Of a DNA stretch of 61,701 bases, positions 1-61,701 are shown piece by piece. The DNA is from Methanomicrobiales archaeon. GTDB lineage: Archaea; Halobacteriota; Methanomicrobia; Methanomicrobiales; JACTUA01. The DNA lies in NCBI GenBank assembly GCA_035517575.1, contig DATIYO010000012.1, positions 1 through 61,701 of the forward strand, written 5' to 3'. The notes under the pieces were generated by a model. The model saw only the letters and a program-made list of their open reading frames with translations. It ran no database searches and was not told the DNA's origin. The number at the start of each line of letters is the position of its first letter. The first letter of the stretch is position 1. The position numbers and the translations under genes are program-made.

Positions 1-371
1 TCGATGTTCTTCGCCGTGAGCTCGCGGCACATCCGGCGGAACTCCTCGCGGGAGACGTCGTTCTTCGTGATCCCGTGGATCTCCTCGACCTTCACCTCGG
101 TGGGGAGGCCGTGGCAGTCCCACCCCTGGGGGAACATGACATTGTAGCCCTGCATCCGCTTGTACCGGGCGATGAAGTCGATGTAGCACCAGTTGAGCGC
201 GTTCCCGATGTGGAAGTTCCCCGTCGGGTACGGCGGCGGGGTGTCGATGATGTACCTGGGCTTCCCCGAGGACCGGTCAAAGTAGTTCTCCTCGTCCCGC
301 CAGGTCCGCTGCCACCGCGCCTCGACCTCGGCGAAGTCATAGTGTTTCGGGATGTCGCCTGAAGGGGCCAC
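1..371 (-). CDS. valS: Valyl-tRNA synthetase, N-terminal fragment (gene continues beyond the left edge)
   Basis: This minus-strand frame is open from GTG 371 to the window edge. It is absent from the ORF track because it has no stop in the window. My translation is [24 protein letters not shown]...[57 protein letters not shown], which matches the archaeal-type ValRS N-terminus and HIGH region. Confidence 0.8.
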
Positions 372-540
372 AACGCGCCGTCCGTTCCCTTGTTTCTTCT
401 CTATTCTTGATCGCGGGGGAGAAAAATACCTTTCATCCGGCACCCGCCCGTGCGGATCCGGGGACCGTTGCCGTCCGGAAAAAACGGTCCACGGGGCCCG
501 GTTTCACGAAGAAGGCGGGCCCGGGATATTTTCGTCATAT

Positions 541-547
541 TTTTATA
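541..547 (+). promoter_or_regulatory. Putative archaeal TATA box (TTTTATA)
   Basis: The AT-rich motif catatTTTTATAgg lies in an otherwise GC-rich intergenic region. It is centred ~30 nt upstream of ATG 576, which would give a short or absent leader. Confidence 0.35.
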
Positions 548-575
548 GGATCGTTGTGGTCTCCTTGTGATAGCT

Positions 576-1235
576 ATGGTGGATTTCGCTACGTACCTCG
601 CGACACAGACCGAGTCGACCTTTGCCGTCCTCCCGTACCTGGTGGCGGCGATCATCGTCCTCCTCATCGGGTGGGTCGTCGGCAGGCTCCTCGGAAAGCT
701 CGTCAGGCTCATCTTCGAGAAGAGCGGGATCGATGCCTACCTCCTCAAGTCCTCGATCGGGCCGAGTTTCCAGAAGACCGGGGTCTCCCTCGGGTATCTC
801 GGGGACATCATCATCCGGATCTTCGTGTACCTCCTCGCGATCATGGTCGCGGCCGACATCCTGAAGATCGACGCCCTCACCCGGTTCGTCGAGCGGGCGG
901 TGAACTACATCCCGAACATCATCGTCTTCGGGATCATCCTCCTCGTCGGCTTCGTCTTCATCGACTACCTCGCGACCCTCCTCGAGAAGCTCTACGGGGG
1001 CATCTCCTTCTTCGGGATCGTGAACACCGGCCTCCGGCTCTTCCTCTACCTCGTGGTGATCATCCTCGCCCTCTCCCAGCTCGAGCTCGACCTCACCATC
1101 GTGTACACCTTCGTCACGCCCATCGCGTGGGGGATCGGGATCGGGATCGGCGCCGGCATCGCCATCCTCCTCGGCTTCGGGCTGAAGGACAAGGCCCCCC
1201 TGATGATCGACGAGTGCCTCAAGGGGCTCAAGTAA
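576..1235 (+). CDS. Multi-pass membrane protein (conserved TM-helix-repeat type)
   Basis: This is track ORF 567..1235. I prefer ATG 576 over GTG 567 because of the TATA spacing. The sequence is hydrophobic throughout (IIVLLIGWVVGRLLG, IIVFGIILLVGFVFI, WGIGIGIGAGIAILLGFG). The long antisense ORF 543..1595 is Arg/Pro/Glu-rich and looks like an artefact. Confidence 0.75.
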   Translation: MVDFATYLATQTESTFAVLPYLVAAIIVLLIGWVVGRLLGKLVRLIFEKSGIDAYLLKSSIGPSFQKTGVSLGYLGDIIIRIFVYLLAIMVAADILKIDALTRFVERAVNYIPNIIVFGIILLVGFVFIDYLATLLEKLYGGISFFGIVNTGLRLFLYLVVIILALSQLELDLTIVYTFVTPIAWGIGIGIGAGIAILLGFGLKDKAPLMIDECLKGLK

Positions 1236-1244
1236 AACCCACTC

Positions 1245-1249
1245 TTTTT
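1245..1249 (+). terminator. Oligo-T tract after the stop codon (archaeal-type terminator candidate)
   Basis: ctcTTTTTcg lies 10 nt downstream of the TAA at 1233-1235. Confidence 0.3.
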
Positions 1250-1356
1250 CGTCCCACGCTCCGTCCAGGCCCTGTACAGGCTCGTTTCCGGGCGGGGGCC
1301 GCACGGACCGCGACCCAAAAAGGATTATTCGCTTGCCGTCAGATCTTAAGAGAGGG

Positions 1357-2658
1357 ATGACGACGCCCGCGGAGGAGACCGGCCCAGGGGCAGGCGAGGT
1401 ACCGGTGAGCGTGCTCGTTCGCGAGGAGATCGGGCGGTTCGTCGCGATGGTGGTCGCCCTCGTCCTCGCGGCCGGCTGCATCCTCGCCTCGCCCTTCCTC
1501 CAGCCGCCGTACCTCCTCTCCATCATCGTCATCCTCTTCTCGTCCATCATGTACCTGATCCGGGGGACCCGCGGCCTCTCGGTCTCGATCATCATCCTCG
1601 CCGTCCTCTACGGCATCGGCTGGCTCCCCCTCCCCATCTTCTCCCTGACCCTCGCGATCGTCGCCGCGGGGGAGATCGCCTACCGTGCCGCGGCCGGCGG
1701 GCACCACCGGTACCTCACCTACCTCGCGGCCTCCTCGGCGGGCGGCGGGATCGCGGCGCTCTACTTCGCGGCCATCGGGTACCTGGAGCTCCGCCCGCTC
1801 GTCCTCCTCCTCCTCCTCCTCGGCGTCCTCGTCGCGGTCCTCCTCAAGGCGGCCCTCCAGGGGAGGAGCGACATCCTCATGGTCGAGGGCCTCGGCGTGG
1901 CCATGACCATGTACCTCTTCTCCGACCTCTCGATGCCCGTCGAGAACCTGGGGCTCCTCACCGCGGCCGCCGGTATCGCCCTCTCCTTCGGGTACATCGC
2001 GTACCGGCTCAGGGTCGCGGACGTGAGCGGCCTCTTCTCGGGCGCGATCGTCGGGATCATCATCATCGTCTTCTCCGACGTGCGGTGGTTCCTCGTCATG
2101 CTCGCCTTCCTCGTGATCGGCTCGGGGTCGACCAGGTACCGGTACGAGGCGAAGGCCGCCGCGGGGATCGCGGAGTCCCACGGCGGGGTGCGGGGGTACC
2201 TCAACGTCTTTGCGAACGGCCTCGTCGGCGTGGCGGCCGCGGTCCTCTACGGGATCTCGGGCGGGAACCCCCTCTGCATCGCCCTCTACCTCGGGAGCAT
2301 CGCGACCGCCGCGGCCGACACCATGGGCGGGGAGATCGGGATGACCTCGCGGGACCCGGTCCTCATCACGACCCTCGCCCCCGTCGCGAAGGGGACGAAC
2401 GGGGGGATCACCCTCGTCGGCGAGGCGGCCTCGCTCGTCGCATCGGCGGCGATCGCCCTCTCGGCATTCCTCCTCGGCATCGGCGACGTGCGGATGCTCC
2501 TCGCCGTCGCGGCCGCGGGCTTCGCGGGCGCGAACGTCGACAGCCTGGTGGGGGCGCTCGCGGAGAACCGGGGTTTCATCGGGAACGCGGGGACGAACCT
2601 CCTCGCGACCCTCTCGGGCGGGCTCGTCGCCCTCCTCATCCTGCTCGCCATCGGCTGA
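1357..2658 (+). CDS. Integral membrane protein with a C-terminal DUF92/TMEM19 (VTE6-like) domain
   Basis: This is track ORF 1333..2658, which starts at TTG. ATG 1357 is preceded by agagaggg, a Shine-Dalgarno (SD)-like ribosome-binding motif. C-terminal motifs GGVRGYLNVFANG, SIATAAADTMGGEIG and KGTNGGITLVGE are typical of the TIGR00297/DUF92 family. About six extra TM helices lie N-terminal to that domain. Confidence 0.7.
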   Translation: MTTPAEETGPGAGEVPVSVLVREEIGRFVAMVVALVLAAGCILASPFLQPPYLLSIIVILFSSIMYLIRGTRGLSVSIIILAVLYGIGWLPLPIFSLTLAIVAAGEIAYRAAAGGHHRYLTYLAASSAGGGIAALYFAAIGYLELRPLVLLLLLLGVLVAVLLKAALQGRSDILMVEGLGVAMTMYLFSDLSMPVENLGLLTAAAGIALSFGYIAYRLRVADVSGLFSGAIVGIIIIVFSDVRWFLVMLAFLVIGSGSTRYRYEAKAAAGIAESHGGVRGYLNVFANGLVGVAAAVLYGISGGNPLCIALYLGSIATAAADTMGGEIGMTSRDPVLITTLAPVAKGTNGGITLVGEAASLVASAAIALSAFLLGIGDVRMLLAVAAAGFAGANVDSLVGALAENRGFIGNAGTNLLATLSGGLVALLILLAIG

Positions 2659-2701
2659 GGGAGGCGGGCCCCGGTTAGAGGAGAGTATCCCTGGTACCGG
2701 T

Positions 2702-3544
2702 CTAGTACCGGTACCATCTGCCTTTCTCGTCGAACTCGCCCTGCGGGGCAGGGGCCGCCGCGCCGGCCGCGGCCCGCCGGAAGAAGCAGGCCTTGAAGGC
2801 GGCGAGGAGGGTCCCGCCGATAGCCACCGCGACGAACCCGATACCCACCCCCGCCCAGAGCCCGTTCACCCCGATGAGGGAGACCACCTGGGCGGGGGTC
2901 ATGTTCAGGTACAGGGACGGGTCCGCGTCCGCGAGGGGCTGGAGTTTCTCGGCGACCGCGAAGGACCAGAGCCCCGCGCCGGCGAGGAAGATGAGGAAGC
3001 CGATGGCGAGGCTCGCGAGGTAGAAGAGGACGACCCGGCCCGGCCTCCCCGTGACGAACTCCACCGACCTCCGGATGGAGTCGAAGACCTTCCGGTCCTC
3101 GAAGACCGCGGCGGTGTCGAAGAAGAAGGTGAAGAAGGCGAAGGGGATGCCGACCCAGACGAGCGAGAGGGGGGTGGCGGCGGCCGGCCCCAGGATGAGG
3201 GAGACCGGGACCATGACGAGGAAGCCGGTGACGAGGGCGGCGCTCACGACGACCGCCCCGGGGAGGAGGATGCGGAAGAAGTACCTCACGCCGTCGGCGG
3301 CGAACCGGCGAAGGCCGGCCTTCTCCCCCGCCCCCGCGGCGCGGATGGCGCCGTAGGACCCGCCCGCGAAGAAGGGGATGCCGCAGAGCCCGAGGAACCC
3401 CACGTGGGCACCGACGACCGTGTTCCCCGAGGCCTCGAGGAGGATGTCCAGGGCGAAGAGGGCCGCGAGGTAGAGGCCGGTGGCCCAGAGCACGGGGGTG
3501 TCCCTGATCCGGGCGGCGGCCTCCCGCAGGGATTCGCGGATCAT
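2702..3544 (-). CDS. Hypothetical polytopic membrane protein
   Basis: This is track ORF 2702..3718. I trimmed it to ATG 3544 (MIRESLREAAARI...), because the upstream gene on the same strand ends at 3547. The protein has several TM segments. Confidence 0.7.
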   Translation of the reverse strand: MIRESLREAAARIRDTPVLWATGLYLAALFALDILLEASGNTVVGAHVGFLGLCGIPFFAGGSYGAIRAAGAGEKAGLRRFAADGVRYFFRILLPGAVVVSAALVTGFLVMVPVSLILGPAAATPLSLVWVGIPFAFFTFFFDTAAVFEDRKVFDSIRRSVEFVTGRPGRVVLFYLASLAIGFLIFLAGAGLWSFAVAEKLQPLADADPSLYLNMTPAQVVSLIGVNGLWAGVGIGFVAVAIGGTLLAAFKACFFRRAAAGAAAPAPQGEFDEKGRWYRY

Positions 3545-3546
3545 GC

Positions 3547-4137
3547 CTACCGGTTCCTCGGCATGGCCACGATCTCCCGGACCTGGAGGTCGAAGAAGGA
3601 GGCGGTGTGGGACGGGCGGATGACGCAGACGGTGTCGGCGCCGTTCGCGGTCCCGCCCGCCGCGACGACCTCCTCGCCGACGGGGATGGCACCCTGGTCG
3701 GCGGCGATCAGGCAGCACTCCACGGCCACCTTCAGGCCGACCGCGACGGTCCGCCTGAGCGCCTCGGCGATCGCCTCGGTCCGCGACCCGCCGCCGACCC
3801 GCTGGGACCGGGAGAGGGCGCGCTCGAGGCCGGAGAGGGCATGGGTGCCGGTCACGATCTTCACCCCCGAGGCGCGGAGGGCCTTCGCCGTCTCTTCGGA
3901 GAACTCCCAGACCCCGGGCTTCTCGAAGCCGACCACGTGGGTCACGACGACGAGCTCGATCCCCGCCCCCTTCGCCGCCTCGTGGAAGGCGAGGGCCGTG
4001 GACCCGCCCGTGCTCGCGACGACGATCCGCTTTATGCCGAGGGCCCTTGCCCGTTCCACGGCCATCCGGGCGGCGTCCTTCGTGTTCTCCCCGCCGGGCC
4101 GATCAAAATAATAAATATCCCGTCTCGTGTAACTCAT
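3547..4137 (-). CDS. Pyruvate kinase alpha/beta (PK_C-like) domain-containing protein
   Basis: 196 aa. YYFDRPGGENTKDAARMAVERARALGIKRIVVASTGGSTA...VVVTHVVGF...GTHALSG...GGTANGADTVCVIRP matches the conserved archaeal stand-alone PK C-terminal-like family. Confidence 0.7.
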   Translation of the reverse strand: MSYTRRDIYYFDRPGGENTKDAARMAVERARALGIKRIVVASTGGSTALAFHEAAKGAGIELVVVTHVVGFEKPGVWEFSEETAKALRASGVKIVTGTHALSGLERALSRSQRVGGGSRTEAIAEALRRTVAVGLKVAVECCLIAADQGAIPVGEEVVAAGGTANGADTVCVIRPSHTASFFDLQVREIVAMPRNR

Positions 4138-4216
4138 GGTACCTAGGTACGGGCCCCTGCACCATTAAAAAGGATGGCTCGGATCGCTCACCAGGATTTG
4201 AGGAGGAAGCACCGTC

Positions 4217-5386
4217 ATGATCACCCTCGCCCTCGCCGGAAAGCCCAACTGCGGCAAATCCACATTCTTCAAGGCCGCGACGCTCGCGAACGTCGAGATC
4301 GCGAACTACCCCTTCACCACCATCGACGCGAACCATGGCGTGGCCTATGTCCGTTCGCCCTGCGTCTGCAGGGAGCTCGGCACGAGCTGCGGGGTGTGCA
4401 AAGACGGGGTCCGGTTCGTCCCCATCGGGCTCATCGACGTGGCGGGCCTCGTCCCCGAGGCCCACAAGGGCCGCGGCCTCGGGAACCAGTTCCTCGACCA
4501 TCTCCGGCAGGCCGACGCCATCATCCACCTCCTCGACGCGAGCGGGTCGACGGACGCCGAGGGGAACCCCGTCGGGGCGGGGTCCCACGACCCGTCGGAG
4601 GATATCGAGTTCCTGGAGTTCGAGATGTCGATGTGGCTCTACGGGATCCTCGAGAAGCACTGGAGCAAGATCCAGCGGCAGTCCCAGGCAAAGTCCTCCT
4701 CGATGGTCATCGCCATCGCCGAGCTCATCGCCGGCCTCGGGATCACCGTCGACCAGGTCCATGCCGTGGAGCTCGAGTCGGGGATCGACCTCCCGAAGGC
4801 CCAGGAGAAGGACCTCGTGCGGTTCTGCCGCATGCTCCTCGGCCGGGCAAAGCCGATGATGCTCGTCGGGAACCGGGTGGACGAGGCCGCCGGGACCATC
4901 GTCGAGAAACTTCGGGGGAGGGGGATCCGGTTCGCGACGGGCGCCGGCGAGCTCGCCCTCCGGAACGCGGCCACGGCGGGGGTCGTGAAGTACCTCCCCG
5001 GCGACCCCGCGTTCTCGGTCCTGAAGCCCGAGGGGCTGAACCCGGCGCAGAAGGCGGGCCTCGAGCGGATCGCGGGGGTCATGAAGAAGTTCGGCGGGAC
5101 GGGGGTCCAGGAGGCCCTGAACCAGGCGGTCTTCTCCCTCCTCGACCTGATCGTGGTCTACCCCGTCGAGGACGAGCACAAGTACGCGGACAGCCAGGGG
5201 AGGGTGCTCCCGGACGCCTTCCTGATGAAGAAGGGCTCGACGCCCCGGGACCTCGCCTTCCGGGTCCACACCGATATCGGCGAGGGTTTCCTGTACGCGG
5301 TGGACGCCCGCACGAAGATGCGGGTGAAGGACACCCACCCGCTGAAGGACCGGGACGTGATCAAGATCGTCTCGACGCGCCGGTGA
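4217..5386 (+). CDS. YchF/OLA1-type P-loop GTPase/ATPase with a C-terminal TGS domain
   Basis: MITLALAGKPNCGKSTFFKAAT (G1 motif), YPFTTIDAN (G2), DVAGLVPEAHKGRGLGNQFL (G3). The TGS-like C-terminus is DVIKIVSTR. The SD motif gaggagg lies upstream. Confidence 0.85.
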   Translation: MITLALAGKPNCGKSTFFKAATLANVEIANYPFTTIDANHGVAYVRSPCVCRELGTSCGVCKDGVRFVPIGLIDVAGLVPEAHKGRGLGNQFLDHLRQADAIIHLLDASGSTDAEGNPVGAGSHDPSEDIEFLEFEMSMWLYGILEKHWSKIQRQSQAKSSSMVIAIAELIAGLGITVDQVHAVELESGIDLPKAQEKDLVRFCRMLLGRAKPMMLVGNRVDEAAGTIVEKLRGRGIRFATGAGELALRNAATAGVVKYLPGDPAFSVLKPEGLNPAQKAGLERIAGVMKKFGGTGVQEALNQAVFSLLDLIVVYPVEDEHKYADSQGRVLPDAFLMKKGSTPRDLAFRVHTDIGEGFLYAVDARTKMRVKDTHPLKDRDVIKIVSTRR

Positions 5387-5422
5387 GCCCCGGGCCCGAT
5401 CCGCGCCCGGAATACCAGCAAC

Positions 5423-5429
5423 TATTTAA
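5423..5429 (+). promoter_or_regulatory. Putative TATA box (TATTTAA)
   Basis: aacTATTTAAcg lies ~30 nt upstream of ATG 5458. Confidence 0.3.
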
Positions 5430-5457
5430 CGCGGACATTCGAACCCTCCGGTTACCT

Positions 5458-5778
5458 ATGGGAGCGGAGATCTACCAGGCCCAGGTGATCCGGAACTTCT
5501 TCGATACGATCACGGGCCCCGATCGCAACCTGACCCGGATCTACATGTGCGTGATCAGCCTGGCGAAGCTCCGCATGGAGCCCCCCGAGAAACTCGCGGA
5601 GCTCGTGGACCAGGTCCGCAAGTCCCGGGAGAAGAAGGAGCTCTCGGTGGACCTCCTGGACTACGTCTGCAACGTGGCCATCGAGCTCGAGATCTCCTCG
5701 GTCCAGACCGCCTTCGGGGTCACGGAGATCGCGAGGGCCGCCCAGGACTTCGAGAAGATCAGCCTGGACTCGCTCTGA
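5458..5778 (+). CDS. Small hypothetical protein (106 aa)
   Basis: Only the C-terminal tail of artefactual track ORF 4174..5778 has a normal amino-acid composition (MGAEIYQAQVIRNFFDTITG...). The ATG is at 5458, after the YchF-type gene ends. Confidence 0.55.
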   Translation: MGAEIYQAQVIRNFFDTITGPDRNLTRIYMCVISLAKLRMEPPEKLAELVDQVRKSREKKELSVDLLDYVCNVAIELEISSVQTAFGVTEIARAAQDFEKISLDSL

Positions 5779-5822
5779 AATCCTTCTCCTTTTCCGACCG
5801 CCCGGCCGGCAGCACCGAAAAT

Positions 5823-6293
5823 TCACTTGTCCAGCGACTTCCGGTACGTGGCGAGGAGCTGCAGGACGTACTTCTCCTGCTCCTCCAGGGCCTGCTCGTC
5901 GTCGGGCGAGGCCGCCATGCCCGCGGCGTAGAGGATGACGAGGGCGTTCGTCAGCTGGAAGAGGTCGGCGTCCACCACCGGCTGGGAGGGGTCGATGATC
6001 CCGAAGGGGAGGTCCGCCTTCGAGAAGAGGAACGGCAGCCTCGCGTCGAACTGCGCCTCGGAGAGGGAGATCGCCCGCTCCCGGACGATCCTGAGGGATA
6101 CGGCGAGCGCACCCGCGACCGGGCGCCCCTCGATGAGCTTCAGGGCCTGGTCGCACCGGGTCACCGCGTCATGGTAGATCCCGAGCTTGAAGGAGAGGAA
6201 CGCGAAGGCGACCTGGTGGCCCGCGTCCCGCGGGGCGGCCGAGAACGCCGGCCTGACCCGCTCGATGTACTCCGAGAGGAACCGGTCCATCAC
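5823..6293 (-). CDS. Hypothetical protein (156 aa)
   Basis: The composition is normal (MMDRFLSEYIERVRPAF...). Its start overlaps the stop of the upstream gene 6290..6640 by 4 nt. Confidence 0.6.
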   Translation of the reverse strand: MMDRFLSEYIERVRPAFSAAPRDAGHQVAFAFLSFKLGIYHDAVTRCDQALKLIEGRPVAGALAVSLRIVRERAISLSEAQFDARLPFLFSKADLPFGIIDPSQPVVDADLFQLTNALVILYAAGMAASPDDEQALEEQEKYVLQLLATYRKSLDK

Positions 6294-6640
6294 GCCACGC
6301 TCCTATCGGCGGGAACCGCGGGAAACTTCCTCTCGAGCCGGACGGCCACGGCGGTCAGGGACACCGCGTACAGGACCTGGATGGCGAGTCCCGGCGGGGT
6401 CTCCAGCGGGGCGACGAAGATCATGAACGCGAAGATCGGGATGCAGAGGGAGACGATGTCCTTCTTCTCCCGCGTGAGGGCGAGCGCCGCGATCGCGAGG
6501 GAGCCGAGGACGCACCCGAGGTTCCCGGGCGGGAGGGACGGGGAGGGAAGCAGGAGGCCCGCGAGGACCCCTCCCCACGCGAGGGCCGGGACGAGGAGCC
6601 AGAGATACCGCCGCTCACCGGGGGTTGGCGCTTCCGACAT
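6290..6640 (-). CDS. Small membrane protein (116 aa, ~3 TM)
   Basis: Hydrophobic segments include YLWLLVPALAWGGVLAGLLL, LGSLAIAALAL and CIPIFAFMIFVAP. It is translationally coupled to 5823..6293. Confidence 0.6.
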   Translation of the reverse strand: MSEAPTPGERRYLWLLVPALAWGGVLAGLLLPSPSLPPGNLGCVLGSLAIAALALTREKKDIVSLCIPIFAFMIFVAPLETPPGLAIQVLYAVSLTAVAVRLERKFPAVPADRSVA

Positions 6641-6743
6641 CCTCTTAGCATGCGCAGTCCCCCGTGAACAAGATTGTGGTTCCGGCTCCGGTGGCTGACC
6701 GGCTGGATCCGACGCCGCCGGGCACCGCCCGGGTGCGGCATGC

Positions 6744-6749
6744 TAATAA
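6744..6749 (+). promoter_or_regulatory. Putative TATA box (TAATAA)
   Basis: gcTAATAAgg is centred ~27 nt upstream of ATG 6773, which is consistent with a leaderless transcript. Confidence 0.3.
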
Positions 6750-6772
6750 GGCGCGAGGTGGAAAATCCTTTC

Positions 6773-7606
6773 ATGGGTACCGGCGGCGGGATCTCCGACA
6801 CCGTCACGGGCGCGGGGGAGGGGGACAGCATCGACGAGCTCTCCGCCTACCTCGACATCCTCTCGAGCGGAACCCGGCTCCGGATCCTCAAGCTCCTCGA
6901 GAAGAGGCCGATGGACGTCACCTCCATCTCCCGGGAGACCGGGACGAGCTACGAGAACACGAAGAAGCACCTGGACCGGCTCCTCTCCATCGGGGTCATC
7001 CGGAAGGAGGCGGGGATCGGGCGGGAGACCTCGAAGGGGGTGCACCCCGTCTGGGAGTACTCCGTCGTCCCGGGCAGCCTGGAGCGGATCGTCCGGACCC
7101 TCGGGATATTCTCGAACCTCCGGATCACGGGCGTTGACCGGACCCTGGGCGAGCGGCTGAACCAGGTCAAGGGAGGGGTGAGCGGAGCCCTTCTCGGCGG
7201 CTCGCCGATGGCCGTGCTGATGGGGGGGAAGGAGGACGGACGGGCCTTCACCATCGGGGCGGGCGAGACGAAGGTGGGGCGGGCGGACCGGGACCAGCCC
7301 GGCGCCGGAGATCCCGGGCGCGACATCGTCCTCGATGACTCGTACCAGGGGGTGACCCGGGTCTCGCGCCCGCACGGCAGGATCCGGGTCGGGAAGGGAG
7401 TGACCTTCGAGGACTGCGGGAGCACCGGAGGGTCTTCGGTCAACGGGAAGCGGGTCGGGAGGAACGAGGCGGTCACCCTGCGGAACGGGGACATCCTCGA
7501 ACTCGGCCAGGGGACCACGGGGGCGAGGCTCGTCCTCGCCATACCGCCGGAGCTCGATGCTCCTGCCTCCGGAAAGGGGGGAGTCCGGCCTGACGCCGGG
7601 GGGTGA
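6773..7606 (+). CDS. Winged-helix (ArsR-like) transcription regulator fused to a C-terminal FHA domain
   Basis: This is track ORF 6674..7606. In-frame ATGs lie at 6740 and 6773. The wHTH region is TRLRILKLLEKRPMDVTSISRETGTSYENTKKHLDRLLSIGVIRKE. The FHA-like C-terminus is ETKVGRAD...DIVLDDSYQGVTRVSRPHGRIRV...VTFEDCGSTGGSSVNGKRV...TLRNGDILELG. Confidence 0.75.
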   Translation: MGTGGGISDTVTGAGEGDSIDELSAYLDILSSGTRLRILKLLEKRPMDVTSISRETGTSYENTKKHLDRLLSIGVIRKEAGIGRETSKGVHPVWEYSVVPGSLERIVRTLGIFSNLRITGVDRTLGERLNQVKGGVSGALLGGSPMAVLMGGKEDGRAFTIGAGETKVGRADRDQPGAGDPGRDIVLDDSYQGVTRVSRPHGRIRVGKGVTFEDCGSTGGSSVNGKRVGRNEAVTLRNGDILELGQGTTGARLVLAIPPELDAPASGKGGVRPDAGG

Positions 7607-9050
7607 CGCGAGGCCGGCCGCGGCCGCTCCCCTCGCGGCCCACCCCGTCCTCGCGGCGATCCTCAGGCTCCTCCCGCTCCTCGACCTCGCCATCGTCGGG
7701 ATGGGCGCCCTCGCGTTCTGCCTCGTCTACTGGATCGACCGCGGGCGATCGGTCCCCGTCGGCCTTTTCGGCCCCTTCGGTTCCCGGGCGGGGAGTGCCG
7801 TGCTCGCGGGCATCCACGCGGTCCTCGGGGCCGCGATGGTCTGGTCCGCGGTGCTCCTCGAGAACGGCCTCGCCGTCCGGCTCACCGCGAAGGGCGAGGG
7901 GCTCGCCCCCCTCTCCCTCTGCGTCCTCCTCGCCTACCTGGGCTTCTCCTCCCTCGGCCTCGGGGTCTCGGCCGCGCGGCAGAGGTCCGCGCCCCTCCTC
8001 GGGCGGGTCCACCCGTTCCTCGCCGCGGCGGGGATCGCCGGCCTCCTCGTCCTCGTCCCCCTCGCCCAGGCAGAGCCTCGTCGCGCGTTCCTTGTCGGCG
8101 CCGCCCTCGTTGCGGCCGTCTCGGCCGTGCTCGCCTGGCTCCAGGACCGGAGGGTACGCAGGGAGAGGAAGAGCGGGGGCACGGAGGCGGGCCGGGCGGG
8201 GGCGAACACCGTTCACCCCGCGGGAGCGGCCCCAAGGGATCCGGATCCCCCCACCAGCTTCCCCCGCGACCTCCTCACCCGGTTCGCCGAGCCGGCGATG
8301 ATCGGGAGCGGGGGCGTGTCCCGGGTCTTCCGGGCCAGGCGGAAGGACACGGGGAGGGTCGTGGCCGTGAAGGTCCCCCTGTCCATGGACGAGGTGACGG
8401 GGATGTCTTTCCTCAAGGAGATGCGGACCTGGGAGGGCCTGAACCACGAGAACATCGCCCGGATCCTCGGGGCGAACATCCTCCCCACCCCGTACGTCGA
8501 GATGGAGTACTTCCCCCGCTCCCTCGAGGACCTGGAGAAGCCGGTCGACGTCGCGACGGCCGCCCGCATCGTCGCGGGCATCGCCCGGGGGCTCGCCTTC
8601 GCCCATGCCCGGGGGATCATCCACCGCGACCTGAAACCGGCGAACGTCCTCCTCGCCGACGACGGCGAACCGAAGATCGGGGACTGGGGGCTCTCGAAGT
8701 TCCTCGGCGGGCCGACCGCGACCGACCTCACGGGGTTCTCGCCACGGTACGCCGCCCCCGAGCAGATCGACCCGAACCGTTACGGCGGGACGGACGCCCG
8801 CACCGATATCTACGGCGCGGGGTGCATCCTCTACGAGCTGATCACGGGCCGGCCGCCCTTCACCGGCGAGGGCATCACCGAGATCACGGCGAGGATCCTC
8901 CACTCCGAGCCCGTCCCCCCCTCGGAGCTCAACCCCGCCGCGAAGCCCCTCGAGGCGATCGTCCTGAGGTGCCTCGCGAAGGAGAAGGAGAGGCGCTACC
9001 AGTCTGCCGCGGAGCTGGAGAAGGCCCTCGCGGGCTTCGCCGGCGGATAG
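7557..9050 (+). CDS. Membrane-anchored Hanks-type Ser/Thr protein kinase
   Basis: The N-terminal ~200 aa hold 5-6 TM helices. The kinase domain shows IGSGGVSRVFRA (Gly-rich loop), VAVKV (the invariant kinase lysine), HRDLKPANVLL (nt 8622-8645), DWGLSKF and YAAPE. The start overlaps the FHA gene by 50 nt. Confidence 0.85.
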   Translation: MLLPPERGESGLTPGGDARPAAAAPLAAHPVLAAILRLLPLLDLAIVGMGALAFCLVYWIDRGRSVPVGLFGPFGSRAGSAVLAGIHAVLGAAMVWSAVLLENGLAVRLTAKGEGLAPLSLCVLLAYLGFSSLGLGVSAARQRSAPLLGRVHPFLAAAGIAGLLVLVPLAQAEPRRAFLVGAALVAAVSAVLAWLQDRRVRRERKSGGTEAGRAGANTVHPAGAAPRDPDPPTSFPRDLLTRFAEPAMIGSGGVSRVFRARRKDTGRVVAVKVPLSMDEVTGMSFLKEMRTWEGLNHENIARILGANILPTPYVEMEYFPRSLEDLEKPVDVATAARIVAGIARGLAFAHARGIIHRDLKPANVLLADDGEPKIGDWGLSKFLGGPTATDLTGFSPRYAAPEQIDPNRYGGTDARTDIYGAGCILYELITGRPPFTGEGITEITARILHSEPVPPSELNPAAKPLEAIVLRCLAKEKERRYQSAAELEKALAGFAGG

Positions 9051-9057
9051 CCGGGAC

Positions 9058-10365
9058 TTACCTCTTATCCGACTTTTCCGCCCCGCCCGTCCCGCCGACC
9101 TGGACGGTATTCCCCGAAAGGGCGCCGATCTTCTGGCGGAGATCTTCGAGGGATGCCCCGATCCGGGCATCGAGCCCTGCGGCCTCCTCCCTCGCCTGGC
9201 CGAGCCTCTCGACCGTGCCCGCGACCTGCTTCTCCAGCTCCCCGATCTCCTTCTTCAGGGCCCGGCTTTTGAGGAGGGCTGGCCGCGACCCGGCGGCCTC
9301 CCGCGCCGAGGAGATACCGGCCGCGAGCTCACGGTACCTCCGTGAATTCTCCCGGATCTCCCTCGCGAAGAGGCCCGGGACCTCGAGGAGGTCGGTCTCG
9401 GCCCTGCTCTTCAGGGCAAGGTCGCCCGAAGAAGCGAGGGAGGCGAGGACCCCCCGGGCGGAGGCGAGTGCCGCCGCGGCCTCGTCTTCGTCGTCGGTGG
9501 CGGGGGGCAGTTCCCGCTCGAGGAGGGCGACCGCCGCCTGGAGGACCCGGACCGCCTCGCGGTCCCTGTTCCTCGACGCGACTTTCTCCCCCTTCCTGAG
9601 AAGGTGCACCGCCGTGGCGGCCGCGGCATGGTAACCCCGCAGGGCCCCGTCCCGGTCCTCCTCGAGCCTCGCGATCCGGGAGAGCTCCCGTTCGCCGGCC
9701 TGGTACTCCTCGCTCCCCTCGAGATCGGCGAGGGAATGCCTCGCCCCCTCCAGGGACGACCTGTCTCCCGTCTCCCTGGTCTCGAGGGACCGGATCTCCT
9801 GCTCCAGTTCCACCCTCCGCCGCATCGCGGCGAGGTAGGCTGCGTGGGACTCCCGGAGCCCGCCGAGACCCCCGAGACGTTCGCGCGAGCGGGAGATGGC
9901 CGGGGTCAGGGCGTTCAGCTCCCTCCCCACCGTGTCCACCCCGTCCCGCAGGAGCCGCATCTCTTCGGGGAACCGCGTGGCGAGGTACCTCCCCTGGCCC
10001 CGGAAGGCGAGGAGGCACCCCTTCAGGATCTCGCCGGCCGCGGCATAGAACCCCTCGGGGTCCTCGGGCAGCGGGCGGGAGATGCTCGTCCGCATGGCCT
10101 TCACGAAGAGGGGGAGCGAGTGCTCCGTCACCCCCGCGAGCTTCCGGTAGGGGACCTCCCCGTCGGGACCGGTCCCGAACCCGGCGAGGACCCTCTCGAT
10201 CTCCTCCAGGGCGGCGAGCACGGTCGAGCGGGGGCCGGCGACCTTGTCCGAGAGCTCGCTCCTCACCTCCTCCTCCCGGGCCGCGATCCACGGGGGAATA
10301 TCGTCTATCCCGAGGACCTGCGGAGTCTTACCGGTCTTCCCGAGACCCTTCAGGAATCTGAACAA
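9058..10365 (-). CDS. Hypothetical coiled-coil protein (~435 aa)
   Basis: This is track ORF 9058..10548, trimmed because nadM ends at 10386. The only plausible start is TTG 10365 (MFRFLKGLGKTGK...). The sequence is Ala/Glu/Arg/Leu-rich with a heptad-like pattern. I recognised no family. Confidence 0.5.
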   Translation of the reverse strand: MFRFLKGLGKTGKTPQVLGIDDIPPWIAAREEEVRSELSDKVAGPRSTVLAALEEIERVLAGFGTGPDGEVPYRKLAGVTEHSLPLFVKAMRTSISRPLPEDPEGFYAAAGEILKGCLLAFRGQGRYLATRFPEEMRLLRDGVDTVGRELNALTPAISRSRERLGGLGGLRESHAAYLAAMRRRVELEQEIRSLETRETGDRSSLEGARHSLADLEGSEEYQAGERELSRIARLEEDRDGALRGYHAAAATAVHLLRKGEKVASRNRDREAVRVLQAAVALLERELPPATDDEDEAAAALASARGVLASLASSGDLALKSRAETDLLEVPGLFAREIRENSRRYRELAAGISSAREAAGSRPALLKSRALKKEIGELEKQVAGTVERLGQAREEAAGLDARIGASLEDLRQKIGALSGNTVQVGGTGGAEKSDKR

Positions 10366-10385
10366 AAGAGTCCCCCGTGCGCCGG

Positions 10386-11696
<1,311 letters not shown>

Positions 11697-11712
11697 CTAA
11701 TTAGCGTTTGCC

Positions 11713-12033
11713 ATGAGTTACCTCGTCTTCGTCGCCGGGTTCGGCGCCCTCGCCGCCTACCTCCTCTGGTTCCGGGACATGCGGATCTTCCGGCGGACCG
11801 GTCTCCCCGGCTACCGCACGGCCTCCCTCCACGGGATCGCCTACGTCACCCTCGCCCTCATCGGCCTCGACGTCTCCCTCGTCCTGAACGAGTCCCTCGG
11901 CATCGGCCTCATCCTGATCGCCCTCTTCCTCCAGGGGAGGGAGAAGCGGGAGAAGGTCTTCACCCCGCGGGACCCGGCCCTCGACCGGTTCCTCGGGAAG
12001 GCGCCCCGAAGGGAAGATAAGGGGAGAGAATAG
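11713..12033 (+). CDS. Small membrane protein (106 aa)
   Basis: It has three hydrophobic segments (LVFVAGFGALAAYLLWF, IAYVTLALIGL, LGIGLILIALFL) and a basic C-terminal tail. Confidence 0.5.
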   Translation: MSYLVFVAGFGALAAYLLWFRDMRIFRRTGLPGYRTASLHGIAYVTLALIGLDVSLVLNESLGIGLILIALFLQGREKREKVFTPRDPALDRFLGKAPRREDKGRE

Positions 12034-12106
12034 AAGTACCGGTGAGAAGTACCGTGAGAAGTGGCATTTCGCGAGAGATGACACCCGGTCGCCGAGGGTG
12101 ACAGGG

Positions 12107-13339
12107 ATGCTCCAGAGACCGAGGGGAACGAGGGACTTCCTCCCCGACGAGATGGAGAGGAGGCGGGGGGTGGAGGCGGCCCTCCGGGACCGGGTGGCCC
12201 GCTGGGGGTACCGCGAGGTCTGCACGCCGGAGTTCGAGGAGCTCGAGCTCTTCACCCTCCGGTCGGGCGCGGGGATCGTCGGGGAGATCTATGCCTTCGA
12301 GGACAAGGGCGGGAGGCAGATGGCGCTGCGCCCCGAGATCACGGCCCCCGTCCTCCGGATGTTTGTCAACGAGGCGAAGGTCCAGCCGAGGCCCCTCAGG
12401 TGGTTCTACTTTGCCGACTGCTTCCGGTACGAGCGGCCCCAGAAGGGCCGGTACCGGCAGTTCTGGCAGTTCGGGGTCGAGCTCATCGGGGCCGACACCC
12501 CGAGGGCCGACGCCGAGACGATCCTCCTCGCCGATGACCTGCTCCGGGCCGCGGGGGTCCCGTCTGACATCCACGTCGGCCACCTCGCGCCGATGAAGCA
12601 CCTGCTCCGGGACCTCGACCCCGGGGCCCGGGCGAAGGCGATGGCGTTCCTGGACAAGCGGGACTTCGACGGCCTCGGCGGGTTCCTCGGCGGGATCGGG
12701 AAACCGGACCTGGAGGGCCGGCTGAGAGACCTCGCCCATGCCCGGACCCTCGACGAGCTCTTCGCGGTCACCGGCGACATCCCCGAGAAGGAGCGGATCG
12801 AAAAGACGGTCGAGATACTCGATAAGAACGGGCTCGCCTGTACCCTGGACTTCGGGATCGCGAGGGGGCTCGACTACTACACGGGGACGGTCTTCGAGGG
12901 CTTCGCGCCGAACCTGGGCGCCGAGAACCAGGTGCTCGGCGGCGGGGCGTACCGGCTCGCCCACCTCTTCGGGGGCGACGACGTGCCCTCCTGCGGGTTT
13001 GCGCTCGGCTTCGACCGGATCATGGTCTCCCTCGGTGAGAAGCCGCTCACCCGCCCGGTCCGGGTCGCCGTCTGCTCGACCGAGGAGGGCCGGATGAGGG
13101 CCTTCGAGGTCGCGAGGGCCTTCCGCGAGCAGGGGGTCTGCGCCGAGATCGACCTCCTGGACCGGAACCTGGGGGCGCAGATGGCCCACGCGGCGAAGTC
13201 GGCGGACTATGCCGCGATAATCGGGAAGCGGGAGGTCGAGACCGGGACCGTCACCCTGAAAGACCTCAGGAGCGGCGACCAGAAGGCCGTCCCGCTCCCC
13301 GACGCCGTGGCCGAGGTGGCGGCCCGTGTCCCTCGCTGA
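12107..13339 (+). CDS. hisS: Histidyl-tRNA synthetase
   Basis: This is track ORF 12098..13339, which starts at GTG. ATG 12107 gives MLQRPRGTRDFLPDE. Class II motifs are MALRPEITAP, FRYERPQKGRYRQFWQ and GGGAYRL. An anticodon-binding C-terminal domain is present. Confidence 0.9.
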   Translation: MLQRPRGTRDFLPDEMERRRGVEAALRDRVARWGYREVCTPEFEELELFTLRSGAGIVGEIYAFEDKGGRQMALRPEITAPVLRMFVNEAKVQPRPLRWFYFADCFRYERPQKGRYRQFWQFGVELIGADTPRADAETILLADDLLRAAGVPSDIHVGHLAPMKHLLRDLDPGARAKAMAFLDKRDFDGLGGFLGGIGKPDLEGRLRDLAHARTLDELFAVTGDIPEKERIEKTVEILDKNGLACTLDFGIARGLDYYTGTVFEGFAPNLGAENQVLGGGAYRLAHLFGGDDVPSCGFALGFDRIMVSLGEKPLTRPVRVAVCSTEEGRMRAFEVARAFREQGVCAEIDLLDRNLGAQMAHAAKSADYAAIIGKREVETGTVTLKDLRSGDQKAVPLPDAVAEVAARVPR

Positions 13340-15128
13340 GGAGCTCGCCCGGAAGCAGCGGGCGATCTCCATCGCCGAGTTTTTCGAGAAGAACAAGCAC
13401 CTCCTCGGCTTCGACTCCCCGACGAGGGGGATCATCACCACGGTGAAGGAGGCGGTGGACAACGCGCTCGACGCCTGCGAGGAGGCCCAGGTCCTCCCCG
13501 ACATCCTGGTCGTGGTGAAGCGGGTCTCGGAGGAGGTCTTCCGGGTGACGGTCGAGGACAACGGCCCGGGCATCGTCCCCGAGCAGGTCCCCTTCGTCTT
13601 CGGGAAGCTCCTCTATGGCTCGCGGTTCCACCAGATCAAGCAGAGCCGCGGGCAGCAGGGGATCGGGATCTCGGCCGCCGTCCTCTATGCCCAGCTCACG
13701 ACGGGTGTCCCGTCCCTCGTCATCTCCCGGACCGATGCGAAGAAGCCCGCGAACCGGTTCGAGCTCGCGATCAAAATCGAGTCGAACGAGCCGGAGATCG
13801 TGTCGCAGGGGGAGGTCGACTGGGACCGGACCCACGGGACGAGGGTCGAGATCGAGCTCCGCGCCACCCTCGCGGCAAAGAAGCGGCTCGTCGACTACCT
13901 GAAGTACACCTCCGTCGTGAACCCCCATGCGAGGATCCGGGCCGAGATCGACGGGGAGGTCTCGACCTTCGACCGGGTGAGCCACGACCCCATCCCGCTC
14001 CCCTGCCCCATCCAGCCCCACCCCCATGGCATCGAGATAGGGCTCCTCAAGCGGATGGCCGGCGAGAGCCCCCTCACCCTGGACCGGTTCCTCGTCGAGT
14101 CCTTCAGCCGGGTCGGGAAGAAGGCGGCGGACGAGATCGCGAAGCAGGCGGGGCTCGCGGGCGGGAAGAAGGCGAAGTCCCTCACGAACGACGAGCTGAA
14201 GGCCCTCCTCGCCGCCATGCAGGCGGTCCCGATCCCCGCGCCCCCGACCACCCAGTGCCTCTCGCCCATCGGCGAGGAGCTCATCAGGAAGAGCCTGGAC
14301 AAGGAGTTCCAGCTCGACTTCGTGAAGGCGAAGACCCGGCCCCCGTCGGTGTACAGCGGCCACCCCTTCGTCGTCGAGGCGGCCATCGGGTACGGCGGGA
14401 GGCTCGCCTCCGAGGAGAAATCCGTGATCCTCCGGTTCGCGAACCGGGTCCCGCTCATGTACCAGCAGGGGGCCTGCGCCATCACCTCGGCGATAGCCGG
14501 CGTGAACTGGCGGAACTACGGCATCTCCCAGGACGGCCTCCCCGTCGGGCCGGCCCTCATCCTCGTCCATGTCGCGAGCACGAACGTCCCCTTCACGAGC
14601 GAGTCGAAGGACGCCGTCGCGGCCATCCCCGAGATCGAGAAGGAGATCGACCTCGCGCTCAAGGACCTGGGCCGGGAGCTGAAGACCTTCCTCTCGAGGA
14701 GGGACCGGCACCGGCTCCAGGAGGACCGGGCCCGGGCGCTCTGCGCCATCATCCCCGAGATCGCGGCGAAGGTCGCCGAGGTCATCGAGAAACCGGTCCC
14801 CGACACCACCCCCATCGAGGGGCAGATCATGCACCGGCTCGTGGCGAAGAAGTGGACCACCGGCGGCATGGTGCGGATCGCGGTGCGGAACTACACCGAT
14901 AAGGAAGTGTCGCCGACCATCTACGACACCTCACCCGATCCGGCGCCCGACGCCGATCCGAAGCCCGGCTACACCCACGCCGTCGGGGAGGACCACACCC
15001 GGGTCTGGAAGGTCACCCTCGCGCCGGGCGAGGGCTTCGAGGCGAAGTACACGGGCTCGGGCGGCGGGACGCTCGACCTGCAGGGGGTCGAGGAGAAGGT
15101 GAAGCTGGTGGTGGACCTCGATGTCTAA
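13326..15128 (+). CDS. top6B: DNA topoisomerase VI subunit B
   Basis: The GTG start overlaps hisS by 14 nt. The GHKL (Bergerat-fold) ATPase motifs are [11 protein letters not shown] and VEDNGPGI...[20 protein letters not shown]. The protein is 600 aa. Confidence 0.9.
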
Positions 15129-16209
15129 GGAGGAGTTCGACAGGCTCGCGAGGACGAAGCTCCTCGCGATCGCCCTCGAGTGGTACAACGAGATGCAGGG
15201 CGGGGAGATCCCCTACATCCGGCTCCCGACGAGGACGAAGGCGAACATCGAGTACGACAGCGGGAGCGAGGTCTGGAAGTACGGCGACCGGGAGAGCCTC
15301 AGGGCGGCGACCTCGGAGAAGGGCGCCCTCCACCTCCTGAAGATGGCCTACGTCATCGGGTTCATCAAGCAGCAGCTCGCCGAGAACCGGTCCTCGACCC
15401 TGAGAGAGCTCTACTACATCTCCGAGGGCTGGAAGCGGGCGAAGTTCGGGGCCCAGGACGAGAGCAACCTCCTCATCGAGGACCTGGAGATCGTCACCGA
15501 CCTCCAGCGCGAGGCCTTCCACCTCCGGCCCGAGGAGGACGGCGCGACGGTCTTCGGCCCCCTCCGGATCCGGGAGAAGACCCGGCGCGGGGTCCGGGAG
15601 ATCCACTGCCGCGACGACGTCGGCGAGGCGGGGTACCAGATCCCGAACGACGTGGAGACCGTCGAGTTCCTGGAGCATGACGCGAAGTTCGTGATAGCCC
15701 TCGAGACGGGCGGCATGTACGCCCGGCTCATCGAGAACGGCTTCGACGAGGAGCACCGGGCGATCGTCGTCCACCTGAAGGGGCAGCCGGCCCGCTCGAC
15801 GAGGCGCGTCCTCCACCGGCTGAACGAGCAGTTCGGCCTCCCCGTCACCGTCTTCACCGATGGCGACCCCTGGTCGTACCGGATCTTCGCCTCGGTCGCC
15901 TACGGGGCCATCAAGAGCGCCCACATCTCCGAGCTCCTCGCGACCCCGAGGGCCCAGTTCATCGGCGTCCAGCCCTCGGACATCCGGGACTATAACCTCC
16001 CCTCGGACAGTCTCTCGGACAAGGACGTGGACGCCCTCAAGGCGGAACTCTCCGACCCGCGGTTCGACAGCGAATACTGGAAGAGACAGATCAACCTCCA
16101 GCTCGAGATGAAGCTCAAGTCCGAACAGCAGGCCTTCGCGGCCCGCGGGCTCGGGTTCGTGACAAAGGAGTACCTCCCCGCCCGCCTCTCGGAGATGGGC
16201 GTCATCTGA
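15121..16209 (+). CDS. top6A: DNA topoisomerase VI subunit A (Spo11 family)
   Basis: It overlaps top6B by 8 nt. [11 protein letters not shown] is present, and the Toprim region reads [10 protein letters not shown]...[12 protein letters not shown]. Confidence 0.9.
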
Positions 16210-16216
16210 GGGCCAC

Positions 16217-17629
16217 ATGATCGGCGTGGAGTACCCCGACACGTATGCCGTGGAGGAGACCTTCCAGCTCCTCAAGGTGCCCTGGGAGTGGTACGACAGC
16301 GGGAAGCAGTACGAGGCCGTCATCAGGCTTTCGAAAGGCCAGGGTGACGCCGCTGCCGCGGGCACCGACCTCGATATCTCCGGTGAAGACCCGTTCAGGA
16401 AGGTCGCGGATACCCTGGACGAGGGACTCCCGCGGAACCGCGAACCGGTGGTCGAGCAGGTCATCGACCGGCTGAGATCCCGGCTGGTGCAGCGGGCCGT
16501 CCTCCCCGAGATCCCGCCGGTCCCCTGGGGGCACCCGTACATCCTGGCCCTCACCCACGACGTGGACGTCCTCTCGGTCAGGGAGAGGCGCTGGCTCTCG
16601 GTGCTCGCCGCGATCTACGACTGCGTCTCGCGGGGTGCCATCGGGGACGCGGCGAGGATCTTCGGCGCGAAGCTGGGCATCGGCAAGGATCCCTGGAACC
16701 TTATCGAAGAATGGATGCGGTTCGAGGAGGAACTGGGGGTCCGGTCCACCTTCTTCTTCCTCCCCTTCAGGGATTCGCCCGGATCAGACGCCCCGCCCAT
16801 CCGTGCGGGGCACTACTCGCCCGATCCACGCACGCTGAGATCCCTCGCCGACGGGGGCTGGGAGGTCGGGGTCCACGGTATCGACAACTGGAAGGATGCC
16901 GGCCGGGGTGCGGTGGAGAGAAAGGCCATCTCGGACCTCGGCATCGACGTGGCCGGCACCCGGGTCCACTGGCTCCTCTTCGGCCGCGAAAGCTGGGCAG
17001 CCCTCGATGAGGCGGGGTACGGCTATGACACGACCTTCGGGTACAACGAGGACATCGGCTTCCGGGCAGGCACTCTCCAGGCGTTCCGGCCCCGCGGCGC
17101 CGGACATCTCCTCGAGCTCCCGCTCCACATCCAGGACCTCGCCCTCTTCGGCAGGTCCTGCTGGGCACCGGGTGCCGGCGGGAGATGGTCGAGGGTCCCC
17201 TGCCTCGGGCTGGGGGAGGAGGGGGCCCTCGCCGCCTGCGACGGGATCCTCGCGGCGGCCAGGCGGTACGGCGGGGCCGTGACCCTCCTCTGGCACCACG
17301 AGAGCCTCGGGCCGCCGCGGAGATGGGCCGCCCCGTACGCAACTCTCGTGCAGAGGGCGAAGGCCGACGGCGCGTGGATCGCGCGGGCGGCGGACGCGGT
17401 CGGTTGGTTCCGGATGAGGAGGGAGGTGCGAATAGAGGTCGGGCGAACCGGCAGGACCATCAGGATCAGGCTCGAGGGGCTCGGGGCGGGGCAGGGAATC
17501 CCTCCCCTGCGGCTGCGCCTCCACCTGGGGAAGGAGCAGGTCCGCTCCGTGAACGAGGAGTGGGTGGCCGGCGACGGGTTCGCGGACATCCGGTGCGGCA
17601 GGGAGGACGTACAGGTGGAGCTCGCATGA
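16217..17629 (+). CDS. Polysaccharide-deacetylase-like (CE4-type) protein with an N-terminal extension
   Basis: 470 aa. Motifs are ILALTHDVDVL, STFFFLP, GWEVGVHGIDNW and RVHWLLF. It starts 7 nt after top6A and its stop overlaps the ATP-grasp start. Confidence 0.5.
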   Translation: MIGVEYPDTYAVEETFQLLKVPWEWYDSGKQYEAVIRLSKGQGDAAAAGTDLDISGEDPFRKVADTLDEGLPRNREPVVEQVIDRLRSRLVQRAVLPEIPPVPWGHPYILALTHDVDVLSVRERRWLSVLAAIYDCVSRGAIGDAARIFGAKLGIGKDPWNLIEEWMRFEEELGVRSTFFFLPFRDSPGSDAPPIRAGHYSPDPRTLRSLADGGWEVGVHGIDNWKDAGRGAVERKAISDLGIDVAGTRVHWLLFGRESWAALDEAGYGYDTTFGYNEDIGFRAGTLQAFRPRGAGHLLELPLHIQDLALFGRSCWAPGAGGRWSRVPCLGLGEEGALAACDGILAAARRYGGAVTLLWHHESLGPPRRWAAPYATLVQRAKADGAWIARAADAVGWFRMRREVRIEVGRTGRTIRIRLEGLGAGQGIPPLRLRLHLGKEQVRSVNEEWVAGDGFADIRCGREDVQVELA

Positions 17630-18777
17630 AGGTCCTGCTCACCGACGGAAACTTCAAGCACACCCTCGCCGCCGTGCGGTCCCTCGGGCGGGAGGGGGCG
17701 GAGGTCTCGGTCCTCTCCCACCTGAGGTCGAGCGTGAGCTTCTTCTCCCGGTATTGCGGGGAGCGGATCATCGCGCCCGATCCCGAGCGCGATCCCGGTT
17801 TCGCGGCCTTCGTCAGGGAGCTGACGGCGAGGTCGCACTACGACGTCCTCGTCCCCGTGAGCCTGGCATCCGTCCTGCAGCTCTCCCGCACGAGGGCGGA
17901 TCTCGAAGGCCGGGTCAGGATCCCCTTCGCTCCCCAGCCGTCGATCGAGATCGCCGCGAGCAAGGACCGGACCATCCGGTTCGCCGAATCCCTCGGTGTC
18001 CCGGTCCCGCAGACCTTTTACCCGAAGGACGAAGACGAGGCCAGGGAGGCCGGAAAGGCTATCGGCTACCCGGCCGTGGTGAAGGGGTCATCCTCATCGG
18101 CCTTCGTCCGGTACGTGAACACCCCCGACGAGCTCGTGGAGTACTACCGCCGGTTCAGGGAGGACTCCCCCGTGATCCAGGAGTACATCCGCGGCCAGGG
18201 GTACGGGTTCTTCGCCCTCTATAACCGGGGCGAGGCGAGGGCGGTGTTCATGCACCGCCGGCTCCGCGAGTACCCGGTCACCGGCGGCCCGAGCAGCCTC
18301 GCCGAGAGCGTCGCCGACGACGGGCTCCGCTCCGCCGGGACGAGGCTCCTCGACGCCCTCGGCTGGCACGGCCTCGCCATGGCTGAGTTCAAGAGGGACG
18401 AGCGGACGGGGAAGTTCGTCCTCATGGAGCTGAACCCGAAGCTCTGGGGCTCCCTGGAGCTCGCCATCGCCGCCGGCGTCGACTTCCCCTGCCTGGCCTG
18501 CCGGATGGCGGTGGACGGGGACGTTCCCCCGGTCTTCTCCTACCGGACGGGGGTGAGGTTCCGCTGGCCCCTCCCCCTCGACCTCTTCCATGCCGTCACG
18601 AACCCGCGGGCGATCCCGCGGTTCATCGCCGATTCCGCCGACCGGTCCATCGGGTCAGACCTCGATTACCGCGACCCGCTCCCGAACCTCGTGCAGCTCG
18701 GCATGACGGTCGCCGAGGCGGGCATCCGGATCAAAGAGGGCCGGTTCTGGCGACCCCACGGGGTCCCCCGCTCCTGA
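17626..18777 (+). CDS. ATP-grasp domain protein
   Basis: This is the tail of track ORF 17185..18777, starting at ATG 17626 (ATGA overlap). The sequence reads MKVLLTDGNFKHTLAAVRSLG...GYPAVVKGSSSS...VIQEYIRGQGYGFFALY...LAMAEFKRD...FVLMELNPKLWGSLELA. Confidence 0.75.
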   Translation: MKVLLTDGNFKHTLAAVRSLGREGAEVSVLSHLRSSVSFFSRYCGERIIAPDPERDPGFAAFVRELTARSHYDVLVPVSLASVLQLSRTRADLEGRVRIPFAPQPSIEIAASKDRTIRFAESLGVPVPQTFYPKDEDEAREAGKAIGYPAVVKGSSSSAFVRYVNTPDELVEYYRRFREDSPVIQEYIRGQGYGFFALYNRGEARAVFMHRRLREYPVTGGPSSLAESVADDGLRSAGTRLLDALGWHGLAMAEFKRDERTGKFVLMELNPKLWGSLELAIAAGVDFPCLACRMAVDGDVPPVFSYRTGVRFRWPLPLDLFHAVTNPRAIPRFIADSADRSIGSDLDYRDPLPNLVQLGMTVAEAGIRIKEGRFWRPHGVPRS

Positions 18778-18793
18778 CCAGCCGGGCCCCCGC

Positions 18794-18818
18794 AGACCGA
18801 TGCCCGGTCTCCTTTTTT
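18794..18818 (+). terminator. Hairpin plus T6 tract downstream of the ATP-grasp gene
   Basis: AGACCG-atgcc-CGGTCT (18794-18810) is followed by ccTTTTTT (18813-18818). Confidence 0.4.
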
Positions 18819-18842
18819 AGCCTTCGGCGTCAATGATTGGTA

Positions 18843-19877
18843 ATGGATCCCTACACCCTCGGGGTCTTCTCGAACGCCTACCCGGCGAGCGGGAAGGACT
18901 CGAGCGGCGTCCACATAAGGAGGATGGTGGACCGGCTCAGGGAGAAGGGCGTGGAGGTCAGGCTCGCGGTGAAGACCTCTCGGTCCGTCCTCGGGTACCT
19001 CCCCTTCTTTTCCGCGAGCGTCCGCCTCGCCCGGGACCCCTCGGTTGAGATCCTCCAGGCCCATTACATCCCCCACTCGGGCCTCGTCCCCTTGCTCCTC
19101 AAGGGGAAGAGGCCCCTCGTCATCAAGTTCCACGGCGACGACGGGCGGATCTTCCCCTTCAAAAACCCCCTCAACCGGGCCGTCACCCGGTCGATGATCC
19201 GGCGAGCCGACTTCGTCCTCACCGTGAGCGAGGAGATCCGGCGCCTGATCGTCTCCCTCGGTGCGGACGAGGGGCGGACCGCGGCCATCAGCAGCGGGGT
19301 GCACACGGGGAAATACGTACCCATGGACCGCGACGCCTGCCGGGCGAAGTGGGGCCTTCCCGCCGACCGGCCGGTCGCCCTCTTCATCGGGAGGCTCCAT
19401 CCCTGGAAGGGGGTGAGCGAGATCCTGCGGGCCGCCGCCGACCATCCCGGCTGCACCTTTGTCCTCGCCGGGCCGGGGCAGGTGCCGGATCACCCGCCGA
19501 ACTGCCGGTTCACCGGGATGATAGAGCCCGATTCCGTGGTCTCGCTCATCAATGCCGCCGACGTCGGGATCCTGCCCTCCTACACCGAGGGGATCTCCAA
19601 CTTCCTCATGGAGTGCCTCTCCTGCGCCGTCCCCGTCATCGCGACCGGCGTGGGCGGCACCCCGGAGCTCGTGGAGGACGGGAAGACCGGGATCCTGATC
19701 CGCCCCCGTGACGCGGGAGCTCTCTCGGCGGCGCTCGGGAGGCTGCTGGACAGCCCCGCGGAACGTGCCCGAATGGGGAGGGACGGGAGGGAGGACATGA
19801 TCCGGCGGTATGACGAGGGAATGCTCGTCGACCGCATGATCGGCATCCACCGGAGCCTGCTGGAGGGGGGGCGGTAG
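18843..19877 (+). CDS. Glycosyltransferase, GT4 family (GT-B)
   Basis: This is track ORF 18837..19877, which starts at TTG. ATG 18843 gives MDPYTLGVFSN. The C-terminal region reads GRLHPWKG...ILPSYTEGISNFLMECLSCAVPVIATGVGGTPELVEDGKTGIL. Confidence 0.8.
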   Translation: MDPYTLGVFSNAYPASGKDSSGVHIRRMVDRLREKGVEVRLAVKTSRSVLGYLPFFSASVRLARDPSVEILQAHYIPHSGLVPLLLKGKRPLVIKFHGDDGRIFPFKNPLNRAVTRSMIRRADFVLTVSEEIRRLIVSLGADEGRTAAISSGVHTGKYVPMDRDACRAKWGLPADRPVALFIGRLHPWKGVSEILRAAADHPGCTFVLAGPGQVPDHPPNCRFTGMIEPDSVVSLINAADVGILPSYTEGISNFLMECLSCAVPVIATGVGGTPELVEDGKTGILIRPRDAGALSAALGRLLDSPAERARMGRDGREDMIRRYDEGMLVDRMIGIHRSLLEGGR

Positions 19878-19878
19878 G

Positions 19879-21738
19879 ATGTGCGGCATCTGCGGGTTCG
19901 CCGGCTTCTCCGACGAGGGCCTCCTCAGTTCGATGGTGGACCTGCTCCGCCACCGCGGCCCCGACGACCGCGGGACCTGGTCCGACGGCACGGTCTCCCT
20001 CGGCCACTCCCGGCTCTCCATCGTGGACCTCTCCCCGCGGGGGCACCAGCCGCTCCCGAACGAGAACGGGGACGTCTGGATCACCTACAACGGCGAGATC
20101 TACAACCACCGGGCGCTCAGGCAGGCCCTCGCCGGCCACACCTTCTCCTCGCAGACCGACACCGAGGTGATCGTCCATGCCTACGAGGAGTACGGGCTCG
20201 CCTCCCTCGACCGGCTGCGGGGGATGTTCGCCTTCGCCCTCTGGGACGCCCGGAACCGGCGGCTCGTCCTCGCCCGCGACCCCCTCGGGAAGAAGCCTCT
20301 CTACTACTACCATGACGGCACCACCCTCGTCTTTGCCTCGGAGATGAAGGCGGTGGCGGCCGCCCTCGCGCCGCTCGGCATCGAAAAGACCATCGACCGG
20401 CTGGCGCTCTGCGGGTACCTGCGCAACCAGTACCTCCCCGGCGACCGGACCCTCATTTCGGGGATCCTCCGGCTCCCCCCTGCCTCGGTCATGACCTTCT
20501 CGACGGATTCGGGGGAGCTCTCCCTGTCCCGGTACTGGACCCTCCGGCCGGGAAGAGAGGAGGGGGACGAGGCGGCCATCGCGGCCCGGCTGCGGGCGGT
20601 CCTCGAGGAGGCGACCCGCCTCCGCATGATCGCCGACGTCCCCATCGGGGCCTTCCTCTCTGGAGGGATCGACTCGGGCGCCGTCACGGCGATCGCGAAG
20701 CGGGAGGTCGACTACGACTTCCACACCTTCACCGCCGGCTTCCGGGGTGCAGCGTCGGAGTACGCCCCCGCGGCAGAGGCATCCCGGTACCTGGGGACCA
20801 TCCACCACGAGGTGGACATCGACCCCGCGGAGGTGCTCGCGGAGTTCCCGGCCATCACCTGGCACTTCGACGAGCCGGTCGGCGACGCCGCGGTGATCGC
20901 GAACTACTTCCTCGCCCGTGAGGCGCGGAAGCAGGTGAAGGTGGTCCTCGCGGGCGAGGGCTCGGACGAGCTCTTCGGGGGCTACCCGAGCTACCGGCAG
21001 GGGGTGCGGTGGAGCCCCTGGTTCTCCCTTCCCCGGTTTCTCAGGCGCGGGCTGGACCGGGCCCTCTCGATTGCCCCGGGGAGCGGCGATCCCTTCCACA
21101 ACCGGGTCCTCGTGTATGGCCACTACCTGGGCCAGGACACTCTTGAGGCGGCCCAGGCCTGGGCCTGGCGGATCACCGGCATCACCGACGACGAGCTCCG
21201 GTGGCTGGGGAACCGGGATTGCGCCGCGGCCCGCGACCCCGTCCGCATGCCCGGGGGCTTCCGCGAGCCCCTGGACCGGGTGCTCGCCCTCGACTGCCTG
21301 AACCACCTCCCCGACCTCTACCTGATGAAGGGCGACAAGGCGACCATGGCCCACGCCGTGGAGGAGCGGCTCCCGATCCTGGACCGGGAACTCGTCGAGC
21401 TCGCCTTCCGCATCCCGCCGTCGCTGAAGATCCGGGGAGGGGTGGAGAAGTACATCTGGCGGCGGGTGGTTGCCGACCTGCTCCCGCGATCGCTCCTCAA
21501 CCGGCCCAAGCAGGGCTTCGGCGTCCCCTACCTCGCCTGGGTCAGGGGAGAGCTGAGGGAGGCGGTCGCACAAACGCTCGCCGGGAGCACCCTCGCGAGG
21601 AGGATCTTCCCGTCCGACCACCTCGGTAAGATCGAGCAGGGCTTCGCCCGGGCGGACTCCTCGCGCCCGGCCCTCATCGCCTGGAACCTCTTTGCCCTGG
21701 AGGCCTGGGGGAAGGCCTTCGGGCTCGGCCTCCCCTAG
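19879..21738 (+). CDS. Asparagine synthase (glutamine-hydrolysing) family amidotransferase
   Basis: MCGICGF provides the N-terminal nucleophile Cys. Other motifs are RGPDD and HQPL...WITYNGEIYN, and the PP-loop SGGIDSG. The protein is 619 aa, starts 1 nt after the GT4 gene and lies in a glycan context. Confidence 0.85.
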   Translation: MCGICGFAGFSDEGLLSSMVDLLRHRGPDDRGTWSDGTVSLGHSRLSIVDLSPRGHQPLPNENGDVWITYNGEIYNHRALRQALAGHTFSSQTDTEVIVHAYEEYGLASLDRLRGMFAFALWDARNRRLVLARDPLGKKPLYYYHDGTTLVFASEMKAVAAALAPLGIEKTIDRLALCGYLRNQYLPGDRTLISGILRLPPASVMTFSTDSGELSLSRYWTLRPGREEGDEAAIAARLRAVLEEATRLRMIADVPIGAFLSGGIDSGAVTAIAKREVDYDFHTFTAGFRGAASEYAPAAEASRYLGTIHHEVDIDPAEVLAEFPAITWHFDEPVGDAAVIANYFLAREARKQVKVVLAGEGSDELFGGYPSYRQGVRWSPWFSLPRFLRRGLDRALSIAPGSGDPFHNRVLVYGHYLGQDTLEAAQAWAWRITGITDDELRWLGNRDCAAARDPVRMPGGFREPLDRVLALDCLNHLPDLYLMKGDKATMAHAVEERLPILDRELVELAFRIPPSLKIRGGVEKYIWRRVVADLLPRSLLNRPKQGFGVPYLAWVRGELREAVAQTLAGSTLARRIFPSDHLGKIEQGFARADSSRPALIAWNLFALEAWGKAFGLGLP

Positions 21739-21754
21739 GCCCGGCCGACTCCTT

Positions 21755-23032
21755 TCAGAGACGCTGGTAGCCGGTGCCGAGGGAGCGGGCCGCCTCCCCG
21801 TCCACCATGCCCCTCACGTCGACGAGGACCGGCCGGCCCGAGAAAAGCCCCCGGATCTCCGAAAGGGTCATCCTCCGGAACTCGTCGTGGGCGACGGTGA
21901 TGATGATCGCGTCGAAGAACCCCTTCCTCCCGTCCCAGCGCCTGACCCCGAACCGGTCGAGGACGGACTCCGGGACGAGCGGGTCGTGCCCGTAGACCTC
22001 GACCCCGAACTCCCCGAGCTCCTTCACGATCCCCTCGACGGGGGATTCCCGGATGTCCGGGACGTTCTCCTTGTAGGTGAGCCCCATGACGAGCACCCGC
22101 GACCCCCTGATCACCTTGCCCGCGTCGTTCAGCCCACGCACGGCCATCCGGGCGACGTACGCGGGCATGGAGTCGTTGATGGCCCGGCCGGCGAGGATCA
22201 CCTGCGGGTGGTAGCCCCGCTCCTGGGCGCAGGCGACCAGGTAGTAGGGGTCGACGGGGATGCAGTGCCCGCCGACGAGCCCGGGGGTGAAGGGGATGAA
22301 GTTCCACTTCGTGCCCGCGGCCGCGAGCACCTCGCGGGTGTCGAGATCGAGGAGGTGGAAGATGATCGCGAGCTCGTTCATGAGCGCGATGTTTAAGTCC
22401 CGCTGGATGTTCTCGATGACCTTCGCCGCCTCGGCGATCCGGATGTTCCGCACGGGGAACACCTTCGCGATGCGGCCGTAGACCCGGGCGAGGTCGCCCG
22501 TGGTCTTCTCGTCCATGCCGGCCACGACCTTCACGACGGTGGCAAGGTCGTGGGTGGGGTCGCCGGGGTTGATCCGCTCCGGCGAGTAGCCGATCCGGAA
22601 CCCGTCGCCGCAGGCGAGCCCGGACTCGCGCTCCAGGACTTCCCGCAGGATCCCCTCGGTGACCCCCGGGTAGACCGTGGACTCGAGCACCACCGTCGCG
22701 CCGCGCTTCAGGTGCCGGCCCACGATCGCCGCCGCCGAACAGACCGGCCCGAGATCCGGCTGCTTCGCCGCCGTGACCGGCGTGGGGACGCAGATGAAGA
22801 GGTAATCGGCCTCGCCGAGCCGGGCGGGGTCGGTGGTGGCCTCAATCTGCGGGTGGGTCCGGGCGACCTCCCGGATCCTCGCTGCGTCGATGTCGAACCC
22901 GAGGGTCGGGAATTCGCGGGCAAAGGCGGCGGCGAGGGGGAGGCCGACGTACCCGAGGCCGACGACGGCGAGGACCGGTCCCGGCCCCGCACCCTCCCCC
23001 TTCGCGCCCTTCTTCACTTTTTCATGTACCAT
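21755..23032 (-). CDS. Nucleotide-sugar (UDP-GlcNAc/ManNAc-type) 6-dehydrogenase, TviB/WbpO-like
   Basis: This is track ORF 21755..23227, trimmed to ATG 23032 (MVHEKVKKG...). Motifs are LAVVGLGYVGLPLAAAF and the catalytic GGHCIPVDPYYL. The protein has the UDPG_MGDP_dh three-domain length. Confidence 0.8.
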   Translation of the reverse strand: MVHEKVKKGAKGEGAGPGPVLAVVGLGYVGLPLAAAFAREFPTLGFDIDAARIREVARTHPQIEATTDPARLGEADYLFICVPTPVTAAKQPDLGPVCSAAAIVGRHLKRGATVVLESTVYPGVTEGILREVLERESGLACGDGFRIGYSPERINPGDPTHDLATVVKVVAGMDEKTTGDLARVYGRIAKVFPVRNIRIAEAAKVIENIQRDLNIALMNELAIIFHLLDLDTREVLAAAGTKWNFIPFTPGLVGGHCIPVDPYYLVACAQERGYHPQVILAGRAINDSMPAYVARMAVRGLNDAGKVIRGSRVLVMGLTYKENVPDIRESPVEGIVKELGEFGVEVYGHDPLVPESVLDRFGVRRWDGRKGFFDAIIITVAHDEFRRMTLSEIRGLFSGRPVLVDVRGMVDGEAARSLGTGYQRL

Positions 23033-23940
23033 GGGACAGTCTCCCGAAGCCCGGTTCTCAGGGTGTACCCGGGCGCATACTTCAGCCTCTCCCGCGCCGC
23101 CGAGATGTCGGCGAGGGAGTCCCGGATGTCCCCCGGGCGGGGCGGTTCGTGGCGGATCGGGACCTCCCTCCCCGCGATCTCCATGACGGCCTTCGCGAGG
23201 GCGAGGACGGAGTTCCGCTCGCCGCACGCGAGGTTGAAGGTCCCCCGGGCCCCCGACCCCATGGCCTTCAGGTTCCCCTGGACCACGTCCTTCACGTAGG
23301 TGAAGTCCCGCGTCTGCCCGCCATCGCCGTGGATCACGATGGGCTCGCCGCGGAGGACCCGGGTGATGAAGAGGGGGATGACGGCCGCGTACGGGGAGTC
23401 GGGGTCCTGGCGGGGGCCGAAGACGTTGAAGTACCGGAGCGAGACCGTCCGGAGGCCGTACAGCTCCGAGAAGACCCGCAGGTAGTGCTCCCCCGCGAGC
23501 TTGGAGACGGCGTAGGGGGACTTCGGCACGGGGGGCATGTCCTCGCGCTTGGGGAGGACGGGGGACTCCCCGTAGACCGACGACGACGAGGCGAACACCA
23601 CGGCCTTCACGCCGGCGTCACGAGCCGCGACGAGCACCCGCAGGGTCCCTGCCACGTTCGCCTCGTTCGTGGCATCGGGATCCTTCACCGAGCGGAGCAC
23701 CGAGACGAGGGCCGCCTGGTGGAAGACCCCGTCGACCCCCTCCATGCAGGCCTTCAGGAGAGCGGGATCGGTGACCGACCCCCTGACGAGTTCCGCCCTG
23801 CCCTGCCCGACGAGGTGCCTTATGTTCCCTTCCTTTCCCGTGGCGAGGTTGTCGAGGATGACCAGCTCGTGGGCCCCCGCGAGAGAGTCGGCGAGGTGGG
23901 AACCGATGAACCCCGCCCCGCCGGTGATCAGGTACTTCAT
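23014..23940 (-). CDS. NAD-dependent nucleotide-sugar 4-epimerase (WbpP/TviC-like extended SDR)
   Basis: Motifs are MKYLITGGAGFIGSH, SSSSVYG, YAVSKLAGE and RYFNVFGPRQDP. Its 3' end overlaps the dehydrogenase start by 19 nt. Confidence 0.8.
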   Translation of the reverse strand: MKYLITGGAGFIGSHLADSLAGAHELVILDNLATGKEGNIRHLVGQGRAELVRGSVTDPALLKACMEGVDGVFHQAALVSVLRSVKDPDATNEANVAGTLRVLVAARDAGVKAVVFASSSSVYGESPVLPKREDMPPVPKSPYAVSKLAGEHYLRVFSELYGLRTVSLRYFNVFGPRQDPDSPYAAVIPLFITRVLRGEPIVIHGDGGQTRDFTYVKDVVQGNLKAMGSGARGTFNLACGERNSVLALAKAVMEIAGREVPIRHEPPRPGDIRDSLADISAARERLKYAPGYTLRTGLRETVPWYMKK

Positions 23941-24060
23941 AGATGCGAGCGGCTCACCTCACGCGCCCCCGGGAACGATTCCCCTGCATTCTATTTGGAA
24001 CGGAGGCTATATATGCGATTCCCCTCCGGACCGGCCCGCCCGGCACGTCGGAGATCCCGG

Positions 24061-24771
24061 TCATCGGGCCGGCTCCCCTCGCGTCCCCTCCCGTTCCGCG
24101 ATGGCCGTGACAGGTACCCCGTCGAGCCGTTCGAGGATCCACGGGTACACCCGGAGCGACCAGCCTCCCCCGTTCAGGCGTGGATCCGAAAGGTCGACGT
24201 CCTCCATGAGGAGGACCGGCGGCGAGGCGCAGAGGAAGGCACGGTGGCACGACCTCCCCTCCTCGCGGTGCAAGGGGGAGGAGACCGAGACCGTGTCCAC
24301 ACCGAAAAGCCCGAGGGAGGGGGCGTGTTCCCTGAGCACGTCCGGGACCGACGGGTGGATCCAGGGATGCACACCGGCGTAGCCCTCCGGATCACGGCTT
24401 CTCCGCAGGCAGTCCCCCGTGCGGATGATGACCGCCTGAGCCTCGTGGAGGTCCCTGAGGAAGGGTTCGAGCCCGCCTCCCGTGACGCAGCCGTCGCCCT
24501 CGACGGGGATCGGGAGGATGACCGTGGGGGCGAACACGTTCTCGGCCCCGAGGAGGTCGGATATCCCCGCCCCGCCCGGGCAGAAGTGGAGGGGGGCGTC
24601 GAGGTGGGTCCCCGAGTGGGTGTGGAGGCTCACGATCTCCGACGAAGATGAATCTCCTCTCTCGATGGACCGGTACGGCGCCCTCGTCGCGGCCGGCGTG
24701 CCGGGGTACAGGGGAGATCCCGCTTCGAGGGGATGGGAGATCCGGATCAGCACGGTGACCCCTCCAGCCAC
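24061..24771 (-). CDS. Cyclase family protein (kynurenine-formamidase-like metal hydrolase)
   Basis: The HTHSGTHLDAPLHF motif is present. The start is uncertain: GTG 24771 overlaps the HAD gene by 25 nt and GTG 24753 overlaps it by 7 nt. Confidence 0.65.
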   Translation of the reverse strand: MAGGVTVLIRISHPLEAGSPLYPGTPAATRAPYRSIERGDSSSSEIVSLHTHSGTHLDAPLHFCPGGAGISDLLGAENVFAPTVILPIPVEGDGCVTGGGLEPFLRDLHEAQAVIIRTGDCLRRSRDPEGYAGVHPWIHPSVPDVLREHAPSLGLFGVDTVSVSSPLHREEGRSCHRAFLCASPPVLLMEDVDLSDPRLNGGGWSLRVYPWILERLDGVPVTAIAEREGTRGEPAR

Positions 24772-25412
24772 TTCGCGAGACCGGCGAGGTCCCTCACCAC
24801 GGCCTCGACCCCTTCCTCCCCCTCGAACCGCCCGGGGTCATCCGGCGGCTGCCTGCCCACGAACCTGACCCCGCTCGCCCTCGCGGCGTTCAGGTCGTTC
24901 ACCGCGTCGCCGACAAAGAGGGTCTCCCTGCCGCTCGCGCCGGTCTTTCCCCTGATGTCCCCGATGGCGTCGGTCTTCTTCGTGGGCGCCCCGTAGACCC
25001 CCCTGAAATGTGCCTCGAGCCCCCGCCGCCGGATGATGGACCGCAGCTCCTCTTCGGGCGTCGCCGAGACCACGAAGATCGGGAGCCGGCGTGAGAAGGC
25101 CGCGAGGAACTCCTCTGCACCGGGGACGAACGCTGAGGCGATCACGCCGTCCACCACGAGTCCCGCGTACCGGTCCGAGAGGAAAGTGAATTGCTCGTCG
25201 GAGAGGGGCTCCTTCAGGATCTCGCGGTAGATGTACCGGAACTTGTCGAACCGGGAGACGCCGGTGTTCCGCCGGTGGTACTCCACGATCTCGTCGACGT
25301 GTTCCGGCACGAAGGAGAAGAGGGTCCGGAAGGCCGCGGTCTTCACCCCGACCGACTCGAGGACGACGCCGTCGAAGTCGAGGACGAGGACCGAGACCGA
25401 TCTCAACGGCAT
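24747..25412 (-). CDS. HAD-superfamily hydrolase/phosphatase
   Basis: This is track ORF 24747..25496, trimmed to ATG 25412 (MPLRSVSVLVLDFDGVV). Motif I is DFDG, motif II is VVSATP and motif IV is GDAVNDL. Confidence 0.75.
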   Translation of the reverse strand: MPLRSVSVLVLDFDGVVLESVGVKTAAFRTLFSFVPEHVDEIVEYHRRNTGVSRFDKFRYIYREILKEPLSDEQFTFLSDRYAGLVVDGVIASAFVPGAEEFLAAFSRRLPIFVVSATPEEELRSIIRRRGLEAHFRGVYGAPTKKTDAIGDIRGKTGASGRETLFVGDAVNDLNAARASGVRFVGRQPPDDPGRFEGEEGVEAVVRDLAGLAKWLEGSPC

Positions 25413-26203
25413 GGGGCGACCAGCCTGCCCTTCCCGGGATCTCCCGGGTCCGGTTCCTTCCTGACGAGGTGGCAGAGGTAGAACCGGCGGAAGCACCCGC
25501 AGAACATGTCCGGCTCGCGGAAGACCGACCAGAGAGAGATGACGAGCCGGTCGAGCGCCCCCCCGCCGCCGCCGAGCACCGTGGCGACCCGGTCCCGCTC
25601 GATCTCGAAGGGCGTGTGGGTCACGATCTCCCGGAAATCGGGCACGGAGAACTCGAAGATGTGGTGCTGCGCGGCCGGCCGGCCGGGATCGTACCGTTCG
25701 CCGTGGATGGCGGTCCTCCCGACGAGGGGGATGGAGAGGACGAGCGATCGCTTCGTGACCCGGCCGATCTCCCGCAGCACCCGGATCGGGTCAGGGACAT
25801 GCTCCAGGGTCTCGAAGAGGAGCACCACGTCGACGGAGTCGTCGCGGAAGGGGAGAGACCCGATGTCCGCCTGAAGGGTCTCCAGGCCGCGGGCCCGGAG
25901 GGACCTGACCGCGGGGCCGCTCAGGTTCACCCCGATCCCCTTCTTTCCCAGGGACCTGAGGAAGATCCCGTTCGTGTCCCCCAGGTCGACGACCGTGCCG
26001 CTCACCCCTCCGGGGAAGACCTCGCGGATGAACCTGATCCGGTCAAGGGTGAAGCTCCTGGCCACGTTCTGGAGCCCGGGATCGTCCAGGTCCAGGTCCC
26101 CGTAATGTCGGCGCTCGTCCTCGCCGGTGACGAGGGCCCGGGTCTCAGCATCGGCAGCGGCGAGCTTGGCCTCGAGGATCCGGCTCGCATTCCGCTCCCG
26201 CAC
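25403..26203 (-). CDS. Class I SAM-dependent methyltransferase
   Basis: VVDLGDTNG is motif I-like, and VDVVLLFETLEHVPDP is the Methyltransf_11 post-I region. The protein is 266 aa. Confidence 0.6.
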   Translation of the reverse strand: MRERNASRILEAKLAAADAETRALVTGEDERRHYGDLDLDDPGLQNVARSFTLDRIRFIREVFPGGVSGTVVDLGDTNGIFLRSLGKKGIGVNLSGPAVRSLRARGLETLQADIGSLPFRDDSVDVVLLFETLEHVPDPIRVLREIGRVTKRSLVLSIPLVGRTAIHGERYDPGRPAAQHHIFEFSVPDFREIVTHTPFEIERDRVATVLGGGGGALDRLVISLWSVFREPDMFCGCFRRFYLCHLVRKEPDPGDPGKGRLVAPCR

Positions 26204-26318
26204 CCTCGAGAGGAACCGCCGGGCAAACCCTGGCGAGCTTCCGGAAGACGACAGGCCGGGCGGGAGATCCCCTGTCCGTCCCCCTGAAGGTTCCCCGCCC
26301 GGAACGGACGCGGTTATC

Positions 26319-27068
26319 TCAATCTCCCCCGGTGACCCCGTAGACCTGGCCCGTGATGTAGTCCCCGCACTCGGACGCGAGGAAGAGGCAGAGCCGTGCC
26401 ACGTCGAGGGGCGTCCCGGCCCGGCCGAGGGGGATGGACTTCACCCGGCCCTCGAGCGACGTCCGGCCGATCTTCCGGTGGAAGTCGGTGTCGATGACGC
26501 CCGGCTGGATGGCGTTCGCGAGGATCCCGTGCTTCGCCCCGGCCCGGGCGAGGGTCTTTGTCATCGCCTCGACGCCCGCCTTCGCGGCGCCGTAGTGGAG
26601 GGTCTCCTCCGAGCCCCCGTACTTCGCGGCGATGGAGCTCAGGCTGATGATCCTGCCCCCGCCGTGGTCCTTCATGTGCCGGAAGGCGGCCTGGGCGAGG
26701 AAGAAGGGGGCCGCGAGGTCGAGGGCCAGGGTCTCGTCCCACGAGGCCCGGTCCAGCTCCAGGAAGTGGGGATGGCGCAGGACGGCCCCTGCGTTGTTCA
26801 CCAGGACCTCGATCCCGCCCGCCTCGTCGATGAAATGCGGGACGAGGGCCGAGCACGCGTCAGGGTCCGTCAGGTCTGCCTGAAGGAGGATCGCCTCCCC
26901 GCCGTTCTTCCGGATCCTCGCCCGGACCTCTTGTGCGCCCTCAACGCTCGCGTGGTGGTGGATCCCGACGACCGCGCCGTGTTCCCCGAAGAGCTCCGCG
27001 ATGCAGGCCCCGATCCCCGACCCCGCGCCCGAGACGAGCACCCGCTTTCCCCTGATTGCCTCGAACAT
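26319..27068 (-). CDS. Classical short-chain dehydrogenase/reductase (PtmA/FabG-like)
   Basis: The tail of track ORF 26319..27494 starts at ATG 27068. Motifs are KRVLVSGAGSGIG, NNAG and SS...YGAAK. The protein is 249 aa. Confidence 0.8.
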   Translation of the reverse strand: MFEAIRGKRVLVSGAGSGIGACIAELFGEHGAVVGIHHHASVEGAQEVRARIRKNGGEAILLQADLTDPDACSALVPHFIDEAGGIEVLVNNAGAVLRHPHFLELDRASWDETLALDLAAPFFLAQAAFRHMKDHGGGRIISLSSIAAKYGGSEETLHYGAAKAGVEAMTKTLARAGAKHGILANAIQPGVIDTDFHRKIGRTSLEGRVKSIPLGRAGTPLDVARLCLFLASECGDYITGQVYGVTGGD

Positions 27069-27070
27069 GC

Positions 27071-27814
27071 CTATTCCGCCTCCCGGTACCCGTGGCTCCC
27101 GAGCCAGAACCCGGCCTGGGGGATCTGCCACTCGTAGTCGATGTCGAGCCCGCCCCACTGCTTCAGGGGGTAGATCCGGCGGCCCATCCATTTCTGGGGG
27201 AGGAGCCCCTCCTCGAGGTGCTCGAGGTTCGCGGGCCGGACGATGGAGACCCCCATGTCGGCGAACCAGACGTCCCCCTGCGAGTCCCGGTCGCAGTTCA
27301 GGGTGCGGGGGTCGCCGAAGGCCTCGAAGGGGACGAAGGGGTGGAGGAGGCCGTCCTCCCCGATCCGCCTCGCCCGGAGCGGGCTGTACATGTTGTACCG
27401 CGAGACGCTCACCGCAGAGTCGTACTCCGGGTGCGCCCGGAGCACCCCGATCCCCTCGTCGATGAGGTCCGCGGTGATGGTCGGGGCGTTGCACATGAGG
27501 AGGACGAGCAGCTCGACGGAGTCGCCCTTCCCGAGCCCTGCCCGGATCTCCCTGTAGCCGTGGACGAAGACGTCCTCGCCGAGGGAGGCCGGGGTGCAGA
27601 GCCCGGCGGGCCGGTCGATGATCCGGGCGCCGTGGGACCGGCTGATCTCCTTGATCCGGGGGGAGTCGGTGGAGACGTAGATCGCGTCGACCCCGCGGGC
27701 ACCCTTTGCCGCGAGCAGGGGGTACTCCATCAGGGGCCTCCCGAGCACGGGGTAGACGTTCTTCCCCGGGAACCCCACGCTCCCCTCCCTCCCGATGAGG
27801 AGCGCCGCTATCAT
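27071..27814 (-). CDS. Acylneuraminate (CMP-nonulosonate/ulosonate) cytidylyltransferase family protein, NeuA/PtmB-like
   Basis: The tail of track ORF 27071..27985 starts at ATG 27814 (ATGA overlap). The sequence reads MIAALLIGREGSVGFPGKNVYPVLGRPLMEYPL...IYVSTDSPRIKEISRSHGARIIDRP. Confidence 0.7.
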   Translation of the reverse strand: MIAALLIGREGSVGFPGKNVYPVLGRPLMEYPLLAAKGARGVDAIYVSTDSPRIKEISRSHGARIIDRPAGLCTPASLGEDVFVHGYREIRAGLGKGDSVELLVLLMCNAPTITADLIDEGIGVLRAHPEYDSAVSVSRYNMYSPLRARRIGEDGLLHPFVPFEAFGDPRTLNCDRDSQGDVWFADMGVSIVRPANLEHLEEGLLPQKWMGRRIYPLKQWGGLDIDYEWQIPQAGFWLGSHGYREAE

Positions 27815-28788
27815 GCCCCGCCCCGCGCGAGCTTGCTGACCTCGTTCTCCCTGAGCGGGCACCGGTCGCAGGCGGGGATCTCGTGGGCCTTCCCCGTGCG
27901 GTGCAGGCACCGGAAGTCCTCCTCGCGGGCGCTCCGCCAGGCGTCCTCTATCGTCATGTCGAGGACGTTCCCGAAACTCATCCACTCGTAGATGTCATGG
28001 ACGCAGGGGAGGATCTTCCCGTCCCAGGTGATGGTCATCCGCTGCCAGAGCTGGGGGCAGGCCCAGTCCGAGACGATCCCGCGGTGGTCGGGGTTCCCCT
28101 CCTCGTCCTTCATGTCCAGGTACGCGACCTCGTCGGCGCGGGGGGCCCAGAAGGCGGCGTACTCCTTCTCGCGCCCCGCGAGCTCGGGGACGAGCACCGT
28201 CTGGATCCTGACGAGGGGCTTCGCCGACCCGAGCTCCTCCTTCACCCGCTTCAGGGTCTCGATGTTCCCGACGACCTGCTCGAACCGTGCCCCGACCCGG
28301 TAGCTCTCGTACACCGGCTTCTCGAACCCCTCGAAGGAGATGGAGATCCGGTCCAGGCCTGCATCGACGAGGGCCCGGATCACGGGCTCGGTGAGCCGCA
28401 CGGCGTTCGTGTTGAAGTACACGTCCAGGACCCCCGCGTCCTTCGCGTACCTCACCATCCTGGGGAGATCGGGGTGGAGGAGCGGCTCGCCCCGGAAGGT
28501 GAACTTGAGCGAGGGGAGGGCGTTCCTGCCCGCCTCGTCGAGGACCTTCTTCCAGACCTGCTCCTCCATGAACCCCGCCCGGTACCGGTTGTGGGTCGTC
28601 GCGCAGAAGGGGCAGCGGAGGTTGCAGGTGGAGTTCGTCTCGATGTCCAGGTGGAGCGGGAACTCCCCGACGTGGAAGGTCCCGGGCCACTCCTTCCACT
28701 TCCGGCGGTACTCGCGGTAGCGGGCGTCCTCCCGGTCCACCACGCTCTTCCCGCCGATGGTGTGGAAGTTCGCGTCCACCTCGATCAT
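27811..28788 (-). CDS. Radical SAM protein with a SPASM/twitch-like C-terminal domain
   Basis: This is the C-terminal 325 aa of track ORF 27811..29712, starting at ATG 28788. The radical-SAM CX3CX2C motif CNLRCPFC lies at nt 28603-28626. The auxiliary-cluster motif CPQLWQRMTITWDGKILPC (Cx12Gx4C) and a terminal CDRC follow. Confidence 0.85.
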   Translation of the reverse strand: MIEVDANFHTIGGKSVVDREDARYREYRRKWKEWPGTFHVGEFPLHLDIETNSTCNLRCPFCATTHNRYRAGFMEEQVWKKVLDEAGRNALPSLKFTFRGEPLLHPDLPRMVRYAKDAGVLDVYFNTNAVRLTEPVIRALVDAGLDRISISFEGFEKPVYESYRVGARFEQVVGNIETLKRVKEELGSAKPLVRIQTVLVPELAGREKEYAAFWAPRADEVAYLDMKDEEGNPDHRGIVSDWACPQLWQRMTITWDGKILPCVHDIYEWMSFGNVLDMTIEDAWRSAREEDFRCLHRTGKAHEIPACDRCPLRENEVSKLARGGA

Positions 28789-29705
28789 CAGGACTCCCGG
28801 TCCCTCGCGCCCTTCTCCCGGTCGAGCTCCTTCTGCACCTCGCGGAGGCAGTCGAGGATACCCTCGCTGATGTCGACATACGTCGAGAGGTTCACCCGGA
28901 GCGGGATCTCGGTCTCGAAGGCGTACGGGGTGATGACATAGTGCTGCTGGTGCTCGGGCGGGGCGTAGGTCACCTCGATGGGCCGGCCCAGGATCTCCCT
29001 GACCATGTCGAAGAACTCCCCCATCTTCATCCGCTGGTGGCCGGTGATGAGCACCGACCGGTTCGCGAAGGCCGGGTCGAGGGCGATCCGGACCGTCTCC
29101 CTCGCCGCGTCGTTGATGTGGATGTACTCCCTGACCGCCTCGGGAGAGCTCGTGTACGCGAATTTGCCGTTTTCCAGCAGCTCGCGGCAGACCCGGTAGA
29201 TGAAGTTCCAGTGGTTCGGCTCCCTGCCATAGAGGCTCCCGTACTTGAGGATCGTGGTCGGGAGGCCGAACTCGTCGGCGTAGACCCTGCAGAGGGACTC
29301 GCCGGCCTGCTTCGAGACCCGGTAGAAGGAGCCCCGGGTCCCGCCGGTGTACACCGAGCTCGCGAAGAGGAAGCGCTTCACCTTCGCCTTCCTCGCGGCC
29401 TCGAGGCAGGCGGTCGTCCCGACGACGTTCACCTCCATCGTCTTCACGGGGATCTTCCTGGCCGCGTCGATGTCGGCGATGGCCGCGGTGTGGAAGACGA
29501 GGCTGCACCCCTTCATCGCCTTCCCGAGGGCGGCGGCATCGAGGACGTCGCCCTGCACCGGCCTGCAGCTCGCCCCGCCCCGGACCTTCTTCACCGCGGG
29601 CCCCGCGGTCCGGTCGTAGGCGACGGTGTCGATCCCCTGCTTCAGGAGCTCCCGGATGATGTGGTGCCCGAGGAACCCCGACCCGCCGGTGACGAGGGCC
29701 TTCAC
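28788..29705 (-). CDS. NAD-dependent epimerase/dehydratase (extended SDR)
   Basis: This is track ORF 28788..29966, trimmed to GTG 29705 (GTGA overlap with the upstream stop). Motifs are (M)KALVTGGSGFLGHH, ASSVYTGG and YRVSKQAGE. Confidence 0.75.
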   Translation of the reverse strand: MKALVTGGSGFLGHHIIRELLKQGIDTVAYDRTAGPAVKKVRGGASCRPVQGDVLDAAALGKAMKGCSLVFHTAAIADIDAARKIPVKTMEVNVVGTTACLEAARKAKVKRFLFASSVYTGGTRGSFYRVSKQAGESLCRVYADEFGLPTTILKYGSLYGREPNHWNFIYRVCRELLENGKFAYTSSPEAVREYIHINDAARETVRIALDPAFANRSVLITGHQRMKMGEFFDMVREILGRPIEVTYAPPEHQQHYVITPYAFETEIPLRVNLSTYVDISEGILDCLREVQKELDREKGARDRES

Positions 29706-30634
29706 GACGCACCTCCCGAAAACCCCGCGATCAGGTTCTCCACGGCCTCCATCTCCATCTCCCGCCTGGTCTCCCTGGTGTTCGAGGCGACATGGGGGGT
29801 CGCGACGAGCTGGGGAAAGCGCAGGAGCTCCCCCGTGTACGGCTCCGACGGGAAGACGTCGAGGCCGGCCCCCGCCACGGTGCCGTCCTCGAGGGCCCTG
29901 ACAAGGGCCTTCTCGTCGATGAGGGACCCGCGGGCCGTGTTGACGAGGACGACTCCCTTCCTGCACAGGGAGAAGATCCGCCCGTCGAGGATCGGCCGGT
30001 TCCCCGGCTGGGCGGGGGCGTGGAGGGTGAGGATATCGGCCCCTGCCACGAGGTCCTCGAGAGACCCGCGGATCTCCACCCCGGCCGGGTCCGTGCCCTG
30101 CCTGAAGGGGTCGTAGGCGATGACCCTGCAGCCGAGGGCCCGGAGCATCGCCGCGACCCTCCTCCCGATCCGGCCAAGCCCGACGATCCCGACGGTCTTC
30201 CCCGCGAGGATGCTCCCTGGCTGCGCATCCGCCTTCCCCTCCCGCACGAGCTCGTTGCGCTCGGGGATGCGCTTCAGGATGGCGAGGAGGAGGGCGAGGG
30301 TGTGCTCGGCCACGGCCTGGACGGGCGCGTCGGGGGTGGTGAGGACCCGGATCCCCCGCCGTTCGGCCGCCTCCCGGTCGATGGAGTCCGTCCCCGTCCC
30401 GACCCGGGAGATGACCCGGAGGTCCGGGCAGGCGTCGATGACCCGCCGGCTGAAGGGCTCGGTCCCCGCGATGACCCCGTCCGCCCCGCCGAGGGCCCTG
30501 CAGAGGTCCCCCTCACCCAGCCGCTTCCCCGACCGGTTCACGTACCCGATCCTGCAGGCCTCGCGGAGCCTCGCCATCGCCGGCCCGTCGTGGTCAAAGG
30601 AGCGGATCGTGAGAGCTACCGTGCAATCTCTCAT
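29702..30634 (-). CDS. D-isomer-specific 2-hydroxyacid dehydrogenase (phosphoglycerate/glycerate dehydrogenase-like)
   Basis: The NAD-binding motif is GKTVGIVGLGRIGRRVA. Other motifs are LVNTARGSLID, AGLDVF and TPHVAS. Confidence 0.8.
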   Translation of the reverse strand: MRDCTVALTIRSFDHDGPAMARLREACRIGYVNRSGKRLGEGDLCRALGGADGVIAGTEPFSRRVIDACPDLRVISRVGTGTDSIDREAAERRGIRVLTTPDAPVQAVAEHTLALLLAILKRIPERNELVREGKADAQPGSILAGKTVGIVGLGRIGRRVAAMLRALGCRVIAYDPFRQGTDPAGVEIRGSLEDLVAGADILTLHAPAQPGNRPILDGRIFSLCRKGVVLVNTARGSLIDEKALVRALEDGTVAGAGLDVFPSEPYTGELLRFPQLVATPHVASNTRETRREMEMEAVENLIAGFSGGAS

Positions 30635-30670
30635 CGCTACCCCCTTTACAGAAGGATGGGGAGGCGGCGG

Positions 30671-30681
30671 TATTAAAAGGG
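30671..30681 (-). promoter_or_regulatory. Putative TATA box (minus-strand CTTTTAATACC)
   Basis: This is the only AT-rich patch in the 81-nt gap. It lies ~40 nt upstream of ATG 30634. Confidence 0.3.
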
Positions 30682-30715
30682 TACGTGGCGGGAAAGGCGG
30701 GCGGGAGGGTTCCCT

Positions 30716-31930
30716 TCACCCCGCCCTGCCCGTCCTCTCGTAGAGATAGAGGAAGATGTCGCTCTGGTAGTCGATGAACCCGTGGTACAGGAGATGGCCG
30801 GCGTCGAGATACCGGAAGAGGAGCCGGAACCGATCCGCCGGCACGGGGTACTCGGAGGCGAGCATCCCGGGCTTCTCCCCGCTCACCTCGGGGGAATGGA
30901 TGTCGTGGTTCATGTGGAAGAAGTACCGCGTGGTCCGGGCGATGTGCCCGACGTAGTTCGTCACCGCCTCCCTGTCCATCTCGCCGAGGCTGTTGATGTT
31001 CGTGAACAGGTCGACGGAGTCATCGCCCGCCTTCCCGATCTCGAAGCTCGGCATGAAGATCAGGTCGTACCTTCCGTGGGCCGCCGGCCCGTAGTCGTCC
31101 TCCCCGTAGAGGAGCGCCTTCTTCTCCGGCCAGTTCGTCATCAGGAAGTACGCGCAGAGGCAGAGGGTCTCGGGGAGGTCGAAGTCCAGGAAGCAGAACC
31201 GGCCGAGGGAGCGGAGGGTGAAGTACGCCAGCTTCCCGTAGCCCGCCCCGAGGTCGGCGAAGACGGGCCGGTCCCTGCCCCCGAGGAGCCCCGCGAGGAT
31301 CGAGCCGTAGATCTCGTTGAAGAAGGACCCGACCCCGACGAAGTGCCCGCCGAGGAAGGCGCCTGCCTGGTTCCCGACCGTGGGGTAGGAGAGGGCCCCG
31401 ACGGGCTTCCTCCGGTTGTAGAACCACTGCCACCGCCTGAGCTGCTGGGAGAAGACGACGCTCTCCAGGTACGCCCTCGTCATCGGCGTGCGCATGTTCT
31501 TCCGCAGGAACCCGGTGTTCTCGATCCCGAGGTCCGCCTCCCATGCGCCGAAGTTCGCGAGGAAGAAGTGGAACTTCCCGGGGTCGTCCGAGCGCAGGCC
31601 CTCGGAGAGGGAGGAGTAGCCGCCGGCGAGTTTCTCTTCCCAGATCCCCGCGGGCTGGTAGATCCGGGGGGCGTCCCGCTGGGCCTTCTTCATCGCCCGG
31701 TAGGAGGCGAAGATCCGCTCGACGACCTCGAGCTCCCGCTTCTCCTGCGACGGCCGCACGTAACCCGGGACATGGAGCCTGACGGGGAGGCCCTCCTCGC
31801 GGGCGGTCCGGTCAGGGAAGAGGAGGTACTTCGTCCCGAGGAGGTAGGGCACGAGCTCCAGGCGCACGGCATAGCCGAGGAGCCCCTGCCGGTGGAGCTG
31901 CATGGCCCGTTTCACGCGTGAATCCGTCAT
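30716..31930 (-). CDS. SAM-dependent methyltransferase-like protein (putative sugar O-methyltransferase type)
   Basis: 404 aa. VFADLGAGYGKLAY is motif I-like and the N-terminal region is long. I could not pin down the family precisely from sequence alone. Confidence 0.45.
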   Translation of the reverse strand: MTDSRVKRAMQLHRQGLLGYAVRLELVPYLLGTKYLLFPDRTAREEGLPVRLHVPGYVRPSQEKRELEVVERIFASYRAMKKAQRDAPRIYQPAGIWEEKLAGGYSSLSEGLRSDDPGKFHFFLANFGAWEADLGIENTGFLRKNMRTPMTRAYLESVVFSQQLRRWQWFYNRRKPVGALSYPTVGNQAGAFLGGHFVGVGSFFNEIYGSILAGLLGGRDRPVFADLGAGYGKLAYFTLRSLGRFCFLDFDLPETLCLCAYFLMTNWPEKKALLYGEDDYGPAAHGRYDLIFMPSFEIGKAGDDSVDLFTNINSLGEMDREAVTNYVGHIARTTRYFFHMNHDIHSPEVSGEKPGMLASEYPVPADRFRLLFRYLDAGHLLYHGFIDYQSDIFLYLYERTGRAG

Positions 31931-31973
31931 GGCGACAAGGAGTATGGGACCCTTCCCATGTTAGCGTTTCTCG

Positions 31974-33431
31974 TCAGCGTTTCCCGTCTCCCTCTCCCCA
32001 CCAGCGGATGTGGAGGGTCCGGCGGGCGTCCCCGCGGAGCCCCGGGTCGGCGGCGAGGAGGATCCCGAAGTACACGCCGGCCCCGACGACCACGAGGAGG
32101 AGGGGCTTCACGAAGGAGTGGATCGGCACGGCCGCCTGGCCGGCGAGGACGACCACGGACATCACCGCCGCCGACCCGAGGAAGCGCATGAGTGCGCGGA
32201 GGTCGAGCCGGACCGGCGTGAGCCTGCGGAGCCTCCCCGCGGCGAGGACCAGGCAGACCACGACCGCGGCGAGGGAGCCCGCCGCCGCCCCCGGGAGGCC
32301 GAGGACCGGGATGAGCGCGAGGGAGAGGACGAGGTTCGTCGCGCTCCCCGCGAGCACCACCGTGAAGCCGTCCCGGGCCGCGTCGAGGGCCATGAGGAAG
32401 GTGTAGAAGAGCTGGGAGATGGACTGCATCGTTCGGGCGAGGAGGAGGATGACGAGCACGCCGAAGCCCGCGGCGAAGCTCGCCGAGTAGAGGTAGTAGA
32501 GGAGGTCGCGGCCGAGGATGACCCCGCCGGCGAGGATGGGGATGGCGAAGAGGAGGGCGTAGGAGCAGGAGCGGGAGAGCGAGAGGGCGATGGCGTCCCT
32601 GTCCCCCGTGGCGCCCCACCGGCTGACCTTTACCCAGAGGGTGTTCGAGAGCGCGGTCGAGACGAAGAGCGCGAAGAAGGAGAAGGTCCAGCAGATGCCG
32701 AAGATCCCGACGTCGGAGGACTCCATGAAGTACCCGATGAGGATGACGTTTGCGTTGTCCATGACCGCGACCCCCGAGGCGGCGAGGAAGGCCCAGACCG
32801 AGTAGTTCACCATGCTCCTGAGCTGCTCGAGCCTGACCCGCACGATTCGGAAGTCGATGTAACGGAGGGCGATCACGATCTCGACGAGGAGCCCCGCGGC
32901 GACCCCGCCCACGAGTCCGAAGACCCGGAAGCCGAGGAGGACCAGCGCGAACTGCACGGCGATCCGGGTGACGTTGTCCAGGATGCTCATGGACGCCGAG
33001 AGGCCGAGCCGGTTCGCCCCCCCGATGGCGGTGGAGAGGCACGAGGAGAGGGTGCCGATCCCGAAGACCACGATGAGGGGCCAGAAGAGGCCGGCGTTGT
33101 TCAGGTCCACGAACCGGTACCGGAAGGCCACCATGAGGAGGCTCACGACCCCGAAGAGCAGCACGAACCTGATGACGAGGGAGAGGGTGAAGAAGGCGTC
33201 GGGCCGGACCCCTTCGCTGATCCGCTTCAGCGCCGCGGCATTGAACCCGAGGTCAGAGAGGAGGGCGAGGAGGTTGTAGGTCGAGAGGAAGAGGAAGTAG
33301 GCCCCGAGGACCTCGGCCCCGAGCCAGTGGGCATAGAACATCGTCGCGAGGACCCCGATGAAGGTCATCCCCGCGGACGAGCCGAGCATCAGGAGGCTGT
33401 GCCGGTGCACCTCGGTCTCCACAGTGCCCAT
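31974..33431 (-). CDS. Wzx-like oligosaccharide/polysaccharide flippase (MOP superfamily)
   Basis: 485 aa with ~12-14 TM helices. The N-terminus is LMLGSSAGMTFIGVLATMFYAHWLG...AALKRISEG. Confidence 0.75.
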   Translation of the reverse strand: MGTVETEVHRHSLLMLGSSAGMTFIGVLATMFYAHWLGAEVLGAYFLFLSTYNLLALLSDLGFNAAALKRISEGVRPDAFFTLSLVIRFVLLFGVVSLLMVAFRYRFVDLNNAGLFWPLIVVFGIGTLSSCLSTAIGGANRLGLSASMSILDNVTRIAVQFALVLLGFRVFGLVGGVAAGLLVEIVIALRYIDFRIVRVRLEQLRSMVNYSVWAFLAASGVAVMDNANVILIGYFMESSDVGIFGICWTFSFFALFVSTALSNTLWVKVSRWGATGDRDAIALSLSRSCSYALLFAIPILAGGVILGRDLLYYLYSASFAAGFGVLVILLLARTMQSISQLFYTFLMALDAARDGFTVVLAGSATNLVLSLALIPVLGLPGAAAGSLAAVVVCLVLAAGRLRRLTPVRLDLRALMRFLGSAAVMSVVVLAGQAAVPIHSFVKPLLLVVVGAGVYFGILLAADPGLRGDARRTLHIRWWGEGDGKR

Positions 33432-33559
33432 TGGAGATCAGGGTTTGCTATGGTCGGGAATAAAGGTGCTGATGCCTTCCTGACGCCTTTGGGGGGATAA
33501 TTCGGGGTCTCCCGGGCCTGAGGGGACGTCCTCCCGGTTCACCGGATCGGGGGAGGGGG

Positions 33560-35449
33560 TCAGCTTCGGCGGGCCCCGTCCTTTCGCACGGCGAAGGCGT
33601 CGTACGTCGCATCGGTGACCGGCGCGAAGAACCCCGCCATGATCCCGCGGAGCCGGTCGCGCTCTTCGGGAGAGAACCGCCTCCCGATGAGGCCGCGGAC
33701 CCCGGAGGCGATCTCGTCGGCGGTCCGCGCCGCCCGGATGTACGGGGTCTGGCCGCGGTATGCCGCGACGGGGTCGATGTCGAGCCTCCGGCCGGAGACG
33801 ATCTTGAGGACCGGCACCCCGACGGCGAGGGCGTCCATGCAGCTCGAGGAGGTCGAGTACACGAGGACGGCCGTCGCGGGAAGGAGGGCGCCGAGCGGAT
33901 CGGTCGTGACCCGGATCCGGCCGAGGACCTCCGGCCCCACCAGCCGCTCCAGCCGTTCGATTGGGAGGAACGGGTGGAGCTTGCAGGCGAGGGTTAAGGA
34001 CGGATCCTTGGCGAGGGCCTCGTGCGCCATCTCGAGGAGCTCGGCCGCCTCGTCGGGATCGATGGGGAGGGCGACGAGGACTGTCCCCTTTTCTCCCCCG
34101 TTGGACCGGGCCGGCCCTGCCCCGACCTTCGCGAGTGAGGCGTACCGCAGGGCGCCCGCCGTGACCAGCCGCTCCTTCGGGTAATTCCAGCCCGCCAGGA
34201 GCTGCGAGGCCACCGGCCCGTTCGTGTTGACGATATCGGGGAGGTACGCGAGGTCGGGGGAGGATGCGGGGAGCTGGTGCATGAGGAAGAACTCCGAGAC
34301 GCTCGTGTGGAGGTAGCCGATGACGGTCGTCGCGGGGTGCCAGGTCCGCAGGGCATGGAGAAAGGCCTTCTCCCAGCTGTAGTTCTCGTGGAGGAGGACG
34401 AGGATATCGGGGGAGACCCCGTGCTCCTTCAGCGCTCTCGCGAGGGACCGGACCACGAGGGGGTAGAAGATCGAGAGGCCGGTCCAGTCCTCCAGGTCCT
34501 GCCGGTACACGCAGCCGCCGAAGGAGATGCCCTGGATCCGGTGCACCTCGGGGGCGGGCCGGTTCAGGATGCTCCGCCACCATGCGGAGAGGATCGCCCC
34601 GAACCCCAGGAAGTATTCCTCGGCGAGGAACGGTCTCCCCGATCGCTTCAGGGCGGCGAGGCAGCCGAGATATGCCAGGGGGGAGAGATGCCTCCCGAGC
34701 GGGAGATGGGGGAGGAGGGTGCACGGGTGCCCCTTTTCGACCAGCCGTTCCTGGAGGTCCGCGTAGTAGAGCTCGCGGTATCCCTCCGCCGAACAGGTGG
34801 ACCCCGACGCCCAGGTGTGGACCAGGATACCCCCGAGATCACGGCGGGGAATGCCGTTGCGCCACAGGAACCAGCGTGCGGCGGCGTGGCGGAGCCCGAG
34901 GGTGAGGGCATGGAAGGTCGCCCGGGGGATGACCCGGTGAGCCGCTATCCCCCAGAGGCGCCACCGCCCGAGGGGAAGGGGATCCGATCCCTCGTTGCGG
35001 GCCCTGATCGCGTGGGCTGGATTCACCCCGAGGGTGGCGGCGAGGTCCCGCGCCACGGCCCCGTCCTGGCAGACGACGAGGAGAGAGCCCGCGGTGCTCT
35101 CCCCGATGACCTTCCCCGCGGCCGCGAGGTAGCACAGGTCCTGGAAGACGCGGGACTGGAACGGGACCCGTTCGTAAAAACCGGAGCAGAGGCGGGAGCC
35201 GCGGTGATCCCCCCCGTACGAGGAGACGTATTCGACGAAGGGGGCCCTGAGTTCCCTCGCCGCGGCATGGAACTCCCCGCTGATGTCCCGCTCCCTGAGC
35301 CGGTCCCGGAAACGGCCGCGGAGCTCCTTCAGCTTCCCGTAGTCATCCCCCAGGAACATCCATTCGCCGTCGGCAACCCCACCGTCGGCCGGGGAACGGG
35401 TGCGATCCGCGACCGCCGCGGCGTAATCGAGGATCTCGAGCCTTGCCAT
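33560..35449 (-). CDS. Large uncharacterised protein with a C-terminal GT-B-like KLHP motif (putative cytidine-nucleotide-sugar transferase)
   Basis: This is track ORF 33560..35515, trimmed to ATG 35449 (MARLEILDY...). The C-terminus reads TVLVALP...ACKLHPFLP (nt 33971-33982)...AVLVYSTSSSCMDALAVGVPVLKI. It is colinear with the C-terminus of 49814..52408. Confidence 0.45.
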   Translation of the reverse strand: MARLEILDYAAAVADRTRSPADGGVADGEWMFLGDDYGKLKELRGRFRDRLRERDISGEFHAAARELRAPFVEYVSSYGGDHRGSRLCSGFYERVPFQSRVFQDLCYLAAAGKVIGESTAGSLLVVCQDGAVARDLAATLGVNPAHAIRARNEGSDPLPLGRWRLWGIAAHRVIPRATFHALTLGLRHAAARWFLWRNGIPRRDLGGILVHTWASGSTCSAEGYRELYYADLQERLVEKGHPCTLLPHLPLGRHLSPLAYLGCLAALKRSGRPFLAEEYFLGFGAILSAWWRSILNRPAPEVHRIQGISFGGCVYRQDLEDWTGLSIFYPLVVRSLARALKEHGVSPDILVLLHENYSWEKAFLHALRTWHPATTVIGYLHTSVSEFFLMHQLPASSPDLAYLPDIVNTNGPVASQLLAGWNYPKERLVTAGALRYASLAKVGAGPARSNGGEKGTVLVALPIDPDEAAELLEMAHEALAKDPSLTLACKLHPFLPIERLERLVGPEVLGRIRVTTDPLGALLPATAVLVYSTSSSCMDALAVGVPVLKIVSGRRLDIDPVAAYRGQTPYIRAARTADEIASGVRGLIGRRFSPEERDRLRGIMAGFFAPVTDATYDAFAVRKDGARRS

Positions 35450-35453
35450 CGGG

Positions 35454-36323
35454 TCAGGCTCCCTTGCCCGGGGTTGCCTCGGCGGCGACGTAGAGGTAGC
35501 GGCCGATCTCGGCATAGTCGCCGGCGAGCTGGATTTCGAGGCTCCTGAGGGCCTCGCGCCCCTCCGGATCGAGGGACGACGGGACGCAGACCGCCGCGAA
35601 CGGGTCGCCAGGGATGCCCGAGAGGATCCCTATGCCCCGGTGCCTGAGAGATCGCAGGCCCAGTCGGGCGAGCATGGCGTCCGTGCTCGCCCCCGTGTGC
35701 CAGTGGAGGAGCATGCCGTCCAGTCTCCCCGAGAGTTCCCGCGCCACCAGGGAGGCCGTGTGCCAGTCTCCCCGCTGAACGGCCGCGAGCAGGTAATAGG
35801 CGCGGGTCCTCAGTGACAGGATCAGGAGGCCGCCCTCCCGTAACCATCCCTTGAGTTCCCTGACGAACCCGTCCGGATCCTCGACCATGTAGAGGACTTC
35901 GGTGCAGAGAATACAGTCGAAGAGCTCATCCGGCAGGGCTGCCTTCAGCGCAGGGAGATCGCCGGTCACCCACCGGATTTCGGCCCCCTCGGCCGCGGCA
36001 TAGGCACGGGCCTTCCCGATGGCATCGCCGGAGATGTCCAGCCCGGTGACGGTGTGCCCGTCCCTGGCGAGGGGGATGGAGAGGCGCCCCTGGCCGCAAC
36101 CGACGTCAAGGACCTTCACCTTCCGGCCGCCGAACCTGGCGCCCAGGTCCTCGCGGATGAAGTGGAGGTAGATGCCGGCGTAGTAGTCCTCGGAGGGCTC
36201 GCTGCGCATGTCGTACCGTGACGCCGTCCTCTTCAGGGAATACCGCTGGTACCGGTTCGGGGCCAGGGCCCGCAGGATCCTCCCGTACGCCCCCTCCATG
36301 AGATCCCGGACGCCTTGTTTCAA
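35454..36323 (-). CDS. Class I SAM-dependent methyltransferase
   Basis: The start is TTG 36323, preceded by GGAGGA 7 nt upstream. Motifs are VKVLDVGCGQGRLSIPLARDGHTVTGLDIS and ILCTEVLYMVEDP. Confidence 0.75.
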   Translation of the reverse strand: MKQGVRDLMEGAYGRILRALAPNRYQRYSLKRTASRYDMRSEPSEDYYAGIYLHFIREDLGARFGGRKVKVLDVGCGQGRLSIPLARDGHTVTGLDISGDAIGKARAYAAAEGAEIRWVTGDLPALKAALPDELFDCILCTEVLYMVEDPDGFVRELKGWLREGGLLILSLRTRAYYLLAAVQRGDWHTASLVARELSGRLDGMLLHWHTGASTDAMLARLGLRSLRHRGIGILSGIPGDPFAAVCVPSSLDPEGREALRSLEIQLAGDYAEIGRYLYVAAEATPGKGA

Positions 36324-36374
36324 CGCGTCTTCCTCCGGTGCGGTTCGCCCTTATTCCTTGATCCGTCAGCATGG

Positions 36375-36390
36375 TATAAATCAGTATAAG
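36375..36390. promoter_or_regulatory. AT-rich TATA-like pair (TATAAA / TATAAG) in the divergent hub of the glycan island
   Basis: ggTATAAAtcagTATAAGta sits between TTG 36323 (minus operon) and ATG 36511 (plus operon). A weaker ttcatatc lies at 36481-36488, ~27 nt before ATG 36511. Confidence 0.35.
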
Positions 36391-36510
36391 TAGCCGGGCC
36401 CGGGAAGGGCGGGAGTTCGAAACCCGTGGTCCCGTTGCCGGTCGATCCGGGCCCGATCCGATGGATCCCCGTTGAGACAATTCATATCTCCCGCGGGCCA
36501 ACATCGATAT

Positions 36511-37635
36511 ATGGAACCGATCCCGGTATCCCGCCCCTCTCTCGGGGAGGAAGAACTCGCGGCGGTGCGGAAGGTCTTCCTCTCCGGCTGGCTCGGCCTC
36601 GGGGCGGACGTGCTGGAGTTCGAGAAGGCGCTCGCCGGGTTCCTCGGCGCCCCCCAGGTCGTCTGCACGAACACCGGGACGACCGCCCTCCACCTCGCCC
36701 TGGACGCCCTCGGGATCGGGCCCGGGGACGAGGTGATCCTCCCCTCCCTCACCTTCGTCGCCTCTGCCCAGGCGGTAGCGGCGACGGGGGCGCGCCCGGT
36801 CTTCTGCGACATCGGGACGGAGGACTTAAACATCGACGTGGAGGACGCCAGGTCGAGGGTCACCCCGAGGACGAAGGCCATCCTCCCCGTCCACTACCGG
36901 GGCATCCCCTGCGACATGGACGCCCTCGCCGACCTCGCCGCCGACCGCGGCCTCCACCTGGTCGAGGACGCGGCCCATGCCTTCGGGTCCTCGTACCGGG
37001 GGAAGCGGATCGGGTCCTTCGGGGAGATGGCCTGCTTCAGCTTCGACCCCATCAAGAACATCACCTGCGGGGAAGGGGGCGCCGTGGTCTTCAGGGACGG
37101 AGGGCTCCTCGAGCGCATCCAGCAGAAGCGGATCCTCGGGATCGACAAGGACACCTGGAGCCGGTACCGGAACGAGCGGAGCTGGTTCTACGACGTGGTG
37201 ACCCGGGGGTACCGGTACCACATGAGTAACATCAACGCCGCGATCGGGCTCGTCCAGATCCGGAAGTTCGAGGCGATGAACCGGCGGAAGGTCGAGGTGG
37301 CGCGCCGGTACGACGAGGCCTTCGGGGACCTCGACGGGATCGAGCTCCTGGAGAACCGCGGCTACGACGGGATTGGCCTCTTCGCCTACATGGTGAAGGT
37401 GCGGTCCCGCCGGAACGAGCTGATGGACCACCTCGCGGCGAGGGGCGTGGGGTCGGGCGTCCACTACATCCCGAGCCACCTGTTCTCCTACTTCCACGAG
37501 GAGGGGCTCGTCCTCCCCGCGACCGAGCAGGTCTATAAGGAGATCCTCTCCCTGCCGCTGTTCCCCGACATCACCGACGAGCAGGTCGATCGGGTGATCC
37601 GCGAGGTCGGGCAGGGGCTGAAGGAACCCGGATGA
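36511..37635 (+). CDS. DegT/DnrJ/EryC1/StrS-family PLP sugar aminotransferase (copy 1)
   Basis: This is track ORF 36472..37635, which starts at TTG. ATG 36511 gives MEPIPVSRPSLGEEE. Motifs are TALHLAL, VEDAAHAFGS and FSFDPIKNITCGEGG, which carries the PLP lysine. Confidence 0.85.
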   Translation: MEPIPVSRPSLGEEELAAVRKVFLSGWLGLGADVLEFEKALAGFLGAPQVVCTNTGTTALHLALDALGIGPGDEVILPSLTFVASAQAVAATGARPVFCDIGTEDLNIDVEDARSRVTPRTKAILPVHYRGIPCDMDALADLAADRGLHLVEDAAHAFGSSYRGKRIGSFGEMACFSFDPIKNITCGEGGAVVFRDGGLLERIQQKRILGIDKDTWSRYRNERSWFYDVVTRGYRYHMSNINAAIGLVQIRKFEAMNRRKVEVARRYDEAFGDLDGIELLENRGYDGIGLFAYMVKVRSRRNELMDHLAARGVGSGVHYIPSHLFSYFHEEGLVLPATEQVYKEILSLPLFPDITDEQVDRVIREVGQGLKEPG

Positions 37636-38450
37636 CCCCCGAAGCGCCCCCGCCCGACGCCGGCCGGCCGCTCGTGAGCGCGGTCCTCCCCGTCTACAAC
37701 GGCGAGAGGTACCTCGCGCAGACCCTGGAGAGCCTCCTCGGGCAGACCTACCCGGCCCTCGAGGTGGTCGCGGTCGACGACGGTTCGACGGACGGGAGCG
37801 CCGCCATCCTGGACGGGTGGCGGGAGCGGTTCGGCGGAAGGCTCCTCGTCCTCCATGTCCCGAACGGGGGCGTCAGCAGGGCGAGGAACCTGGGGGTGGA
37901 GCGGGCGAAGGGGGCCTGGGTCGCCTTCATCGACCAGGACGATCTCTGGCTCCCCGACAAGGTCTCCCGCCAGGTGGAGGCCCTCACCGGCTCGGGTTCG
38001 CGCATCAGCTTCACGAACACGGCCCTCATCGACGGCGAGGGACGGGTCCGCTCCCCCCGGGTGAGGCGGTTCCCGAAGGGGGACGGGGTCGACTGGTTCG
38101 AGAAGGTCCTCTTCGACCCGCTCGTCGCGATCTCCTCGGTGATGGTAGAGCGGGCCCTCTTCCTCGAGATCGGGGGGTTCTCCCCGGACCTGCGCATCTC
38201 CGAGGACTATGACCTGCTCCTCCGGATCCTCTGGAAGGAGAAACCGGCGGTGGTGGACGAGCCCCTCCTCCAGTACCGGGTCCACAAGGGGAGCAACACC
38301 TTCCTCACCCCCGACTCGCTCCTCAGGGAGGGGGTCATGATCATCGGGCGGTGGAAGGCCGCCCACCCGGAGATCTTCCGGCGGAACCGGCTGAAGTACT
38401 CGGTCTTCCGGTGCAGGGTCGCGTTCATGCGGATCAAGTCCATCTTTTAG
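37632..38450 (+). CDS. Glycosyltransferase family 2
   Basis: Motifs are VSAVLPVYNGERYL, VVAVDDGSTDGS and AFIDQDDLW. The ATGA overlaps the aminotransferase stop. Confidence 0.85.
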   Translation: MTPEAPPPDAGRPLVSAVLPVYNGERYLAQTLESLLGQTYPALEVVAVDDGSTDGSAAILDGWRERFGGRLLVLHVPNGGVSRARNLGVERAKGAWVAFIDQDDLWLPDKVSRQVEALTGSGSRISFTNTALIDGEGRVRSPRVRRFPKGDGVDWFEKVLFDPLVAISSVMVERALFLEIGGFSPDLRISEDYDLLLRILWKEKPAVVDEPLLQYRVHKGSNTFLTPDSLLREGVMIIGRWKAAHPEIFRRNRLKYSVFRCRVAFMRIKSIF

Positions 38451-38511
38451 CCGTCTTCCCGCTGGCGCCCGTGGGAACTATTTAAGGAGGGCGCGAAAGA
38501 GATCATACTGG

Positions 38512-39573
38512 ATGAAGGGCCTGATCCTCTCGGGGGGGCACGGGACACGCCTGCGTCCCCTCACCTATTCCCAGCAGAAGCAGCTCATCCCGGTCGCGAA
38601 CAAGCCCATCCTCTTCTACGGGATAGAGGACCTCATCGGCGCGGGGATCCGCGAGATCGGCATCATCGTCGGCCCGAACCGCGAGCAGGTGAAGGAGGCG
38701 GTGAACGCCGTCCCCTGGGACGCCCGGATCGAGTTCATCGAGCAGGACGCCCCGAGGGGGCTCGCCCATGCCGTGAAGATCGCGAAGCCCTTCCTCGGCG
38801 ATGACCCGTTCATCATGTACCTCGGGGACAACCTCCTCAGGGACGGGAGCGCCGACTTCATCCGCGACTTCGCCCGCTCGGGCGCGGACGCGAGCCTCCT
38901 CCTCACCGAGGTGAAGGACCCCACCCAGTACGGGGTCGCCCTCGTGGACGAGCAGAAGAAGGTCATCATCCGGCTCGTGGAGAAGCCGAAGGTGCCGCCG
39001 AGTAACCTCTCCATCGTCGGGATCTACGGCCTGACCCCCGCCATCTTCGAGGCCATCGACCACATCGAGCCGTCCTGGCGGGGCGAGCTCGAGATCACGG
39101 ACGCCCTCCACTGGCTCATCCAGAACGGGTACGAGGTGCGGTACCGCATGGTGAGCGGCTGGTGGAAGGACACGGGGAAGACCGAGGACATCCTGGAGGC
39201 GAACCGGCTCATCCTCGACATGGTGGAGCCGGCGGTCTCGGGCACCGTCGAGGGCTCCACCATCGAGGGGAGGGTCTCCGTCGGCAGGAACACGGCGGTG
39301 AAGGAGGGCTCGGTCATCCGGGGCCCGGTCATCATCGGGGACGACTGCACCATCTCGGGGAGCACCATCGGCCCGTACACGAGCATCGGCAACCGGGCGA
39401 CCGTCGTGAACACCGGCATCGAGGACTCCATCGTCATGGAGGGGACGCAGATCGTGAACGGGGAGCGGATCGCGAGGAGCCTGATCGGGAGGGACGTGAG
39501 GATCGGGAGGGACGGCGAGGCCTCCCCCGCCCGCCAGTACGTGCTCGGCGACAGCTCGGAGGTGAGACTGTGA
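38512..39573 (+). CDS. rmlA: Glucose-1-phosphate thymidylyltransferase (long archaeal form with a left-handed beta-helix C-terminal domain)
   Basis: MKGLILSGGHGTRLRPLTYSQQKQLIPVANKPIL is present. The C-terminal hexapeptide repeats read VSGTVEGSTIEGRVSVGRNTAVKEGSVIRGPVIIGDDC. Confidence 0.8.
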   Translation: MKGLILSGGHGTRLRPLTYSQQKQLIPVANKPILFYGIEDLIGAGIREIGIIVGPNREQVKEAVNAVPWDARIEFIEQDAPRGLAHAVKIAKPFLGDDPFIMYLGDNLLRDGSADFIRDFARSGADASLLLTEVKDPTQYGVALVDEQKKVIIRLVEKPKVPPSNLSIVGIYGLTPAIFEAIDHIEPSWRGELEITDALHWLIQNGYEVRYRMVSGWWKDTGKTEDILEANRLILDMVEPAVSGTVEGSTIEGRVSVGRNTAVKEGSVIRGPVIIGDDCTISGSTIGPYTSIGNRATVVNTGIEDSIVMEGTQIVNGERIARSLIGRDVRIGRDGEASPARQYVLGDSSEVRL

Positions 39574-40037
39574 TCGCGGGGGTCGCGACGAAGGCCCTGA
39601 AGGCCATCTGCGACGAGCGCGGGAGGCTCATGGAGATCCTCAGGGCAGACGACCCGATGTTCGCGGGGTTCGGGCAGGTCTACCTCACCACGACGTACCC
39701 CGGGGTGGTGAAGGCCTGGCACCTCCACCGGCGCCAGACGGACGTGGTCTGCTGCATAAAGGGCGAGATCCAGCTCGTCCTCCACGACCCCCGCGACGGC
39801 TCGCCGACCCGGGGCGAGGTGGACGAGTACCGCCTCGGGGAGGGCAACCCCCTCCTCGTCTCCATCCCGCCGGGCGTGCACCATGGCTGGAAGTGCGTCT
39901 CGCCCGGGGAGGCCTTCGTGATCAACATCCCCGACAAGCCCTACCGGCGCGAACAGCCCGACGAATACCGGCTCCCCCCCGACTCGGGGGAGGTCCCGTA
40001 CCGGTGGGTCCTCACCCCCGGCCTCAGGCACGGGTGA
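39570..40037 (+). CDS. rmlC: dTDP-4-dehydrorhamnose 3,5-epimerase-like cupin
   Basis: The tail of track ORF 39162..40037 starts at GTG 39570 (GTGA overlap with the rmlA stop). The sequence reads DERGRLMEIL...GQVYLTTTYPGVVKAWHLHRRQTD...IPPGVHHGW. Confidence 0.7.
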   Translation: MIAGVATKALKAICDERGRLMEILRADDPMFAGFGQVYLTTTYPGVVKAWHLHRRQTDVVCCIKGEIQLVLHDPRDGSPTRGEVDEYRLGEGNPLLVSIPPGVHHGWKCVSPGEAFVINIPDKPYRREQPDEYRLPPDSGEVPYRWVLTPGLRHG

Positions 40038-40040
40038 CCC

Positions 40041-40985
40041 ATGCGCATCCTCGTCACCGGCGGGGCCGGTTTCATCGGGAGCAACTTCGTCCGCTACCTG
40101 CTCGCGCACCACCCCCGCGACGAGGTGGTGGTCCTCGACAAGCTCACCTACGCGGGCCGGCTCGAGAACCTCGAGGGCACGATGGACCGTATCACCTTCC
40201 TCGCGGGGGACATCACCGAGCCCCGCCATGTCGAGCGGGTCGGGTCCTGCGACGCCATCGTGAACTTCGCGGCCGAGACCCATGTCGACCGGTCCATCGC
40301 CGACGCGGGCGTCTTTGTCAAGACCGACGTGATCGGGACCTTCGTCCTCCTCGAGTACGCGAGGAGGGAGGGGGTCGGGTCCTACCTCCAGGTGAGCACC
40401 GATGAAGTGTACGGGAGCCGGAAGACCGGATCCTTCACCGAGGCCGATCCCGCCGACCCCTCCTCGCCCTACTCGGCGAGCAAGGCGGGCGCCGACCACC
40501 TCGCCCTCGCCTACTTCAAGACCTACGGCCTCCCGGTCCGGATAACCCGCTCGTCCAACAACTACGGCCCGTACCAGTACCCCGAGAAGCTCATCCCCGT
40601 CATCGTCATCAGGGCCCTCCGGGGCGAACCCCTCCCCATCTACGGGAAGGGTGAGAATATCCGGGACTGGCTCTACGTCGAGGACAACTGCTCCGGCATC
40701 GACACCGTGCTGCGGAAGGGGCGGGCCGGCCAGGTGTACAACATCGCGTCGGGTGAGGAGCACCGGAACATCGACGTTGCACGCCTGGTCCTCTCCCTGA
40801 CGGGGAGGCCCGAGAGCCTCATCAGCTTCGTCGCGGACCGGCCGGGGCACGACCTCCGGTACTCCATCACCACGGCGAAGGTCCGGAAGCTCGGCTGGCG
40901 GCCTGCCCGCTCCTTCGAAAAAGGCATGGAGGACACCGTGGCCTGGTACCGCGCGAACGAGGCCTGGTGGGGGCCGCTCGTGTGA
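40041..40985 (+). CDS. rmlB: dTDP-glucose 4,6-dehydratase
   Basis: Motifs are MRILVTGGAGFIGSNFVRY, FAAETHVDRS, STDEVYG, YSASKAGADHL and SNNYGPYQYPEKLIP. Confidence 0.9.
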   Translation: MRILVTGGAGFIGSNFVRYLLAHHPRDEVVVLDKLTYAGRLENLEGTMDRITFLAGDITEPRHVERVGSCDAIVNFAAETHVDRSIADAGVFVKTDVIGTFVLLEYARREGVGSYLQVSTDEVYGSRKTGSFTEADPADPSSPYSASKAGADHLALAYFKTYGLPVRITRSSNNYGPYQYPEKLIPVIVIRALRGEPLPIYGKGENIRDWLYVEDNCSGIDTVLRKGRAGQVYNIASGEEHRNIDVARLVLSLTGRPESLISFVADRPGHDLRYSITTAKVRKLGWRPARSFEKGMEDTVAWYRANEAWWGPLV

Positions 40986-41052
40986 GGCGCGGGAGCCTTC
41001 CCGGCTGAAAACGATATAACGTCCACGGGCGAACACTGGTACAAGGTTCCAC

Positions 41053-42171
41053 ATGAATATCCCCGCGGCGAAGATCTACTTTCCACCGGAGGACCGGCGG
41101 GATCTTGCACAGCAGATCGAGGGAATCCTCGCGAGCGGCCAGCTCACCCTCGGGAAGTACGGGAAGGAGTTCGAGGAGCGCTTCGCGGAGTTCACCGGCA
41201 CGGCCCATGCCGTCTGCGTGAACAGCGGGACCTCGGCCCTCGAGATCATCCTCCGCTCCCTCGGGGTGAAGGACGCGACGGTCATCGTCCCGACGAACAC
41301 CTTCTTTGCCACTCCCGCCTCGGTCATCCACGCGGGCGGACGGGTCAGGTTCGTGGACGCGAGCCCGAACCTCGACATGGACCCCGCGGCCGTGGACCGG
41401 GCCATCGACCGGACCACGAAGGGGGTCATCCTGGTCCACATCGGCGGGGCCGTCGCCCCCCAGGTGCGGGAGATCCGCGAGATCTGCGGGGACCGCGGCC
41501 TCTTCCTCGTCGAGGACGCCGCCCACGCCCACGGGAGCACCCTCGGGGGGAGGAAGGCGGGGTCCTTCGGCGTCGCGGGGGCCTTCTCCTTCTACCCCAC
41601 GAAGGTGATGACGAGCGGCGAGGGGGGCATGATCACGACCGACGATAAGAAGCTCTATGACCAGGCGCTCGTCCTGAGGGACCAGGGGAAGGCGGGCTTC
41701 CTCGGCAACATCCACACCGGCATGGGCTACAACTGGCGGATGAGCGAGATCCATGCCGCCATCGGCCTCTCCCAGTTCAGGAGGCTCGGGGAGTTCATCG
41801 CGGCACGGCGGCGGATCGCCGCCATTTACGACAGGGAGCTCGCGGGCATCCCGGACATCACCCCCATCCCCGTCGACCCCTCGGGGGAGTCCAACTACTA
41901 CAAGTACTGTGCGCTCCTCGCGGACGGGAAGGACCGGGCGGCGGTGAAGAAGGAGCTCAGGGAGAAGCACGGCGTGAGCCTGTCGGGGGAGGTGTACGAA
42001 CTCCCCTGCCACCTCCAGCCCGTCTTCAAGGAGGGCGGGGGCCCGGGCGAGGGGCAGTTCCCCGTGGCAGAGGACCTCTGCCGGAGGCATGTCTGCCTCC
42101 CCGTGTACGCGACCATGAAGGATGAGGAGGCAAGGTACGTGACAGACGCGTTGAGGAAGGTGCTCGCATGA
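41053..42171 (+). CDS. DegT/DnrJ/EryC1/StrS-family PLP sugar aminotransferase (copy 2)
   Basis: Motifs are GTSALEI, VEDAAHAHGS and FSFYPTKVMTSGEGG. It is clearly paralogous to copy 3 (46881..47987), and both share CHLQP near the C-terminus. Confidence 0.85.
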   Translation: MNIPAAKIYFPPEDRRDLAQQIEGILASGQLTLGKYGKEFEERFAEFTGTAHAVCVNSGTSALEIILRSLGVKDATVIVPTNTFFATPASVIHAGGRVRFVDASPNLDMDPAAVDRAIDRTTKGVILVHIGGAVAPQVREIREICGDRGLFLVEDAAHAHGSTLGGRKAGSFGVAGAFSFYPTKVMTSGEGGMITTDDKKLYDQALVLRDQGKAGFLGNIHTGMGYNWRMSEIHAAIGLSQFRRLGEFIAARRRIAAIYDRELAGIPDITPIPVDPSGESNYYKYCALLADGKDRAAVKKELREKHGVSLSGEVYELPCHLQPVFKEGGGPGEGQFPVAEDLCRRHVCLPVYATMKDEEARYVTDALRKVLA

Positions 42172-43070
42172 CGATCCTCGTCACCGGCGGCTCGGGGTTC
42201 ATCGGGTCCCACATCATCGACCAGCTCCTCGCGAAGGGCGAGGACGTGGTCATCTTCGACTTCGTGCAGCCCAGGTACTGGAAGTCGGTCAAGCACTTCT
42301 ACGGGAGCATCCTGAACCTGGACGAGCTCGAGCGGGCGATGCAGGGCGTGGACGTCGTCTACCACCTCGCGGCCATCGCCGACGTGAAGGACGTCTTCGA
42401 GCACCCGCACTACTCCGAGCGGGTGAACACCTCGGGCACCCTGAACGTCCTCGAGGCGGCGAGGAAGATGGGGGTCGGGCGGGTCATCTACGGGAGCACG
42501 GACTGGGTCTACCAGACCACCGACTCCGAGTCCGTGGACGAGACGACGCCGATCAGGACGCCCGCCCACCTCTACTCGTCGACCAAGCTCGCCTCGGAGT
42601 TCTACTGCCAGAACTACGGGGACCTCTACGGCGTGAAGTACACCATCCTCCGGTACGGCATCCCCTACGGCCCGAGGGCGAGGCCGGGGGCCATCGTCCC
42701 GATCTTCGTCGATAAGGCCCTGAAGGGCGAGGAACTCACCATCGCGGGCGACGGCGGCCAGTTCCGGCAGTTCATCTACGTCGAGGACCTCGCCGCGGGG
42801 AACGTGGCCGCCCTCCAGAAGGTCGCCGAGAACAAGATCTACAACCTCGACGGCCAGCGGCCCGTCACGGTGAAGGAGGTGGCCGAGGCGGTGATGAAGA
42901 TCATCGGGAAGGTCGGCATCAGGTACGTCCCCTCGAGGCCGGGGGACTTCCGGGGCAGGAAGGTCTCCTCCGAGAAGGCGAAGAAGGAGCTCGGCTGGGA
43001 GGCCACGACGCCCCTCGAGGAAGGGATCAGGAAGTACCTGGCATGGCTGAAGGCGACCGGCCAGGCCTGA
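42168..43070 (+). CDS. NAD-dependent epimerase/dehydratase (UDP-hexose 4-epimerase-like)
   Basis: Motifs are MTILVTGGSGFIGSH, YSSTKLASE and RYGIPYGPR. The ATGA overlaps the upstream stop. Confidence 0.8.
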   Translation: MTILVTGGSGFIGSHIIDQLLAKGEDVVIFDFVQPRYWKSVKHFYGSILNLDELERAMQGVDVVYHLAAIADVKDVFEHPHYSERVNTSGTLNVLEAARKMGVGRVIYGSTDWVYQTTDSESVDETTPIRTPAHLYSSTKLASEFYCQNYGDLYGVKYTILRYGIPYGPRARPGAIVPIFVDKALKGEELTIAGDGGQFRQFIYVEDLAAGNVAALQKVAENKIYNLDGQRPVTVKEVAEAVMKIIGKVGIRYVPSRPGDFRGRKVSSEKAKKELGWEATTPLEEGIRKYLAWLKATGQA

Positions 43071-43169
43071 TGAGCCGGATGCAGGACCGGGCACGGCCAC
43101 GCACGGCGGCGGGGGCCACGGGGAACGGCCCCGCTCCCCGCGGGCTCCCGGCAGGGGGATGAACCGGGG

Positions 43170-44261
43170 ATGAACACCCTTTTTCCGTCGATATCCTCGA
43201 ACCGCGAGCGGGACTATAACCGGGTCACCGGCCGGCTCGGGGCCATGGCGTACGAGCTGAAGCGGGGGAACCTGGTCCCCCACCTCGTGGACCGGATCAA
43301 GTGGAACCTCGCGCCGCGGCTCCACCACGTCGTCGGGTTTCCCACCCACGCCGACATCGAGACCGCGGTGAGCTGCCAGATGAGCTGCCCGATGTGCAGG
43401 CGCCGGCAGATGCCCGCGGACCTCCTCCAGGGGCTCATGGACTTCGGCCTCTTCAGGAAGATCATCGACGAGTGCGCGGAGAGGGGCCTCTACTCGGTGA
43501 AGCTCTCCTGGAGGGGGGAACCCCTCCTCAACCCCGACATCGCCGCCATGGTCCGGTACGCGAAGGAGAAGGGCATCCGGGACGTGGCGTTCCTCACGAA
43601 CGGCGAGCGGCTCACCAGGGAGATCTCCGCGGCGCTCGTCGACGCGGGCCTGGACTGGATCAGCATCTCCGTTGACGGCACGGGGGCGACCTACGAACGG
43701 ATCCGGTCCCCGTCGACCTACAAGGGGATCGTGGAGAAGGTCACGGCCCTGAAGGAGATCCGGGACGAGCGGGGCCGGACAAAACCCCTCATCCGGGTCC
43801 AGACCATCTACGGCGCTATCCGGGACAACCCGTCCGAGTACTTCGGCTTCTGGGAGAAGGTCGCGGACAAGGTGTACATCATCGCCGACCAGGGGCGGGC
43901 GACCGCGGCGAAGTTCCCCCGGGACCGGAACTACGCCTGCCTGGAGCCGTGGCGGAGGATCGTCATCGGCTGGAACGGCCTCGTGCCGCAGTGCATCTGC
44001 GACTACGACGACAGGAACCCGCTCGGCGACGTGAACCGCGAGAGCATCCATGCCATCTGGCATGGGAAGAGATTCAACGAGCTGCGTGCATCCCTCCTCA
44101 GGGGCGATCTCTTCATGAACCAGGTCTGCTGCGACTGCCACGATACGGGAGTCATGTACGAGAAGAAGATACACATCGGGGATCGGGAGATGACCATCGG
44201 GCTGTACCAGGGGCAGGAGCTCGACCTCGCCACCCTCGGGAAGCAGGAGCCCTCGCCATGA
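43170..44261 (+). CDS. Radical SAM protein with a SPASM/twitch-like C-terminal domain (paralogue of 27811..28788)
   Basis: The CX3CX2C motif CQMSCPMC lies at nt 43374-43397. WRGEPLLNPDIAAMVRYAKEKG follows, then the auxiliary motif CLEPWRRIVIGWNGLVPQC (Cx12Gx4C) and CCDC. Confidence 0.85.
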   Translation: MNTLFPSISSNRERDYNRVTGRLGAMAYELKRGNLVPHLVDRIKWNLAPRLHHVVGFPTHADIETAVSCQMSCPMCRRRQMPADLLQGLMDFGLFRKIIDECAERGLYSVKLSWRGEPLLNPDIAAMVRYAKEKGIRDVAFLTNGERLTREISAALVDAGLDWISISVDGTGATYERIRSPSTYKGIVEKVTALKEIRDERGRTKPLIRVQTIYGAIRDNPSEYFGFWEKVADKVYIIADQGRATAAKFPRDRNYACLEPWRRIVIGWNGLVPQCICDYDDRNPLGDVNRESIHAIWHGKRFNELRASLLRGDLFMNQVCCDCHDTGVMYEKKIHIGDREMTIGLYQGQELDLATLGKQEPSP

Positions 44262-44923
44262 AGGTGCTCGTCATCGCCCCCCACATGGACGACGAGGTGC
44301 TCGGGGCCGGGGGCACGATTGCCCGCCACGTGGCTGACGGCGACGACGTCACCGTCTGCATCGTCGCGCACCGGGTCTACGGGCACCGGTTCGACGAGAA
44401 GAAGAACCGGGTCGAGGTCGCGTGCGCGAACTCGGCGAGGAAGGTGCTCGGCTACCGGAAGACGACGTTCCTCGACCTTCCCGATGAACGGCTCGACGGG
44501 TGCCTCCAGGAGGTCCTGATCGGGCTCGAGAAGCAGCTGGAGAAAACCGGCCCGGAGGTCGTCTATGTCCCCCACCGGGGCGACATCAACCAGGACCACC
44601 GCGCCGTCTTCCAGGCGGCGATGATCGCCCTCCGGCCCCACGCGAGCCCGGGGGTCCGCCGGGTCCTCTCGTACGAGGTCCCCTCCTCGACCGACCAGGC
44701 ACCCCCGTTCCCCGAGTATGCCTTCCTCCCGAACTGCTACGTGAACATCGCGGACTTCCTGGAGAAGAAGCTCGAGGCCTTCCGCTGCTACCGGACCGAG
44801 GCGCGCCCCTTCCCCCATCCCAGGTCCGACGAGGGGCTCGCCACCGTGGCGAGGAAGCGGGGCACGGAGTCGGGGTTCCCCGCCGCCGAGGCCTTCGTCA
44901 TCGTGAGGGACCACCGGGCCTGA
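44258..44923 (+). CDS. PIG-L/LmbE-family N-deacetylase
   Basis: The tail of track ORF 43949..44923 starts at ATG 44258 (ATGA overlap). Motifs are MKVLVIAPHMDDEVLGAGGTI and HRGDINQDH. Confidence 0.8.
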   Translation: MKVLVIAPHMDDEVLGAGGTIARHVADGDDVTVCIVAHRVYGHRFDEKKNRVEVACANSARKVLGYRKTTFLDLPDERLDGCLQEVLIGLEKQLEKTGPEVVYVPHRGDINQDHRAVFQAAMIALRPHASPGVRRVLSYEVPSSTDQAPPFPEYAFLPNCYVNIADFLEKKLEAFRCYRTEARPFPHPRSDEGLATVARKRGTESGFPAAEAFVIVRDHRA

Positions 44924-44927
44924 TCCC

Positions 44928-45989
44928 ATGATCACCACCTGCTTCCGGGCCGATGCCTCCGTCGGGGTCGGGACCGGGCACCTCATGGAGTGCCTGACCC
45001 TCGCGGAGTCCTTCGGCCGGACCCTCTCCTCGGGCTCCCTCTTCCTCGTGAACGGGTTCGGGCCGGCCACGAGAGCCATCGGGGAGAAGGGGTACCCGTG
45101 CCGGATCGTGCCCGCGGGGATGTCCCAGGGAGAGGAAGCGGCGTGGGTCACGGAGACCGCGGGGGAGGCGGGGGCGAGGCTCATCGTCTGCAGCCTGCTC
45201 GGGCGGGACGATTCCTTCTACCGTGCCCTCAGGAGAAAAGGGGCCACCGTCCTCGCCATCCTCGACGATGCCGGCCCCACGCCGGTCCCCGCTGACCTCA
45301 TGGTGAACTTCAGCGTCCTCCAGGACGAGTCCCTCTACCGCCGGTACGGGGGCTCGGGCACCCGGTTCCTCCTCGGGCCGCGGTTCATGCCCATGGGGGA
45401 GGAGTTCCACGGCTACTGGTCCCGCCGCCGGCCGGTCCCCGAGGTCGCGGGGACGATCTTCGTGAACCAGGGCGGGAGCGACCCCTTTGGCCTCACCGCG
45501 AAGATCCTCCGCGCCCTCGAGCTCCTCGACCTCCCCCAGGAGATCGTGGTCGTCGTCGGGAGCGCCGTCACGGACGCCCACCGGCGGGAACTGAAGGCCA
45601 TCGGGAAGGAGTCGGGGAACACGTACTCGTTCGCCTGGGGGGTCACCCCGCGGGAGATGGGGGAGATCATGGACCGGTCAGACCTCGCCGTCACGGCCGC
45701 GGGGAACACCCTCTACGAGCTCGCCATCTTCGGGGTCCCCTCGATCATCGTCTCCCACCACGAGCGCCACCTCGCGGTCGCGGAGCGGTTCGCGGCGCTG
45801 GGGGCCGGCGTGAACCTGGGCATCGGCCCCACCCTGCCCGGGGCGGAGATCGCCCGGGCGGTCGGGAGGCTGCTCGGGTCGAGGGAGGAGCGGCAGGCCC
45901 TCTCGGACCGGATGAAGGGGATCGGGGACGGGCTCGGCTGCCAGAGGATCGCGGAGGCGGTGAAGTCGCTATGGCAAGGATCTTCCTGA
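44928..45989 (+). CDS. pseG: PseG-like UDP-sugar hydrolase (GT28-like fold; SpsG/PseG family)
   Basis: CFRADASVGVGTGHLMECLTLAE is the PseG N-terminal signature. NQGGSDPFGLT and a C-terminal GT-B half are also present. Confidence 0.65.
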   Translation: MITTCFRADASVGVGTGHLMECLTLAESFGRTLSSGSLFLVNGFGPATRAIGEKGYPCRIVPAGMSQGEEAAWVTETAGEAGARLIVCSLLGRDDSFYRALRRKGATVLAILDDAGPTPVPADLMVNFSVLQDESLYRRYGGSGTRFLLGPRFMPMGEEFHGYWSRRRPVPEVAGTIFVNQGGSDPFGLTAKILRALELLDLPQEIVVVVGSAVTDAHRRELKAIGKESGNTYSFAWGVTPREMGEIMDRSDLAVTAAGNTLYELAIFGVPSIIVSHHERHLAVAERFAALGAGVNLGIGPTLPGAEIARAVGRLLGSREERQALSDRMKGIGDGLGCQRIAEAVKSLWQGSS

Positions 45990-46897
45990 CCGGCGGGAGC
46001 GGGTACCTCGGGGGCGCCCTCCTCGGCGCGCTCCCCCGCGGCTGGGAGGTGGTCGCCCTCGGGAGGCGGCCGCCCGCGGGGAAGCTCCCTCCGTCGGTCC
46101 GGTTCGTGGCGGGCGACCTCGTCTCCCCCGACTGGGACCCGTCGGCGGTCGGGGGATGCGACGCGATCCTCCACCTCGCCGCCGTGAAGGGGGCGGACTC
46201 CTGCGCGGACAGTCCCTCCGAGGCCGTCGAGGTGAACGTCCTCGGGACCCACCGGCTCATCCGCGCCGCGCTCGCATACCGCGTCCCGCGGTTCGTCCTC
46301 GCCTCCACGTACTGGGTGTACGGCGGGCGGGCCGAGCCCCCCTTCGGCGAGGAGATGCCGGTCGCCCCCGAGGAGCTGTACGGGCTCACCAAGGCCGTCT
46401 CGGAGCTGGAGCTCGCCGGTTCGGGTCTCGACTACACGATCCTCCGGTTCGCGAACATCTTCGGGCAGGGGGCGGGGACCGGCCGCGAGGAGGTGGTCTT
46501 CCACTTCGTGACGAACGCCCTCAGGGGCGACCCCGTCAGGATCGACGGGGACGGGAGCCAGGAACTGGACTTCATCGATGTCGCGGACGTGGCAGGGGTC
46601 CTCGCGGCCGTGACCATGGACCCGAGGGCGTCCCGCCAGGTCTTCAACATCGGGTCCGGCCGGCCCGTGAGCATCCTCGACCTCGCGAACCGGATCCGGG
46701 CCATCGTCGGGGAGATGCGGGGCGCGGAGGTGCCGGTCGAGCGGCGGGGCCCGCCCGCTCCCCGCAGGGTCCGGCGGTTCGTCTCGATGGAGAAGTTCGG
46801 GAGGGCCTTTCCCGAGGTCCGCCTGACCCCGCTCGACGAATCCCTCAGGAGATACACCGCGATCCGGGAGGCTGAACTGCATGGTACAGGTCGCTAG
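45971..46897 (+). CDS. NAD(P)-dependent SDR epimerase/reductase (RmlD-like features)
   Basis: Motifs are MARIFLTGGSGYLGGAL, ASTYWVYGG and YGLTKAVSE. It overlaps pseG by 19 nt. Confidence 0.7.
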   Translation: MARIFLTGGSGYLGGALLGALPRGWEVVALGRRPPAGKLPPSVRFVAGDLVSPDWDPSAVGGCDAILHLAAVKGADSCADSPSEAVEVNVLGTHRLIRAALAYRVPRFVLASTYWVYGGRAEPPFGEEMPVAPEELYGLTKAVSELELAGSGLDYTILRFANIFGQGAGTGREEVVFHFVTNALRGDPVRIDGDGSQELDFIDVADVAGVLAAVTMDPRASRQVFNIGSGRPVSILDLANRIRAIVGEMRGAEVPVERRGPPAPRRVRRFVSMEKFGRAFPEVRLTPLDESLRRYTAIREAELHGTGR

Positions 46898-47987
46898 GCC
46901 TTATTTCAGGGACAGGGAGAAGATCCTCGGGAGGATCGCGAAGATCCTCGAGTCGGGCAGGCTGATGAACGGCGAGAACACCGCGGCCTTCGAGGCGGCC
47001 TTTGCCCGCACCTGCGGCGCGCGGCACGCCGTCTCCGTGAACTCCTGCACGACGGCCCTCGAGATCACCCTCCGCTCCCTCGACCTCCGCGGGGGCGAGG
47101 TGATCGTACCCGTGAACACCTTCATCGCGACCCCGAACTCGGTCATCTTCGCCGGCGGGAAACCCGTCCTTGCCGAGGTGAAGGAGGGGTCGTACAACCT
47201 CGGCATCGACGAGGTCCAGGAGAAGATCGGGCCCGCGACCCGCGCGGTCATCGCGGTCCACATCGCGGGGGTCGTCTGCGAGGACATCCTCGCGATCCGG
47301 AAACTCTGCGACGAATCGGGGGTCGCGCTCATCGAGGACTGCGCCCACGCGGTGGGGGCGACCCTCGGCGGGAGGATGGCGGGGACCTTCGGGCTCGCCG
47401 GCTGCTTCTCCTTCTACCCGACGAAGGTCATGACGACGGGGACCGGCGGGATGATCCTCACGGGGTCAGACGAGCTGGACGCCTTTGCGCGGAGCGCCCG
47501 GCTCCATGGCGCGAGCGGGAAGGGCACGAGCGAGATCGTGAACGTCGGGAACGACTGGTTCATGGACGAGATCCGGGCGGCGCTCGGCATCGGCCAGCTG
47601 GAGGACCTGGACTTCCAGCTCCGGCGGAGGAGGGAGGTGGCGAAGGCCTACCGGGCCCTGGTCGGCGAGCTCGACGGGTTCTCCTGCTTCCCGCTCCCGA
47701 AGGGATCGGTCCCCGCCTGGTACAAGTTCCCGGTCCAGGCAGGGGAGACCGTCCACCTGCCCCGCCTGAAGCAGCGGGCCTCTGAGAAGTTCCAGCTGGA
47801 GCTCGAGGCGGTTTACTGGCCGACCTGCCACCTCCAGCCGTATTACCGGCGGCTGTTCGGGTTCCGCGAGGGGGATTTCCCGACGAGCGAGGCGATCCTC
47901 TCGCGGCAGGTCTGCCTCCCGATCCACGGGCTCGTGACCGACGAGGACATCCACCAGGTGGCGGCGGCCGTGCGGGGCTCCCTATGA
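46881..47987 (+). CDS. DegT/DnrJ/EryC1/StrS-family PLP sugar aminotransferase (copy 3)
   Basis: Motifs are CTTALEI, IEDCAHAVGA and FSFYPTKVMTTGTGG. It overlaps the upstream SDR by 17 nt. Confidence 0.85.
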   Translation: MVQVARPYFRDREKILGRIAKILESGRLMNGENTAAFEAAFARTCGARHAVSVNSCTTALEITLRSLDLRGGEVIVPVNTFIATPNSVIFAGGKPVLAEVKEGSYNLGIDEVQEKIGPATRAVIAVHIAGVVCEDILAIRKLCDESGVALIEDCAHAVGATLGGRMAGTFGLAGCFSFYPTKVMTTGTGGMILTGSDELDAFARSARLHGASGKGTSEIVNVGNDWFMDEIRAALGIGQLEDLDFQLRRRREVAKAYRALVGELDGFSCFPLPKGSVPAWYKFPVQAGETVHLPRLKQRASEKFQLELEAVYWPTCHLQPYYRRLFGFREGDFPTSEAILSRQVCLPIHGLVTDEDIHQVAAAVRGSL

Positions 47988-48706
47988 TGGTCGGGATCCA
48001 CCAGCCCATGTACCTTCCCTGGCTCGGGTACTTCGACAAGATCCACCGGTGCGACACCTTCGTGATCCTCGACGACGCCGCTTACTCCCGGAATTACTTC
48101 GTCAACCGGAACCGGATCAGGACCAGGGAGGGCTGGATGTGGCTCACGGTCCCCGTACGTTCCAGCGGCCGGTTCGGGCAGCCCATCAACCAGGTCGAGG
48201 TGGACCAGGGCAGGCGCTGGCAGGCCAGGCACTGGCGGAGCATCGGCTACTCGTACGGGAACGCCCCCTTCTTCGGGGAGTACTCGGCGTTCTTCGAGGA
48301 GTTCTACGCGGGGGACCATGCCCGCCTCCAGGCGGTGCTCATGGATCCCCTCAGGTTCCTCCTGGAGTCCCTCGGCATCGGGACGAGGATCCTCCTCTCC
48401 TCCGAGCTCGGGGTGAAGGGCACGAAGGACGAGCGCCTCCTCGCCATCTGCCGCGAGCTCGGGGCCGACTCCTACCTCTCTGGCCCGTCGGGGAAGGACT
48501 ACCTGGACCCCGTCCCCTGGGAGGCCGAGGGCATCGCGGTGCACTTCCACGACTACCGCCACCCCGTGTACCCCCAGGTCCAGGGCGGCGACTTCGTCCC
48601 CGAGATGTCGGTGATCGACCTCCTCTTCAACTGCGGCGGGGACAGCCTCCGGGTCCTCACCGAATCCCAGCCGGACTACGGGGCGAAGGCCGCGGGGGGT
48701 GCCTGA
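47984..48706 (+). CDS. WbqC-family protein
   Basis: MMVGIHQPMYLPWLGYFDKIHRCDTFVILDDAAYSRNYFVNRNRI is the characteristic WbqC N-terminus. The ATGA overlaps the upstream stop. Confidence 0.7.
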   Translation: MMVGIHQPMYLPWLGYFDKIHRCDTFVILDDAAYSRNYFVNRNRIRTREGWMWLTVPVRSSGRFGQPINQVEVDQGRRWQARHWRSIGYSYGNAPFFGEYSAFFEEFYAGDHARLQAVLMDPLRFLLESLGIGTRILLSSELGVKGTKDERLLAICRELGADSYLSGPSGKDYLDPVPWEAEGIAVHFHDYRHPVYPQVQGGDFVPEMSVIDLLFNCGGDSLRVLTESQPDYGAKAAGGA

Positions 48707-49770
48707 TGACGTCCGCCGACGAGCGGATCAGGGCGCTCTTCGCGGGGGAAGACCACGTCTTCCTCATCGCCGAGGCAGGCTGCAACTACGAGGGGGACTT
48801 CGCCCGGGCGGAGGAGATGGTCAGGGCCGCGGCAGGGGCGGGCGCCGATGCCATCAAGTTCCAGACCTTCGTCCCCGAGCGGCTCGTGACGAGGGACGCG
48901 CCCAAGTTCTGGGACATCGAGGGGTGCCCGGGGGCCACCCAGTTCGAGGAGTTTGCACAGACCCCCCAGCTCGTCGAGGCCCAGTACCGCGCCCTGAAGC
49001 GGATCGCAGACGAGGAGGGGATAGTCCTCTTCTCGACGCCCTCGGACGAGAGCTCGGCCGACATGCTCGACGCGCTCGGCCTCCCCCTCGAGAAGATCAG
49101 CTCCATGGACATCACCCACCTCCCCCTGATCCGGCACATCGCGCGGATGGCGAAGCCCGTCATCCTCTCCACGGGGGCCTCGACCATGGACGAGATCCGC
49201 GAGGCGGTGACCGCCATCGAGGGGGAGGGGAACGACCGGATCGCCCTCCTCCACTGCATCACGAGCTACCCCACGCGGCCGGAGGACGTGAACCTGAACA
49301 TGATGAAGGCCATCATGGAGGAGTTCCCCGGATATCCGGTGGGCTACTCGGACCACACGACGATGCCCGAAAGCACGGGGGTGATCACGGCGGCGGTTGC
49401 CCTCGGGGCCCGGGTCATCGAGAAGCACTTCACCTTCGACCGCACCCGGCCGGGGTACGACCACGCGATATCGGCCGATTACCATGATCTCGCCGAGATG
49501 GTGAGGCAGATCTCCTTCACCCGCGGGCTCCTGGGGAGCGGCGTGAAGGCCCCCGTCGGCGCCGAGGAGCGGGCCCGGGCCTGGGCGCGGAGGAGCGTCG
49601 TCGCCCGGGTCCCCATCCCCCGCGGGACGCGGATCACCGGGGAGATGCTCGTCGTCAAGCGGCCGGGCACGGGGATACCCCCGAAGCATCTCGAAGGCCT
49701 CGTCGGCAGGGTGGCGGCCGTGGACATCGCCGGGGACCAGGTGATCACCTGGGAGATGATCGGCCGGTGA
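48706..49770 (+). CDS. NeuB-family nonulosonic acid synthase (NeuB/PseI/LegI/SpsE-like) with a SAF domain
   Basis: The tail of track ORF 48049..49770 starts at ATG 48706, overlapping the WbqC stop by 1 nt. Motifs are FLIAEAGCNYEGDFARAEEMVRAAAGAGADAIKFQTF, ILSTGAS, LLHCITSYPT and GYSDHT. The SAF C-terminus reads RSVVARVPIPRGTRIT...KRPGTGIPP. Confidence 0.85.
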   Translation: MTSADERIRALFAGEDHVFLIAEAGCNYEGDFARAEEMVRAAAGAGADAIKFQTFVPERLVTRDAPKFWDIEGCPGATQFEEFAQTPQLVEAQYRALKRIADEEGIVLFSTPSDESSADMLDALGLPLEKISSMDITHLPLIRHIARMAKPVILSTGASTMDEIREAVTAIEGEGNDRIALLHCITSYPTRPEDVNLNMMKAIMEEFPGYPVGYSDHTTMPESTGVITAAVALGARVIEKHFTFDRTRPGYDHAISADYHDLAEMVRQISFTRGLLGSGVKAPVGAEERARAWARRSVVARVPIPRGTRITGEMLVVKRPGTGIPPKHLEGLVGRVAAVDIAGDQVITWEMIGR

Positions 49771-49813
49771 CCCGCCGGGGCAGGGGGCGGAGAGGGGGAG
49801 CGAGGTTCCCGTC

Positions 49814-52408
49814 GTGAAGGTCGTCGCCGTCATCCAGGCGCGCATGGGCTCGCGGCGGCTGCCCGGGAAGTCCCTGATGGAGATCGGGGGCATCCCCCTC
49901 CTCCGGTACGTCATCGAGCGGGTGAAACAGGCAAAGACCGTCGGGAGGGTCGTCCTCGCGACGAGCACGGCGCCCGAAAACGACCCGCTCTGCACCCTCG
50001 CGGAATCCCTCGGCATCGGCGTGTACCGCGGTTCGGAGGAGGACGTCCTCTCGCGGTTCAGGGAGGTCGCGCGGGAGACCGGCGCGGACCTCGTCGTCAG
50101 GATCTGCGCCGACAACCCGCTCGTGGACGGGGGGGAGATCGACCGGGTCGTCGATCACCACATCCGGACCGGATCGCAGTACTCCTTCAACCATGTCCCG
50201 ACCTGCAGGAACCGGTACCCCGACGGGCTCGGCGCCGAGGTGATCAACGCCGACCTCCTCGCGGCTCTCGATCCGGCCTCCCTCACGCCCGAGGACCGGG
50301 AGCATGTCACCGTCAGGTTCAGGAAGCCTGCGGCCGGGATCTCCGTCGGCGAACCCGGGGCACCCGCGGAGATCCTCGGGCCGGACATCAGGCTCGACAT
50401 CGACACTTCCGACGACTTCGGGCGGATGAAGGGCTTCATCGAGTCCCTGCCGGGAGAACGGAGCCCGTCCTGGACCGCGGAGGAGATCGTCCGGTCGTAC
50501 CGTGCATACTTCGGGAGCAGGGTGATCGTCCTCCTCGGCAGCGGGGAAGATGCGCGGGCCTACTGCTCCCGCTACCAGGGAAAGATCGCGGGCGGGATCC
50601 CCCTCGTCGCATCGCCAGGGGCCTGGTGGGAGCTCGAGAAGCGGGGGATCCCCTGCCTCCTCATCCAGGACTGCTTCGACCGGATGGAGATCTACCGGCT
50701 CGGCATGGAGAATTACCGCAAGGCCGAACAGGTCTGCAGGGCCGTGGATGGGGCGCTCGGAAGGTCGCCCGGGAAAAAGGACGGCGCGGTCGGGCTCCAC
50801 CACCTCGAACCGGCGATGGCCGACTTCTGCCAGGTGAAGTTCCTCCTCGACAATCTCAGCATCAGGGCGAACCTCCTCGGTAAAATCGCGCAGCGGGAGC
50901 GGCCCGACCTCGTCGTCGTCGTGGTCAACCCCGAAGACCAGGAACCTCTCAACCAGAACCCCGACGCGTACCTGGGGGACGAGTGCAACTGGTTCCCCGC
51001 TCTCCTTGAACTCGGGGCAGGCGGGTGCCGGTTCACGACCCTCGAGTATCATGAGGGCGGGAAACAGGGCACCGGGACGGCGCCCCTCACCTCGGGGCAG
51101 GGACGGCTGCGCGATGTCCTCACCCGCTCGGCCATCCTCCATCCCGTCCTCTATACCCTCAGGTTCCACGGATTCTGGAGAGCTCTTCGGGTCCTGCCCT
51201 CGTCCATCATGAACCGGCTCCGGCGCGGGAGGACCCTCCTCCTCCTCGGTTTCGGGTACGACTGGAACCGGATGCTTCCGGAGCTCTCGCTCAGGGGCTA
51301 TTCCGTCCACCCTCTTCTCCCGGAAGAACCTGCAGACGGAGAAAGGGTACCCGTCGATACCTCGTGGGAAGAGGAGGCGAGGCCGCTTCTCCTCTCGGGC
51401 GGGGTCGACCTCTCGCCCCCGATCTTCTCCTACCTTGCCCTCAGGCTGGAGAAGACCCTGGGGGGCATTCCCGGGTGGGTCGAACAGGTGAGGCAGGCCG
51501 TCGGGTCGGCCGGGCCGCTCGCGCTCCTCTCGGGGCCGCGGCAGATGGCGAGGGAGCAGCTCGTCGCGGGGATCGCCCGCTCGCACGGGGTGCCGGTGGT
51601 CACCTGGCAGCACGGGGCCTACGGCGCCCACCGCGCGCCCGTCATGCTCTACACCGAGTTCATGAACTCCGACGTCGTCCTCCTCTGGGGGAGCGGGGTG
51701 AAGGAGACGATGGGGAAGGACGAGCTCAACCGCTTTCCCTGCCGCATGGAAGCCGTCGGGTCCTGCGAACTCCAGGAACTCTACCGCAACCGAAAGGTGA
51801 AGCCTCGCGGGGGGCCGGTCCTCTACGCGACCACCGGATACTACGGGAACGAGCTCTACGTGAGCTACGAGTATCCCGTCCATGACAACGAACTCTGGGC
51901 GACCCAGAAGGCGATCATCGATGCGCTGGGGAACCGGCAGCCTGCCGTCGTCAAGCTCCACCCGTCGGCGAAGGACCAGGAGCAGTTCGAGGGGTTCATC
52001 CGGATGCGCGGGTACCGGAACCTCGCCGTGGCTCACGGGGCGGAGGTGACTTTCACCGGGTACCTGGAGAGGGCCGGAGCGGTGATCATCGACCTGCCCA
52101 CGGGGACGACGCTCCTCCAGGCGATCGCGTCGGGAAAGCCCGTTTTTGTCCTGACGAAATACCTGTCCTTCCTCCCCGAGGCGCTGGAGCTCCTGAAGAA
52201 GCGGGCCTTCTGCAGCCCCGATATCGGGGAGTTCACCGGCCTCGTGGCGGCGTACCTCGAGGGGAAGCCGCTGGACCAGAGCCCGGATCCGGAAAACACC
52301 GCGTTCCTCGAGAGGTACGGGATCGGGAAACCCGACGGCGGGGTATCGGAGCGGGTGCTCGGGGTCCTCGCGGAACCGGGCAGAAAGGCCGGGCCCCGTT
52401 CACCGTGA
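49814..52408 (+). CDS. Fusion protein: an N-terminal SpsF/COG1861-type cytidylyltransferase plus a ~620-aa uncharacterised KLHP-motif (GT-B-like) domain
   Basis: The GTG start gives MKVVAVIQARMGSRRLPGKSL...RICADNPLVD...RLDIDTSDDF (about aa 1-235). An uninterrupted frame then runs to aa 864. It carries VVKLHPS (nt 51953-51964) and AVIIDLPTGTTLLQAIASGKPVFVL. Confidence 0.7.
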   Translation: MKVVAVIQARMGSRRLPGKSLMEIGGIPLLRYVIERVKQAKTVGRVVLATSTAPENDPLCTLAESLGIGVYRGSEEDVLSRFREVARETGADLVVRICADNPLVDGGEIDRVVDHHIRTGSQYSFNHVPTCRNRYPDGLGAEVINADLLAALDPASLTPEDREHVTVRFRKPAAGISVGEPGAPAEILGPDIRLDIDTSDDFGRMKGFIESLPGERSPSWTAEEIVRSYRAYFGSRVIVLLGSGEDARAYCSRYQGKIAGGIPLVASPGAWWELEKRGIPCLLIQDCFDRMEIYRLGMENYRKAEQVCRAVDGALGRSPGKKDGAVGLHHLEPAMADFCQVKFLLDNLSIRANLLGKIAQRERPDLVVVVVNPEDQEPLNQNPDAYLGDECNWFPALLELGAGGCRFTTLEYHEGGKQGTGTAPLTSGQGRLRDVLTRSAILHPVLYTLRFHGFWRALRVLPSSIMNRLRRGRTLLLLGFGYDWNRMLPELSLRGYSVHPLLPEEPADGERVPVDTSWEEEARPLLLSGGVDLSPPIFSYLALRLEKTLGGIPGWVEQVRQAVGSAGPLALLSGPRQMAREQLVAGIARSHGVPVVTWQHGAYGAHRAPVMLYTEFMNSDVVLLWGSGVKETMGKDELNRFPCRMEAVGSCELQELYRNRKVKPRGGPVLYATTGYYGNELYVSYEYPVHDNELWATQKAIIDALGNRQPAVVKLHPSAKDQEQFEGFIRMRGYRNLAVAHGAEVTFTGYLERAGAVIIDLPTGTTLLQAIASGKPVFVLTKYLSFLPEALELLKKRAFCSPDIGEFTGLVAAYLEGKPLDQSPDPENTAFLERYGIGKPDGGVSERVLGVLAEPGRKAGPRSP

Positions 52409-53563
52409 CTTCCCGAGGAGGAGGGGGAGGAAATCCCCCGCCGCGAGGGTCCCGAACCCCCCCTTCGCCGCCTCGCGCTCGGTGAGGCGGGCGGTCCCGT
52501 CCTTTTCGAGGCCAAGCACGGCAAAGGGCACCGGGTCGGGGGTGTGGGTCTTCACCCGGATCGGGGTCGGGTGGTCGGGGAGGACCGCGACGATCCCCGC
52601 GAAGGTCTCCAGGATCGTGCCGAGCATCCCGTCCACCCGCTCGATGGCCTTCACCTTCTCCCCGACGGACCCCAGGTGGCCGGCCTCGTCGGGCGCCTCG
52701 ACGTGGAGGTAGAGGAAGTCGAACCGCTTCAGAGCCTCCACCGCGTACCGGGCCTTCGCCCCGTAGTCGGTGTCGAGGTACCCCGTCGCGCCAGGCACCC
52801 GGATCACCTCCATGCCGGCGAGCCGGGCGATGCCGTTCAGGAGGTCCACCGCCGATATCATCGCACCGGACACGCCGTGGAGGCGGCGGAAGGAGGGCAG
52901 GTCCGGCTTCCTGCCCCCGCTCCAGGGCCAGATCATCGTCGCGGGGCGCTCGCCACGGGCGACCCGTTCGCGGTTCACGGGCTGGTCCCGAAGGATTGCC
53001 CGCGAACGTTCCATCGCCTCCCGGAGCGCCGGTGCATCCCCGCCGGTCGGGAGGTGCGGTTCGATCGGCTGCCCGACGATGTCGTGGGGCGGGGTTGTCA
53101 CGGCTCCTTCCCCGCCCGGTACCACCAGCAGGTTCCGGTACGAGACGCCGGGATAGTAGGCGATACCTCCTGCGGAGCCCGCGGCCATGGACCTGATGAG
53201 CTCGCCGCCCTCGCGGCTCGGGATGTGGCCCGCCGAGAAGTCCACCATCACCCCGTCCGTCACGGTGACCAGGTTGCACCGGTAGGCGACGTCCCGGTCC
53301 CCGAGGGGGACGCCCATGCTCGCCGCCTCGATGGGCCCGCGGCCCGTGTAATAGGTCCCGGGGTCGTACCCGAGGATGGAGAGGTTCGCGATGTCGCTCC
53401 CCGGCTCGAAACCGGGCGGGATGGTCCTGAGCAGCCCGCAGGCGCCCTCCGTCGCGACCCGGTCGAAGTTCGGGGTGCGGGCGTACTCGAGGGGGGTCTT
53501 CCCGCCGAGCTCGGCGAGGGGCTCGTCGGCCATCCCGTCGCCGAGGACGACGAGGACCTTCAC
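52400..53563 (-). CDS. apgM: Cofactor-independent phosphoglycerate mutase, archaeal type
   Basis: The N-terminus reads MKVLVVLGDGMADEPLAELGGKTPLEYARTPNFDRVA...GSDIANLSILGYDP...YYTGRGPIEA. The protein is 387 aa. Its 3' end overlaps the convergent gene 49814..52408 by 9 nt. Confidence 0.85.
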   Translation of the reverse strand: MKVLVVLGDGMADEPLAELGGKTPLEYARTPNFDRVATEGACGLLRTIPPGFEPGSDIANLSILGYDPGTYYTGRGPIEAASMGVPLGDRDVAYRCNLVTVTDGVMVDFSAGHIPSREGGELIRSMAAGSAGGIAYYPGVSYRNLLVVPGGEGAVTTPPHDIVGQPIEPHLPTGGDAPALREAMERSRAILRDQPVNRERVARGERPATMIWPWSGGRKPDLPSFRRLHGVSGAMISAVDLLNGIARLAGMEVIRVPGATGYLDTDYGAKARYAVEALKRFDFLYLHVEAPDEAGHLGSVGEKVKAIERVDGMLGTILETFAGIVAVLPDHPTPIRVKTHTPDPVPFAVLGLEKDGTARLTEREAAKGGFGTLAAGDFLPLLLGKSR

Positions 53564-54498
53564 CGGCGTTCCCCCGCGAGGGCGGCGGCCGCGGCCCGGA
53601 CGCTCTCCCGCGAGCCCATCGAGGGGGTCCAGCCGAGGGCCCTGAGCTTCTCCACCGAGAGGAGCATCCTCGGGACGTCGCCCACCCAGCCGCGGTCCCC
53701 GCCGGTGAACCGGTACTCCACCCCCGAAAGGCCGAGGGCCCCGACCACGAGGTCCGCTATCTCTTTCACGTCGATCCAGTCCTCAGACCCGATGTTGAAG
53801 ACGTTGCAGGTCCCGCGTGCCGATTCGGCGGCGTGGAGCATCGCCCGCACGCACTCGCGGACCTCCAGGTAGGACTTCGCCTGCCGCCCGTCCCCGAGGA
53901 TCTCGAGGGAACGGGGGTCTGCGCGGAGCTTCCCGATGAAGTCCCGGATGACCCCGTGGTTCGACCGTTCGCCGATGATGTTCGCGAACCGGAAGACCCA
54001 GGCCTTCATGCCATAGGAGTGGCAGTAGGCCGAGATGAGCGCCTCGCAGGCGAGCTTGCTCGCGGCATAGACCGAGATGGGCTCGAGGGGGGTGTAGTCC
54101 TCGGGGGTCGGGATGACCGAGGCCTCCCCGTACACGGTCGAGGTCGAGGTGAAGACGAGGCGGGGGACGTCCCTCCGGCGCATCGCCTCGAGCACCCGCG
54201 CCGTCGCGAGGATGTTGTTCCGGATCACCGGCTCGGGCCGGATCCCGCTCATGCGCACGTCGGGGTCGGCGGCCAGGTGGTAGACCGTCCCCGCCCCCTC
54301 GAGGACCTGCTCCCAGCCCTCCCCGTTCAGGTCCATCCGGTGGAAGGTGCACCGGCCGGTCGGGAGGGAGGCCGCGAGGTTCGCGAGGCTCCCGGTCGCG
54401 AGGCTGTCGATGACCGCGACCCGTTCGCCCCTCCCGACGAGGGCGTCCACGAGGTGCGAGCCGATGAACCCGCACCCGCCGGTGACCACCGCGTCCAT
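53560..54498 (-). CDS. NAD-dependent epimerase/dehydratase (UDP-glucose 4-epimerase-like)
   Basis: Motifs are MDAVVTGGCGFIGSH, STSTVYG and YAASKLACE. Its stop overlaps the apgM start (4 nt). Confidence 0.8.
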   Translation of the reverse strand: MDAVVTGGCGFIGSHLVDALVGRGERVAVIDSLATGSLANLAASLPTGRCTFHRMDLNGEGWEQVLEGAGTVYHLAADPDVRMSGIRPEPVIRNNILATARVLEAMRRRDVPRLVFTSTSTVYGEASVIPTPEDYTPLEPISVYAASKLACEALISAYCHSYGMKAWVFRFANIIGERSNHGVIRDFIGKLRADPRSLEILGDGRQAKSYLEVRECVRAMLHAAESARGTCNVFNIGSEDWIDVKEIADLVVGALGLSGVEYRFTGGDRGWVGDVPRMLLSVEKLRALGWTPSMGSRESVRAAAAALAGERR

Positions 54499-54522
54499 GG
54501 GAGCTTATTTGCCCTCCCCATG

Positions 54523-54529
54523 TAAAATA
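54523..54529. promoter_or_regulatory. Putative shared or bidirectional TATA element (TAAAATA)
   Basis: This is the only AT-rich element in the 59-68 nt divergent gap. It is centred ~28 nt from ATG 54498 (minus) and ~32-41 nt from GTG 54558 / ATG 54567 (plus). Confidence 0.3.
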
Positions 54530-54566
54530 CCGGTGTCCCCATGAACCGGCCGCGGCGGTGTCCCTG

Positions 54567-55442
54567 ATGGCAGACCCACTCACCCGGGTGGAGTTCACGC
54601 ACCTCGACAAGGTCCTCTACCCCGCGGCGGGGATCAGGAAGCTCGAGGTGGTCAGGTACTTCATCCGGATGGCCCCGCGGATGCTCCCCTTCCTCAAGGG
54701 CCGGCCCATCGTCCTCACGCGATACCCCGACGGGGCGGGGGCGAAGGGCTTCTACGAGAAGGACGCGCCGATGGGGACCCCCGACTGGGTCGAGACCTTC
54801 GCCCACTGGTCCGAGACGGCGGAGCGGACGGTCCACTTCATCGTCTGCAACAACCTGGACACGCTCCTCTGGATCGCGAACCTCGACGCCCTGGAGATCC
54901 ACATGATCCTCGCCCCGACCCGCACCCCCGGGAACCCGGACCTCCTCTTCATTGATCTGGACCCCGAGCCGCCGGCGACCACCGCCGACGCGGCCAGGAT
55001 CGCCCTCCTGGTCCGGGACCGGCTCGCCTCCCAGGGCGTGCGGATCTCCGTGAAGACGTCGGGGAAGCGGGGCTTCCACATGGTCGTCCCCCTCGTCCCG
55101 GGCCTCACCTATGCCGAGGTCCGGGGCTTCGTCCACGCGATGGGGCGCGAGCTCGCCCGGGAGGACGCCCTCGTCGCATCCGAGGCGCCCGGCCCCTCGA
55201 ACCCGGGGAAGGTCTTCGTCGACTACGGCCAGAACAGCCACGGCCGGACCATGGTCGCCCCCTACAGCCCCCGCGCCACCCCCGCGGCGACGGTCTCCGC
55301 GCCGGTCTCCTGGGAGGAGGTGGGCAAAGGGATAAACCCCGGTGACTTCCATATCAGGAGTGTCCCCGAGCGGCAGGAGGACCCCTGGGAGGGCATCCTC
55401 CGGCACCGGCAGGGACTGCCCGGAGGAGGGAGGCCCGGTTGA
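54567..55442 (+). CDS. NHEJ polymerase/primase (LigD Pol domain, archaeo-eukaryotic primase superfamily)
   Basis: This is track ORF 54558..55442, which starts at GTG. The alternative ATG is at 54567. The sequence reads LTRVEFTHLDKVLYP...RYPDG...FYEKD...DLDP...KTSGKRGFHMVVPL...VDYGQN. Confidence 0.8.
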   Translation: MADPLTRVEFTHLDKVLYPAAGIRKLEVVRYFIRMAPRMLPFLKGRPIVLTRYPDGAGAKGFYEKDAPMGTPDWVETFAHWSETAERTVHFIVCNNLDTLLWIANLDALEIHMILAPTRTPGNPDLLFIDLDPEPPATTADAARIALLVRDRLASQGVRISVKTSGKRGFHMVVPLVPGLTYAEVRGFVHAMGRELAREDALVASEAPGPSNPGKVFVDYGQNSHGRTMVAPYSPRATPAATVSAPVSWEEVGKGINPGDFHIRSVPERQEDPWEGILRHRQGLPGGGRPG

Positions 55443-56293
55443 AGAAGGAGAAGAAGGGCGTCGCGGCCGGGACCGCGACCGCGGAACCGAAGGTCGAGGA
55501 GGCGAGGCCGGCTGAGAGGAAGACCCCGCGGCCCATCTGGAGCGGCGCGGTGAGCATCGGCCTCGTGAACGTGCCGGTCAAGGCCTACCCGATGACCCGG
55601 GACCTCGCGGTGCACTTCCACCTCCTCCACCGGAAGGACGGCCAGCCCCTCAGGTACGAGCGGGTCTGCACCCGCGACGGCGTGGTGGTCCCCTGGGAGG
55701 AGACCGTGAAGGGGTACGAGGTGCGGAAGAACGAGTTCATCGTCCTCGAGAAGGAGGAGCTCCGGGCCGCCCTCCCCGAGTCCGACAGCCGGATCCGGAT
55801 CGACAAGTTCGTCCACTACCTCTCCCTCGACCCCGTGTACTTCGAGAACTCCTTCGTCCTCGTCCCCGACGGGGTGCCCGATGCCTACGCCCTCCTCTTC
55901 ACCGTCTGCCAGGAGCTCGGCGAGGCGGGGGTCGGCCGCTTCACCATGCGGACGAAGGAGTACCCCGCGGTCGTCCACGCGTACCACGGCGCCCTCATCC
56001 TCACCACCCTTCGGTACGCGAACGAGGTCATCGATCCCGCGAGTTTCGGGGAGCTCGCGGGCCTCGCGGCCCCGGCAGGGAAGCAGCTCGATCTCGCGAA
56101 GAAGATCATCACGGACCTCACGGGCGAGCTCGACATCTCCGAGTACCACGACACCTACCGCGAGCGGGTCCTCGCCATCATCGAGAAGAAGCGGTCGGGG
56201 GAGACCATCCGGGTGGAGAAGCCCAGGGCGGCCGAGGTGAAGGAGCTCATGGCCGCCCTCGAGGAGACCGTCGCGAAGCTCGGGAAGCAATGA
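55439..56293 (+). CDS. ku: Ku DNA-end-binding protein
   Basis: The start is TTG 55439, which overlaps the Pol stop and is preceded by ggaggagggagg. Motifs are RPIWSGAVSIGLVNVPVKAY, VVPWEETVKGYE, FVLVPD and AVVHAYHGALILTTLRYANEV. Confidence 0.85.
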   Translation: MKKEKKGVAAGTATAEPKVEEARPAERKTPRPIWSGAVSIGLVNVPVKAYPMTRDLAVHFHLLHRKDGQPLRYERVCTRDGVVVPWEETVKGYEVRKNEFIVLEKEELRAALPESDSRIRIDKFVHYLSLDPVYFENSFVLVPDGVPDAYALLFTVCQELGEAGVGRFTMRTKEYPAVVHAYHGALILTTLRYANEVIDPASFGELAGLAAPAGKQLDLAKKIITDLTGELDISEYHDTYRERVLAIIEKKRSGETIRVEKPRAAEVKELMAALEETVAKLGKQ

Positions 56294-57690
56294 CCCCCCG
56301 CTACCGCCCGATGCTCGCCCGCACCGCCGAGGCCCCCTTCTCGTCGCCCGACTGGATCTTCGAGGTGAAGTGGGACGGGATCCGGGCCATCGCGTACGCG
56401 GGGGAGGCCCTCTCTCTCCTCTCGCGGAACGGGACCGAGATGGCCGGCCGGTTCCCCGAGCTCCGCGAGATCCTGGAACTCGCGCCCGGCTGCGTCCTCG
56501 ACGGCGAGATCGTCCTCCTCCACGAGGGGACGAACGACATGCAGGCCCTCCTGGGCCGGTTCCAGGAGACCGACCCGCGCGAGATCGAGGCAGACTCCCT
56601 CGCCCTCCCCGTGACCTACGTCGCCTTCGACATCCTGGAGAAGGACGGGAAGCCCCTGGTCCGCCTCCCCCTCGAGGAGCGGCTGGGGATCCTCGGGGAG
56701 AGCGTGGAGGAGGGGAAGTACCTGGTCCGTTCCATCGCCGTGCGGGGTGAGGGGGAGCGGTACTTCGCCGAGGTGGTGAAGCGGGGCCTCGAGGGGGTGA
56801 TGGCGAAGCGCCTGGGGACCCCGTACGAACCCGGGGCGAGGAGCGACTCCTGGCTGAAGGTGAAGGCCGTGAAGACCCTCGACGGGGTGGTCTTCGGGTA
56901 CACGAGGGGCGCAGGGGCGCGGGCGGGGAGCTTCGGCGCCCTCGTCCTCGGGCTCTGCGACGGGGGCGAGGGGGTGTACATCGGCAGGGCGGGGACCGGC
57001 TTCGACCAGGCCGACCTCGGGAGCATCCTCGCCGCCCTCGCGCCCTTCCGGTCGGAAACCCCGACCCTCCAGGGAGCGGAACCCGGCGAGATCACCTGGG
57101 TCCTCCCGCGCATGGTCGTCGAGGTCGCCTACCACTCGGTGACCCGGGAGGGGCGGCTCCGCATGCCCCGGTTCATCAGGGTCCGGACCGACAAGGCACC
57201 TGCGGACTGCACCCCCGACCAGCTCGGCACCGCCCGAAACCTTCTTCCGTACCAGGGGAAGAGAGACTTCACCATGACGCCCGAACCGCGGGGGAAGAAG
57301 GCGGAGGCACCTGCGGGGAACTCCTTCGTCGTCCACGAGCACCATGCGAGGCACCTCCACTTCGACCTCCGGCTGGAGCGGGACGGGGTGCTCAAGTCCT
57401 GGGCGGTCCCGAAGGGCATCCCCGAAGCGACGGGGGAGAAGCACCTCGCCGTGCATGTCGAGGACCATCCCCTCGAGTACGGGACCTTCCAGGGGACCAT
57501 CCCCGAGGGGGAATACGGGGCGGGGACCGTCTCGATCTGGGACTCGGGGACGTACGACACCCTCGTCTGGAAGGAGGACAAGGTGGAGGTGGTCTTCCAC
57601 GGGAACCGGCTCCATGGACGGTATGCCCTCGTGAAGTTCAGGCGGGCCGGGGACAAGGACTGGCTTTTATTGAAGGCCGGCGACGACTGA
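56290..57690 (+). CDS. ATP-dependent DNA ligase (LigD ligase domain) fused to a C-terminal 3'-phosphoesterase (PE) domain
   Basis: The ATGA overlaps the ku stop. Ligase motif I is EVKWDGIRA (adenylation Lys codon 56368-56370). Other ligase motifs are VAFDIL, EGVMAKR, WLKVK and RMPRFIRVRTDK. The PE domain reads YQGKRDFTMTPEP...FVVHEHHARHLHFDLRLE...SWAVPKG...HPLEY. Confidence 0.85.
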   Translation: MTPRYRPMLARTAEAPFSSPDWIFEVKWDGIRAIAYAGEALSLLSRNGTEMAGRFPELREILELAPGCVLDGEIVLLHEGTNDMQALLGRFQETDPREIEADSLALPVTYVAFDILEKDGKPLVRLPLEERLGILGESVEEGKYLVRSIAVRGEGERYFAEVVKRGLEGVMAKRLGTPYEPGARSDSWLKVKAVKTLDGVVFGYTRGAGARAGSFGALVLGLCDGGEGVYIGRAGTGFDQADLGSILAALAPFRSETPTLQGAEPGEITWVLPRMVVEVAYHSVTREGRLRMPRFIRVRTDKAPADCTPDQLGTARNLLPYQGKRDFTMTPEPRGKKAEAPAGNSFVVHEHHARHLHFDLRLERDGVLKSWAVPKGIPEATGEKHLAVHVEDHPLEYGTFQGTIPEGEYGAGTVSIWDSGTYDTLVWKEDKVEVVFHGNRLHGRYALVKFRRAGDKDWLLLKAGDD

Positions 57691-57749
57691 TCGGGGGCAA
57701 GCTTCATCACCCGGGACGGGTCATCATCCCGTGCCGGGAGGTGTTCCCG

Positions 57750-57902
57750 ATGGCCTGTTCTGCAGGCGGACCGATGGAGATCACCATCCTCGACGCGGAA
57801 GAGGATGACACGAAGTGCAATGACTGCGGGAAGCAGTTCAGGCGCCCGAAGAAGAAGGCGGCCTGCCCCGACTGCGGCTCGGTGAACCTGAGCCCGCTCT
57901 AG
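57750..57902 (+). CDS. Small zinc-ribbon protein (50 aa; below the ORF-track length cut-off)
   Basis: My translation is MACSAGGPMEITILDAEEDDTKCNDCGKQFRRPKKKAACPDCGSVNLSPL, with two CxxC pairs. It is followed by a T7 tract. Confidence 0.45.
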   Translation: MACSAGGPMEITILDAEEDDTKCNDCGKQFRRPKKKAACPDCGSVNLSPL

Positions 57903-57917
57903 GGGCCGAACTCCCCC

Positions 57918-57924
57918 TTTTTTT
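57918..57924 (+). terminator. Oligo-T tract (T7) after the NHEJ/zinc-ribbon unit
   Basis: cccccTTTTTTTctctcttcc lies 16 nt after the TAG at 57900-57902. Confidence 0.35.
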
Positions 57925-58025
57925 CTCTCTTCCAAAGCAGCTCACGTGGCGGCCGGAACGGAGGCTATAACTCTCGGGAAGGGCTAGGATCTTGCAGGAC
58001 GCCCGTTCGCGGCGGGAGGCCATCC

Positions 58026-58898
58026 ATGTTCATCGGCATCGACCACGGGACCACGGCCATCCGGTTCTCCTCGGGTGACCGCGAGTTCAAGATCAGCCGG
58101 CGGGACGCGCGGGACTTCGCCGTGGAGGACCTGGGTCGCCTCGGTCCCCTCGGGGAGATCGGGGGGATCGCCCTCTGCTACTCGATGGGGGACAACTTCG
58201 CGGAGATCACCCCCGTCGGGCTTCTCTCGAACCGCGGGGTGGTGAGCCGGGAGGGCGCGGGCGAGCACATCGGCGGGGGCACCCGGATCTTCGACGCGAT
58301 CCGGGAGAGCGGCCTCCCCGCCGTCGCCGTGCCCGGCCTCCACCGCGGCTCCCCGACCGACCCCCGGTTCAAGGCCTACTCCCACCAGGCGAGCCCCGAG
58401 AAGATCGGGATCGCGTACGAGGTCTCCCATGCCCTCGGCGGCGACTTCGTCGTCTCCGATGTCTCCTCGAACACGGTGAGCATCCTCGTTACCGGCGGGA
58501 AGATCCGGGGGGCCCTCGATGCCTGCATCTTCGCGCCCGGGACCACCCAGGGGGCGCTCGACGTGGACGCCATCCGGAGGATCGACGAGGGGAAGAGCTC
58601 GGCGAACCGCGCCTTCATGGAGGCGGGCGTGAGCTTCACCCTCCCCGAGGGCGAGCGGGTCCGCACCCTCGCCCTCTTCGCCGCGATGGAGTGCGCCTCC
58701 CTCCGGGTCCTCTCTCCTGGCGCCCCCGTCGCCCTCGCGGGCACCTGCGCCCCCGCCATCGCCGGCGAGGTGGAGGCCCTCCTCTGCGAGAAACCGGCGG
58801 TCTTCGACGAGTGGTGCGCCTCGCGGGGGCTCGCCCGCATCGCACGCGACGTGTTCTCGGGAAAGAAGGATATCCTCGGGATCGGCGTGAGGCGGTGA
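58026..58898 (+). CDS. Methanogenesis marker protein 12 (UPF0285 family)
   Basis: MFIGIDHGTTAIRFS is an ASKHA-like N-terminus. The length (290 aa) and overall pattern match what I recall of the marker-12 family. Confidence 0.65.
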   Translation: MFIGIDHGTTAIRFSSGDREFKISRRDARDFAVEDLGRLGPLGEIGGIALCYSMGDNFAEITPVGLLSNRGVVSREGAGEHIGGGTRIFDAIRESGLPAVAVPGLHRGSPTDPRFKAYSHQASPEKIGIAYEVSHALGGDFVVSDVSSNTVSILVTGGKIRGALDACIFAPGTTQGALDVDAIRRIDEGKSSANRAFMEAGVSFTLPEGERVRTLALFAAMECASLRVLSPGAPVALAGTCAPAIAGEVEALLCEKPAVFDEWCASRGLARIARDVFSGKKDILGIGVRR

Positions 58899-58969
58899 GC
58901 GGGGCCCTTGTCCAGAGGGGCCCCTGCCCCCCCTGGACGATCCCGGCTCCTGCAGGACCCGGGATCTCT

Positions 58970-59281
58970 TCAACAGCCGGTGGGCGTCCTGATCTTCCCG
59001 TCGAGGGCCGCCAGGATCTCCTGCATCTTACCGGTCTCCCTCCCGTTGCTGAAGTGGTAGAGGAACAGGTGGAACAGGTCGGGGGCGAGCTCGTAGACGC
59101 CGGCGGCATACCGCACCTCCACGGTTTCCTCGCCGAGGACCCCCTTCACCGAGAGGAACCGCGGCCGCTCGAAGGAGAGGAACTGCTTCCCGTGGAGCGC
59201 CAGGATCTCGACCGTGCCGAAGTTCCCGAGGTAACCGGCGAGTTCGGGGGAGACGGGCTCCGAGAGGACGAACTCCTTCAT
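58970..59281 (-). CDS. Small hypothetical protein (103 aa)
   Basis: This is track ORF 58970..59428, trimmed to ATG 59281 (MKEFVLSEPVSPELAGYLGNFG...) because the upstream gene ends at 59322. Confidence 0.45.
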   Translation of the reverse strand: MKEFVLSEPVSPELAGYLGNFGTVEILALHGKQFLSFERPRFLSVKGVLGEETVEVRYAAGVYELAPDLFHLFLYHFSNGRETGKMQEILAALDGKIRTPTGC

Positions 59282-59321
59282 CAGGGTGCCGTCGACGCAG
59301 ACCTTCCGCTGGAGCGACCGC

Positions 59322-60551
59322 TCAACCCGCACGTCGCACCAACTCCTGCTCCCTCCGGGAGCAGTCGTCATCGCTCCAGGTCGGGTTCTGATGAACCCTC
59401 CCTCCTCGCACCACCTCCGCGAGGGCACCGGCGGCGAAGTCGCACTCCTCCGGCGTGTTCAGGCAGGAGAGGGAGAGCCGGACCGACCCCCTGCCCCCGT
59501 TGATCCTCCGGTGGACGAGCGGGGCGCAGTGCAGGCCGGTCCTGCAGACGATCCCGTAGATCCGGGCGAGGATGAACCCGAGCTTCCCGGGCTCCATCCC
59601 ATTCACGTTGAGGGAGACGATGGGCAGGTCGGGTCTCCGGTTGTCGATGGAGATGGAGTCCTCTGCTTCGAGCTTTTCGATGAGGCTCCTCGTCATCTCC
59701 ATCGTCTCCCGCTCCACCCGCCCGAGTCCGCGCTCCTGCAGGAACCGGATGCCGGCGTTGAGGGAGGCGATGCCCGGGTAATTGTGGGTGCCGGCCTCGA
59801 ACCGCTGGGGCATCCCGTTCTCCTGGTAGGGGTTGCTGGAATCCACGCCGGTCCCTCCCTGCCGGACCGGGTCCACGAGTTCCGGATTCCCGATGGAGAA
59901 CCCCCCGATCCCCGGGAGGCCGAAGAGCGCCTTGTGGCAGGTGAAGGCGAAGACATCGAGCGGGATGGAGCCGAGGTCGATCGGGACCTGGCCGGCCGTC
60001 TGCGCACCGTCCACGACGAAGAAGATCTCCTCTTCCCTGAGCAGGGTCCCGATCTCGCGGATATCCTGCACCGTGCCGAGGACATTGGAGCCGTGGGTCA
60101 CCACCGCGAGGCGGGTATCGTCGCGGATGGCGTCCTCCACGGTCCCCCGGGAGATGTATCCGGCGCCGTCGAAGGGGACGACCGTGAGGGAGATCCGCCC
60201 CTCCCGCTCCAGGGTGCGGAGCGGGCGGAGGACGGAGTTGTGCTCGAGCTCCGTGGTGATCACGTGGCACGGCCTCCCGAGGTGGTGGAGGAAGCCGTGG
60301 ATGGCCATGTTCAGGGCATCGGTCGCGTTCTGGGTGAAGATGAAGTGCTCCGGCGGGCCGGCCCGGAAGAACCCCGCGAGGAGTTCCCTCGTCTCCCCGG
60401 GGTAATCGCGCTGCCCGCCGAGGGTCGACCTCCCCTCCTCGAAGAAGGGGAGGGAGAGGGACCGGGCGACCTCCTCCATCACCCCCGGGGGCTTGGGCCA
60501 GGTCGTGGCCGCGTTGTTCAGGTAGACGATCCGACGGTTGCTTTCGGCCAT
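59322..60551 (-). CDS. Class V aminotransferase-fold PLP enzyme (cysteine desulfurase/selenocysteine-lyase-like)
   Basis: This is track ORF 59322..60629, trimmed to ATG 60551 (MAESNRRIVYLNNAATTWP). Motifs are THGSNVLG, FTCHKALFG (which carries the PLP lysine) and RTGLHCAP. Confidence 0.8.
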   Translation of the reverse strand: MAESNRRIVYLNNAATTWPKPPGVMEEVARSLSLPFFEEGRSTLGGQRDYPGETRELLAGFFRAGPPEHFIFTQNATDALNMAIHGFLHHLGRPCHVITTELEHNSVLRPLRTLEREGRISLTVVPFDGAGYISRGTVEDAIRDDTRLAVVTHGSNVLGTVQDIREIGTLLREEEIFFVVDGAQTAGQVPIDLGSIPLDVFAFTCHKALFGLPGIGGFSIGNPELVDPVRQGGTGVDSSNPYQENGMPQRFEAGTHNYPGIASLNAGIRFLQERGLGRVERETMEMTRSLIEKLEAEDSISIDNRRPDLPIVSLNVNGMEPGKLGFILARIYGIVCRTGLHCAPLVHRRINGGRGSVRLSLSCLNTPEECDFAAGALAEVVRGGRVHQNPTWSDDDCSRREQELVRRAG

Positions 60552-60636
60552 GGCGCTTCCTGGTGAGCTGTCTCGCGGAAGAAAAGAAGATGGTTTCGAT
60601 GGCACAGGATTTGCCGGTCCCCGGACCACCCCGTCT

Positions 60637-61419
60637 TCACGGGCACTGCTTCCGGTCGGTTATCTCCTTCCCGCCGAAGACGAAGAGCCGCGGGCCCCCC
60701 GCCTCCAGCCTGACATAGGTATTGGTGATGGCCTCGCCCTTCAGCCAGCTGCCGGTATTGACGACGGTGCCCGCCTTGTTGATGAAGGGGGCATGGGTGT
60801 GGCCGAACACGAGGATTTCGCCCGGCTTCGCGCTCGCGCAGGCCTTCCGCTCGAAGGCGTCCAGGGAATCGCCGAGGCGCACATCCGGCCCCTGCTTGAG
60901 GGCTTCCGCGTCCGCGCGGTCCTTGTCGGTCCAGTCGACGAGCTGCGAGATCAGGTTGGGCCCGATGCGGGGCAGGGTCGCCCAGATGCCCGATTCGAAG
61001 ATGCCCGCCGCGTCGGACATGGTCCTGCAGAGGGCCTCCATCAGGAGCGGGCTCTGCTTCTCGTCGAACTGGAACCCGTGGAGGAACCGGTAGTTCCGGC
61101 CGCTCTCGGCGAGGGTGAGGGTGTCCGTGAACTCGAAGGGGTACCCGTGGCCCTTCAGCTCCCGCAGGTGGAAGTCATGGTTCCCGTAGACGTAATGCAC
61201 CGGGATCCGCTTCTGGATCGCGGCGATCCGGTCGAAGGTGTCCCGGTTCTCGAGGAAGACCCCGCTCGCGTCCCTCCTCCACATGTCCACCACGTCGCCG
61301 AGCAGGACGAGATGAGTGACGCTCGCGTCGGCCTGGAGCTGGTCCAGGAACGCGTTGAAAGAGGCTTTATCCGAGTTCTCGTACCCGAGGTGCTGGTCGG
61401 AGGCGACAACGATGACCAT
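60637..61419 (-). CDS. Calcineurin-like metallophosphoesterase
   Basis: This is track ORF 60637..61662, trimmed to ATG 61419 (MVIVVASDQHLG). Motifs are LLGDVVD, GNHDFH and GHTH. Confidence 0.8.
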   Translation of the reverse strand: MVIVVASDQHLGYENSDKASFNAFLDQLQADASVTHLVLLGDVVDMWRRDASGVFLENRDTFDRIAAIQKRIPVHYVYGNHDFHLRELKGHGYPFEFTDTLTLAESGRNYRFLHGFQFDEKQSPLLMEALCRTMSDAAGIFESGIWATLPRIGPNLISQLVDWTDKDRADAEALKQGPDVRLGDSLDAFERKACASAKPGEILVFGHTHAPFINKAGTVVNTGSWLKGEAITNTYVRLEAGGPRLFVFGGKEITDRKQCP

Positions 61420-61701
61420 GGAGGGTGGTCTCCGTCGGTGGAGATGAAGGTTCCGGTTCCCTTCAGGGCCCGGTCTCGACTCAGGGTTCGGGCAGGGAAA
61501 GTGGCCTGGCAGGCCGTGAGCGGACCGCGGCCCGGGAAGGGGGGCCGGGAGCTCTCTCTCCCTTATAGGATCCGATCCTGTTCCGCGCCTGCTTCTTCGG
61601 ATACGGACGATTTTAAGCCCATTTCGATGGAATCGGAGGTCAAAACAGATACATTTATGCATGTTTAATCATGTAAAATGTACCGGGATTTTCGTGAAGG
61701 A

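Follow-up and report, generated by a model that had tools for sequence, protein, structure and literature searches.

A TIGR04326-like GT-B protein of a Methanomicrobiales archaeon, a candidate transferase of a CMP-activated acidic sugar

Described HP-motif transferases and the locus

Apart from the sialyltransferases, little is known about transferases of nonulosonic acids and related acidic sugars, and we are aware of none that has been defined in archaea. Among the closest described systems are BFO_1060, Tanf_01245 and TFUB4_00887 of Tannerella forsythia, transferases of pseudaminic or legionaminic acid derivatives that were validated by knock-outs in which this derivative was lost from its terminal position (PMC5420450). 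These enzymes resemble the target protein of this study in being GT-B/TagB-like with an HP motif, and in having genes that follow a methyltransferase gene at the border of a CMP-nonulosonic-acid locus (PMC5420450). They are 442-445 aa long, however, against 629 aa for the target, do not have its N-terminal domain of 200 residues, and carry D/E-D/E-G and DXD motifs that it lacks; in the target and its family, E-N stands in place of D/E-D/E-G. The HP histidine protonates the CMP phosphate in sialyltransferases and in WbbB (PMC9587256). The Kdo transferases KpsC (GT107) and WbbB (GT99) and the bacterial sialyltransferases (GT38/52/80), all CMP-sugar transferases of solved structure, share with the target a Rossmann-type C-domain with K/x-H-P past the second strand, but none of them was among the best 50 of its 200 structural matches, and the GT-B fold of KpsC and WbbB is strongly remodelled whereas the model of the target resembles a canonical GT-B to which a further domain has been added. 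SpsB of B. subtilis, a TagB-like protein with HP motifs from a legionaminic acid operon, is dispensable for legionaminic acid transfer (PMC7439481), and an HP motif together with locus context can therefore mislead.

The window, by which we mean the whole stretch of 61,701 nucleotides that was analysed (contig DATIYO010000012.1 of assembly GCA_035517575.1), carries the target gene at 33560..35449 on the minus strand, with the stop codon at 33560-33562. The open reading frame containing it spans 33560..35515 (minus strand), and an internal ATG at 35449 gives the 629-aa product; this start was judged to be right because four homologues begin at the same MAR(I/L)EILDY. An initial annotation, made from the sequence alone, had placed this gene between a methyltransferase and the Wzx flippase, and the ORF and neighbour calls agreed. 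Upstream, after a gap of 4 nt, lies a UbiG-like class-I methyltransferase gene (35454..36323, minus strand), and downstream lies a Wzx-type flippase gene (Polysacc_synt; 31974..33431, minus strand) whose product has 14 hydrophobic segments. Methyltransferase genes are among the commonest genes adjacent to the target family, being found within 300 bp in 8 loci, as compared with 15 for GT2 and 11 for radical-SAM genes. A search for transmembrane segments in the target found none, and anchoring by such a segment was rejected since the protein is without any hydrophobic segment. The target is labelled 'hypothetical protein' and, as the annotation had it, neither of the two KLHP proteins in the window is named as a glycosyltransferase.

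Directly downstream on the minus strand sits a module made up of the conserved partners of the target family. It contains a putative sugar O-methyltransferase (TIGR04371, NanM-like; 30716..31930; 71.3 bits, above the 44-bit cut-off), a D-2-hydroxyacid dehydrogenase resembling PGDH and glyoxylate reductase (29702..30634), and an extended-SDR 'epimerase/dehydratase' (28788..29966, true start probably near 29700), the latter two being conserved partners. These are followed by a radical-SAM/SPASM-like gene (27829..28785), with 86.5% identity over 319 aa by tblastn to locus L007 from another Methanomicrobiales MAG, and by a PF02348 cytidylyltransferase gene (27071..27814; weakly PseF/KdsB-like) whose start was mapped via its 70% identity to a fusion protein in locus L005. 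A FabG-like SDR (26319-27137), a methyltransferase (25403-26203), a HAD hydrolase (24747-25496) and a PF04199 cyclase (24061-24771), all on the minus strand, belong to the conserved module 24061..27137. Two plus-strand ORFs (27992-28717) with a GC3 of 0.98 were considered as an insertion splitting this operon and rejected as the antisense shadow of the radical-SAM gene. The plus strand carries a NeuB operon comprising a PseG-like gene (44928-45986), aminotransferases, NeuB (48703-49770) and, directly after NeuB, a cytidylyltransferase fusion gene (49814..52408). The window thus has one ulosonic-acid synthase against two cytidylyltransferases and two HP-type proteins; the two cytidylyltransferases, whose presence the initial annotation had noted, lie at 27071-27814 and at the fusion N-terminus and are both PF02348 members.

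Fold, conserved residues and family of the target

The AlphaFold2 model of the target (pLDDT 93.1, pTM 0.93) has two Rossmann-like alpha/beta domains with a cleft between them. A Foldseek search of this model against the PDB returned 200 matches at E<=1e-3, and the best 50 of the 200 were all GT-B enzymes, the top ones (E about 1e-9 to 1e-6) being GT1 enzymes and UDP-GlcNAc 2-epimerases. The Rossmann-type GT-B fold that had been named beforehand as a check was therefore the one predicted, and in the model it stands behind an extra N-terminal domain of about 200 residues.

This family-specific N-terminal alpha/beta domain (residues 1-205; 34835..35449, minus strand; sub-model pLDDT 87) closes with a long basic/aromatic helix at residues 161-198. 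Searched alone against the PDB with Foldseek, it gave no fold match (best E 0.09). Conservation of at least 90% was seen for W30, G34, R68, S99, F102 and C106 in an 80-sequence alignment, and for E93 in a 31-sequence N-terminal alignment. The first 350 aa as a whole are conserved across the family in full-length matches, and correspond in the model to the 200-aa accessory domain plus the N-domain of the GT-B fold.

The N-terminal Rossmann-like half, presumed to be the acceptor side, was delimited by the order of secondary-structure elements in the model (residues about 206-445; 34115..34834, minus strand). Just past its strand 349-353 lies E355-N356, in LLHENYSWEK (34382..34387), with E355 present in 80/80 and N356 in 72/80 diverse members; we infer that E355 is a candidate catalytic base or nucleophile. 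G378-Y-L-H381 (34307..34318), for which the family consensus is G-Y-Q-H, aligned with an invariant W-Q-H-G of the LIC12162-type domain discussed below. The C-terminal Rossmann-like half, the presumed nucleotide side, was delimited with hhalign (residues about 446-629; 33563..34114, minus strand). It carries K490-L-H492-P493, which is the KLHP motif that the initial annotation had located at nt 33971-33982, so that a conserved His-Pro is present in the nucleotide-binding domain. H and P were found in 80/80 members and K in 77/80; G411 is invariant in the same 80, like E355, H492 and P493, and [KR]xHP occupied the position in 109 of 112 independent metagenomic members. Matches of the family profile to PDB sequences, at profile positions about 442-549, were to GT1 enzymes and KpsC; KpsC was the only non-GT1 match and has V-K-V-H-P in register with the K-x-H-P of the target, at a non-significant E of 0.07-0.9.

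The best and sole significant family match of the target was NCBIfam TIGR04326 (O_ant_LIC13510; E 2.6e-25), which covered residues 330-582 only and at 88.9 bits lies below the 250-bit cut-off. All 80 sampled relatives also matched this model below its cut-off, with a best E of 6.9e-38. The overall architecture agrees with it, the model having 602 positions, the target 629 aa, and the relatives 580-650 aa with full-length matches. A surface-glycan gene setting was seen in every locus of the family that was inspected, and two relatives carry the JGI label 'surface carbohydrate biosynthesis protein'. The family is already catalogued, as NCBIfam TIGR04326 'surface carbohydrate biosynthesis protein', and by sequence comparison the target appears to be a divergent archaeal member of this catalogued family of putative sugar transferases, which for the gene itself is the more modest result. 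A literature search on TIGR04326 and LIC13510 found nothing. Word-index homology searches gave just 4-5 close relatives, even from the 80-sequence alignment, and an exhaustive HMMER search was required; it recovered 4098 clusters at 50% identity. Other matches among the 80 relatives were to DUF6716 (38/80), TIGR04396 (29/80) and, weakly and in the C-terminal domain, NF046086, the BFO_1060 family (26/80, best E 5.5e-13); the target itself had no match to NF046086 (cut-off 200 bits) at E<=1.

Relationship to the fusion protein

The plus-strand fusion protein consists of a PF02348 cytidylyltransferase (residues 1 to about 240) joined to a LIC12162-type (PF27859/TIGR04331) GT-B-like domain with KLHP. 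The initial annotation had described the target as a stand-alone paralogue of this second domain, paired five sequence blocks between the two C-termini, and proposed a pairwise and HMM comparison. BLASTP between the proteins was not significant (best E 0.38, in the wrong region), and within the window the target-family HMM matched only the target and the LIC12162-type HMM only the fusion protein. Similarity emerged from profile-profile alignment once the profiles were deep enough: a shallow comparison gave E 0.19, but the 80-sequence target profile aligned with a 4-sequence fusion profile at 90.4% probability and E 1.4e-6 over 199 columns, pairing target residues 373-591 with fusion residues about 592-818, and with an 8-sequence LIC12162-type profile at 97.8% and E 7.2e-13 over 205 columns. 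The five paired blocks were in register throughout these alignments, and on this basis the target and the fusion C-terminal domain are remote homologues.

Control profiles limit how closely the two can be related. An 8-sequence GT4 profile aligned to the same C-terminal region of the target at E 4e-9, and a 3-sequence PseG profile at E 5e-7, so much of the colinearity reflects the C-terminal Rossmann domain common to GT-B proteins in general, and the word 'paralogue' makes the two seem closer than they are. The proteins fall into separate families, TIGR04326-like for the target and LIC12162 for the fusion protein, with a mutual likeness at most modestly above that to GT4 or PseG; TIGR04331 was weakly matched by only 3/80 target relatives, and the target does not belong to LIC12162 at the HMM level. 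The families are homologous over about 205 columns, comprising the C-terminal half and the last strand of the N-domain, and share [GT]-[YW]-[QL]-H, and in the fusion protein of this window K-L-H-P as well; the features specifically common to the target and the fusion protein are K-x-H-P and the Q/L-H motif. In contrast, the N-terminal two-thirds could not be aligned, and LIC12162-type proteins have G-P where the target has E355-N356. Both proteins of the window do have a GT-B-type C-domain with K-x-H-P, as was claimed when they were grouped as KLHP proteins, but HP is not invariant across LIC12162-like proteins, Y-P and R-P-H variants being found. A search of the LIC12162 profile against PDB sequences gave no match. 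Members of the two families often share loci, as in this window, the P0002/P0007 contig, locus L003 and Herbaspirillum.

Gene neighbourhoods and the proposed function

Family loci were retrieved from metagenomes with a degenerate DNA pattern (EN..WE[KR]-16 aa-G[YF]QH), for which 120/120 matches were true members, and 41 loci whose flanks reached at least 9 kb were surveyed. The initial annotation had suggested examining the co-occurrence of this family with NeuA and NeuB genes. A strong link was found to PF02348 (KdsB/NeuA-type) cytidylyltransferases, which occurred in 24/41 long loci and in 8/10 Pfam-annotated contexts; the link did not extend to NeuB, found in 6/41 long loci. An HpaI-type aldolase was present in 11/41, and one or other of aldolase and NeuB in 16/41. 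Where aldolase and cytidylyltransferase were both present they adjoined in 7 of 14 loci, and one linked cytidylyltransferase is a bona fide KdsB-type enzyme (NF009905, 323 bits against a 255-bit cut-off). No cytidylyltransferase was seen in the available sequence of 17/41 long loci, nor in the 20-kb context L006. The conserved partners of the family are the 2-hydroxyacid dehydrogenase, SDR, HAD, cyclase, methyltransferase, radical-SAM protein and cytidylyltransferase, often with an HpaI-type aldolase, and not NeuB. We found no characterised HpcH-aldolase/cytidylyltransferase glycan pathway in the literature. This recurrent set of an HpaI-type aldolase, KdsB-like cytidylyltransferase, radical-SAM protein, 2-hydroxyacid dehydrogenase, HAD and cyclase could be the source of a new CMP-activated sugar. 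A large protein family that accompanies genes for CMP-sugar synthetases offers a concrete candidate for filling the gap in known transferases.

We propose, with about an even chance of being right, that the target is a soluble GT-B transferase that uses a CMP-activated acidic sugar and is linked to the minus-strand operon in which it lies, not to the NeuB operon. The use of CMP- or CDP-activated donors by the target or the fusion protein had been suggested from the gene content and is our inference also. As a soluble protein, possibly on the membrane surface, the target would bind in its C-terminal Rossmann domain an acidic sugar activated with a cytidine nucleotide, the likeliest being a derivative of a CMP-linked ulosonic or nonulosonic acid. 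The leaving CMP phosphate would be protonated or stabilised by His492 of K-x-H-P, like the HP histidine in bacterial sialyltransferases, WbbB and KpsC, and Glu355, in a loop of the N-terminal Rossmann domain, would act on the acceptor hydroxyl as the base (or nucleophile). The 200-residue N-terminal domain and its basic/aromatic helix may hold a lipid-linked oligosaccharide at the cytoplasmic face of the membrane, before flipping by Wzx. The donor would more likely be made by the minus-strand methyltransferases, 2-hydroxyacid dehydrogenase, SDRs, radical-SAM protein, PF02348 cytidylyltransferase, HAD and cyclase, with the cytidylyltransferase at 27071-27814 as its candidate activator; it could be a CMP-sugar of its own kind or the nonulosonic acid made by NeuB after tailoring. 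On this model, the fusion protein beside NeuB, with its LIC12162-type domain, would transfer the other donor. It weighs against this reading that the minus-strand module contains neither an aldolase nor a second NeuB.

Since the window has a single ulosonic-acid synthase for its two cytidylyltransferases and two HP-type proteins, the target could instead be a second nonulosonic-acid transferase of the NeuB pathway. It would use the same plus-strand CMP-nonulosonic acid for a second residue or acceptor, and the minus-strand module would merely tailor the sugar, such as by adding an N-acyl group of the O-methylated glyceroyl type. Pseudaminic acids with glyceroyl and di-O-methyl-glyceroyl groups are known (PMC5378307), and the module includes three methyltransferases, a HAD hydrolase and an enzyme resembling glycerate/phosphoglycerate dehydrogenases. 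Some family members do lie inside NeuB loci (L044, L087, L129). Herbaspirillum AU14040 has genes for a 'surface carbohydrate biosynthesis protein' and for a LIC12162 transferase after neuABC (PMC6679464), and the Tannerella transferase gene likewise stands behind a methyltransferase gene where the CMP-legionaminic acid locus ends (PMC5420450). We consider this explanation unlikely: the 6/41 long loci with NeuB stand against 30/41 with the dehydrogenase/SDR/HAD/cyclase module or a cytidylyltransferase, no NeuB was present within 10 kb in six independently looked-up contexts, and the NeuB operon of the window already has its own fused transferase-like domain.

Histidines of the HP type are also found in CDP-glycerol glycerophosphotransferases, and a TagB/TagF-like enzyme could take a phospho-alcohol or phospho-acid, for instance a phospho-amino alcohol or phosphoglycerate, from a donor linked to CDP and form a phosphodiester on the glycan instead of a glycosidic bond. 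The Tannerella enzymes and SpsB have been flagged as 'TagB domain' proteins (PMC5420450, PMC7439481). The second HP-type protein of locus L005 has a weak Glyphos_transf match, the module contains a SerA-like dehydrogenase and a HAD phosphatase, and the closest relative of the window's cytidylyltransferase (L005, 70% identity) is fused to a HisC/CobD-like PLP domain in an FrbH-like architecture, which hints at a non-sugar substrate. PF02348 is the CMP-ulosonate synthetase family, however, and CDP-alditols are made by the TagD (PF01467) and IspD/TarI (PF01128) types, to which the linked cytidylyltransferases do not belong. Pfam Glyphos_transf (PF04464) was not matched by the target at E<=1 or by any of the 80 relatives at E<=0.01, and a partner that is an HpaI-type aldolase or NeuB suggests a keto-acid sugar, making such a phosphotransferase quite improbable.

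An NDP-sugar hydrolase or 2-epimerase with a GT-B fold, like NeuC, LegG or PseG, freeing a sugar for condensation by an aldolase or synthase, is very improbable: although UDP-GlcNAc 2-epimerases and NeuC were among the top Foldseek matches (E 4e-9 to 1e-6), Pfam Epimerase_2 was weakly matched by 5/80 relatives (best 9e-6) and PseG (TIGR03590) by 2/80, and the HpaI-aldolase loci would require such a step, the target itself matched neither model, the likeness is at the fold level only and for PseG is limited to the generic C-domain, the putative transferase families NF046086, TIGR04396 and DUF6716 were matched far more often, the window already has a PseG-like gene, and the invariant H-P is part of K-x-H-P, to our knowledge a transferase hallmark that is not known from epimerase or hydrolase families.

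Transfer of a CMP-activated acidic sugar made by the minus-strand operon remains our preferred reading. A wider proposal, which we offer tentatively and regard as somewhat doubtful, is that the TIGR04326-like proteins (over 4,000 clusters) form an unrecognised family of CMP-acidic-sugar transferases with a new acceptor domain at the N-terminus. NeuB would often play no part in making their donors, which would arise through an HpaI/GarL-type pyruvate aldolase and a KdsB-like synthetase followed by radical-SAM, dehydrogenase and methyltransferase tailoring, and the cell-surface glycan of this methanogen-related archaeon would bear a second, chemically new acidic sugar. The gene order around the target is found elsewhere: an ENA contig shows only its start (methyltransferase, target, Wzx and a 381-aa gene), and in the Methanomicrobiales MAG of locus L007 the synteny is kept from the methyltransferase through the target, Wzx, NanM-like, 2-hydroxyacid dehydrogenase, SDR, radical-SAM, cytidylyltransferase, SDR, methyltransferase and HAD genes to the cyclase.

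The target gene and its family

The target lies in a minus-strand ORF (33560..35515) that includes an ATG at 35449, giving a 629-aa protein; this start was adopted because four homologues open with the same MAR(I/L)EILDY. As the initial annotation had described, it is flanked by a class-I methyltransferase (35454-36323, minus strand), located upstream with a 4-nt gap, and by a Wzx-type flippase (31974-33431, minus strand), located downstream. The window has a G+C content of 68.6%, and at NCBI the product, from a Methanomicrobiales archaeon MAG, is listed as a hypothetical protein. The sole NCBIfam match was TIGR04326 ("surface carbohydrate biosynthesis protein", E 2.6e-25), at 88.9 bits against a cut-off of 250, and the Pfam search gave a sub-threshold match only, to DUF6716 (E 0.075, 12.4 bits).

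An exhaustive HMMER search recovered 4098 cluster representatives at E<=1e-3 (2010 below 1e-10 and 332 below 1e-30), mostly full-length proteins of approximately 600-630 aa. Among 80 aligned relatives, TIGR04326 matched all 80 (best E 6.9e-38), DUF6716 ("putative glycosyltransferase") 38 (2.8e-9), TIGR04396 29 (3.8e-10), NF046086 (BFO_1060 family glycosyltransferase) 26 (5.5e-13), Pfam Epimerase_2 five (9.2e-6), PseG (TIGR03590) two (2.9e-4) and Pfam Glyphos_transf none. The target itself does not reach the thresholds for inclusion in TIGR04326, NF046086 or the LIC12162 family, and is best classed as a divergent archaeal representative of the TIGR04326-like group. This group is not an unknown family but an already catalogued, uncharacterised one, and the target gene is an ordinary member of it.

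Fold, motifs and relationship to the fusion protein

The AlphaFold2 model of the target, made with the 80-sequence alignment, was confident (pLDDT 93.1, pTM 0.93). Foldseek returned 200 PDB matches at E<=1e-3, and the 50 listed were all GT-B enzymes, among them CalG glycosyltransferases, UDP-GlcNAc 2-epimerases, NeuC, GT1 and GT4, in agreement with the GT-B fold expected from the initial annotation. The strand order of the model places the N-terminal Rossmann half at residues ~206-445 and the C-terminal half at ~446-629. In the latter, the HP of the K490-L-H-P493 motif (nt 33971-33982, minus strand) directly follows strand 486-490, a Ser/Thr-rich loop (532-536) comes after strand 528-531, and 62 of the 80 relatives have Glu in place of D539. 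The N-terminal half carries invariant E355 (LLHENYSWEK) and G411, with further conserved motifs G-Y-Q-H and P-L-P-D-x-I-x-T-N-G. An additional alpha/beta domain, which includes a long basic/aromatic helix, occupies residues 1-205; it is conserved family-wide and gave a confident model by itself (pLDDT 87), and Foldseek found no solved structural counterpart for it in the PDB (best E 0.09). A search of the target for transmembrane segments found none.

The target had been described as a stand-alone paralogue of the "KLHP domain" of the fusion protein at 49814-52408 (plus strand), in which a PF02348 cytidylyltransferase is joined to a C-terminal LIC12162-type (PF27859/TIGR04331) GT-B-like domain. 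Pairwise BLASTP gave nothing significant (top match E 0.38, in a different region), the target-family HMM run on the ORFs of the window did not match the fusion, and a shallow profile-profile comparison gave E 0.19. Deep comparisons, however, were positive: using an 80-sequence profile built from relatives in the HMMER search, target residues 373-591 aligned with fusion residues ~592-818 (probability 90.4%, E 1.4e-6), and an 8-sequence LIC12162-type profile matched the target-family profile over 205 columns (97.8%, E 7.2e-13), with all five of the originally proposed block pairs in register. Control profiles, one for an ordinary GT4 enzyme and one for PseG, aligned to the same C-terminal region (E 4e-9 and 5e-7), and single sequences of the fusion domain, PseG and GT4 scored alike (E 0.002-0.01), which indicates that the colinearity is mostly that of the common GT-B nucleotide-binding domain. 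Judged by these alignments, the features shared specifically by the two proteins are K-x-H-P and a [GT]-[YW]-[QL]-H motif.

The HP is invariant only in the target family (80/80 relatives and 109/112 independent members), whereas in LIC12162-like proteins Y-P or R-P-H can replace it and the invariant motif is Q-H-G, placed after the last N-domain strand. The variants L-Y-P, R-P-H and R-P-Y were seen at the HP position of LIC12162-like proteins in loci of other genomes or metagenomes (L003 3394-5151, L016 9589-11712 and L025 5722-7881), and "KLHP domain" is thus a poor name for that family. On sequence comparison the target and fusion are remote homologues out of two families, and "paralogue" in the usual sense was an overstatement.

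Gene neighbourhood

The target stands at the head of, or within, a minus-strand run comprising the methyltransferase, target, Wzx, a NanM-like O-methyltransferase, 2-hydroxyacid dehydrogenase, extended SDR, radical-SAM/SPASM protein, PF02348 cytidylyltransferase (27071-27814), FabG-like SDR, methyltransferase, HAD and PF04199 cyclase. This whole order is kept in another Methanomicrobiales MAG (L007); an ENA contig with a 63%-identical homologue shows the start of the run only (methyltransferase, target, Wzx, 381-aa gene). The radical-SAM/SPASM-like gene (27829-28785, minus strand) is concealed in a longer ORF (27814-29730) and is 86.5% identical to its L007 counterpart, so the window has two such genes, the second at 43170-44261. 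Plus-strand ORFs 27992-28300 and 28304-28717 (GC3 0.98, no Pfam match) were rejected as the antisense shadow of the gene at 27829-28785.

Relatives of only 22-35% identity retain the same gene partners. A degenerate DNA pattern of two family motifs retrieved 120 metagenomic loci, all 120 true members, and partners were counted in the 41 loci whose flank was 9 kb or longer (34 from this survey, six from protein look-ups, and L007). PF02348 cytidylyltransferases were found in 24 of the 41, radical-SAM/SPASM and 2-hydroxyacid dehydrogenase genes in 17 each, HAD in 14, the partner SDR in 13, HpaI/GarL-type aldolase and cyclase in 11 each, NeuB in six and a second HP-type protein in five. These counts tie the family firmly to a CMP-ulosonate-synthetase-type cytidylyltransferase, with a non-NeuB route commoner than NeuB; the NeuB association originally suggested is weaker than that with this different conserved module. 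Aldolase and cytidylyltransferase abut (<=40 bp) in seven of the 14 loci having both, and the one such cytidylyltransferase tested, from L004, is bona fide KdsB-type (323 bits against a 255-bit cut-off). Together the two enzymes may make a CMP-activated keto-acid sugar without NeuB. The aldolase is a class II pyruvate aldolase, and pairs occur close to TIGR04326-like genes at L004 3592-5024, L001 13757-15367, L016, L030, L098, L099 and L117.

The plus strand from 36.5 kb carries amino-sugar genes, a PseG-like hydrolase, aminotransferases, WbqC, NeuB and the fusion. Its block at 36472-40985 (DegT aminotransferase, GT2, long glucose-1-phosphate nucleotidyltransferase and 4,6-dehydratase, to which relatives add an FdtA-type isomerase) accompanies the target family in many loci, including L003, L004, L006, L007 and L128; the DegT aminotransferase is 52-82% identical between loci. 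This block probably supplies a 3-amino-3,6-dideoxyhexose residue for the same glycan. In L128 (5687-11794) a family member has differing partners, namely a SIS sugar isomerase, CTP_transf_3, SDR, DHQ-synthase-like enzyme and 2-hydroxyacid dehydrogenase, after which comes the methyltransferase-DegT-FdtA-GT2 block that is also present in the window. L129 (10001-12250) encodes a 749-aa family member that has gained a GNAT acetyltransferase domain. The locus also holds two NeuB genes, Wzx, an STT3/AglB-type oligosaccharyltransferase and four CTP_transf_3 domains, of which one is fused to a GT2; it fits an N-glycosylation locus, possibly archaeal.

Proposed function and other genes in the window

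Against PDB sequences the family profile gave weak matches to GT1 C-domains (E 0.008-0.05) and KpsC (E 0.07-0.09), the K-x-H-P of KpsC being in register with that of the family. The HP histidine of sialyltransferases and WbbB protonates the CMP phosphate (PMC9587256), and deletion of Tannerella forsythia BFO_1060, Tanf_01245 or TFUB4_00887, which have the sialyltransferase HP motif, causes loss of a terminal pseudaminic/legionaminic acid derivative (PMC5420450). Bacillus subtilis SpsB, a TagB-like protein with HP motifs encoded inside the legionaminic acid operon, is dispensable for legionaminic acid transfer (PMC7439481), which counsels caution.

We favour, with middling confidence, a GT-B transferase for a CMP-activated acidic sugar, whose mode of action would come closest to that of HP-motif nonulosonic-acid and Kdo transferases. 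The GT-B fold would take this donor, His492 would assist CMP departure, Glu355 would act on the acceptor, and the novel N-terminal domain could keep a lipid-linked acceptor at the membrane until Wzx flips it. The donor would most likely be made by the target's own minus-strand module, and the NeuB product would be served by the LIC12162 fusion. Of this reading, the analysis shows the fold, motifs, homology and gene linkage, while donor class, catalytic roles and acceptor are inferred. It seems unlikely that the target instead uses the same NeuB-derived sugar, with the minus-strand module as a tailoring set only. TagB/F-like phosphotransfer from a CDP donor, which we regard as quite unlikely, is suggested by an FrbH-like fusion of a PF02348 cytidylyltransferase to a HisC/CobD-like PLP enzyme in the locus of a relative (L005 4202-6016); the N-domain of this fusion shares 70% identity with the stand-alone cytidylyltransferase at 27071-27814, so that the substrate might be not a sugar but of a phospho-amino-acid type. 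A NeuC/PseG-like hydrolase or epimerase is improbable. The earlier proposal, in which two HP-type proteins lacking a glycosyltransferase annotation carry out two transfer steps that depend on cytidine nucleotides, is partly supported, with its paralogy overstated, the family already catalogued and the NeuB link weaker than the one to the other conserved module. Family size, the new N-terminal domain and the recurrent aldolase/KdsB-like module make the family a reasonable target for a new transferase class, and perhaps also for a new CMP-sugar.

Elsewhere in the window, three ORFs with high third-position G+C (9058-10548, minus strand; 16217-17629 and 58026-58898, plus strand; 496, 470 and 290 aa) gave no Pfam matches or hydrophobic segments; the second overlaps an ATP-grasp-like ORF (17185-18777), making the gene calls there uncertain. 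An ArsR-type HTH plus FHA-domain protein is followed by a Ser/Thr protein kinase at 6674-9050 (plus strand). At 54558-57690 (plus strand) this Methanomicrobiales MAG has a complete non-homologous end-joining operon of bacterial type, made up of genes for a LigD primase-polymerase, for Ku and for a fusion of an ATP-dependent ligase with a LigD 3'-phosphoesterase.

Follow-up and report, generated by a model that had tools for sequence, protein, structure and literature searches.

The nearest solved relative of the radical-SAM protein considered here is BtrN, the 2-deoxy-scyllo-inosamine dehydrogenase of butirosin biosynthesis (PDB 4M7T/4M7S). This protein of 250 residues has an abridged barrel, a CX3CX2C motif and a twitch domain holding one auxiliary 4Fe-4S cluster, whose cysteine ligands are C169, C188, C232 and C235. 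Its pathway also employs a DegT-family aminotransferase and a PIG-L deacetylase. A twitch epimerase of the hygromycin pathway acts on a free-amine sugar, and AprD4/AprD3 provides a precedent for a radical-SAM dehydratase paired with a reductase. NeoN uses Cys249 as its hydrogen donor (PMC10991966), and, according to the title of a paper cited there, a single cysteine mutation turns the epimerase HygY into a dehydrogenase.

Among nonulosonic acid pathways, the PseBCHGIF and LegBCHGIF systems cluster genes for an aminotransferase, a PseG-like hydrolase, a NeuB-family synthase and a cytidylyltransferase. In the bacillithiol (BshB/BshC) and MshB/MshC pathways, a sugar amine is released by a deacetylase of the PIG-L family and then re-acylated by a nucleotide-binding ligase. 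Cj1324 of Campylobacter is presumably a WbqC-family protein. This enzyme (PtmG) and ORF 28 of Legionella pneumophila are reported to convert CMP-Leg5Ac7Ac to its 5-acetamidino form, a case of tailoring at the CMP-sugar stage (PMC3766260). The literature searched yielded no paper connecting nonulosonic acids with radical-SAM chemistry; the LPS locus of L. pneumophila Lens and 130b does contain ORF 13-c, an uncharacterised radical-SAM gene (PMC3766260).

A ten-gene cluster with a radical-SAM gene

The stretch of DNA analysed here (the window) comprises 61,701 nucleotides from a Methanomicrobiales archaeon. Genes for DegT#2, SDR1, a radical-SAM enzyme and a PIG-L deacetylase lie head to tail on its plus strand (Table 1). 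The start of SDR1 overlaps the end of DegT#2 by 4 nt (ATGA), as does the start of PIG-L the end of the radical-SAM gene; the mechanical ORF holding PIG-L begins at 43949, and the true start is the ATG at 44258. The initial annotation had described this block, its overlaps and the CQMSCPMC, auxiliary-cluster and CCDC motifs, and all of these genes, coordinates and motif positions were verified. It also set the block upstream of a PseG/NeuB module. This position is correct, but the block is not self-contained, being instead the 5' part of an operon-like 10-gene cluster that ends at 52408, in which PIG-L is followed in direct succession by genes for PseG-like, SDR2, DegT#3, WbqC, NeuB and cytidylyltransferase fusion proteins. 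The 10-gene order is kept in a Methanoregula-related genome (L001).

Table 1. Genes of the cluster and motifs of the radical-SAM protein (window coordinates).
Feature	Position	Strand	Assignment
DegT#2	41053..42171	+	DegT/PseC-like PLP aminotransferase; PF01041, E 6.5e-107
SDR1	42168..43070	+	Extended SDR, GalE/UXS/PelX-like; PF01370, E 8.6e-56
Radical-SAM gene	43170..44261	+	BtrN-like twitch domain, 363 aa; PF04055 + PF13186
CX3CX2C, CQMSCPMC (C69, C73, C76; aa 69-76)	43374..43397	+	SAM-binding 4Fe-4S cluster motif
Auxiliary-cluster motif, first half, C257-X12-G-X4-C275 (CLEPWRRIVIGWNGLVPQC, aa 257-275)	43938..43994	+	Fits CX9-15GX4C
Auxiliary-cluster motif, second half, C320-x-x-C323 (CCDC, aa 320-323)	44127..44138	+	Aligns with BtrN twitch CxxC
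PIG-L/LmbE-family N-deacetylase	44258..44923	+	PF02585, E 1.3e-20
PseG-like GT-B nucleotide-sugar hydrolase	44928..45989	+	TIGR03590 PseG, E 9e-36
SDR2, extended, epimerase-like	45971..46897	+	PF01370, E 1.2e-39
DegT#3, DegT/PseC-like aminotransferase	46881..47987	+	PF01041, E 2.9e-100
WbqC-family protein	47984..48706	+	PF08889, E 4.2e-77
NeuB-family nonulosonic-acid synthase with SAF domain	48706..49770	+	PF03102, E 1.9e-77, + PF08666
Cytidylyltransferase (CMP-sugar synthetase-like)/LIC12162-family fusion, 864 aa	49814..52408	+	PF02348, E 1.2e-23; TIGR04331

The window's cluster shares its aminotransferase, PseG-like, NeuB and cytidylyltransferase genes with the Pse and Leg systems, but no member attains an NCBIfam equivalog cut-off. 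The best match of DegT#2, which has its PLP lysine in SFYPTK, is PseC at 243 bits (cut-off 423), and DegT#3 also falls below this cut-off at 214 bits. The PseG-like protein scores 124 bits against TIGR03590 (cut-off 153.6), and NeuB scores 336 bits against TIGR03569 (cut-off 400) and 248 bits against PseI. The nearest solved structures to SDR1 are UDP-glucose 4-epimerase 4ZRM (E 3.6e-47), UXS and PelX. In 19 loci, the orthologues of SDR1 show ST-x-W-[VT]-Y at the site of the dehydratase S-T-D-E; SDR1 is accordingly classed as GalE/UXS/PelX-like and not as a 4,6-dehydratase. SDR2, with the motif STYWVYG, is nearest to PelX 6WJB and MoeE5 in the PDB. Unlike the Pse and Leg pathways, the window's cluster has no SDR with a PseB/LegB-type dehydratase motif, and neither a PseH/LegH acetyltransferase nor a NeuC/LegG epimerase, the latter enzyme type being used in the PtmG and ORF 28 loci. 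Beyond the Pse/Leg set it carries genes of four more types, namely radical SAM, PIG-L and WbqC as well as a second DegT/SDR pair.

PIG-L, which has a PHMDDE metal motif and TT1542 and diacetylchitobiose deacetylase as its nearest PDB entries, best matches BshB1 among NCBIfam models (55 bits, below cut-off), and in the loci compared its gene usually adjoins that of WbqC. For an AF2 model of WbqC (pLDDT 92), no PDB entry matches significantly; BshC comes closest (E 0.07, TM 0.41). These features recall the deacetylation and re-acylation logic of bacillithiol synthesis.

The final gene encodes a fusion with PF02348 at aa 4-130 and TIGR04331 at aa 581-789. The same fusion is found in L001, where it is annotated PF27859 LIC12162, and fusion-length members (600-652 aa) of this ORF family are present in L005, L007 and L011. 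The spiro-SPASM protein (TIGR04321), in which a cytidylyltransferase-like domain is fused to a radical-SAM/SPASM domain, is matched in its two halves by the radical-SAM enzyme (aa 56-324) and the cytidylyltransferase (aa 27-158) of the window, albeit weakly (42 and 19 bits, cut-off 250), and here the two domains are in separate genes 5.5 kb apart. A natural CTP_transf_3 and radical-SAM fusion (P0173) is closer than TIGR04321.

The radical-SAM protein resembles BtrN

The radical-SAM protein exceeds the Pfam cut-offs for both PF04055 (60.6 bits, cut-off 29.5) and PF13186 SPASM (42.1 bits, cut-off 21.5). In an alignment of 137 homologues, C69, C73 and C76 are invariant (137/137), as are C257 and C275, and C320 and C323 are kept in 99% and 97% of members. 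Exactly three plus four cysteines are conserved; every other cysteine reaches at most 47%, and C277 and C321 are not conserved. Because only C257, C275, C320 and C323 are conserved in the C-terminal domain, it is a one-cluster, twitch-type domain and not a seven-cysteine SPASM. The earlier description of the enzyme as SPASM-like is corrected accordingly, as this is not a full SPASM. Judged from these residues, the enzyme has one SAM-binding 4Fe-4S cluster and, in its BtrN-like twitch domain, one predicted auxiliary 4Fe-4S cluster. A Pfam domain search revealed no B12 or HemN-type domain; without the former, a class-B C-methylase, one activity proposed initially, is unlikely.

In a profile comparison with the PDB, BtrN ranks first (E 3e-25), ahead of CteB (E 2.7e-11) and of the weaker matches anSME (8e-6) and DesII (3e-4). 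It is also the top fold match (4M7T, E 1.1e-12, TM 0.77 on target) of an AF2 model with a pLDDT of 91.5. All four auxiliary ligand cysteines align with nearly equal spacing (CX17C...CX2C in the family), and the C257-C275 segment aligns by profile to the twitch stretch of BtrN that bears the first two of its four cysteines. The BtrN parallel drawn at the outset is therefore upheld by profile, fold and ligands. Identity to BtrN is just 16-18%, and the window's enzyme is longer by 110 residues. Unlike BtrN, family members are about 360 aa in length, their longer core being preceded by a conserved N-terminal extension of 55 residues, and they are found among NeuB, cytidylyltransferase and PseG-like genes rather than 2-deoxystreptamine genes. 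The substrate must differ from that of BtrN.

Distribution and gene neighbourhood

The radical-SAM family comprises 349 clusters at 50% identity (E<=1e-30), with members in bacteria and archaea, aerobes and anaerobes alike. Carriers include Pelagibacteraceae, Methylotenera, Gallionella, Rhodoferax, Aquabacterium, Chitinophaga and Xanthobacteraceae. Because the family occurs in aerobes too, the rationale of an oxygen-independent catalyst for a strict anaerobe fails. Radical SAM in a nonulosonic acid pathway had been called unusual, which is true of the literature but not of genomes, where the association is common.

We selected 80 loci solely via a radical-SAM peptide motif, of which 46 were complete (at least 18 kb of sequence), all from other species. 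Every complete locus (46/46) has NeuB no more than 10 kb from its radical-SAM gene, so that the co-occurrence check suggested initially gave a very strong result. A cytidylyltransferase is nearby in 41 of the 46, and a deacylase likewise in 41, this being either PIG-L (36 loci) or a DUF4910/M28-like protein (5 loci), never the two together. PseG-like genes are present in 38 complete loci, WbqC in 32 and an aminotransferase in 34. The tight coupling to aminotransferases envisaged in the initial annotation does not hold, because these are absent within 10 kb in 12/46 and the links to NeuB, cytidylyltransferase and deacylase are tighter. Some aminotransferase-less loci (e.g. L048) also have no SDR, so that no fixed partner for processing a ketone is shared by all loci.

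A DegT-SDR pair stands directly 5' of the radical-SAM gene in L001, L005, L006, L011, L028, L041, L046, L067 and L068. The order DegT-SDR-(CTPt)-rSAM-PIG-L recurs in Lentisphaera and Altiarchaeota, and the pair followed by the radical-SAM gene recurs in Hadarchaeum, Chloroflexota, Rhodoferax and Aquabacterium. No single partner dominates next to the radical-SAM gene in the window's clade, where neighbours variously encode WbqC, cytidylyltransferase, SDR, PIG-L, methyltransferases and DegT. The radical-SAM domain is also naturally fused to NeuB plus SAF, CTP_transf_3, SDR, D-2-hydroxyacid dehydrogenase or methyltransferase domains. By sequence and context, the gene is a member of a large, uncharacterised BtrN-like family that resides beside nonulosonic acid synthase genes, and it is a conserved, once-per-cluster component of the nonulosonic acid biosynthesis cluster.

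Proposed function and alternatives

The NeuB-cluster context, the fusions to sugar enzymes and the absence of peptide-maturase features together argue that the radical-SAM protein is very probably a sugar-tailoring enzyme of the nonulosonic acid pathway. The likeliest chemistry, put forward tentatively, would be a BtrN-like oxidation to a ketone. In this scheme, the amine of a pathway intermediate, which may be a hexosamine, a free nonulosonic acid or its CMP ester, would probably be freed by the PIG-L deacetylase. The 5'-deoxyadenosyl radical would take a hydrogen from a sugar carbon of this intermediate, and the second electron would pass to the auxiliary cluster, as in BtrN, to yield a keto (or imine) intermediate. 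In this window the ketone could be aminated by the adjacent DegT#2 or, alternatively, reduced from the other face by the epimerase-like SDR1. WbqC would re-derivatise the freed amine, and the PseG-like protein, NeuB and the cytidylyltransferase would complete and activate the nine-carbon sugar. Taken as a whole, tailoring plus ketone formation has somewhat less than an even chance of being correct. The overall idea of the initial annotation is thus partly supported, and the dehydrogenase chemistry itself is what we infer.

A ketone product would fit the family's fusion or adjacency to reductases of the NAD(P)H type and also to aminotransferases from two unrelated families, DegT being adjacent in the window's clade and a class III aminotransferase in a paralogous clade. 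DegT enzymes normally act on NDP-hexoses, which would place the substrate among such sugars. The fusions to cytidylyltransferase and NeuB, by contrast, argue for a substrate at the nine-carbon stage.

An unlikely alternative is that the enzyme directly inverts one stereocentre of a de-N-acetylated hexosamine (C2 or C5) or nonulosonic acid (C4 or C8), in the manner of HygY, NeoN and AviX12. Such an epimerase could stand in for the NeuC/LegG-type 2-epimerase or PseB-type 5-epimerisation, both missing here; indeed, NeuC/LegG-type Epimerase_2 is essentially missing from the 80 loci, as it was not among families matched by at least two of 114 unclassified ORFs of 300-450 aa. The lack of a dehydratase-type SDR in window-type clusters, the behaviour of the gene as a once-per-cluster core component with NeuB always nearby, and the neighbouring deacylase, which recalls twitch epimerases on free-amine sugars, are all consistent with this activity. 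According to PMC10991966 and its reference list, known amino-sugar twitch enzymes include epimerases; HygY and NeoN are radical-SAM enzymes for free-amine carbohydrates, and HygY is explicitly named a twitch enzyme in a title cited there. However, compared by these descriptions, HygY and NeoN rely on a non-ligand cysteine, and none is conserved among the 137 homologues to give the hydrogen back, in which respect the family appears to resemble BtrN rather than the epimerases. The SDR and 2-hydroxyacid dehydrogenase fusions would also be superfluous for a self-sufficient epimerase. Against the ketone reading, Tyr175, invariant in the family, could be an epimerase hydrogen donor.

Other radical tailoring of the sugar or its N-acyl group seems quite unlikely; examples would be C-C bond formation, BlsE-like decarboxylation or acyl side-chain change. 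The homologues fall into 21 sequence clades with up to 5-6 tandem paralogues per locus, as expected if each performs its own decoration; formyl-, carbamoyl-, sulfo- and methyltransferase and B12-radical-SAM genes are neighbours, and the weaker PDB matches include BlsE and AbmM. Yet the window's clade has a single member in each locus, suggestive of a shared step and not of optional decoration, and the protein has no B12 or HemN-type domain for methylation.

Also quite unlikely is a radical-SAM dehydratase that acts with SDR1 as its reductase, like AprD4/AprD3, to deoxygenate a vicinal diol or amino-alcohol, for example to make a 9-deoxy (6-deoxy-hexose) position without a 4,6-dehydratase. Within the window's clade, at least 11 loci have SDR and radical-SAM genes side by side, the two are known as a fusion, and window-type clusters lack a dehydratase-type SDR. 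Nevertheless, BtrN is a dehydrogenase and not a lyase, the match to DesII is weak, many loci carry a LegB-like dehydratase (STSEVYG type) beside the radical-SAM gene, and many others have no SDR at all.

A SPASM-type peptide or cofactor maturase present by chance in a sugar cluster is effectively refuted: although Pfam names the C-terminal domain SPASM and the top NCBIfam matches are of maturase type (TIGR04317, 100 bits; TIGR04311, 82 bits), these cover the radical-SAM core only and fall far under cut-offs of 380-400 bits, the C-terminal domain conserves only four cysteines, no RiPP-recognition domain is matched, the NeuB linkage and sugar-enzyme fusions speak for another role, and the check for a precursor peptide proposed initially found none, the sole small ORF in the 99-nt upstream gap being an out-of-frame, Arg/Gly/Pro-rich 39-mer.

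Concluding remarks

Many bacteria and archaea have this BtrN-like family encoded beside their nonulosonic acid synthase genes, so that it marks a step not yet described in the synthesis of these sialic-acid-like cell-surface sugars.

A ten-gene cluster within a large glycan region

An ORF map, a coordinate script and Pfam/NCBIfam scans place the four genes of the 41053-44923 block (DegT#2, SDR1, the radical-SAM gene and PIG-L) where the initial annotation had put them. The six genes that follow PIG-L lie on the same strand, neighbors overlapping or standing apart by just a few bases, and no terminator-like sites beyond chance expectation occur within the cluster. NeuB+SAF, a CTP_transf_3 cytidylyltransferase, a PseG-like gene, two DegT genes and two SDR genes are thus contiguous on one strand, as is characteristic of a nonulosonic-acid cluster. 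The order of all ten genes is identical in the Methanoregula-like genome that carries locus L001 (3.06 Mb). A DegT-SDR-(short PseF-like cytidylyltransferase)-radical SAM-PIG-L sub-block is also present in Lentisphaera and Altiarchaeota, and in Hadarchaeum, Chloroflexota, Rhodoferax and Aquabacterium the radical-SAM gene likewise comes after a DegT-SDR pair. The window, with a GC content of about 68%, is archaeal and carries Topo VI A and B genes; its nearest relatives are labeled Methanomicrobiales and Methanoregula.

Approximately 35 kb around the cluster (18837-36323 and 52400-54504) form one large glycan-biosynthesis region. A separate dTDP-sugar module precedes the block, in which DegT#1 is ArnB/PseC-like (319 and 316 bits), rmlA_long passes its cut-off with 471 bits, and the STDEVYG motif marks a true RmlB. 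Comparison with L001 places this module, including its rmlA_long, RmlC-like and RmlB genes, outside the conserved nonulosonic-acid cluster.

Genes of the cluster and of the surrounding region
Feature	Coordinates	Strand	Match or remark
GT4	18837-19877		
AsnB-like amidotransferase	19879-21738		
SDR	23014-23940	-	
Second PseF-like cytidylyltransferase	27071-27985	-	diverged
D-2-hydroxyacid dehydrogenase	29702-30634	-	family fused to the radical-SAM domain elsewhere
Wzx-like flippase	31974-33431	-	
Methyltransferase	35454-36323	-	
dTDP-sugar module	36472-40985	+	DegT#1, GT2, rmlA_long, RmlC-like, RmlB
DegT#2	41053-42171	+	PF01041, E 6.5e-107
SDR1 (extended SDR)	42168-43070	+	PF01370, E 8.6e-56; shares ATGA with end of DegT#2
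Radical SAM	43170-44261	+	PF04055 plus PF13186
PIG-L	44258-44923	+	PF02585, E 1.3e-20; shares ATGA with end of radical-SAM gene
PseG-like	44928-45989	+	
SDR2 (SDR#2)	45971-46897	+	
DegT#3	46881-47987	+	
WbqC	47984-48706	+	
NeuB+SAF	48706-49770	+	E 1.9e-77
Cytidylyltransferase fused to LIC12162-family domain	49814-52408	+	864 aa
SDR	53560-54504	-	
LigD primase-polymerase domain protein	54486-55442	+	PF21686, E 1e-74; just beyond the glycan region

The enzyme carries a single BtrN-type auxiliary-cluster site

The radical-SAM protein belongs to the superfamily, scoring 60.6 bits with PF04055 against a cut-off of 29.5, and a fold search with its AlphaFold (AF2) model (pLDDT 91.5, pTM 0.91) returns only radical-SAM enzymes among the top matches. 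The N-terminal extension in this model is short and mainly helical. Three cysteine motifs read from the DNA are confirmed at their sites: CQMSCPMC (nt 43374-43397), CLEPW...PQC (nt 43938-43994) and CCDC (nt 44127-44138). In both an alignment of 33 homologues and one of 137 members from 81 loci, exactly seven cysteines are conserved, namely C69, C73 and C76 of the invariant CX3CX2C motif together with C257, C275, C320 and C323. Every other cysteine is at most 47% conserved, and C277 and C321, which the initial annotation had counted, are variable.

Although PF13186 (SPASM) matches the C-terminal domain above its cut-off, the full seven-cysteine SPASM motif, CX9-15GX4C...CX2CX5CX3C...C, is absent from the protein, which has no cysteine at +5 or +3 after CX2C. 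The earlier SPASM label therefore does not survive; because only four cysteines are conserved beyond CX3CX2C, the Pfam 'SPASM' domain is a one-cluster domain of the twitch type. Consistent with the twitch subclass, the pattern CX17C-X44-CX2C is conserved in the family, and the twitch-domain model NF033640 matches aa 256-326. At the level of sequence, these data show a radical-SAM core and one BtrN-type auxiliary-cluster site.

The proposed parallel with BtrN, the 2-deoxy-scyllo-inosamine (DOIA) dehydrogenase of the butirosin pathway, is borne out by both profile and fold. When a profile built from the 33-homologue alignment was searched against all PDB sequences, BtrN was the top match (E 3e-25, with 34 bits from the core stretch and 56 bits from the twitch stretch), ahead of CteB (2.7e-11), PqqE, SkfB, BlsE (1e-6), anSME (8e-6) and DesII. 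Four invariant cysteines of the family align with the four twitch cysteines of BtrN over 83 residues. The central segment (aa 139-287), compared with BtrN to see whether its catalytic region is conserved, gave no alignment. BtrN (4M7T) is also first in the fold search (E 1.1e-12, TM 0.77 normalised on BtrN). However, orthology is rejected because the two proteins share 16-18% identity and differ in size (250 aa for BtrN, 363 aa for the window enzyme) and in gene context. Specifically, BtrN belongs with 2-deoxystreptamine genes, whereas the neighbors here are NeuB, PseG-like and cytidylyltransferase genes, and no aminoglycoside genes are found in the window or in 80 surveyed loci. By these comparisons the radical-SAM enzyme is a distant relative of BtrN, rather than its orthologue, and is predicted to work in a similar manner.

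The family occurs with NeuB in every complete locus examined

Shared sequence words connect the query to 563 clusters (90% identity), and 349 representatives match at E<=1e-30 in a 50%-identity library. For the locus survey, one genome per GTDB species was scanned with a radical-SAM peptide motif alone, yielding 80 loci whose ORFs were clustered into families named by Pfam. The counts that follow are for genes within 10 kb in the 46 loci with at least 18 kb of sequence (complete loci). NeuB is present in all 46, in bacteria and archaea alike, and the association of the family with nonulosonic-acid genes is obligate in the loci examined. The sugar-pathway role originally proposed for the enzyme is upheld. 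Next in frequency are the CTP_transf_3 cytidylyltransferase (41/46), PseG-like (38/46) and PIG-L (36/46) genes, followed by DegT or class III aminotransferases (34/46), WbqC (32/46) and SDRs (32/46). A strict coupling to aminotransferases, as had been envisaged, does not hold: 12 of the complete loci lack any such gene and no single neighbor dominates in the window's clade, which together disfavor a fixed radical SAM-aminotransferase pair.

Archaeal carriers include Hadarchaeum, Altiarchaeota, DPANN lineages, Methanospirillum lacunae, Methanoregula and Methanosarcinales, and anaerobic bacterial carriers include Desulfovibrionaceae, Syntrophales, Elusimicrobiota, Omnitrophota and Kuenenia. However, the family is found as well in aerobes and microaerophiles (Pelagibacteraceae, Methylotenera, Gallionella, Rhodoferax, Aquabacterium, Chitinophaga and Xanthobacteraceae), and the strict-anaerobe rationale for an oxygen-independent enzyme does not hold.

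Across 81 loci, 140 family members fall into 21 sequence clades. The window's clade (47 members) and its sister (30 members) each contribute one member per locus, and there are many accessory paralogous clades besides. Tandem arrays of five to six radical-SAM genes occur at L053 (8907-14206) and L066 (861-6222). The domain is also fused to NeuB+SAF (P0142), CTP_transf_3 (P0173), an SDR (P0155), a D-2-hydroxyacid dehydrogenase (P0148, P0203) or a methyltransferase (P0135, P0196).

The cultured archaeon Methanospirillum lacunae Ki8-1 carries a compact variant of the cluster (L039, 1-20888) that is devoid of DegT and SDR genes. Its order is GT2, ABC-2/Wzt exporter, PIG-L, WbqC, carbamoyltransferase, radical SAM (b), class III aminotransferase, cytidylyltransferase, radical SAM (a), B12-radical SAM, methyltransferase, NeuB, methyltransferase and PseG-like. 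Much the same core order is seen in Omnitrophota, Planctomycetota and Cytophagia (L042, L044 and L045), and a reduced form that lacks radical SAM (b) and the class III aminotransferase is found in Maridesulfovibrio (L048). The recurrence of this order in several phyla suggests horizontal transfer of the cluster. Sulfotransferase-family genes adjoin the radical-SAM gene at L052 (8232-9305), L056, L062, L065 and L075, a hint that Omnitrophota, Planctomycetota and Kuenenia may make nonulosonic acids bearing sulfate.

Partner genes depart from the canonical pathways

No gene of the window cluster reaches the NCBIfam cut-off of a canonical Pse, Leg or Neu equivalog. The best scores, with cut-offs in bits, are 243/423 for PseC, 124/154 for PseG, 248/340 for PseI, 336/400 for NeuB, 28/206 for PseF and 125/475 for LegB. 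Whereas the canonical Pse/Leg pathway has a dehydratase, an acetyltransferase and a 2-epimerase, this cluster has none of the three. SDR1 and SDR2 are not PseB/LegB-type dehydratases, as judged by both motif and nearest solved structures (GalE, UXS, PelX and MoeE5). Both carry ST-x-W-V-Y, with an invariant Trp at the dehydratase Glu position, and SDR1 orthologues from 19 loci show ST-x-W-[VT]-Y where 4,6-dehydratases have S-T-D-E. By sequence, these SDRs define a GalE-like subfamily of their own that travels with PIG-L and DegT. Both DegT#2 and DegT#3 retain the PLP lysine.

The PIG-L protein retains its PHxDDE motif and has BshB1 as its best family match. WbqC has no relative among PDB sequences, and its model (pLDDT 92) yields only weak fold matches, the best being the non-significant one to BshC (E 0.07), followed by other nucleotide-binding HUP-type folds (cytidylyltransferase and class I aaRS). 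Because PIG-L and WbqC are mostly adjacent across loci, deacetylation followed by re-derivatisation of the amine is a reasonable lead, and WbqC may be a nucleotide-dependent N-derivatising enzyme that acts after PIG-L. We take Cj1324 to be a member of the WbqC family. In work on the LPS locus of Legionella, the ptmG/Cj1324 product is stated to convert CMP-Leg5Ac7Ac to its 5-acetamidino form (PMC3766260).

No complete locus carries both a PIG-L gene (36 loci) and a DUF4910/M28-peptidase-like gene (5 loci), all five of the latter being among the 10 loci without PIG-L. In loci lacking PIG-L and WbqC, the radical-SAM gene is flanked instead by a DUF4910/DUF2172/M28-like hydrolase and an aminoglycoside-3-N-acetyltransferase-like PF02522 gene (L022, L025, L033, L036, L037, L076 and L077; for example, L036 8020-9375 and L037 9063-9977). 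These flanks suggest that non-orthologous genes preserve a triad of deacylase, radical SAM and N-acyl(transferase).

The 864-aa protein that ends the cluster combines a PseF/KdsB-like cytidylyltransferase (aa 4-130) with a LIC12162-family 'transferase' (aa ~580-790), and relatives are present at L001 (16727-19318), L005 (9992-11792), L007 (7148-9016) and L011 (16661-18619). This fusion may couple CMP-activation of a nine-carbon sugar directly to its transfer.

A proposed ketone-forming step and its rivals

By analogy with BtrN, we infer that the radical-SAM enzyme may oxidise an alcohol to a ketone. It would abstract hydrogen from a sugar carbon of a pathway intermediate, probably one bearing a free amine, and the second electron would pass to the auxiliary cluster. 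In the window, DegT#2 or SDR1 would then process the ketone, leaving the sugar with one more amino group or with an alcohol of inverted configuration. Three features point to ketone chemistry: no hydrogen-donor cysteine is conserved in the family, the domain is fused or adjacent to NAD(P)H-type reductases, and it adjoins two unrelated aminotransferase families. Specifically, DegT adjoins the gene in the window's clade (L015, L016, L018, L020, L031 and L064), and a class III aminotransferase does so in a paralogous clade (L038-L045). Oxidation followed by amination has a precedent in the KdnB/KdnA pair, which makes 8-amino-Kdo. Fe-dependent alcohol dehydrogenase genes adjoin DegT genes at L022, L029, L031 (7009-8061) and L060, and by this analogy such pairs would carry out, without radicals, chemistry comparable to that proposed for the radical-SAM enzyme.

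A serious rival is direct epimerisation by the radical-SAM enzyme, which could replace an absent NeuC/LegG or PseB function; NeuC/LegG-type Epimerase_2 genes are essentially absent from the surveyed loci. The lack of a conserved hydrogen-donor cysteine favors ketone formation over this rival. NeoN requires Cys249 (PMC10991966), and the title of a study cited in that paper describes HygY as becoming a dehydrogenase on removal of its cysteine. Dehydration with SDR1 as the reductase is a further rival.

Other assignments were rejected. A deaminase like DesII, taking over from a DesI-like DegT on products of the neighboring dTDP-sugar genes, is disfavored by the weak DesII similarity (profile E 3e-4; fold E 2.6e-9 with TM 0.41 on the target; no DesII model among the 25 NCBIfam matches listed out of 46) and by the position of the RmlA/C/B genes outside the cluster conserved in L001. 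A peptide (RiPP) maturase, the outcome that the initial annotation had set against a sugar role, is rejected on family HMMs, small ORFs and context. No NCBIfam model reaches its cut-off on the protein, with TIGR04317, TIGR04311 and PqqE giving 44-100 bits against 380-400, and the maturase-type matches span only the radical-SAM core. Moreover, the 99-nt gap upstream of the gene holds only one spurious 39-codon ORF, and the neighborhood consists wholly of sugar genes. Matches to spiro-SPASM proteins are weak and are retained solely as a fusion analogy. A class-B methylase is ruled out because the protein has no match to the B12-binding domain PF02310; 15 of the 46 complete loci have B12-radical-SAM genes apart from it, and L001 has one downstream of the cluster.

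At which stage, then, would the proposed oxidation take place? The substrate could be an NDP-hexosamine, a free nonulosonic acid or its CMP ester: the presence of DegT enzymes speaks for action on the hexose, and the fusions with NeuB and cytidylyltransferase for action on the nine-carbon sugar. A bolder proposal, which we consider possible but rather doubtful, is that the family performs a core step of an unrecognised, widespread sialic-acid-like route comprising a PIG-L- or DUF4910-type deacylase, radical SAM, WbqC, PseG-like, NeuB and cytidylyltransferase. Radical oxidation or inversion of a de-N-acetylated intermediate would then replace the classical dehydratase or 2-epimerase chemistry. 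In this methanogen-related archaeon, which has an additional DegT/SDR pair, the route would lead to a structurally novel nonulosonic acid, for example a new epimer or one with a further amino group, bearing a non-acetyl N-substituent.

Implications for nonulosonic-acid diversity

Sialic, legionaminic and pseudaminic acids are all nonulosonic acids. Such sugars are displayed on flagella, archaella, S-layers, capsules and LPS, and they influence recognition by hosts and phages. To our knowledge, textbook pathways for these sugars proceed without radical chemistry. A search of openly accessible full texts found none that ties radical SAM to the biosynthesis of nonulosonic, pseudaminic or legionaminic acids. 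Uncharacterised, phase-variable radical-SAM genes are listed amid methyl- and formyltransferase genes of Campylobacter fetus (PMC6321876), and for the LPS locus of Legionella pneumophila an uncharacterised radical-SAM ORF, 13-c, is mentioned incidentally (PMC3766260). What is new here is that a twitch radical-SAM enzyme of the BtrN type has been recruited into the biosynthesis of nonulosonic acids, where it is a conserved component.

Cultivable carriers of the family include Methanospirillum lacunae, Aquabacterium sp. A7-Y and Desulfobaculum sp. SPO524. If characterised, the enzyme would extend the known reactions of sugar biosynthesis by a new type, would probably account for unassigned nonulosonic-acid variants of environmental surveys, and would serve as a genomic marker for predicting such glycans.

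Follow-up and report, generated by a model that had tools for sequence, protein, structure and literature searches.

A conserved NeuB-centred gene cassette for a putative non-canonical nonulosonic-acid pathway in a Methanomicrobiales genome

The window, a 61.7-kb contig from a Methanomicrobiales metagenome-assembled genome (MAG; protein HUK37632.1), carries a conserved cassette of about 11 genes that is a real, uncharacterised variant of nonulosonic-acid (NulO) biosynthesis. The gene families support the NeuB-centred, sps/Pse-like module proposed in the initial annotation, and the cassette quite probably builds, CMP-activates and transfers a sialic-acid-like (nonulosonic) sugar via a non-canonical route. 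From 41053 to 52408 the order is DegT, SDR, rSAM/SPASM, PIG-L, PseG-like, SDR, DegT, WbqC, NeuB, SpsF-like cytidylyltransferase and LIC12162 GT-B-like transferase (Table 1). The seven co-directional, translationally coupled plus-strand genes previously outlined at 44258-52408 are borne out in coordinates and families by Pfam and NCBIfam scores and in their junctions by measurement (+4, -19, -17, -4, -1 and +43 nt, in order), with high GC3 throughout, as for real genes in 69% GC DNA. They form only the 3' part, the downstream two-thirds, of the cassette. The module had been drawn too narrowly, as DegT-1, SDR-1 and rSAM/SPASM (41053-44261) co-travel with it in bacteria and archaea.

Table 1. Positions of the cassette genes and of further genes in the window.
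Feature	Position	Strand	Evidence
DegT-1, PLP aminotransferase, 372 aa; cassette gene 1	41053-42171	+	DegT_DnrJ_EryC1 358 bits
SDR-1, extended SDR, 300 aa	42168-43070	+	Epimerase 189.5, RmlD_sub_bind 82.6, Polysacc_synt_2 84.5 bits
Radical SAM/SPASM enzyme (rSAM1), 363 aa	43170-44261	+	Radical_SAM 60.6, SPASM 42.1 bits
PIG-L/LmbE-family metal-dependent N-deacetylase, 221 aa	44258-44923	+	PIG-L 74.7 bits
PseG-like nucleotide-sugar hydrolase, GT-B/GT28-like, 353 aa	44928-45989	+	TIGR03590 PseG 123.9 bits, E 9e-36
SDR-2, extended SDR, 308 aa	45971-46897	+	Epimerase 136.6, RmlD_sub_bind 85.4 bits
DegT-2, PLP aminotransferase, 368 aa	46881-47987	+	DegT 336.4 bits
WbqC-family protein, 240 aa	47984-48706	+	PF08889 259.3 bits
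NeuB-family nonulosonic acid synthase + SAF domain, 354 aa	48706-49770	+	NeuB 260.4, SAF 55.8 bits
CTP_transf_3 fusion protein, 864 aa	49814-52408	+	CTP_transf_3 84.5 bits
SpsF-like (COG1861-type) cytidylyltransferase domain of the fusion	49814-50500	+	CTP_transf_3 84.5 bits
LIC12162-type domain, ~630 aa, probable GT-B transferase with CMP-activated donor	50501-52408	+	orthologues with PF27859
Second associated module: cyclase, HAD, methyltransferase, FabG-like SDR, CTP_transf_3, rSAM/SPASM, SDR, 2-hydroxyacid dehydrogenase, NanM-type O-methyltransferase	24061-31930	-	
Second CTP_transf_3, in second module	27071-27814	-	
Second rSAM/SPASM (rSAM2), in second module	27811-28791	-	
ATP-grasp gene	17626-18777		
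AsnB gene	19879-21738		

Of 11 neighbourhoods sampled around members of this NeuB subfamily, 10 contain the cassette in near-identical order, and the relatives span Bacillota, Chloroflexota, Planctomycetota and DPANN archaea. Because the same arrangement is found across such distant phyla, it is mobile and not methanogen-specific; the earlier framing as a methanogen peculiarity gives way to a widespread, evidently horizontally shared system. That the genes are a chance juxtaposition, decayed, or an assembly chimera rather than a functional unit is hardly credible. The contig does come from a metagenome-assembled genome, but the frames are intact with high GC3, junctions overlap by 1-19 nt, catalytic motifs are conserved, and near-identical synteny is found in many unrelated assemblies. 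The synteny effectively refutes this reading.

The cassette contains two DegT aminotransferases, both bearing the Schiff-base lysine motif SFYPTK; each is paired with an extended SDR by translational coupling (DegT-1 and SDR-1 overlap by 4 nt). DegT-1 scores below the PseC (243.5 against 423.5) and LegC (206.5 against 420) cutoffs; its orthologues (32-68% identity) head the cassette in loci L002 and L083-L089. DegT-2, 40% identical to DegT-1, also falls below the PseC cutoff (213.7 against 423.5), with orthologues of 42-60% identity in all full cassette loci. SDR-1 remains far below LegB (124.7 against 475) and PseB (69.8 against 408), its closest solved structures are GalE 4ZRM and UXS, and its orthologues (53-83% identity) are present in all cassette loci. 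As its motif is STDWVY, with ST[D/T/I]W in orthologues, SDR-1 is without the conserved Asp/Glu or Asp/Lys dehydratase pair. SDR-2, closest in solved structure to 6WJ9/6WJB, keeps STYW[VI]YG in its orthologues without the dehydratase dyad; it is swapped for a classical SDR in L088 and missing in L089. The STDE/STDK dehydratase motifs of RmlB in the window and of a true PseB are absent from SDR-1 and SDR-2 orthologues, and judged by these motifs both cassette SDRs lack the 4,6-dehydratase acid/base residues. The two oxidoreductase/aminotransferase couples exceed the needs of a GlcNAc-derived 5,7-diamino NulO, an observation that counts against the route favoured here.

The initial annotation had also noted that an N-acetyltransferase and a PseB/LegB dehydratase were missing, and within the 61.7-kb contig this is upheld. 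Pfam was applied to essentially all high-GC3 ORFs outside 6668-15128, NCBIfam to 30 island proteins, and the contig was searched by six-frame BLAST with genuine PseB, GNAT and Acetyltransf_9 probes. None of these detects a GNAT, a functional Hexapep acetyltransferase or a PseB/LegB-type dehydratase in the 61.7 kb. The sole left-handed beta-helix found is the RmlA-long tail, and that protein scores below the cutoff of the archaeal bifunctional GlmU model (258 against 292, aligned to 329/393). The profile search on island proteins that had been suggested as a check, run on the 30 with NCBIfam, places no protein at a Pse, Leg or Neu equivalog cutoff (PseB/C/H/G/I/F and LegB/C/I included).

Because a single MAG contig is seen, the genome could encode both an acetyltransferase and a PglF/SpsM-type dehydratase at other loci, with an ordinary legionaminic or pseudaminic (sps-type) pathway in operation and the extra genes acting in tailoring. 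The Bacillus subtilis legionaminic acid pathway (SpsM, SpsC, SpsD, SpsG, SpsE, SpsF) offers a model for this arrangement, with spsM at a locus separate from spsA-L (PMC7439481). As in that system, the window holds a NeuB-family synthase with SpsE as its closest solved relative, a PseG-like hydrolase, DegT and an SpsF-type cytidylyltransferase, has rml genes adjacent, and would have its dehydratase outside the main cluster. Unlike it, the window lacks an SpsD-type acetyltransferase and an SpsM/PglF-type dehydratase, adds rSAM/SPASM, PIG-L, WbqC and a second SDR/DegT couple, and fuses the cytidylyltransferase to the LIC12162 domain. An ordinary pathway is nevertheless unlikely, as ten independent cassette loci in distant phyla have no dehydratase or acetyltransferase (no GNAT or Hexapep gene in any of the ten) within about 10 kb. 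By contrast, among the WbqC-seeded loci, 31 include NeuB, and 19 of these carry a clear PseB. The standard route also has no use for two SDR/DegT couples, a radical SAM enzyme and a deacetylase, and the shared enzymes all score below equivalog level.

The NeuB homologue starts at 48706, consistent with its 354-aa relatives, and its ATG shares 1 nt with the stop codon of WbqC. It remains below TIGR03569 (335.6 against 399.7) and PseI (248.5 against 340.3), and its PDB matches rank SpsE 1VLI (206 bits) above NmNeuB (163) and PseI 8H2C (139). The equivalents of E25, K53, K129, Y186, H215, E234, H236, D247 and R314 are kept, with E134D. By sequence, the catalytic residues are intact, and the legionaminic acid synthase SpsE is the protein's nearest match. 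The PseG-like protein scores below the TIGR03590 cutoff of 153.6, has weak Epimerase_2 and Glyco_tran_28_C matches and a GTGH motif at the N-terminus, and gave no match in a PDB sequence search. The SpsF-like domain aligns over residues 1-210 with PDB 6OEW 'cytidylyltransferase' (89.5 bits) and reaches only 27.9 on the PseF model; in L002, L083-L085 and L087-L089 it is a separate gene of 205-224 aa. Orthologues of the following domain (56-63% identity) bear PF27859 LIC12162, a family of 728 representative clusters whose members match Glyphos_transf (6.5e-9), PolyST and Capsule_synth. The family shows weak similarity to GT-B enzymes of the TagF, polysialyltransferase and KpsS types, which use CMP/CDP donors. 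A structural model of the domain is poor (pLDDT 38.5), and its structure matches are almost all GT-B transferases. An SpsF-like N-terminus is present on 9 of 10 long LIC12162 representatives, and the two are fused or adjacent in all full cassettes. The LIC12162 domain is probably a GT-B transferase using a CMP-activated donor.

The radical SAM/SPASM enzyme carries a CxxxCxxC motif (CQMSCPMC) and a Cys-rich C-terminus, and there is a 4-nt overlap between its stop and the start of PIG-L. Among NCBIfam models it has no equivalog; it aligns with the C-terminal portion of TIGR04321 spiro-SPASM, a model whose N-terminal portion matches the SpsF-like domain. PIG-L contains the motifs PHMDDE and QDH, has BshB1 as its top NCBIfam match (55 against 182), and has orthologues of 42-62% identity in cassette loci. 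WbqC matches no NCBIfam model and no PDB sequence. Its AF2 model is confident (pLDDT 93, pTM 0.90), and a Foldseek search of the PDB with it matched no solved structure (best E 0.47, TM < 0.3). The WbqC family occupies more than 566 genome loci, and PIG-L adjoins WbqC in 63-65 of 80 (~80%). As both occur without NeuB in 49 of the 80, including non-NulO polysaccharide loci, the pair is not NulO-specific. In L064 (Pseudoalteromonas denitrificans) it is appended to a complete PseB/PseC/GNAT/PseG cluster, so its substrate here need not be the NulO precursor. PIG-L and WbqC, earlier cast as stand-ins for the missing enzymes, are a conserved pair and not simple replacements.

In the favoured route, an NDP-HexNAc would be oxidised and transaminated by the SDR/DegT couples into a diamino sugar, which the PseG-like hydrolase would release and NeuB would condense with PEP. 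The SpsF domain would then generate the CMP-sugar and hand it to the fused transferase. PIG-L may strip the GlcNAc-inherited N-acetyl group, so that at least one nitrogen would be free or carry a non-acetyl group. The unmasked amine, or the sugar carrying it, would be the most likely WbqC target, and rSAM/SPASM might supply the redox, epimerisation or deoxygenation step otherwise performed by PseB/LegB. A minimal Altiarchaeota version keeps rSAM, PIG-L, the PseG-like gene and NeuB; rSAM/SPASM is in every cassette locus, this one included. There an Acetyltransf_9 gene replaces SDR-2, DegT-2 and WbqC, and acyl-carrier genes lie upstream, a set that fits N-acyl remodelling around PIG-L.

That locus, with no DegT or SDR, would also suit a composite operon, in which NeuB, the PseG-like protein and SpsF-LIC12162 make and transfer a simple Neu/Kdn-like acid. 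PIG-L, WbqC and the DegT/SDR couples would then tailor a different amino sugar in the glycan that carries this acid, such as a dTDP-4-amino-4,6-dideoxyhexose supplied by the neighbouring RmlA/C/B. Here and in an 83%-identical relative, DegT-1/SDR-1 are immediately preceded by rmlA, rmlC and rmlB; both SDRs score well on RmlD_sub_bind, and NeuB-less polysaccharide loci that encode GT4 and WecA-type transferases also contain the WbqC, PIG-L and DegT trio. Bacterial cassettes, however, carry DegT-1 and SDR-1 without rml genes, PseC is the top-scoring model for both DegT proteins, SDR-2, DegT-2 and WbqC separate the PseG-like gene from NeuB in most loci, and the WbqC stop overlaps the NeuB start. 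A division into two sugars is accordingly quite improbable.

Among known systems, the Pse pathway of Campylobacter and Helicobacter (PseB, C, H, G, I, F) shares a PseG-family hydrolase, DegT, a NeuB-family synthase and a cytidylyltransferase with the window, and some genuine Pse clusters, L064 among them, contain WbqC and PIG-L. Unlike that pathway, the window has neither the STDK-type inverting dehydratase nor the GNAT PseH and remains below Pse equivalog cutoffs. In Ca. Kuenenia stuttgartiensis, CMP-NulOs with one free amine are ascribed to a Leg-like cluster that embeds a deacetylase, encodes a formyltransferase and has deacetylation at the nucleotide-sugar level (10.64898/2026.04.20.719630, 2026 bioRxiv preprint). 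Compared by description only, its legB/legC-like genes, two cytidylyltransferase genes, deacetylase between the early genes and neuB, and nearby O-methyltransferases resemble the window, which has WbqC, rSAM/SPASM and the second SDR/DegT couple in place of a formyltransferase. With this chemical precedent, a product with a free nitrogen, or with the non-acetyl N-substituent suggested earlier, is plausible. The characterised archaeal NulO (legionaminic acid) route of Halorubrum sp. PV6 (PMC6137143) likewise has a NeuB-family synthase in a large glycosylation island, and its product is used in surface glycosylation. Its canonical LegB, LegC, LegH, NeuC-type LegG, LegI, NeuA-type LegF and formyltransferase have no equivalog-level match in the window, which employs PseG-type and SpsF-type enzymes instead.

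A mechanistic analogy, as a lead only, is offered by 2-deoxystreptamine, where the radical-SAM dehydrogenase BtrN, the DegT-type aminotransferase BtrS and the PIG-L deacetylase BtrD convert C-OH to C-NH2 and unmask a GlcNAc-derived amine. The rSAM, DegT and PIG-L genes here belong to the same three families. Substrates and products are unrelated, and no orthology was detected, the top rSAM matches being generic SPASM maturases.

The neighbours given in the initial annotation (RmlA, RmlC, RmlB, radical SAM, ATP-grasp, AsnB) are found as described, RmlA being a true rmlA_long (471 bits) followed by RmlC and RmlB. The ATP-grasp and AsnB genes, which had been counted towards the system, lie outside the conserved cassette. 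A second module lies on the minus strand, its rSAM2 35% identical to rSAM1, and in L002, L083 and L086 homologues of its genes follow immediately after the cassette.

The same gene set recurs in 10 of the 11 neighbourhoods sampled for the NeuB subfamily of this contig, which puts the functional unit at 41053-52408. The subfamily is large, its members at 55-65% identity coming from archaea and from many phyla of bacteria. The shared set consists of a DegT aminotransferase, an SDR, a radical SAM/SPASM enzyme (rSAM), a PIG-L deacetylase, a PseG-like hydrolase, a second SDR, a second DegT, WbqC and NeuB, continued by a CTP_transf_3 gene of only 205-224 aa, a LIC12162 protein of 570-685 aa and usually a flippase, with only slight shuffling of gene order among the ten loci. 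Carriers include contigs labelled Desulfotomaculum and Chloroflexota, Planctomycetia, Micrarchaeota and a relative that is 83% identical to the window; among the loci examined, none with the full cassette could be traced to a cultured organism. The window is a complete contig of 61,701 bp from a Methanomicrobiales metagenome-assembled genome, of which this one contig was examined; its DNA is 69% GC, and real genes are recognisable by a GC3 of 0.85-0.97. The initial annotation placed a seven-gene nonulosonic acid (NulO) module at 44258-52408 in a methanogen. The families, order and coordinates of these genes stand, all on the + strand and tightly coupled (junctions, in order, of +4, -19, -17, -4, -1 and +43 nt), and the neighbours it listed, namely rmlA (long form), rmlC, rmlB, radical SAM/SPASM, ATP-grasp and AsnB, are all present. 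Its boundaries are too narrow, the unit beginning at 41053, and the set is not specific to methanogens, being found in bacteria as well. The cassette is a genuine unit, widely distributed and uncharacterised, and NulO biosynthesis as its general nature is unsurprising.

Features of the cassette and of other loci in the window
Feature	Position	Strand	Content
DegT-1	41053-42171	+	
SDR-1	42168-43070	+	
rSAM	43170-44261	+	radical SAM/SPASM
PIG-L	44258-44923	+	
PseG-like	44928-45989	+	
SDR-2	45971-46897	+	extended SDR
DegT-2	46881-47987	+	
WbqC	47984-48706	+	
NeuB	48706-49770	+	NeuB and SAF domains
Fusion	49814-52408	+	CTP_transf_3 fusion, 864 aa
Second sugar module	24061-31930	-	cyclase/arylformamidase-like, HAD, methyltransferase, FabG-like SDR, extended SDR, CTP_transf_3, rSAM/SPASM, PGDH/glyoxylate-reductase-like 2-hydroxyacid dehydrogenase, NanM-type sugar O-methyltransferase
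TviB-like/TviC-like pair	21755-23940	-	UDP-GlcNAc 6-dehydrogenase, 4-epimerase
629-aa protein	33560-35449	-	no Pfam match
Large protein	16220-17629	+	no Pfam match
NHEJ set	54558-57690	+	bacterial type, directly 3' of the island
Winged-helix/kinase pair	6668-9050	+	winged-helix and FHA-like protein, then Ser/Thr protein kinase

The canonical dehydratase and acetyltransferase of Pse and Leg synthesis are both missing from this contig, as originally proposed, a conclusion that follows from equivalog, Pfam, BLAST and motif results. Run on 30 proteins of the island, the Pse/Leg/Neu equivalog models (NCBIfam, TIGRFAM-derived) place no protein at cutoff. PseB (TIGR03589, cutoff 407.75) reaches at best 69.8 with SDR-1 and 35.8 with SDR-2, and six-frame BLAST of the window with a genuine PseB probe returns no match; on LegB (TIGR04180, cutoff 475) the five SDRs outside the Rml set score 124.7, 69.7, 78, 160.9 and 121.1. 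Below cutoff too are the aminotransferases, with 243.5 for DegT-1, 213.7 for DegT-2 and 316.3 for the DegT at 36511 on PseC (TIGR03588, cutoff 423.5) and 206.5, 173.7 and 227 on LegC (TIGR04181, cutoff 420); the PLP lysine is kept in all three. PseF (TIGR03584, cutoff 205.7) scores 27.9 with the SpsF-like domain and 56.8 with the second cytidylyltransferase of the window, whose best match it is.

For the acetyltransferase, Pfam detects neither a PseH-type GNAT (Acetyltransf families) nor a stand-alone hexapeptide transferase across nearly all plausible ORFs of the window. Six-frame BLAST of the window with two probes, the PseH-like GNAT of Pseudoalteromonas denitrificans (L064, a true Pse cluster) and the Acetyltransf_9 protein of a minimal Altiarchaeota version of the cassette (L001), is equally negative. 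The sole left-handed beta-helix (the fold of LegH) in the window is the tail of the long RmlA (Hexapep 24.7, cutoff 27). This tail was considered as the missing acetyltransferase on the precedent of Halorubrum LegH and was rejected, since the protein scores as a genuine rmlA_long (471 bits, cutoff 320) and falls short of the archaeal bifunctional nucleotidyltransferase/acetyltransferase model Arch_glmU (258, cutoff 292, aligned only to 329 of 393). Neither SpsM, a PglF/CapD-type dehydratase (T-x9-M/Y-x3-K), nor the acetyltransferase SpsD lies within the contig, with the caveat that in B. subtilis SpsM is encoded at a separate locus (PMC7439481). In the ten cassette loci, no acetyltransferase is found within about 10 kb.

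The contig encodes six extended SDRs, and Polysacc_synt_2 is a secondary match in all six. SDR-1 passes this model and was on that basis considered as a LegB-like dehydratase, a reading rejected on its motif (STDW in SDR-1 of the window, STYW in SDR-2). In alignment with internal references, the dehydratases carry STDEVYG (RmlB of the window) and STDKA (true PseB of L064, 549 bits), SDR-1 orthologues ST[D/T/I]WVY and SDR-2 orthologues STYW[VI]YG, and the acid/base pair for 4,6-dehydration is conserved in neither SDR-1 nor SDR-2. Among solved structures, both lie nearest to 4-epimerases and UXS rather than to PseB or LegB.

By its nearest solved structures and its residues, the NeuB homologue sits within the NulO clade, as the initial annotation required. 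It matches Pfam NeuB with 260.4 bits (cutoff 22.1) and SAF with 55.8 (cutoff 21), and residues E25, K53, K129, Y186, H215, E234, H236, D247 and R314 of N. meningitidis NeuB are identical in it. The sole change among the catalytic and metal residues tested is E134 to D (KISSMD), which PMC8208679 reports to be characteristic of synthases from archaea and eukaryotes. Among solved structures, B. subtilis SpsE is closest (206 bits), followed by N. meningitidis NeuB (163) and PseI (139); SpsE is a legionaminic acid synthase (PMC7439481). The best-scoring equivalog model is LegI/NeuB (TIGR03569), at 335.6 still below its cutoff of 399.65, with PseI (TIGR03586, cutoff 340.25) at 248.5. These scores were considered as a predictor of stereochemistry and discarded, because the L064 synthase, from a cluster with PseB, PseC and PseG, scores in like manner (349.6 and 240.5 on the NeuB and PseI models). 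The start codon is the ATG at 48706; a start at 48703 was dismissed after an exact-sequence look-up gave no match.

The PseG-like protein is clearly homologous to PseG by sequence (TIGR03590, 123.9 bits, E 9e-36; GxGH motif present), though the cutoff of 153.55 is not reached. As a LegG, a NeuC-type hydrolysing 2-epimerase, it scores 27.0 on Epimerase_2 (cutoff 30.6), over its C-terminal part only. The deacetylase matches PIG-L (PF02585) with 74.7 bits (cutoff 28.2), and its metal/catalytic motif [AP]HxDD ... DH is present as PHMDDE and QDH. The rSAM (Radical_SAM 60.6 bits, SPASM 42.1) carries CQMSCPMC, a CxxxCxxC motif, and six further C-terminal cysteines. In TIGR04321 ('spiro-SPASM'), a cytidylyltransferase-like, SpsF-like N-terminus is naturally fused to an rSAM/SPASM C-terminus, and the two halves match the SpsF-like domain (49814-50300) and the rSAM (43170-44261) of the window, respectively. 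This Rosetta-stone fusion hints that the rSAM may act on a cytidylyl-activated substrate; a CTP_transf_3 gene also lies directly upstream of an rSAM in two cassette neighbourhoods (L083, L087) and in the second module of the window. Several bacterial cassettes carry, beside NeuB, between one and three genes for B12-binding radical SAM enzymes that the window lacks (L083, 11132-13189; L084, 11810-15966; L087, 8560-10011 and 14342-17345). Enzymes of this kind are typical C-methyltransferases. A preprint that reports free-amine NulOs (10.64898/2026.04.20.719630) also describes CMP-activated ulosonic acids whose carbon backbone is extended, and a link between the latter and these genes is speculative.

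WbqC matches PF08889 over its full length (259.3 bits, model positions 1-217 of 218) and shares 24 invariant columns with 59 relatives. A profile scan of genomes yields more than 566 WbqC loci; among the best 80, PIG-L adjoins WbqC in 63-65 and NeuB is near in 31, 19 of which also hold a true PseB, the remainder without NeuB being loci for polysaccharides that carry GT4 and WecA-type transferases and a DegT. In L064, a DegT-like/WbqC/PIG-L trio follows a complete Pse-type set of PseB, PseC, GNAT, SpsF-like, PseG and NeuB. This trio and the loci lacking NeuB identify WbqC and PIG-L (plus DegT) as a general amino-sugar tailoring unit. WbqC and PIG-L are therefore no literal stand-in for PseH, the L064 trio accompanying a GNAT. 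The WbqC model is confident (pLDDT 93, pTM 0.90), yet Foldseek against 350,542 PDB chains finds no significant relative (best E = 0.47, TM < 0.3) and the sequence has no match in the PDB, so no function can be transferred. A literature search found no functional studies of WbqC, of LIC12162 or of radical SAM enzymes with NulOs.

The fusion protein is identical to NCBI HUK37632.1. Its N-terminal 210 residues match the solved cytidylyltransferase 6OEW, and a 57%-identical orthologue is named 'SpsF' by one source. The C-terminal ~630 residues are provisionally assigned by sequence to the LIC12162 family, which comprises 728 representative clusters: the domain itself scores 18.8 bits on TIGR04331 (cutoff 225), while precomputed PF27859 matches (the Pfam copy used being one without PF27859) occur in orthologues at 56-63% identity and in the sampled cassette neighbours L002 and L083-L089. 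A word-index search with the domain returns 4 relatives only. Among 61 family members, weak Pfam matches link four to Glyphos_transf (best 6.5e-9), one to PolyST and one to Capsule_synth, which suggests a weak relationship to the TagF-type, polysialyltransferase and KpsS-type GT-B families. A deep LIC12162 profile has no match in the PDB; the AF2 model of the domain is poor (pLDDT 38.5), and its Foldseek matches are nearly all GT-B transferases. The SpsF-like and LIC12162 parts are adjacent genes in most cassettes. The window and L086 have them fused, as do 9 of the 10 long representatives, among which the fusion persists down to 26% identity. Such adjacency and fusion argue for a coupling of CMP-activation and transfer.

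The cassette probably follows the logic of an sps/Pse-type pathway. What we observe is its gene families, their motifs, coupling and conservation; the steps that follow are inferred. The SDR/DegT couples would oxidise and transaminate an NDP-HexNAc, the sugar would be released by the PseG-like hydrolase and condensed with PEP by NeuB, and the SpsF domain would activate the product for transfer by the fused, putative GT-B domain. PIG-L would remove the GlcNAc-derived acetyl group, leaving one nitrogen free or differently substituted; WbqC may act on this deacetylated intermediate, and the rSAM may perform a redox, epimerisation or deoxygenation step. Compared with the Pse, Leg and sps families, the cassette fails membership at the dehydratase and acetyltransferase steps and stays under the equivalog cutoff at every other one. 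A possible likeness to B. subtilis sps is suggested by the synthase, to which SpsE is the closest solved structure, and by the PseG-like and DegT genes.

It is conceivable, if on balance doubtful, that the cassette encodes an undescribed, widespread route to a new NulO class, for which the candidates are a sugar whose amine is free or bears an unusual substituent, one with a third amino group and one that retains the 9-hydroxyl. On this reading the rSAM/SPASM enzyme, RmlD-like SDR/aminotransferase couples, PIG-L and WbqC, an enzyme with no solved structural relative, would take over from the two enzymes common to every Pse/Leg pathway known so far, the NAD-dependent 4,6-dehydratase and the acyl-CoA N-acetyltransferase, and the cytidylyltransferase-glycosyltransferase fusion would channel the CMP-sugar. 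The free-amine idea already has a recent precedent: in Ca. Kuenenia stuttgartiensis, CMP-NulOs with one free and one formylated amine are tied to a Leg-like cluster that, as in the window, holds a deacetylase (preprint 10.64898/2026.04.20.719630). In archaea NulO genes are rare, being found in <20% of 122 genomes, with Pse reported from Methanobrevibacter smithii and canonical Leg from Halorubrum (PMC6137143).

Nonulosonic acids influence the charge of cell surfaces, phage/host recognition, and flagellar and S-layer assembly. The cassette, which many environmental bacteria and archaea carry, retains just three steps (hydrolase, synthase and activation) of the six-step template on which, to our knowledge, all known NulO biosyntheses are built. 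We know of no assigned role in sugar chemistry for the WbqC, SPASM radical-SAM and LIC12162 families; solving the pathway would assign a function to WbqC (>560 species-level genomes) and LIC12162 (728 clusters), possibly explain some unannotated CMP-sugars seen by mass spectrometry, and extend what little is known of sialic-acid-like sugars at the surface of methanogens.

The minimal Altiarchaeota version (L001) keeps rSAM, PIG-L, PseG-like and NeuB, with Acetyltransf_9 replacing SDR-2, DegT-2 and WbqC. The stretch upstream of it (L001, 1-6057) encodes CTP_transf_3, a phosphopantetheinyl transferase, an acyl carrier protein, an AMP-binding ligase, an inositol monophosphatase-like protein, PdxA and a glyoxalase, a set that suggests a putative carrier-protein-dependent N-acylation of a NulO.

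In the second sugar module of the window, the CTP_transf_3 gene is stand-alone and its start overlaps the stop of the second rSAM/SPASM, which is 35% identical to the first. Directly 3' of the cassette in three bacterial neighbourhoods (L002, L083, L086) lie homologues of its cyclase, HAD, methyltransferase, CTP_transf_3, rSAM/SPASM, SDR and 2-hydroxyacid dehydrogenase, accompanied by an HpcH/HpaI or HMGL-type aldolase. The gene content suggests that this module may make either another keto-acid activated with CMP or a substituent of the glycerate type. The TviB-like (356 bits) and TviC-like (219 bits) pair implies that UDP-GalNAcA would also be made in the island. The 629-aa protein, considered as a paralogue of the LIC12162 domain, is not detectably so; it weakly matches TIGR04326 'LIC13510 surface carbohydrate biosynthesis' (88.9, cutoff 250), a Leptospira family other than LIC12162. 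The large protein at 16220-17629 has a faint VimE deacetylase match (28.8 bits) and no detectable paralogy to the LIC12162 domain. The NHEJ set is complete, with a LigD primase-polymerase domain protein (249 bits), Ku (121 bits) and an ATP-dependent ligase/LigD 3'-phosphoesterase fusion; Ku/LigD systems are uncommon in archaea. The kinase that follows the winged-helix and FHA-like protein appears membrane-anchored, the translation of both genes having been read by eye.
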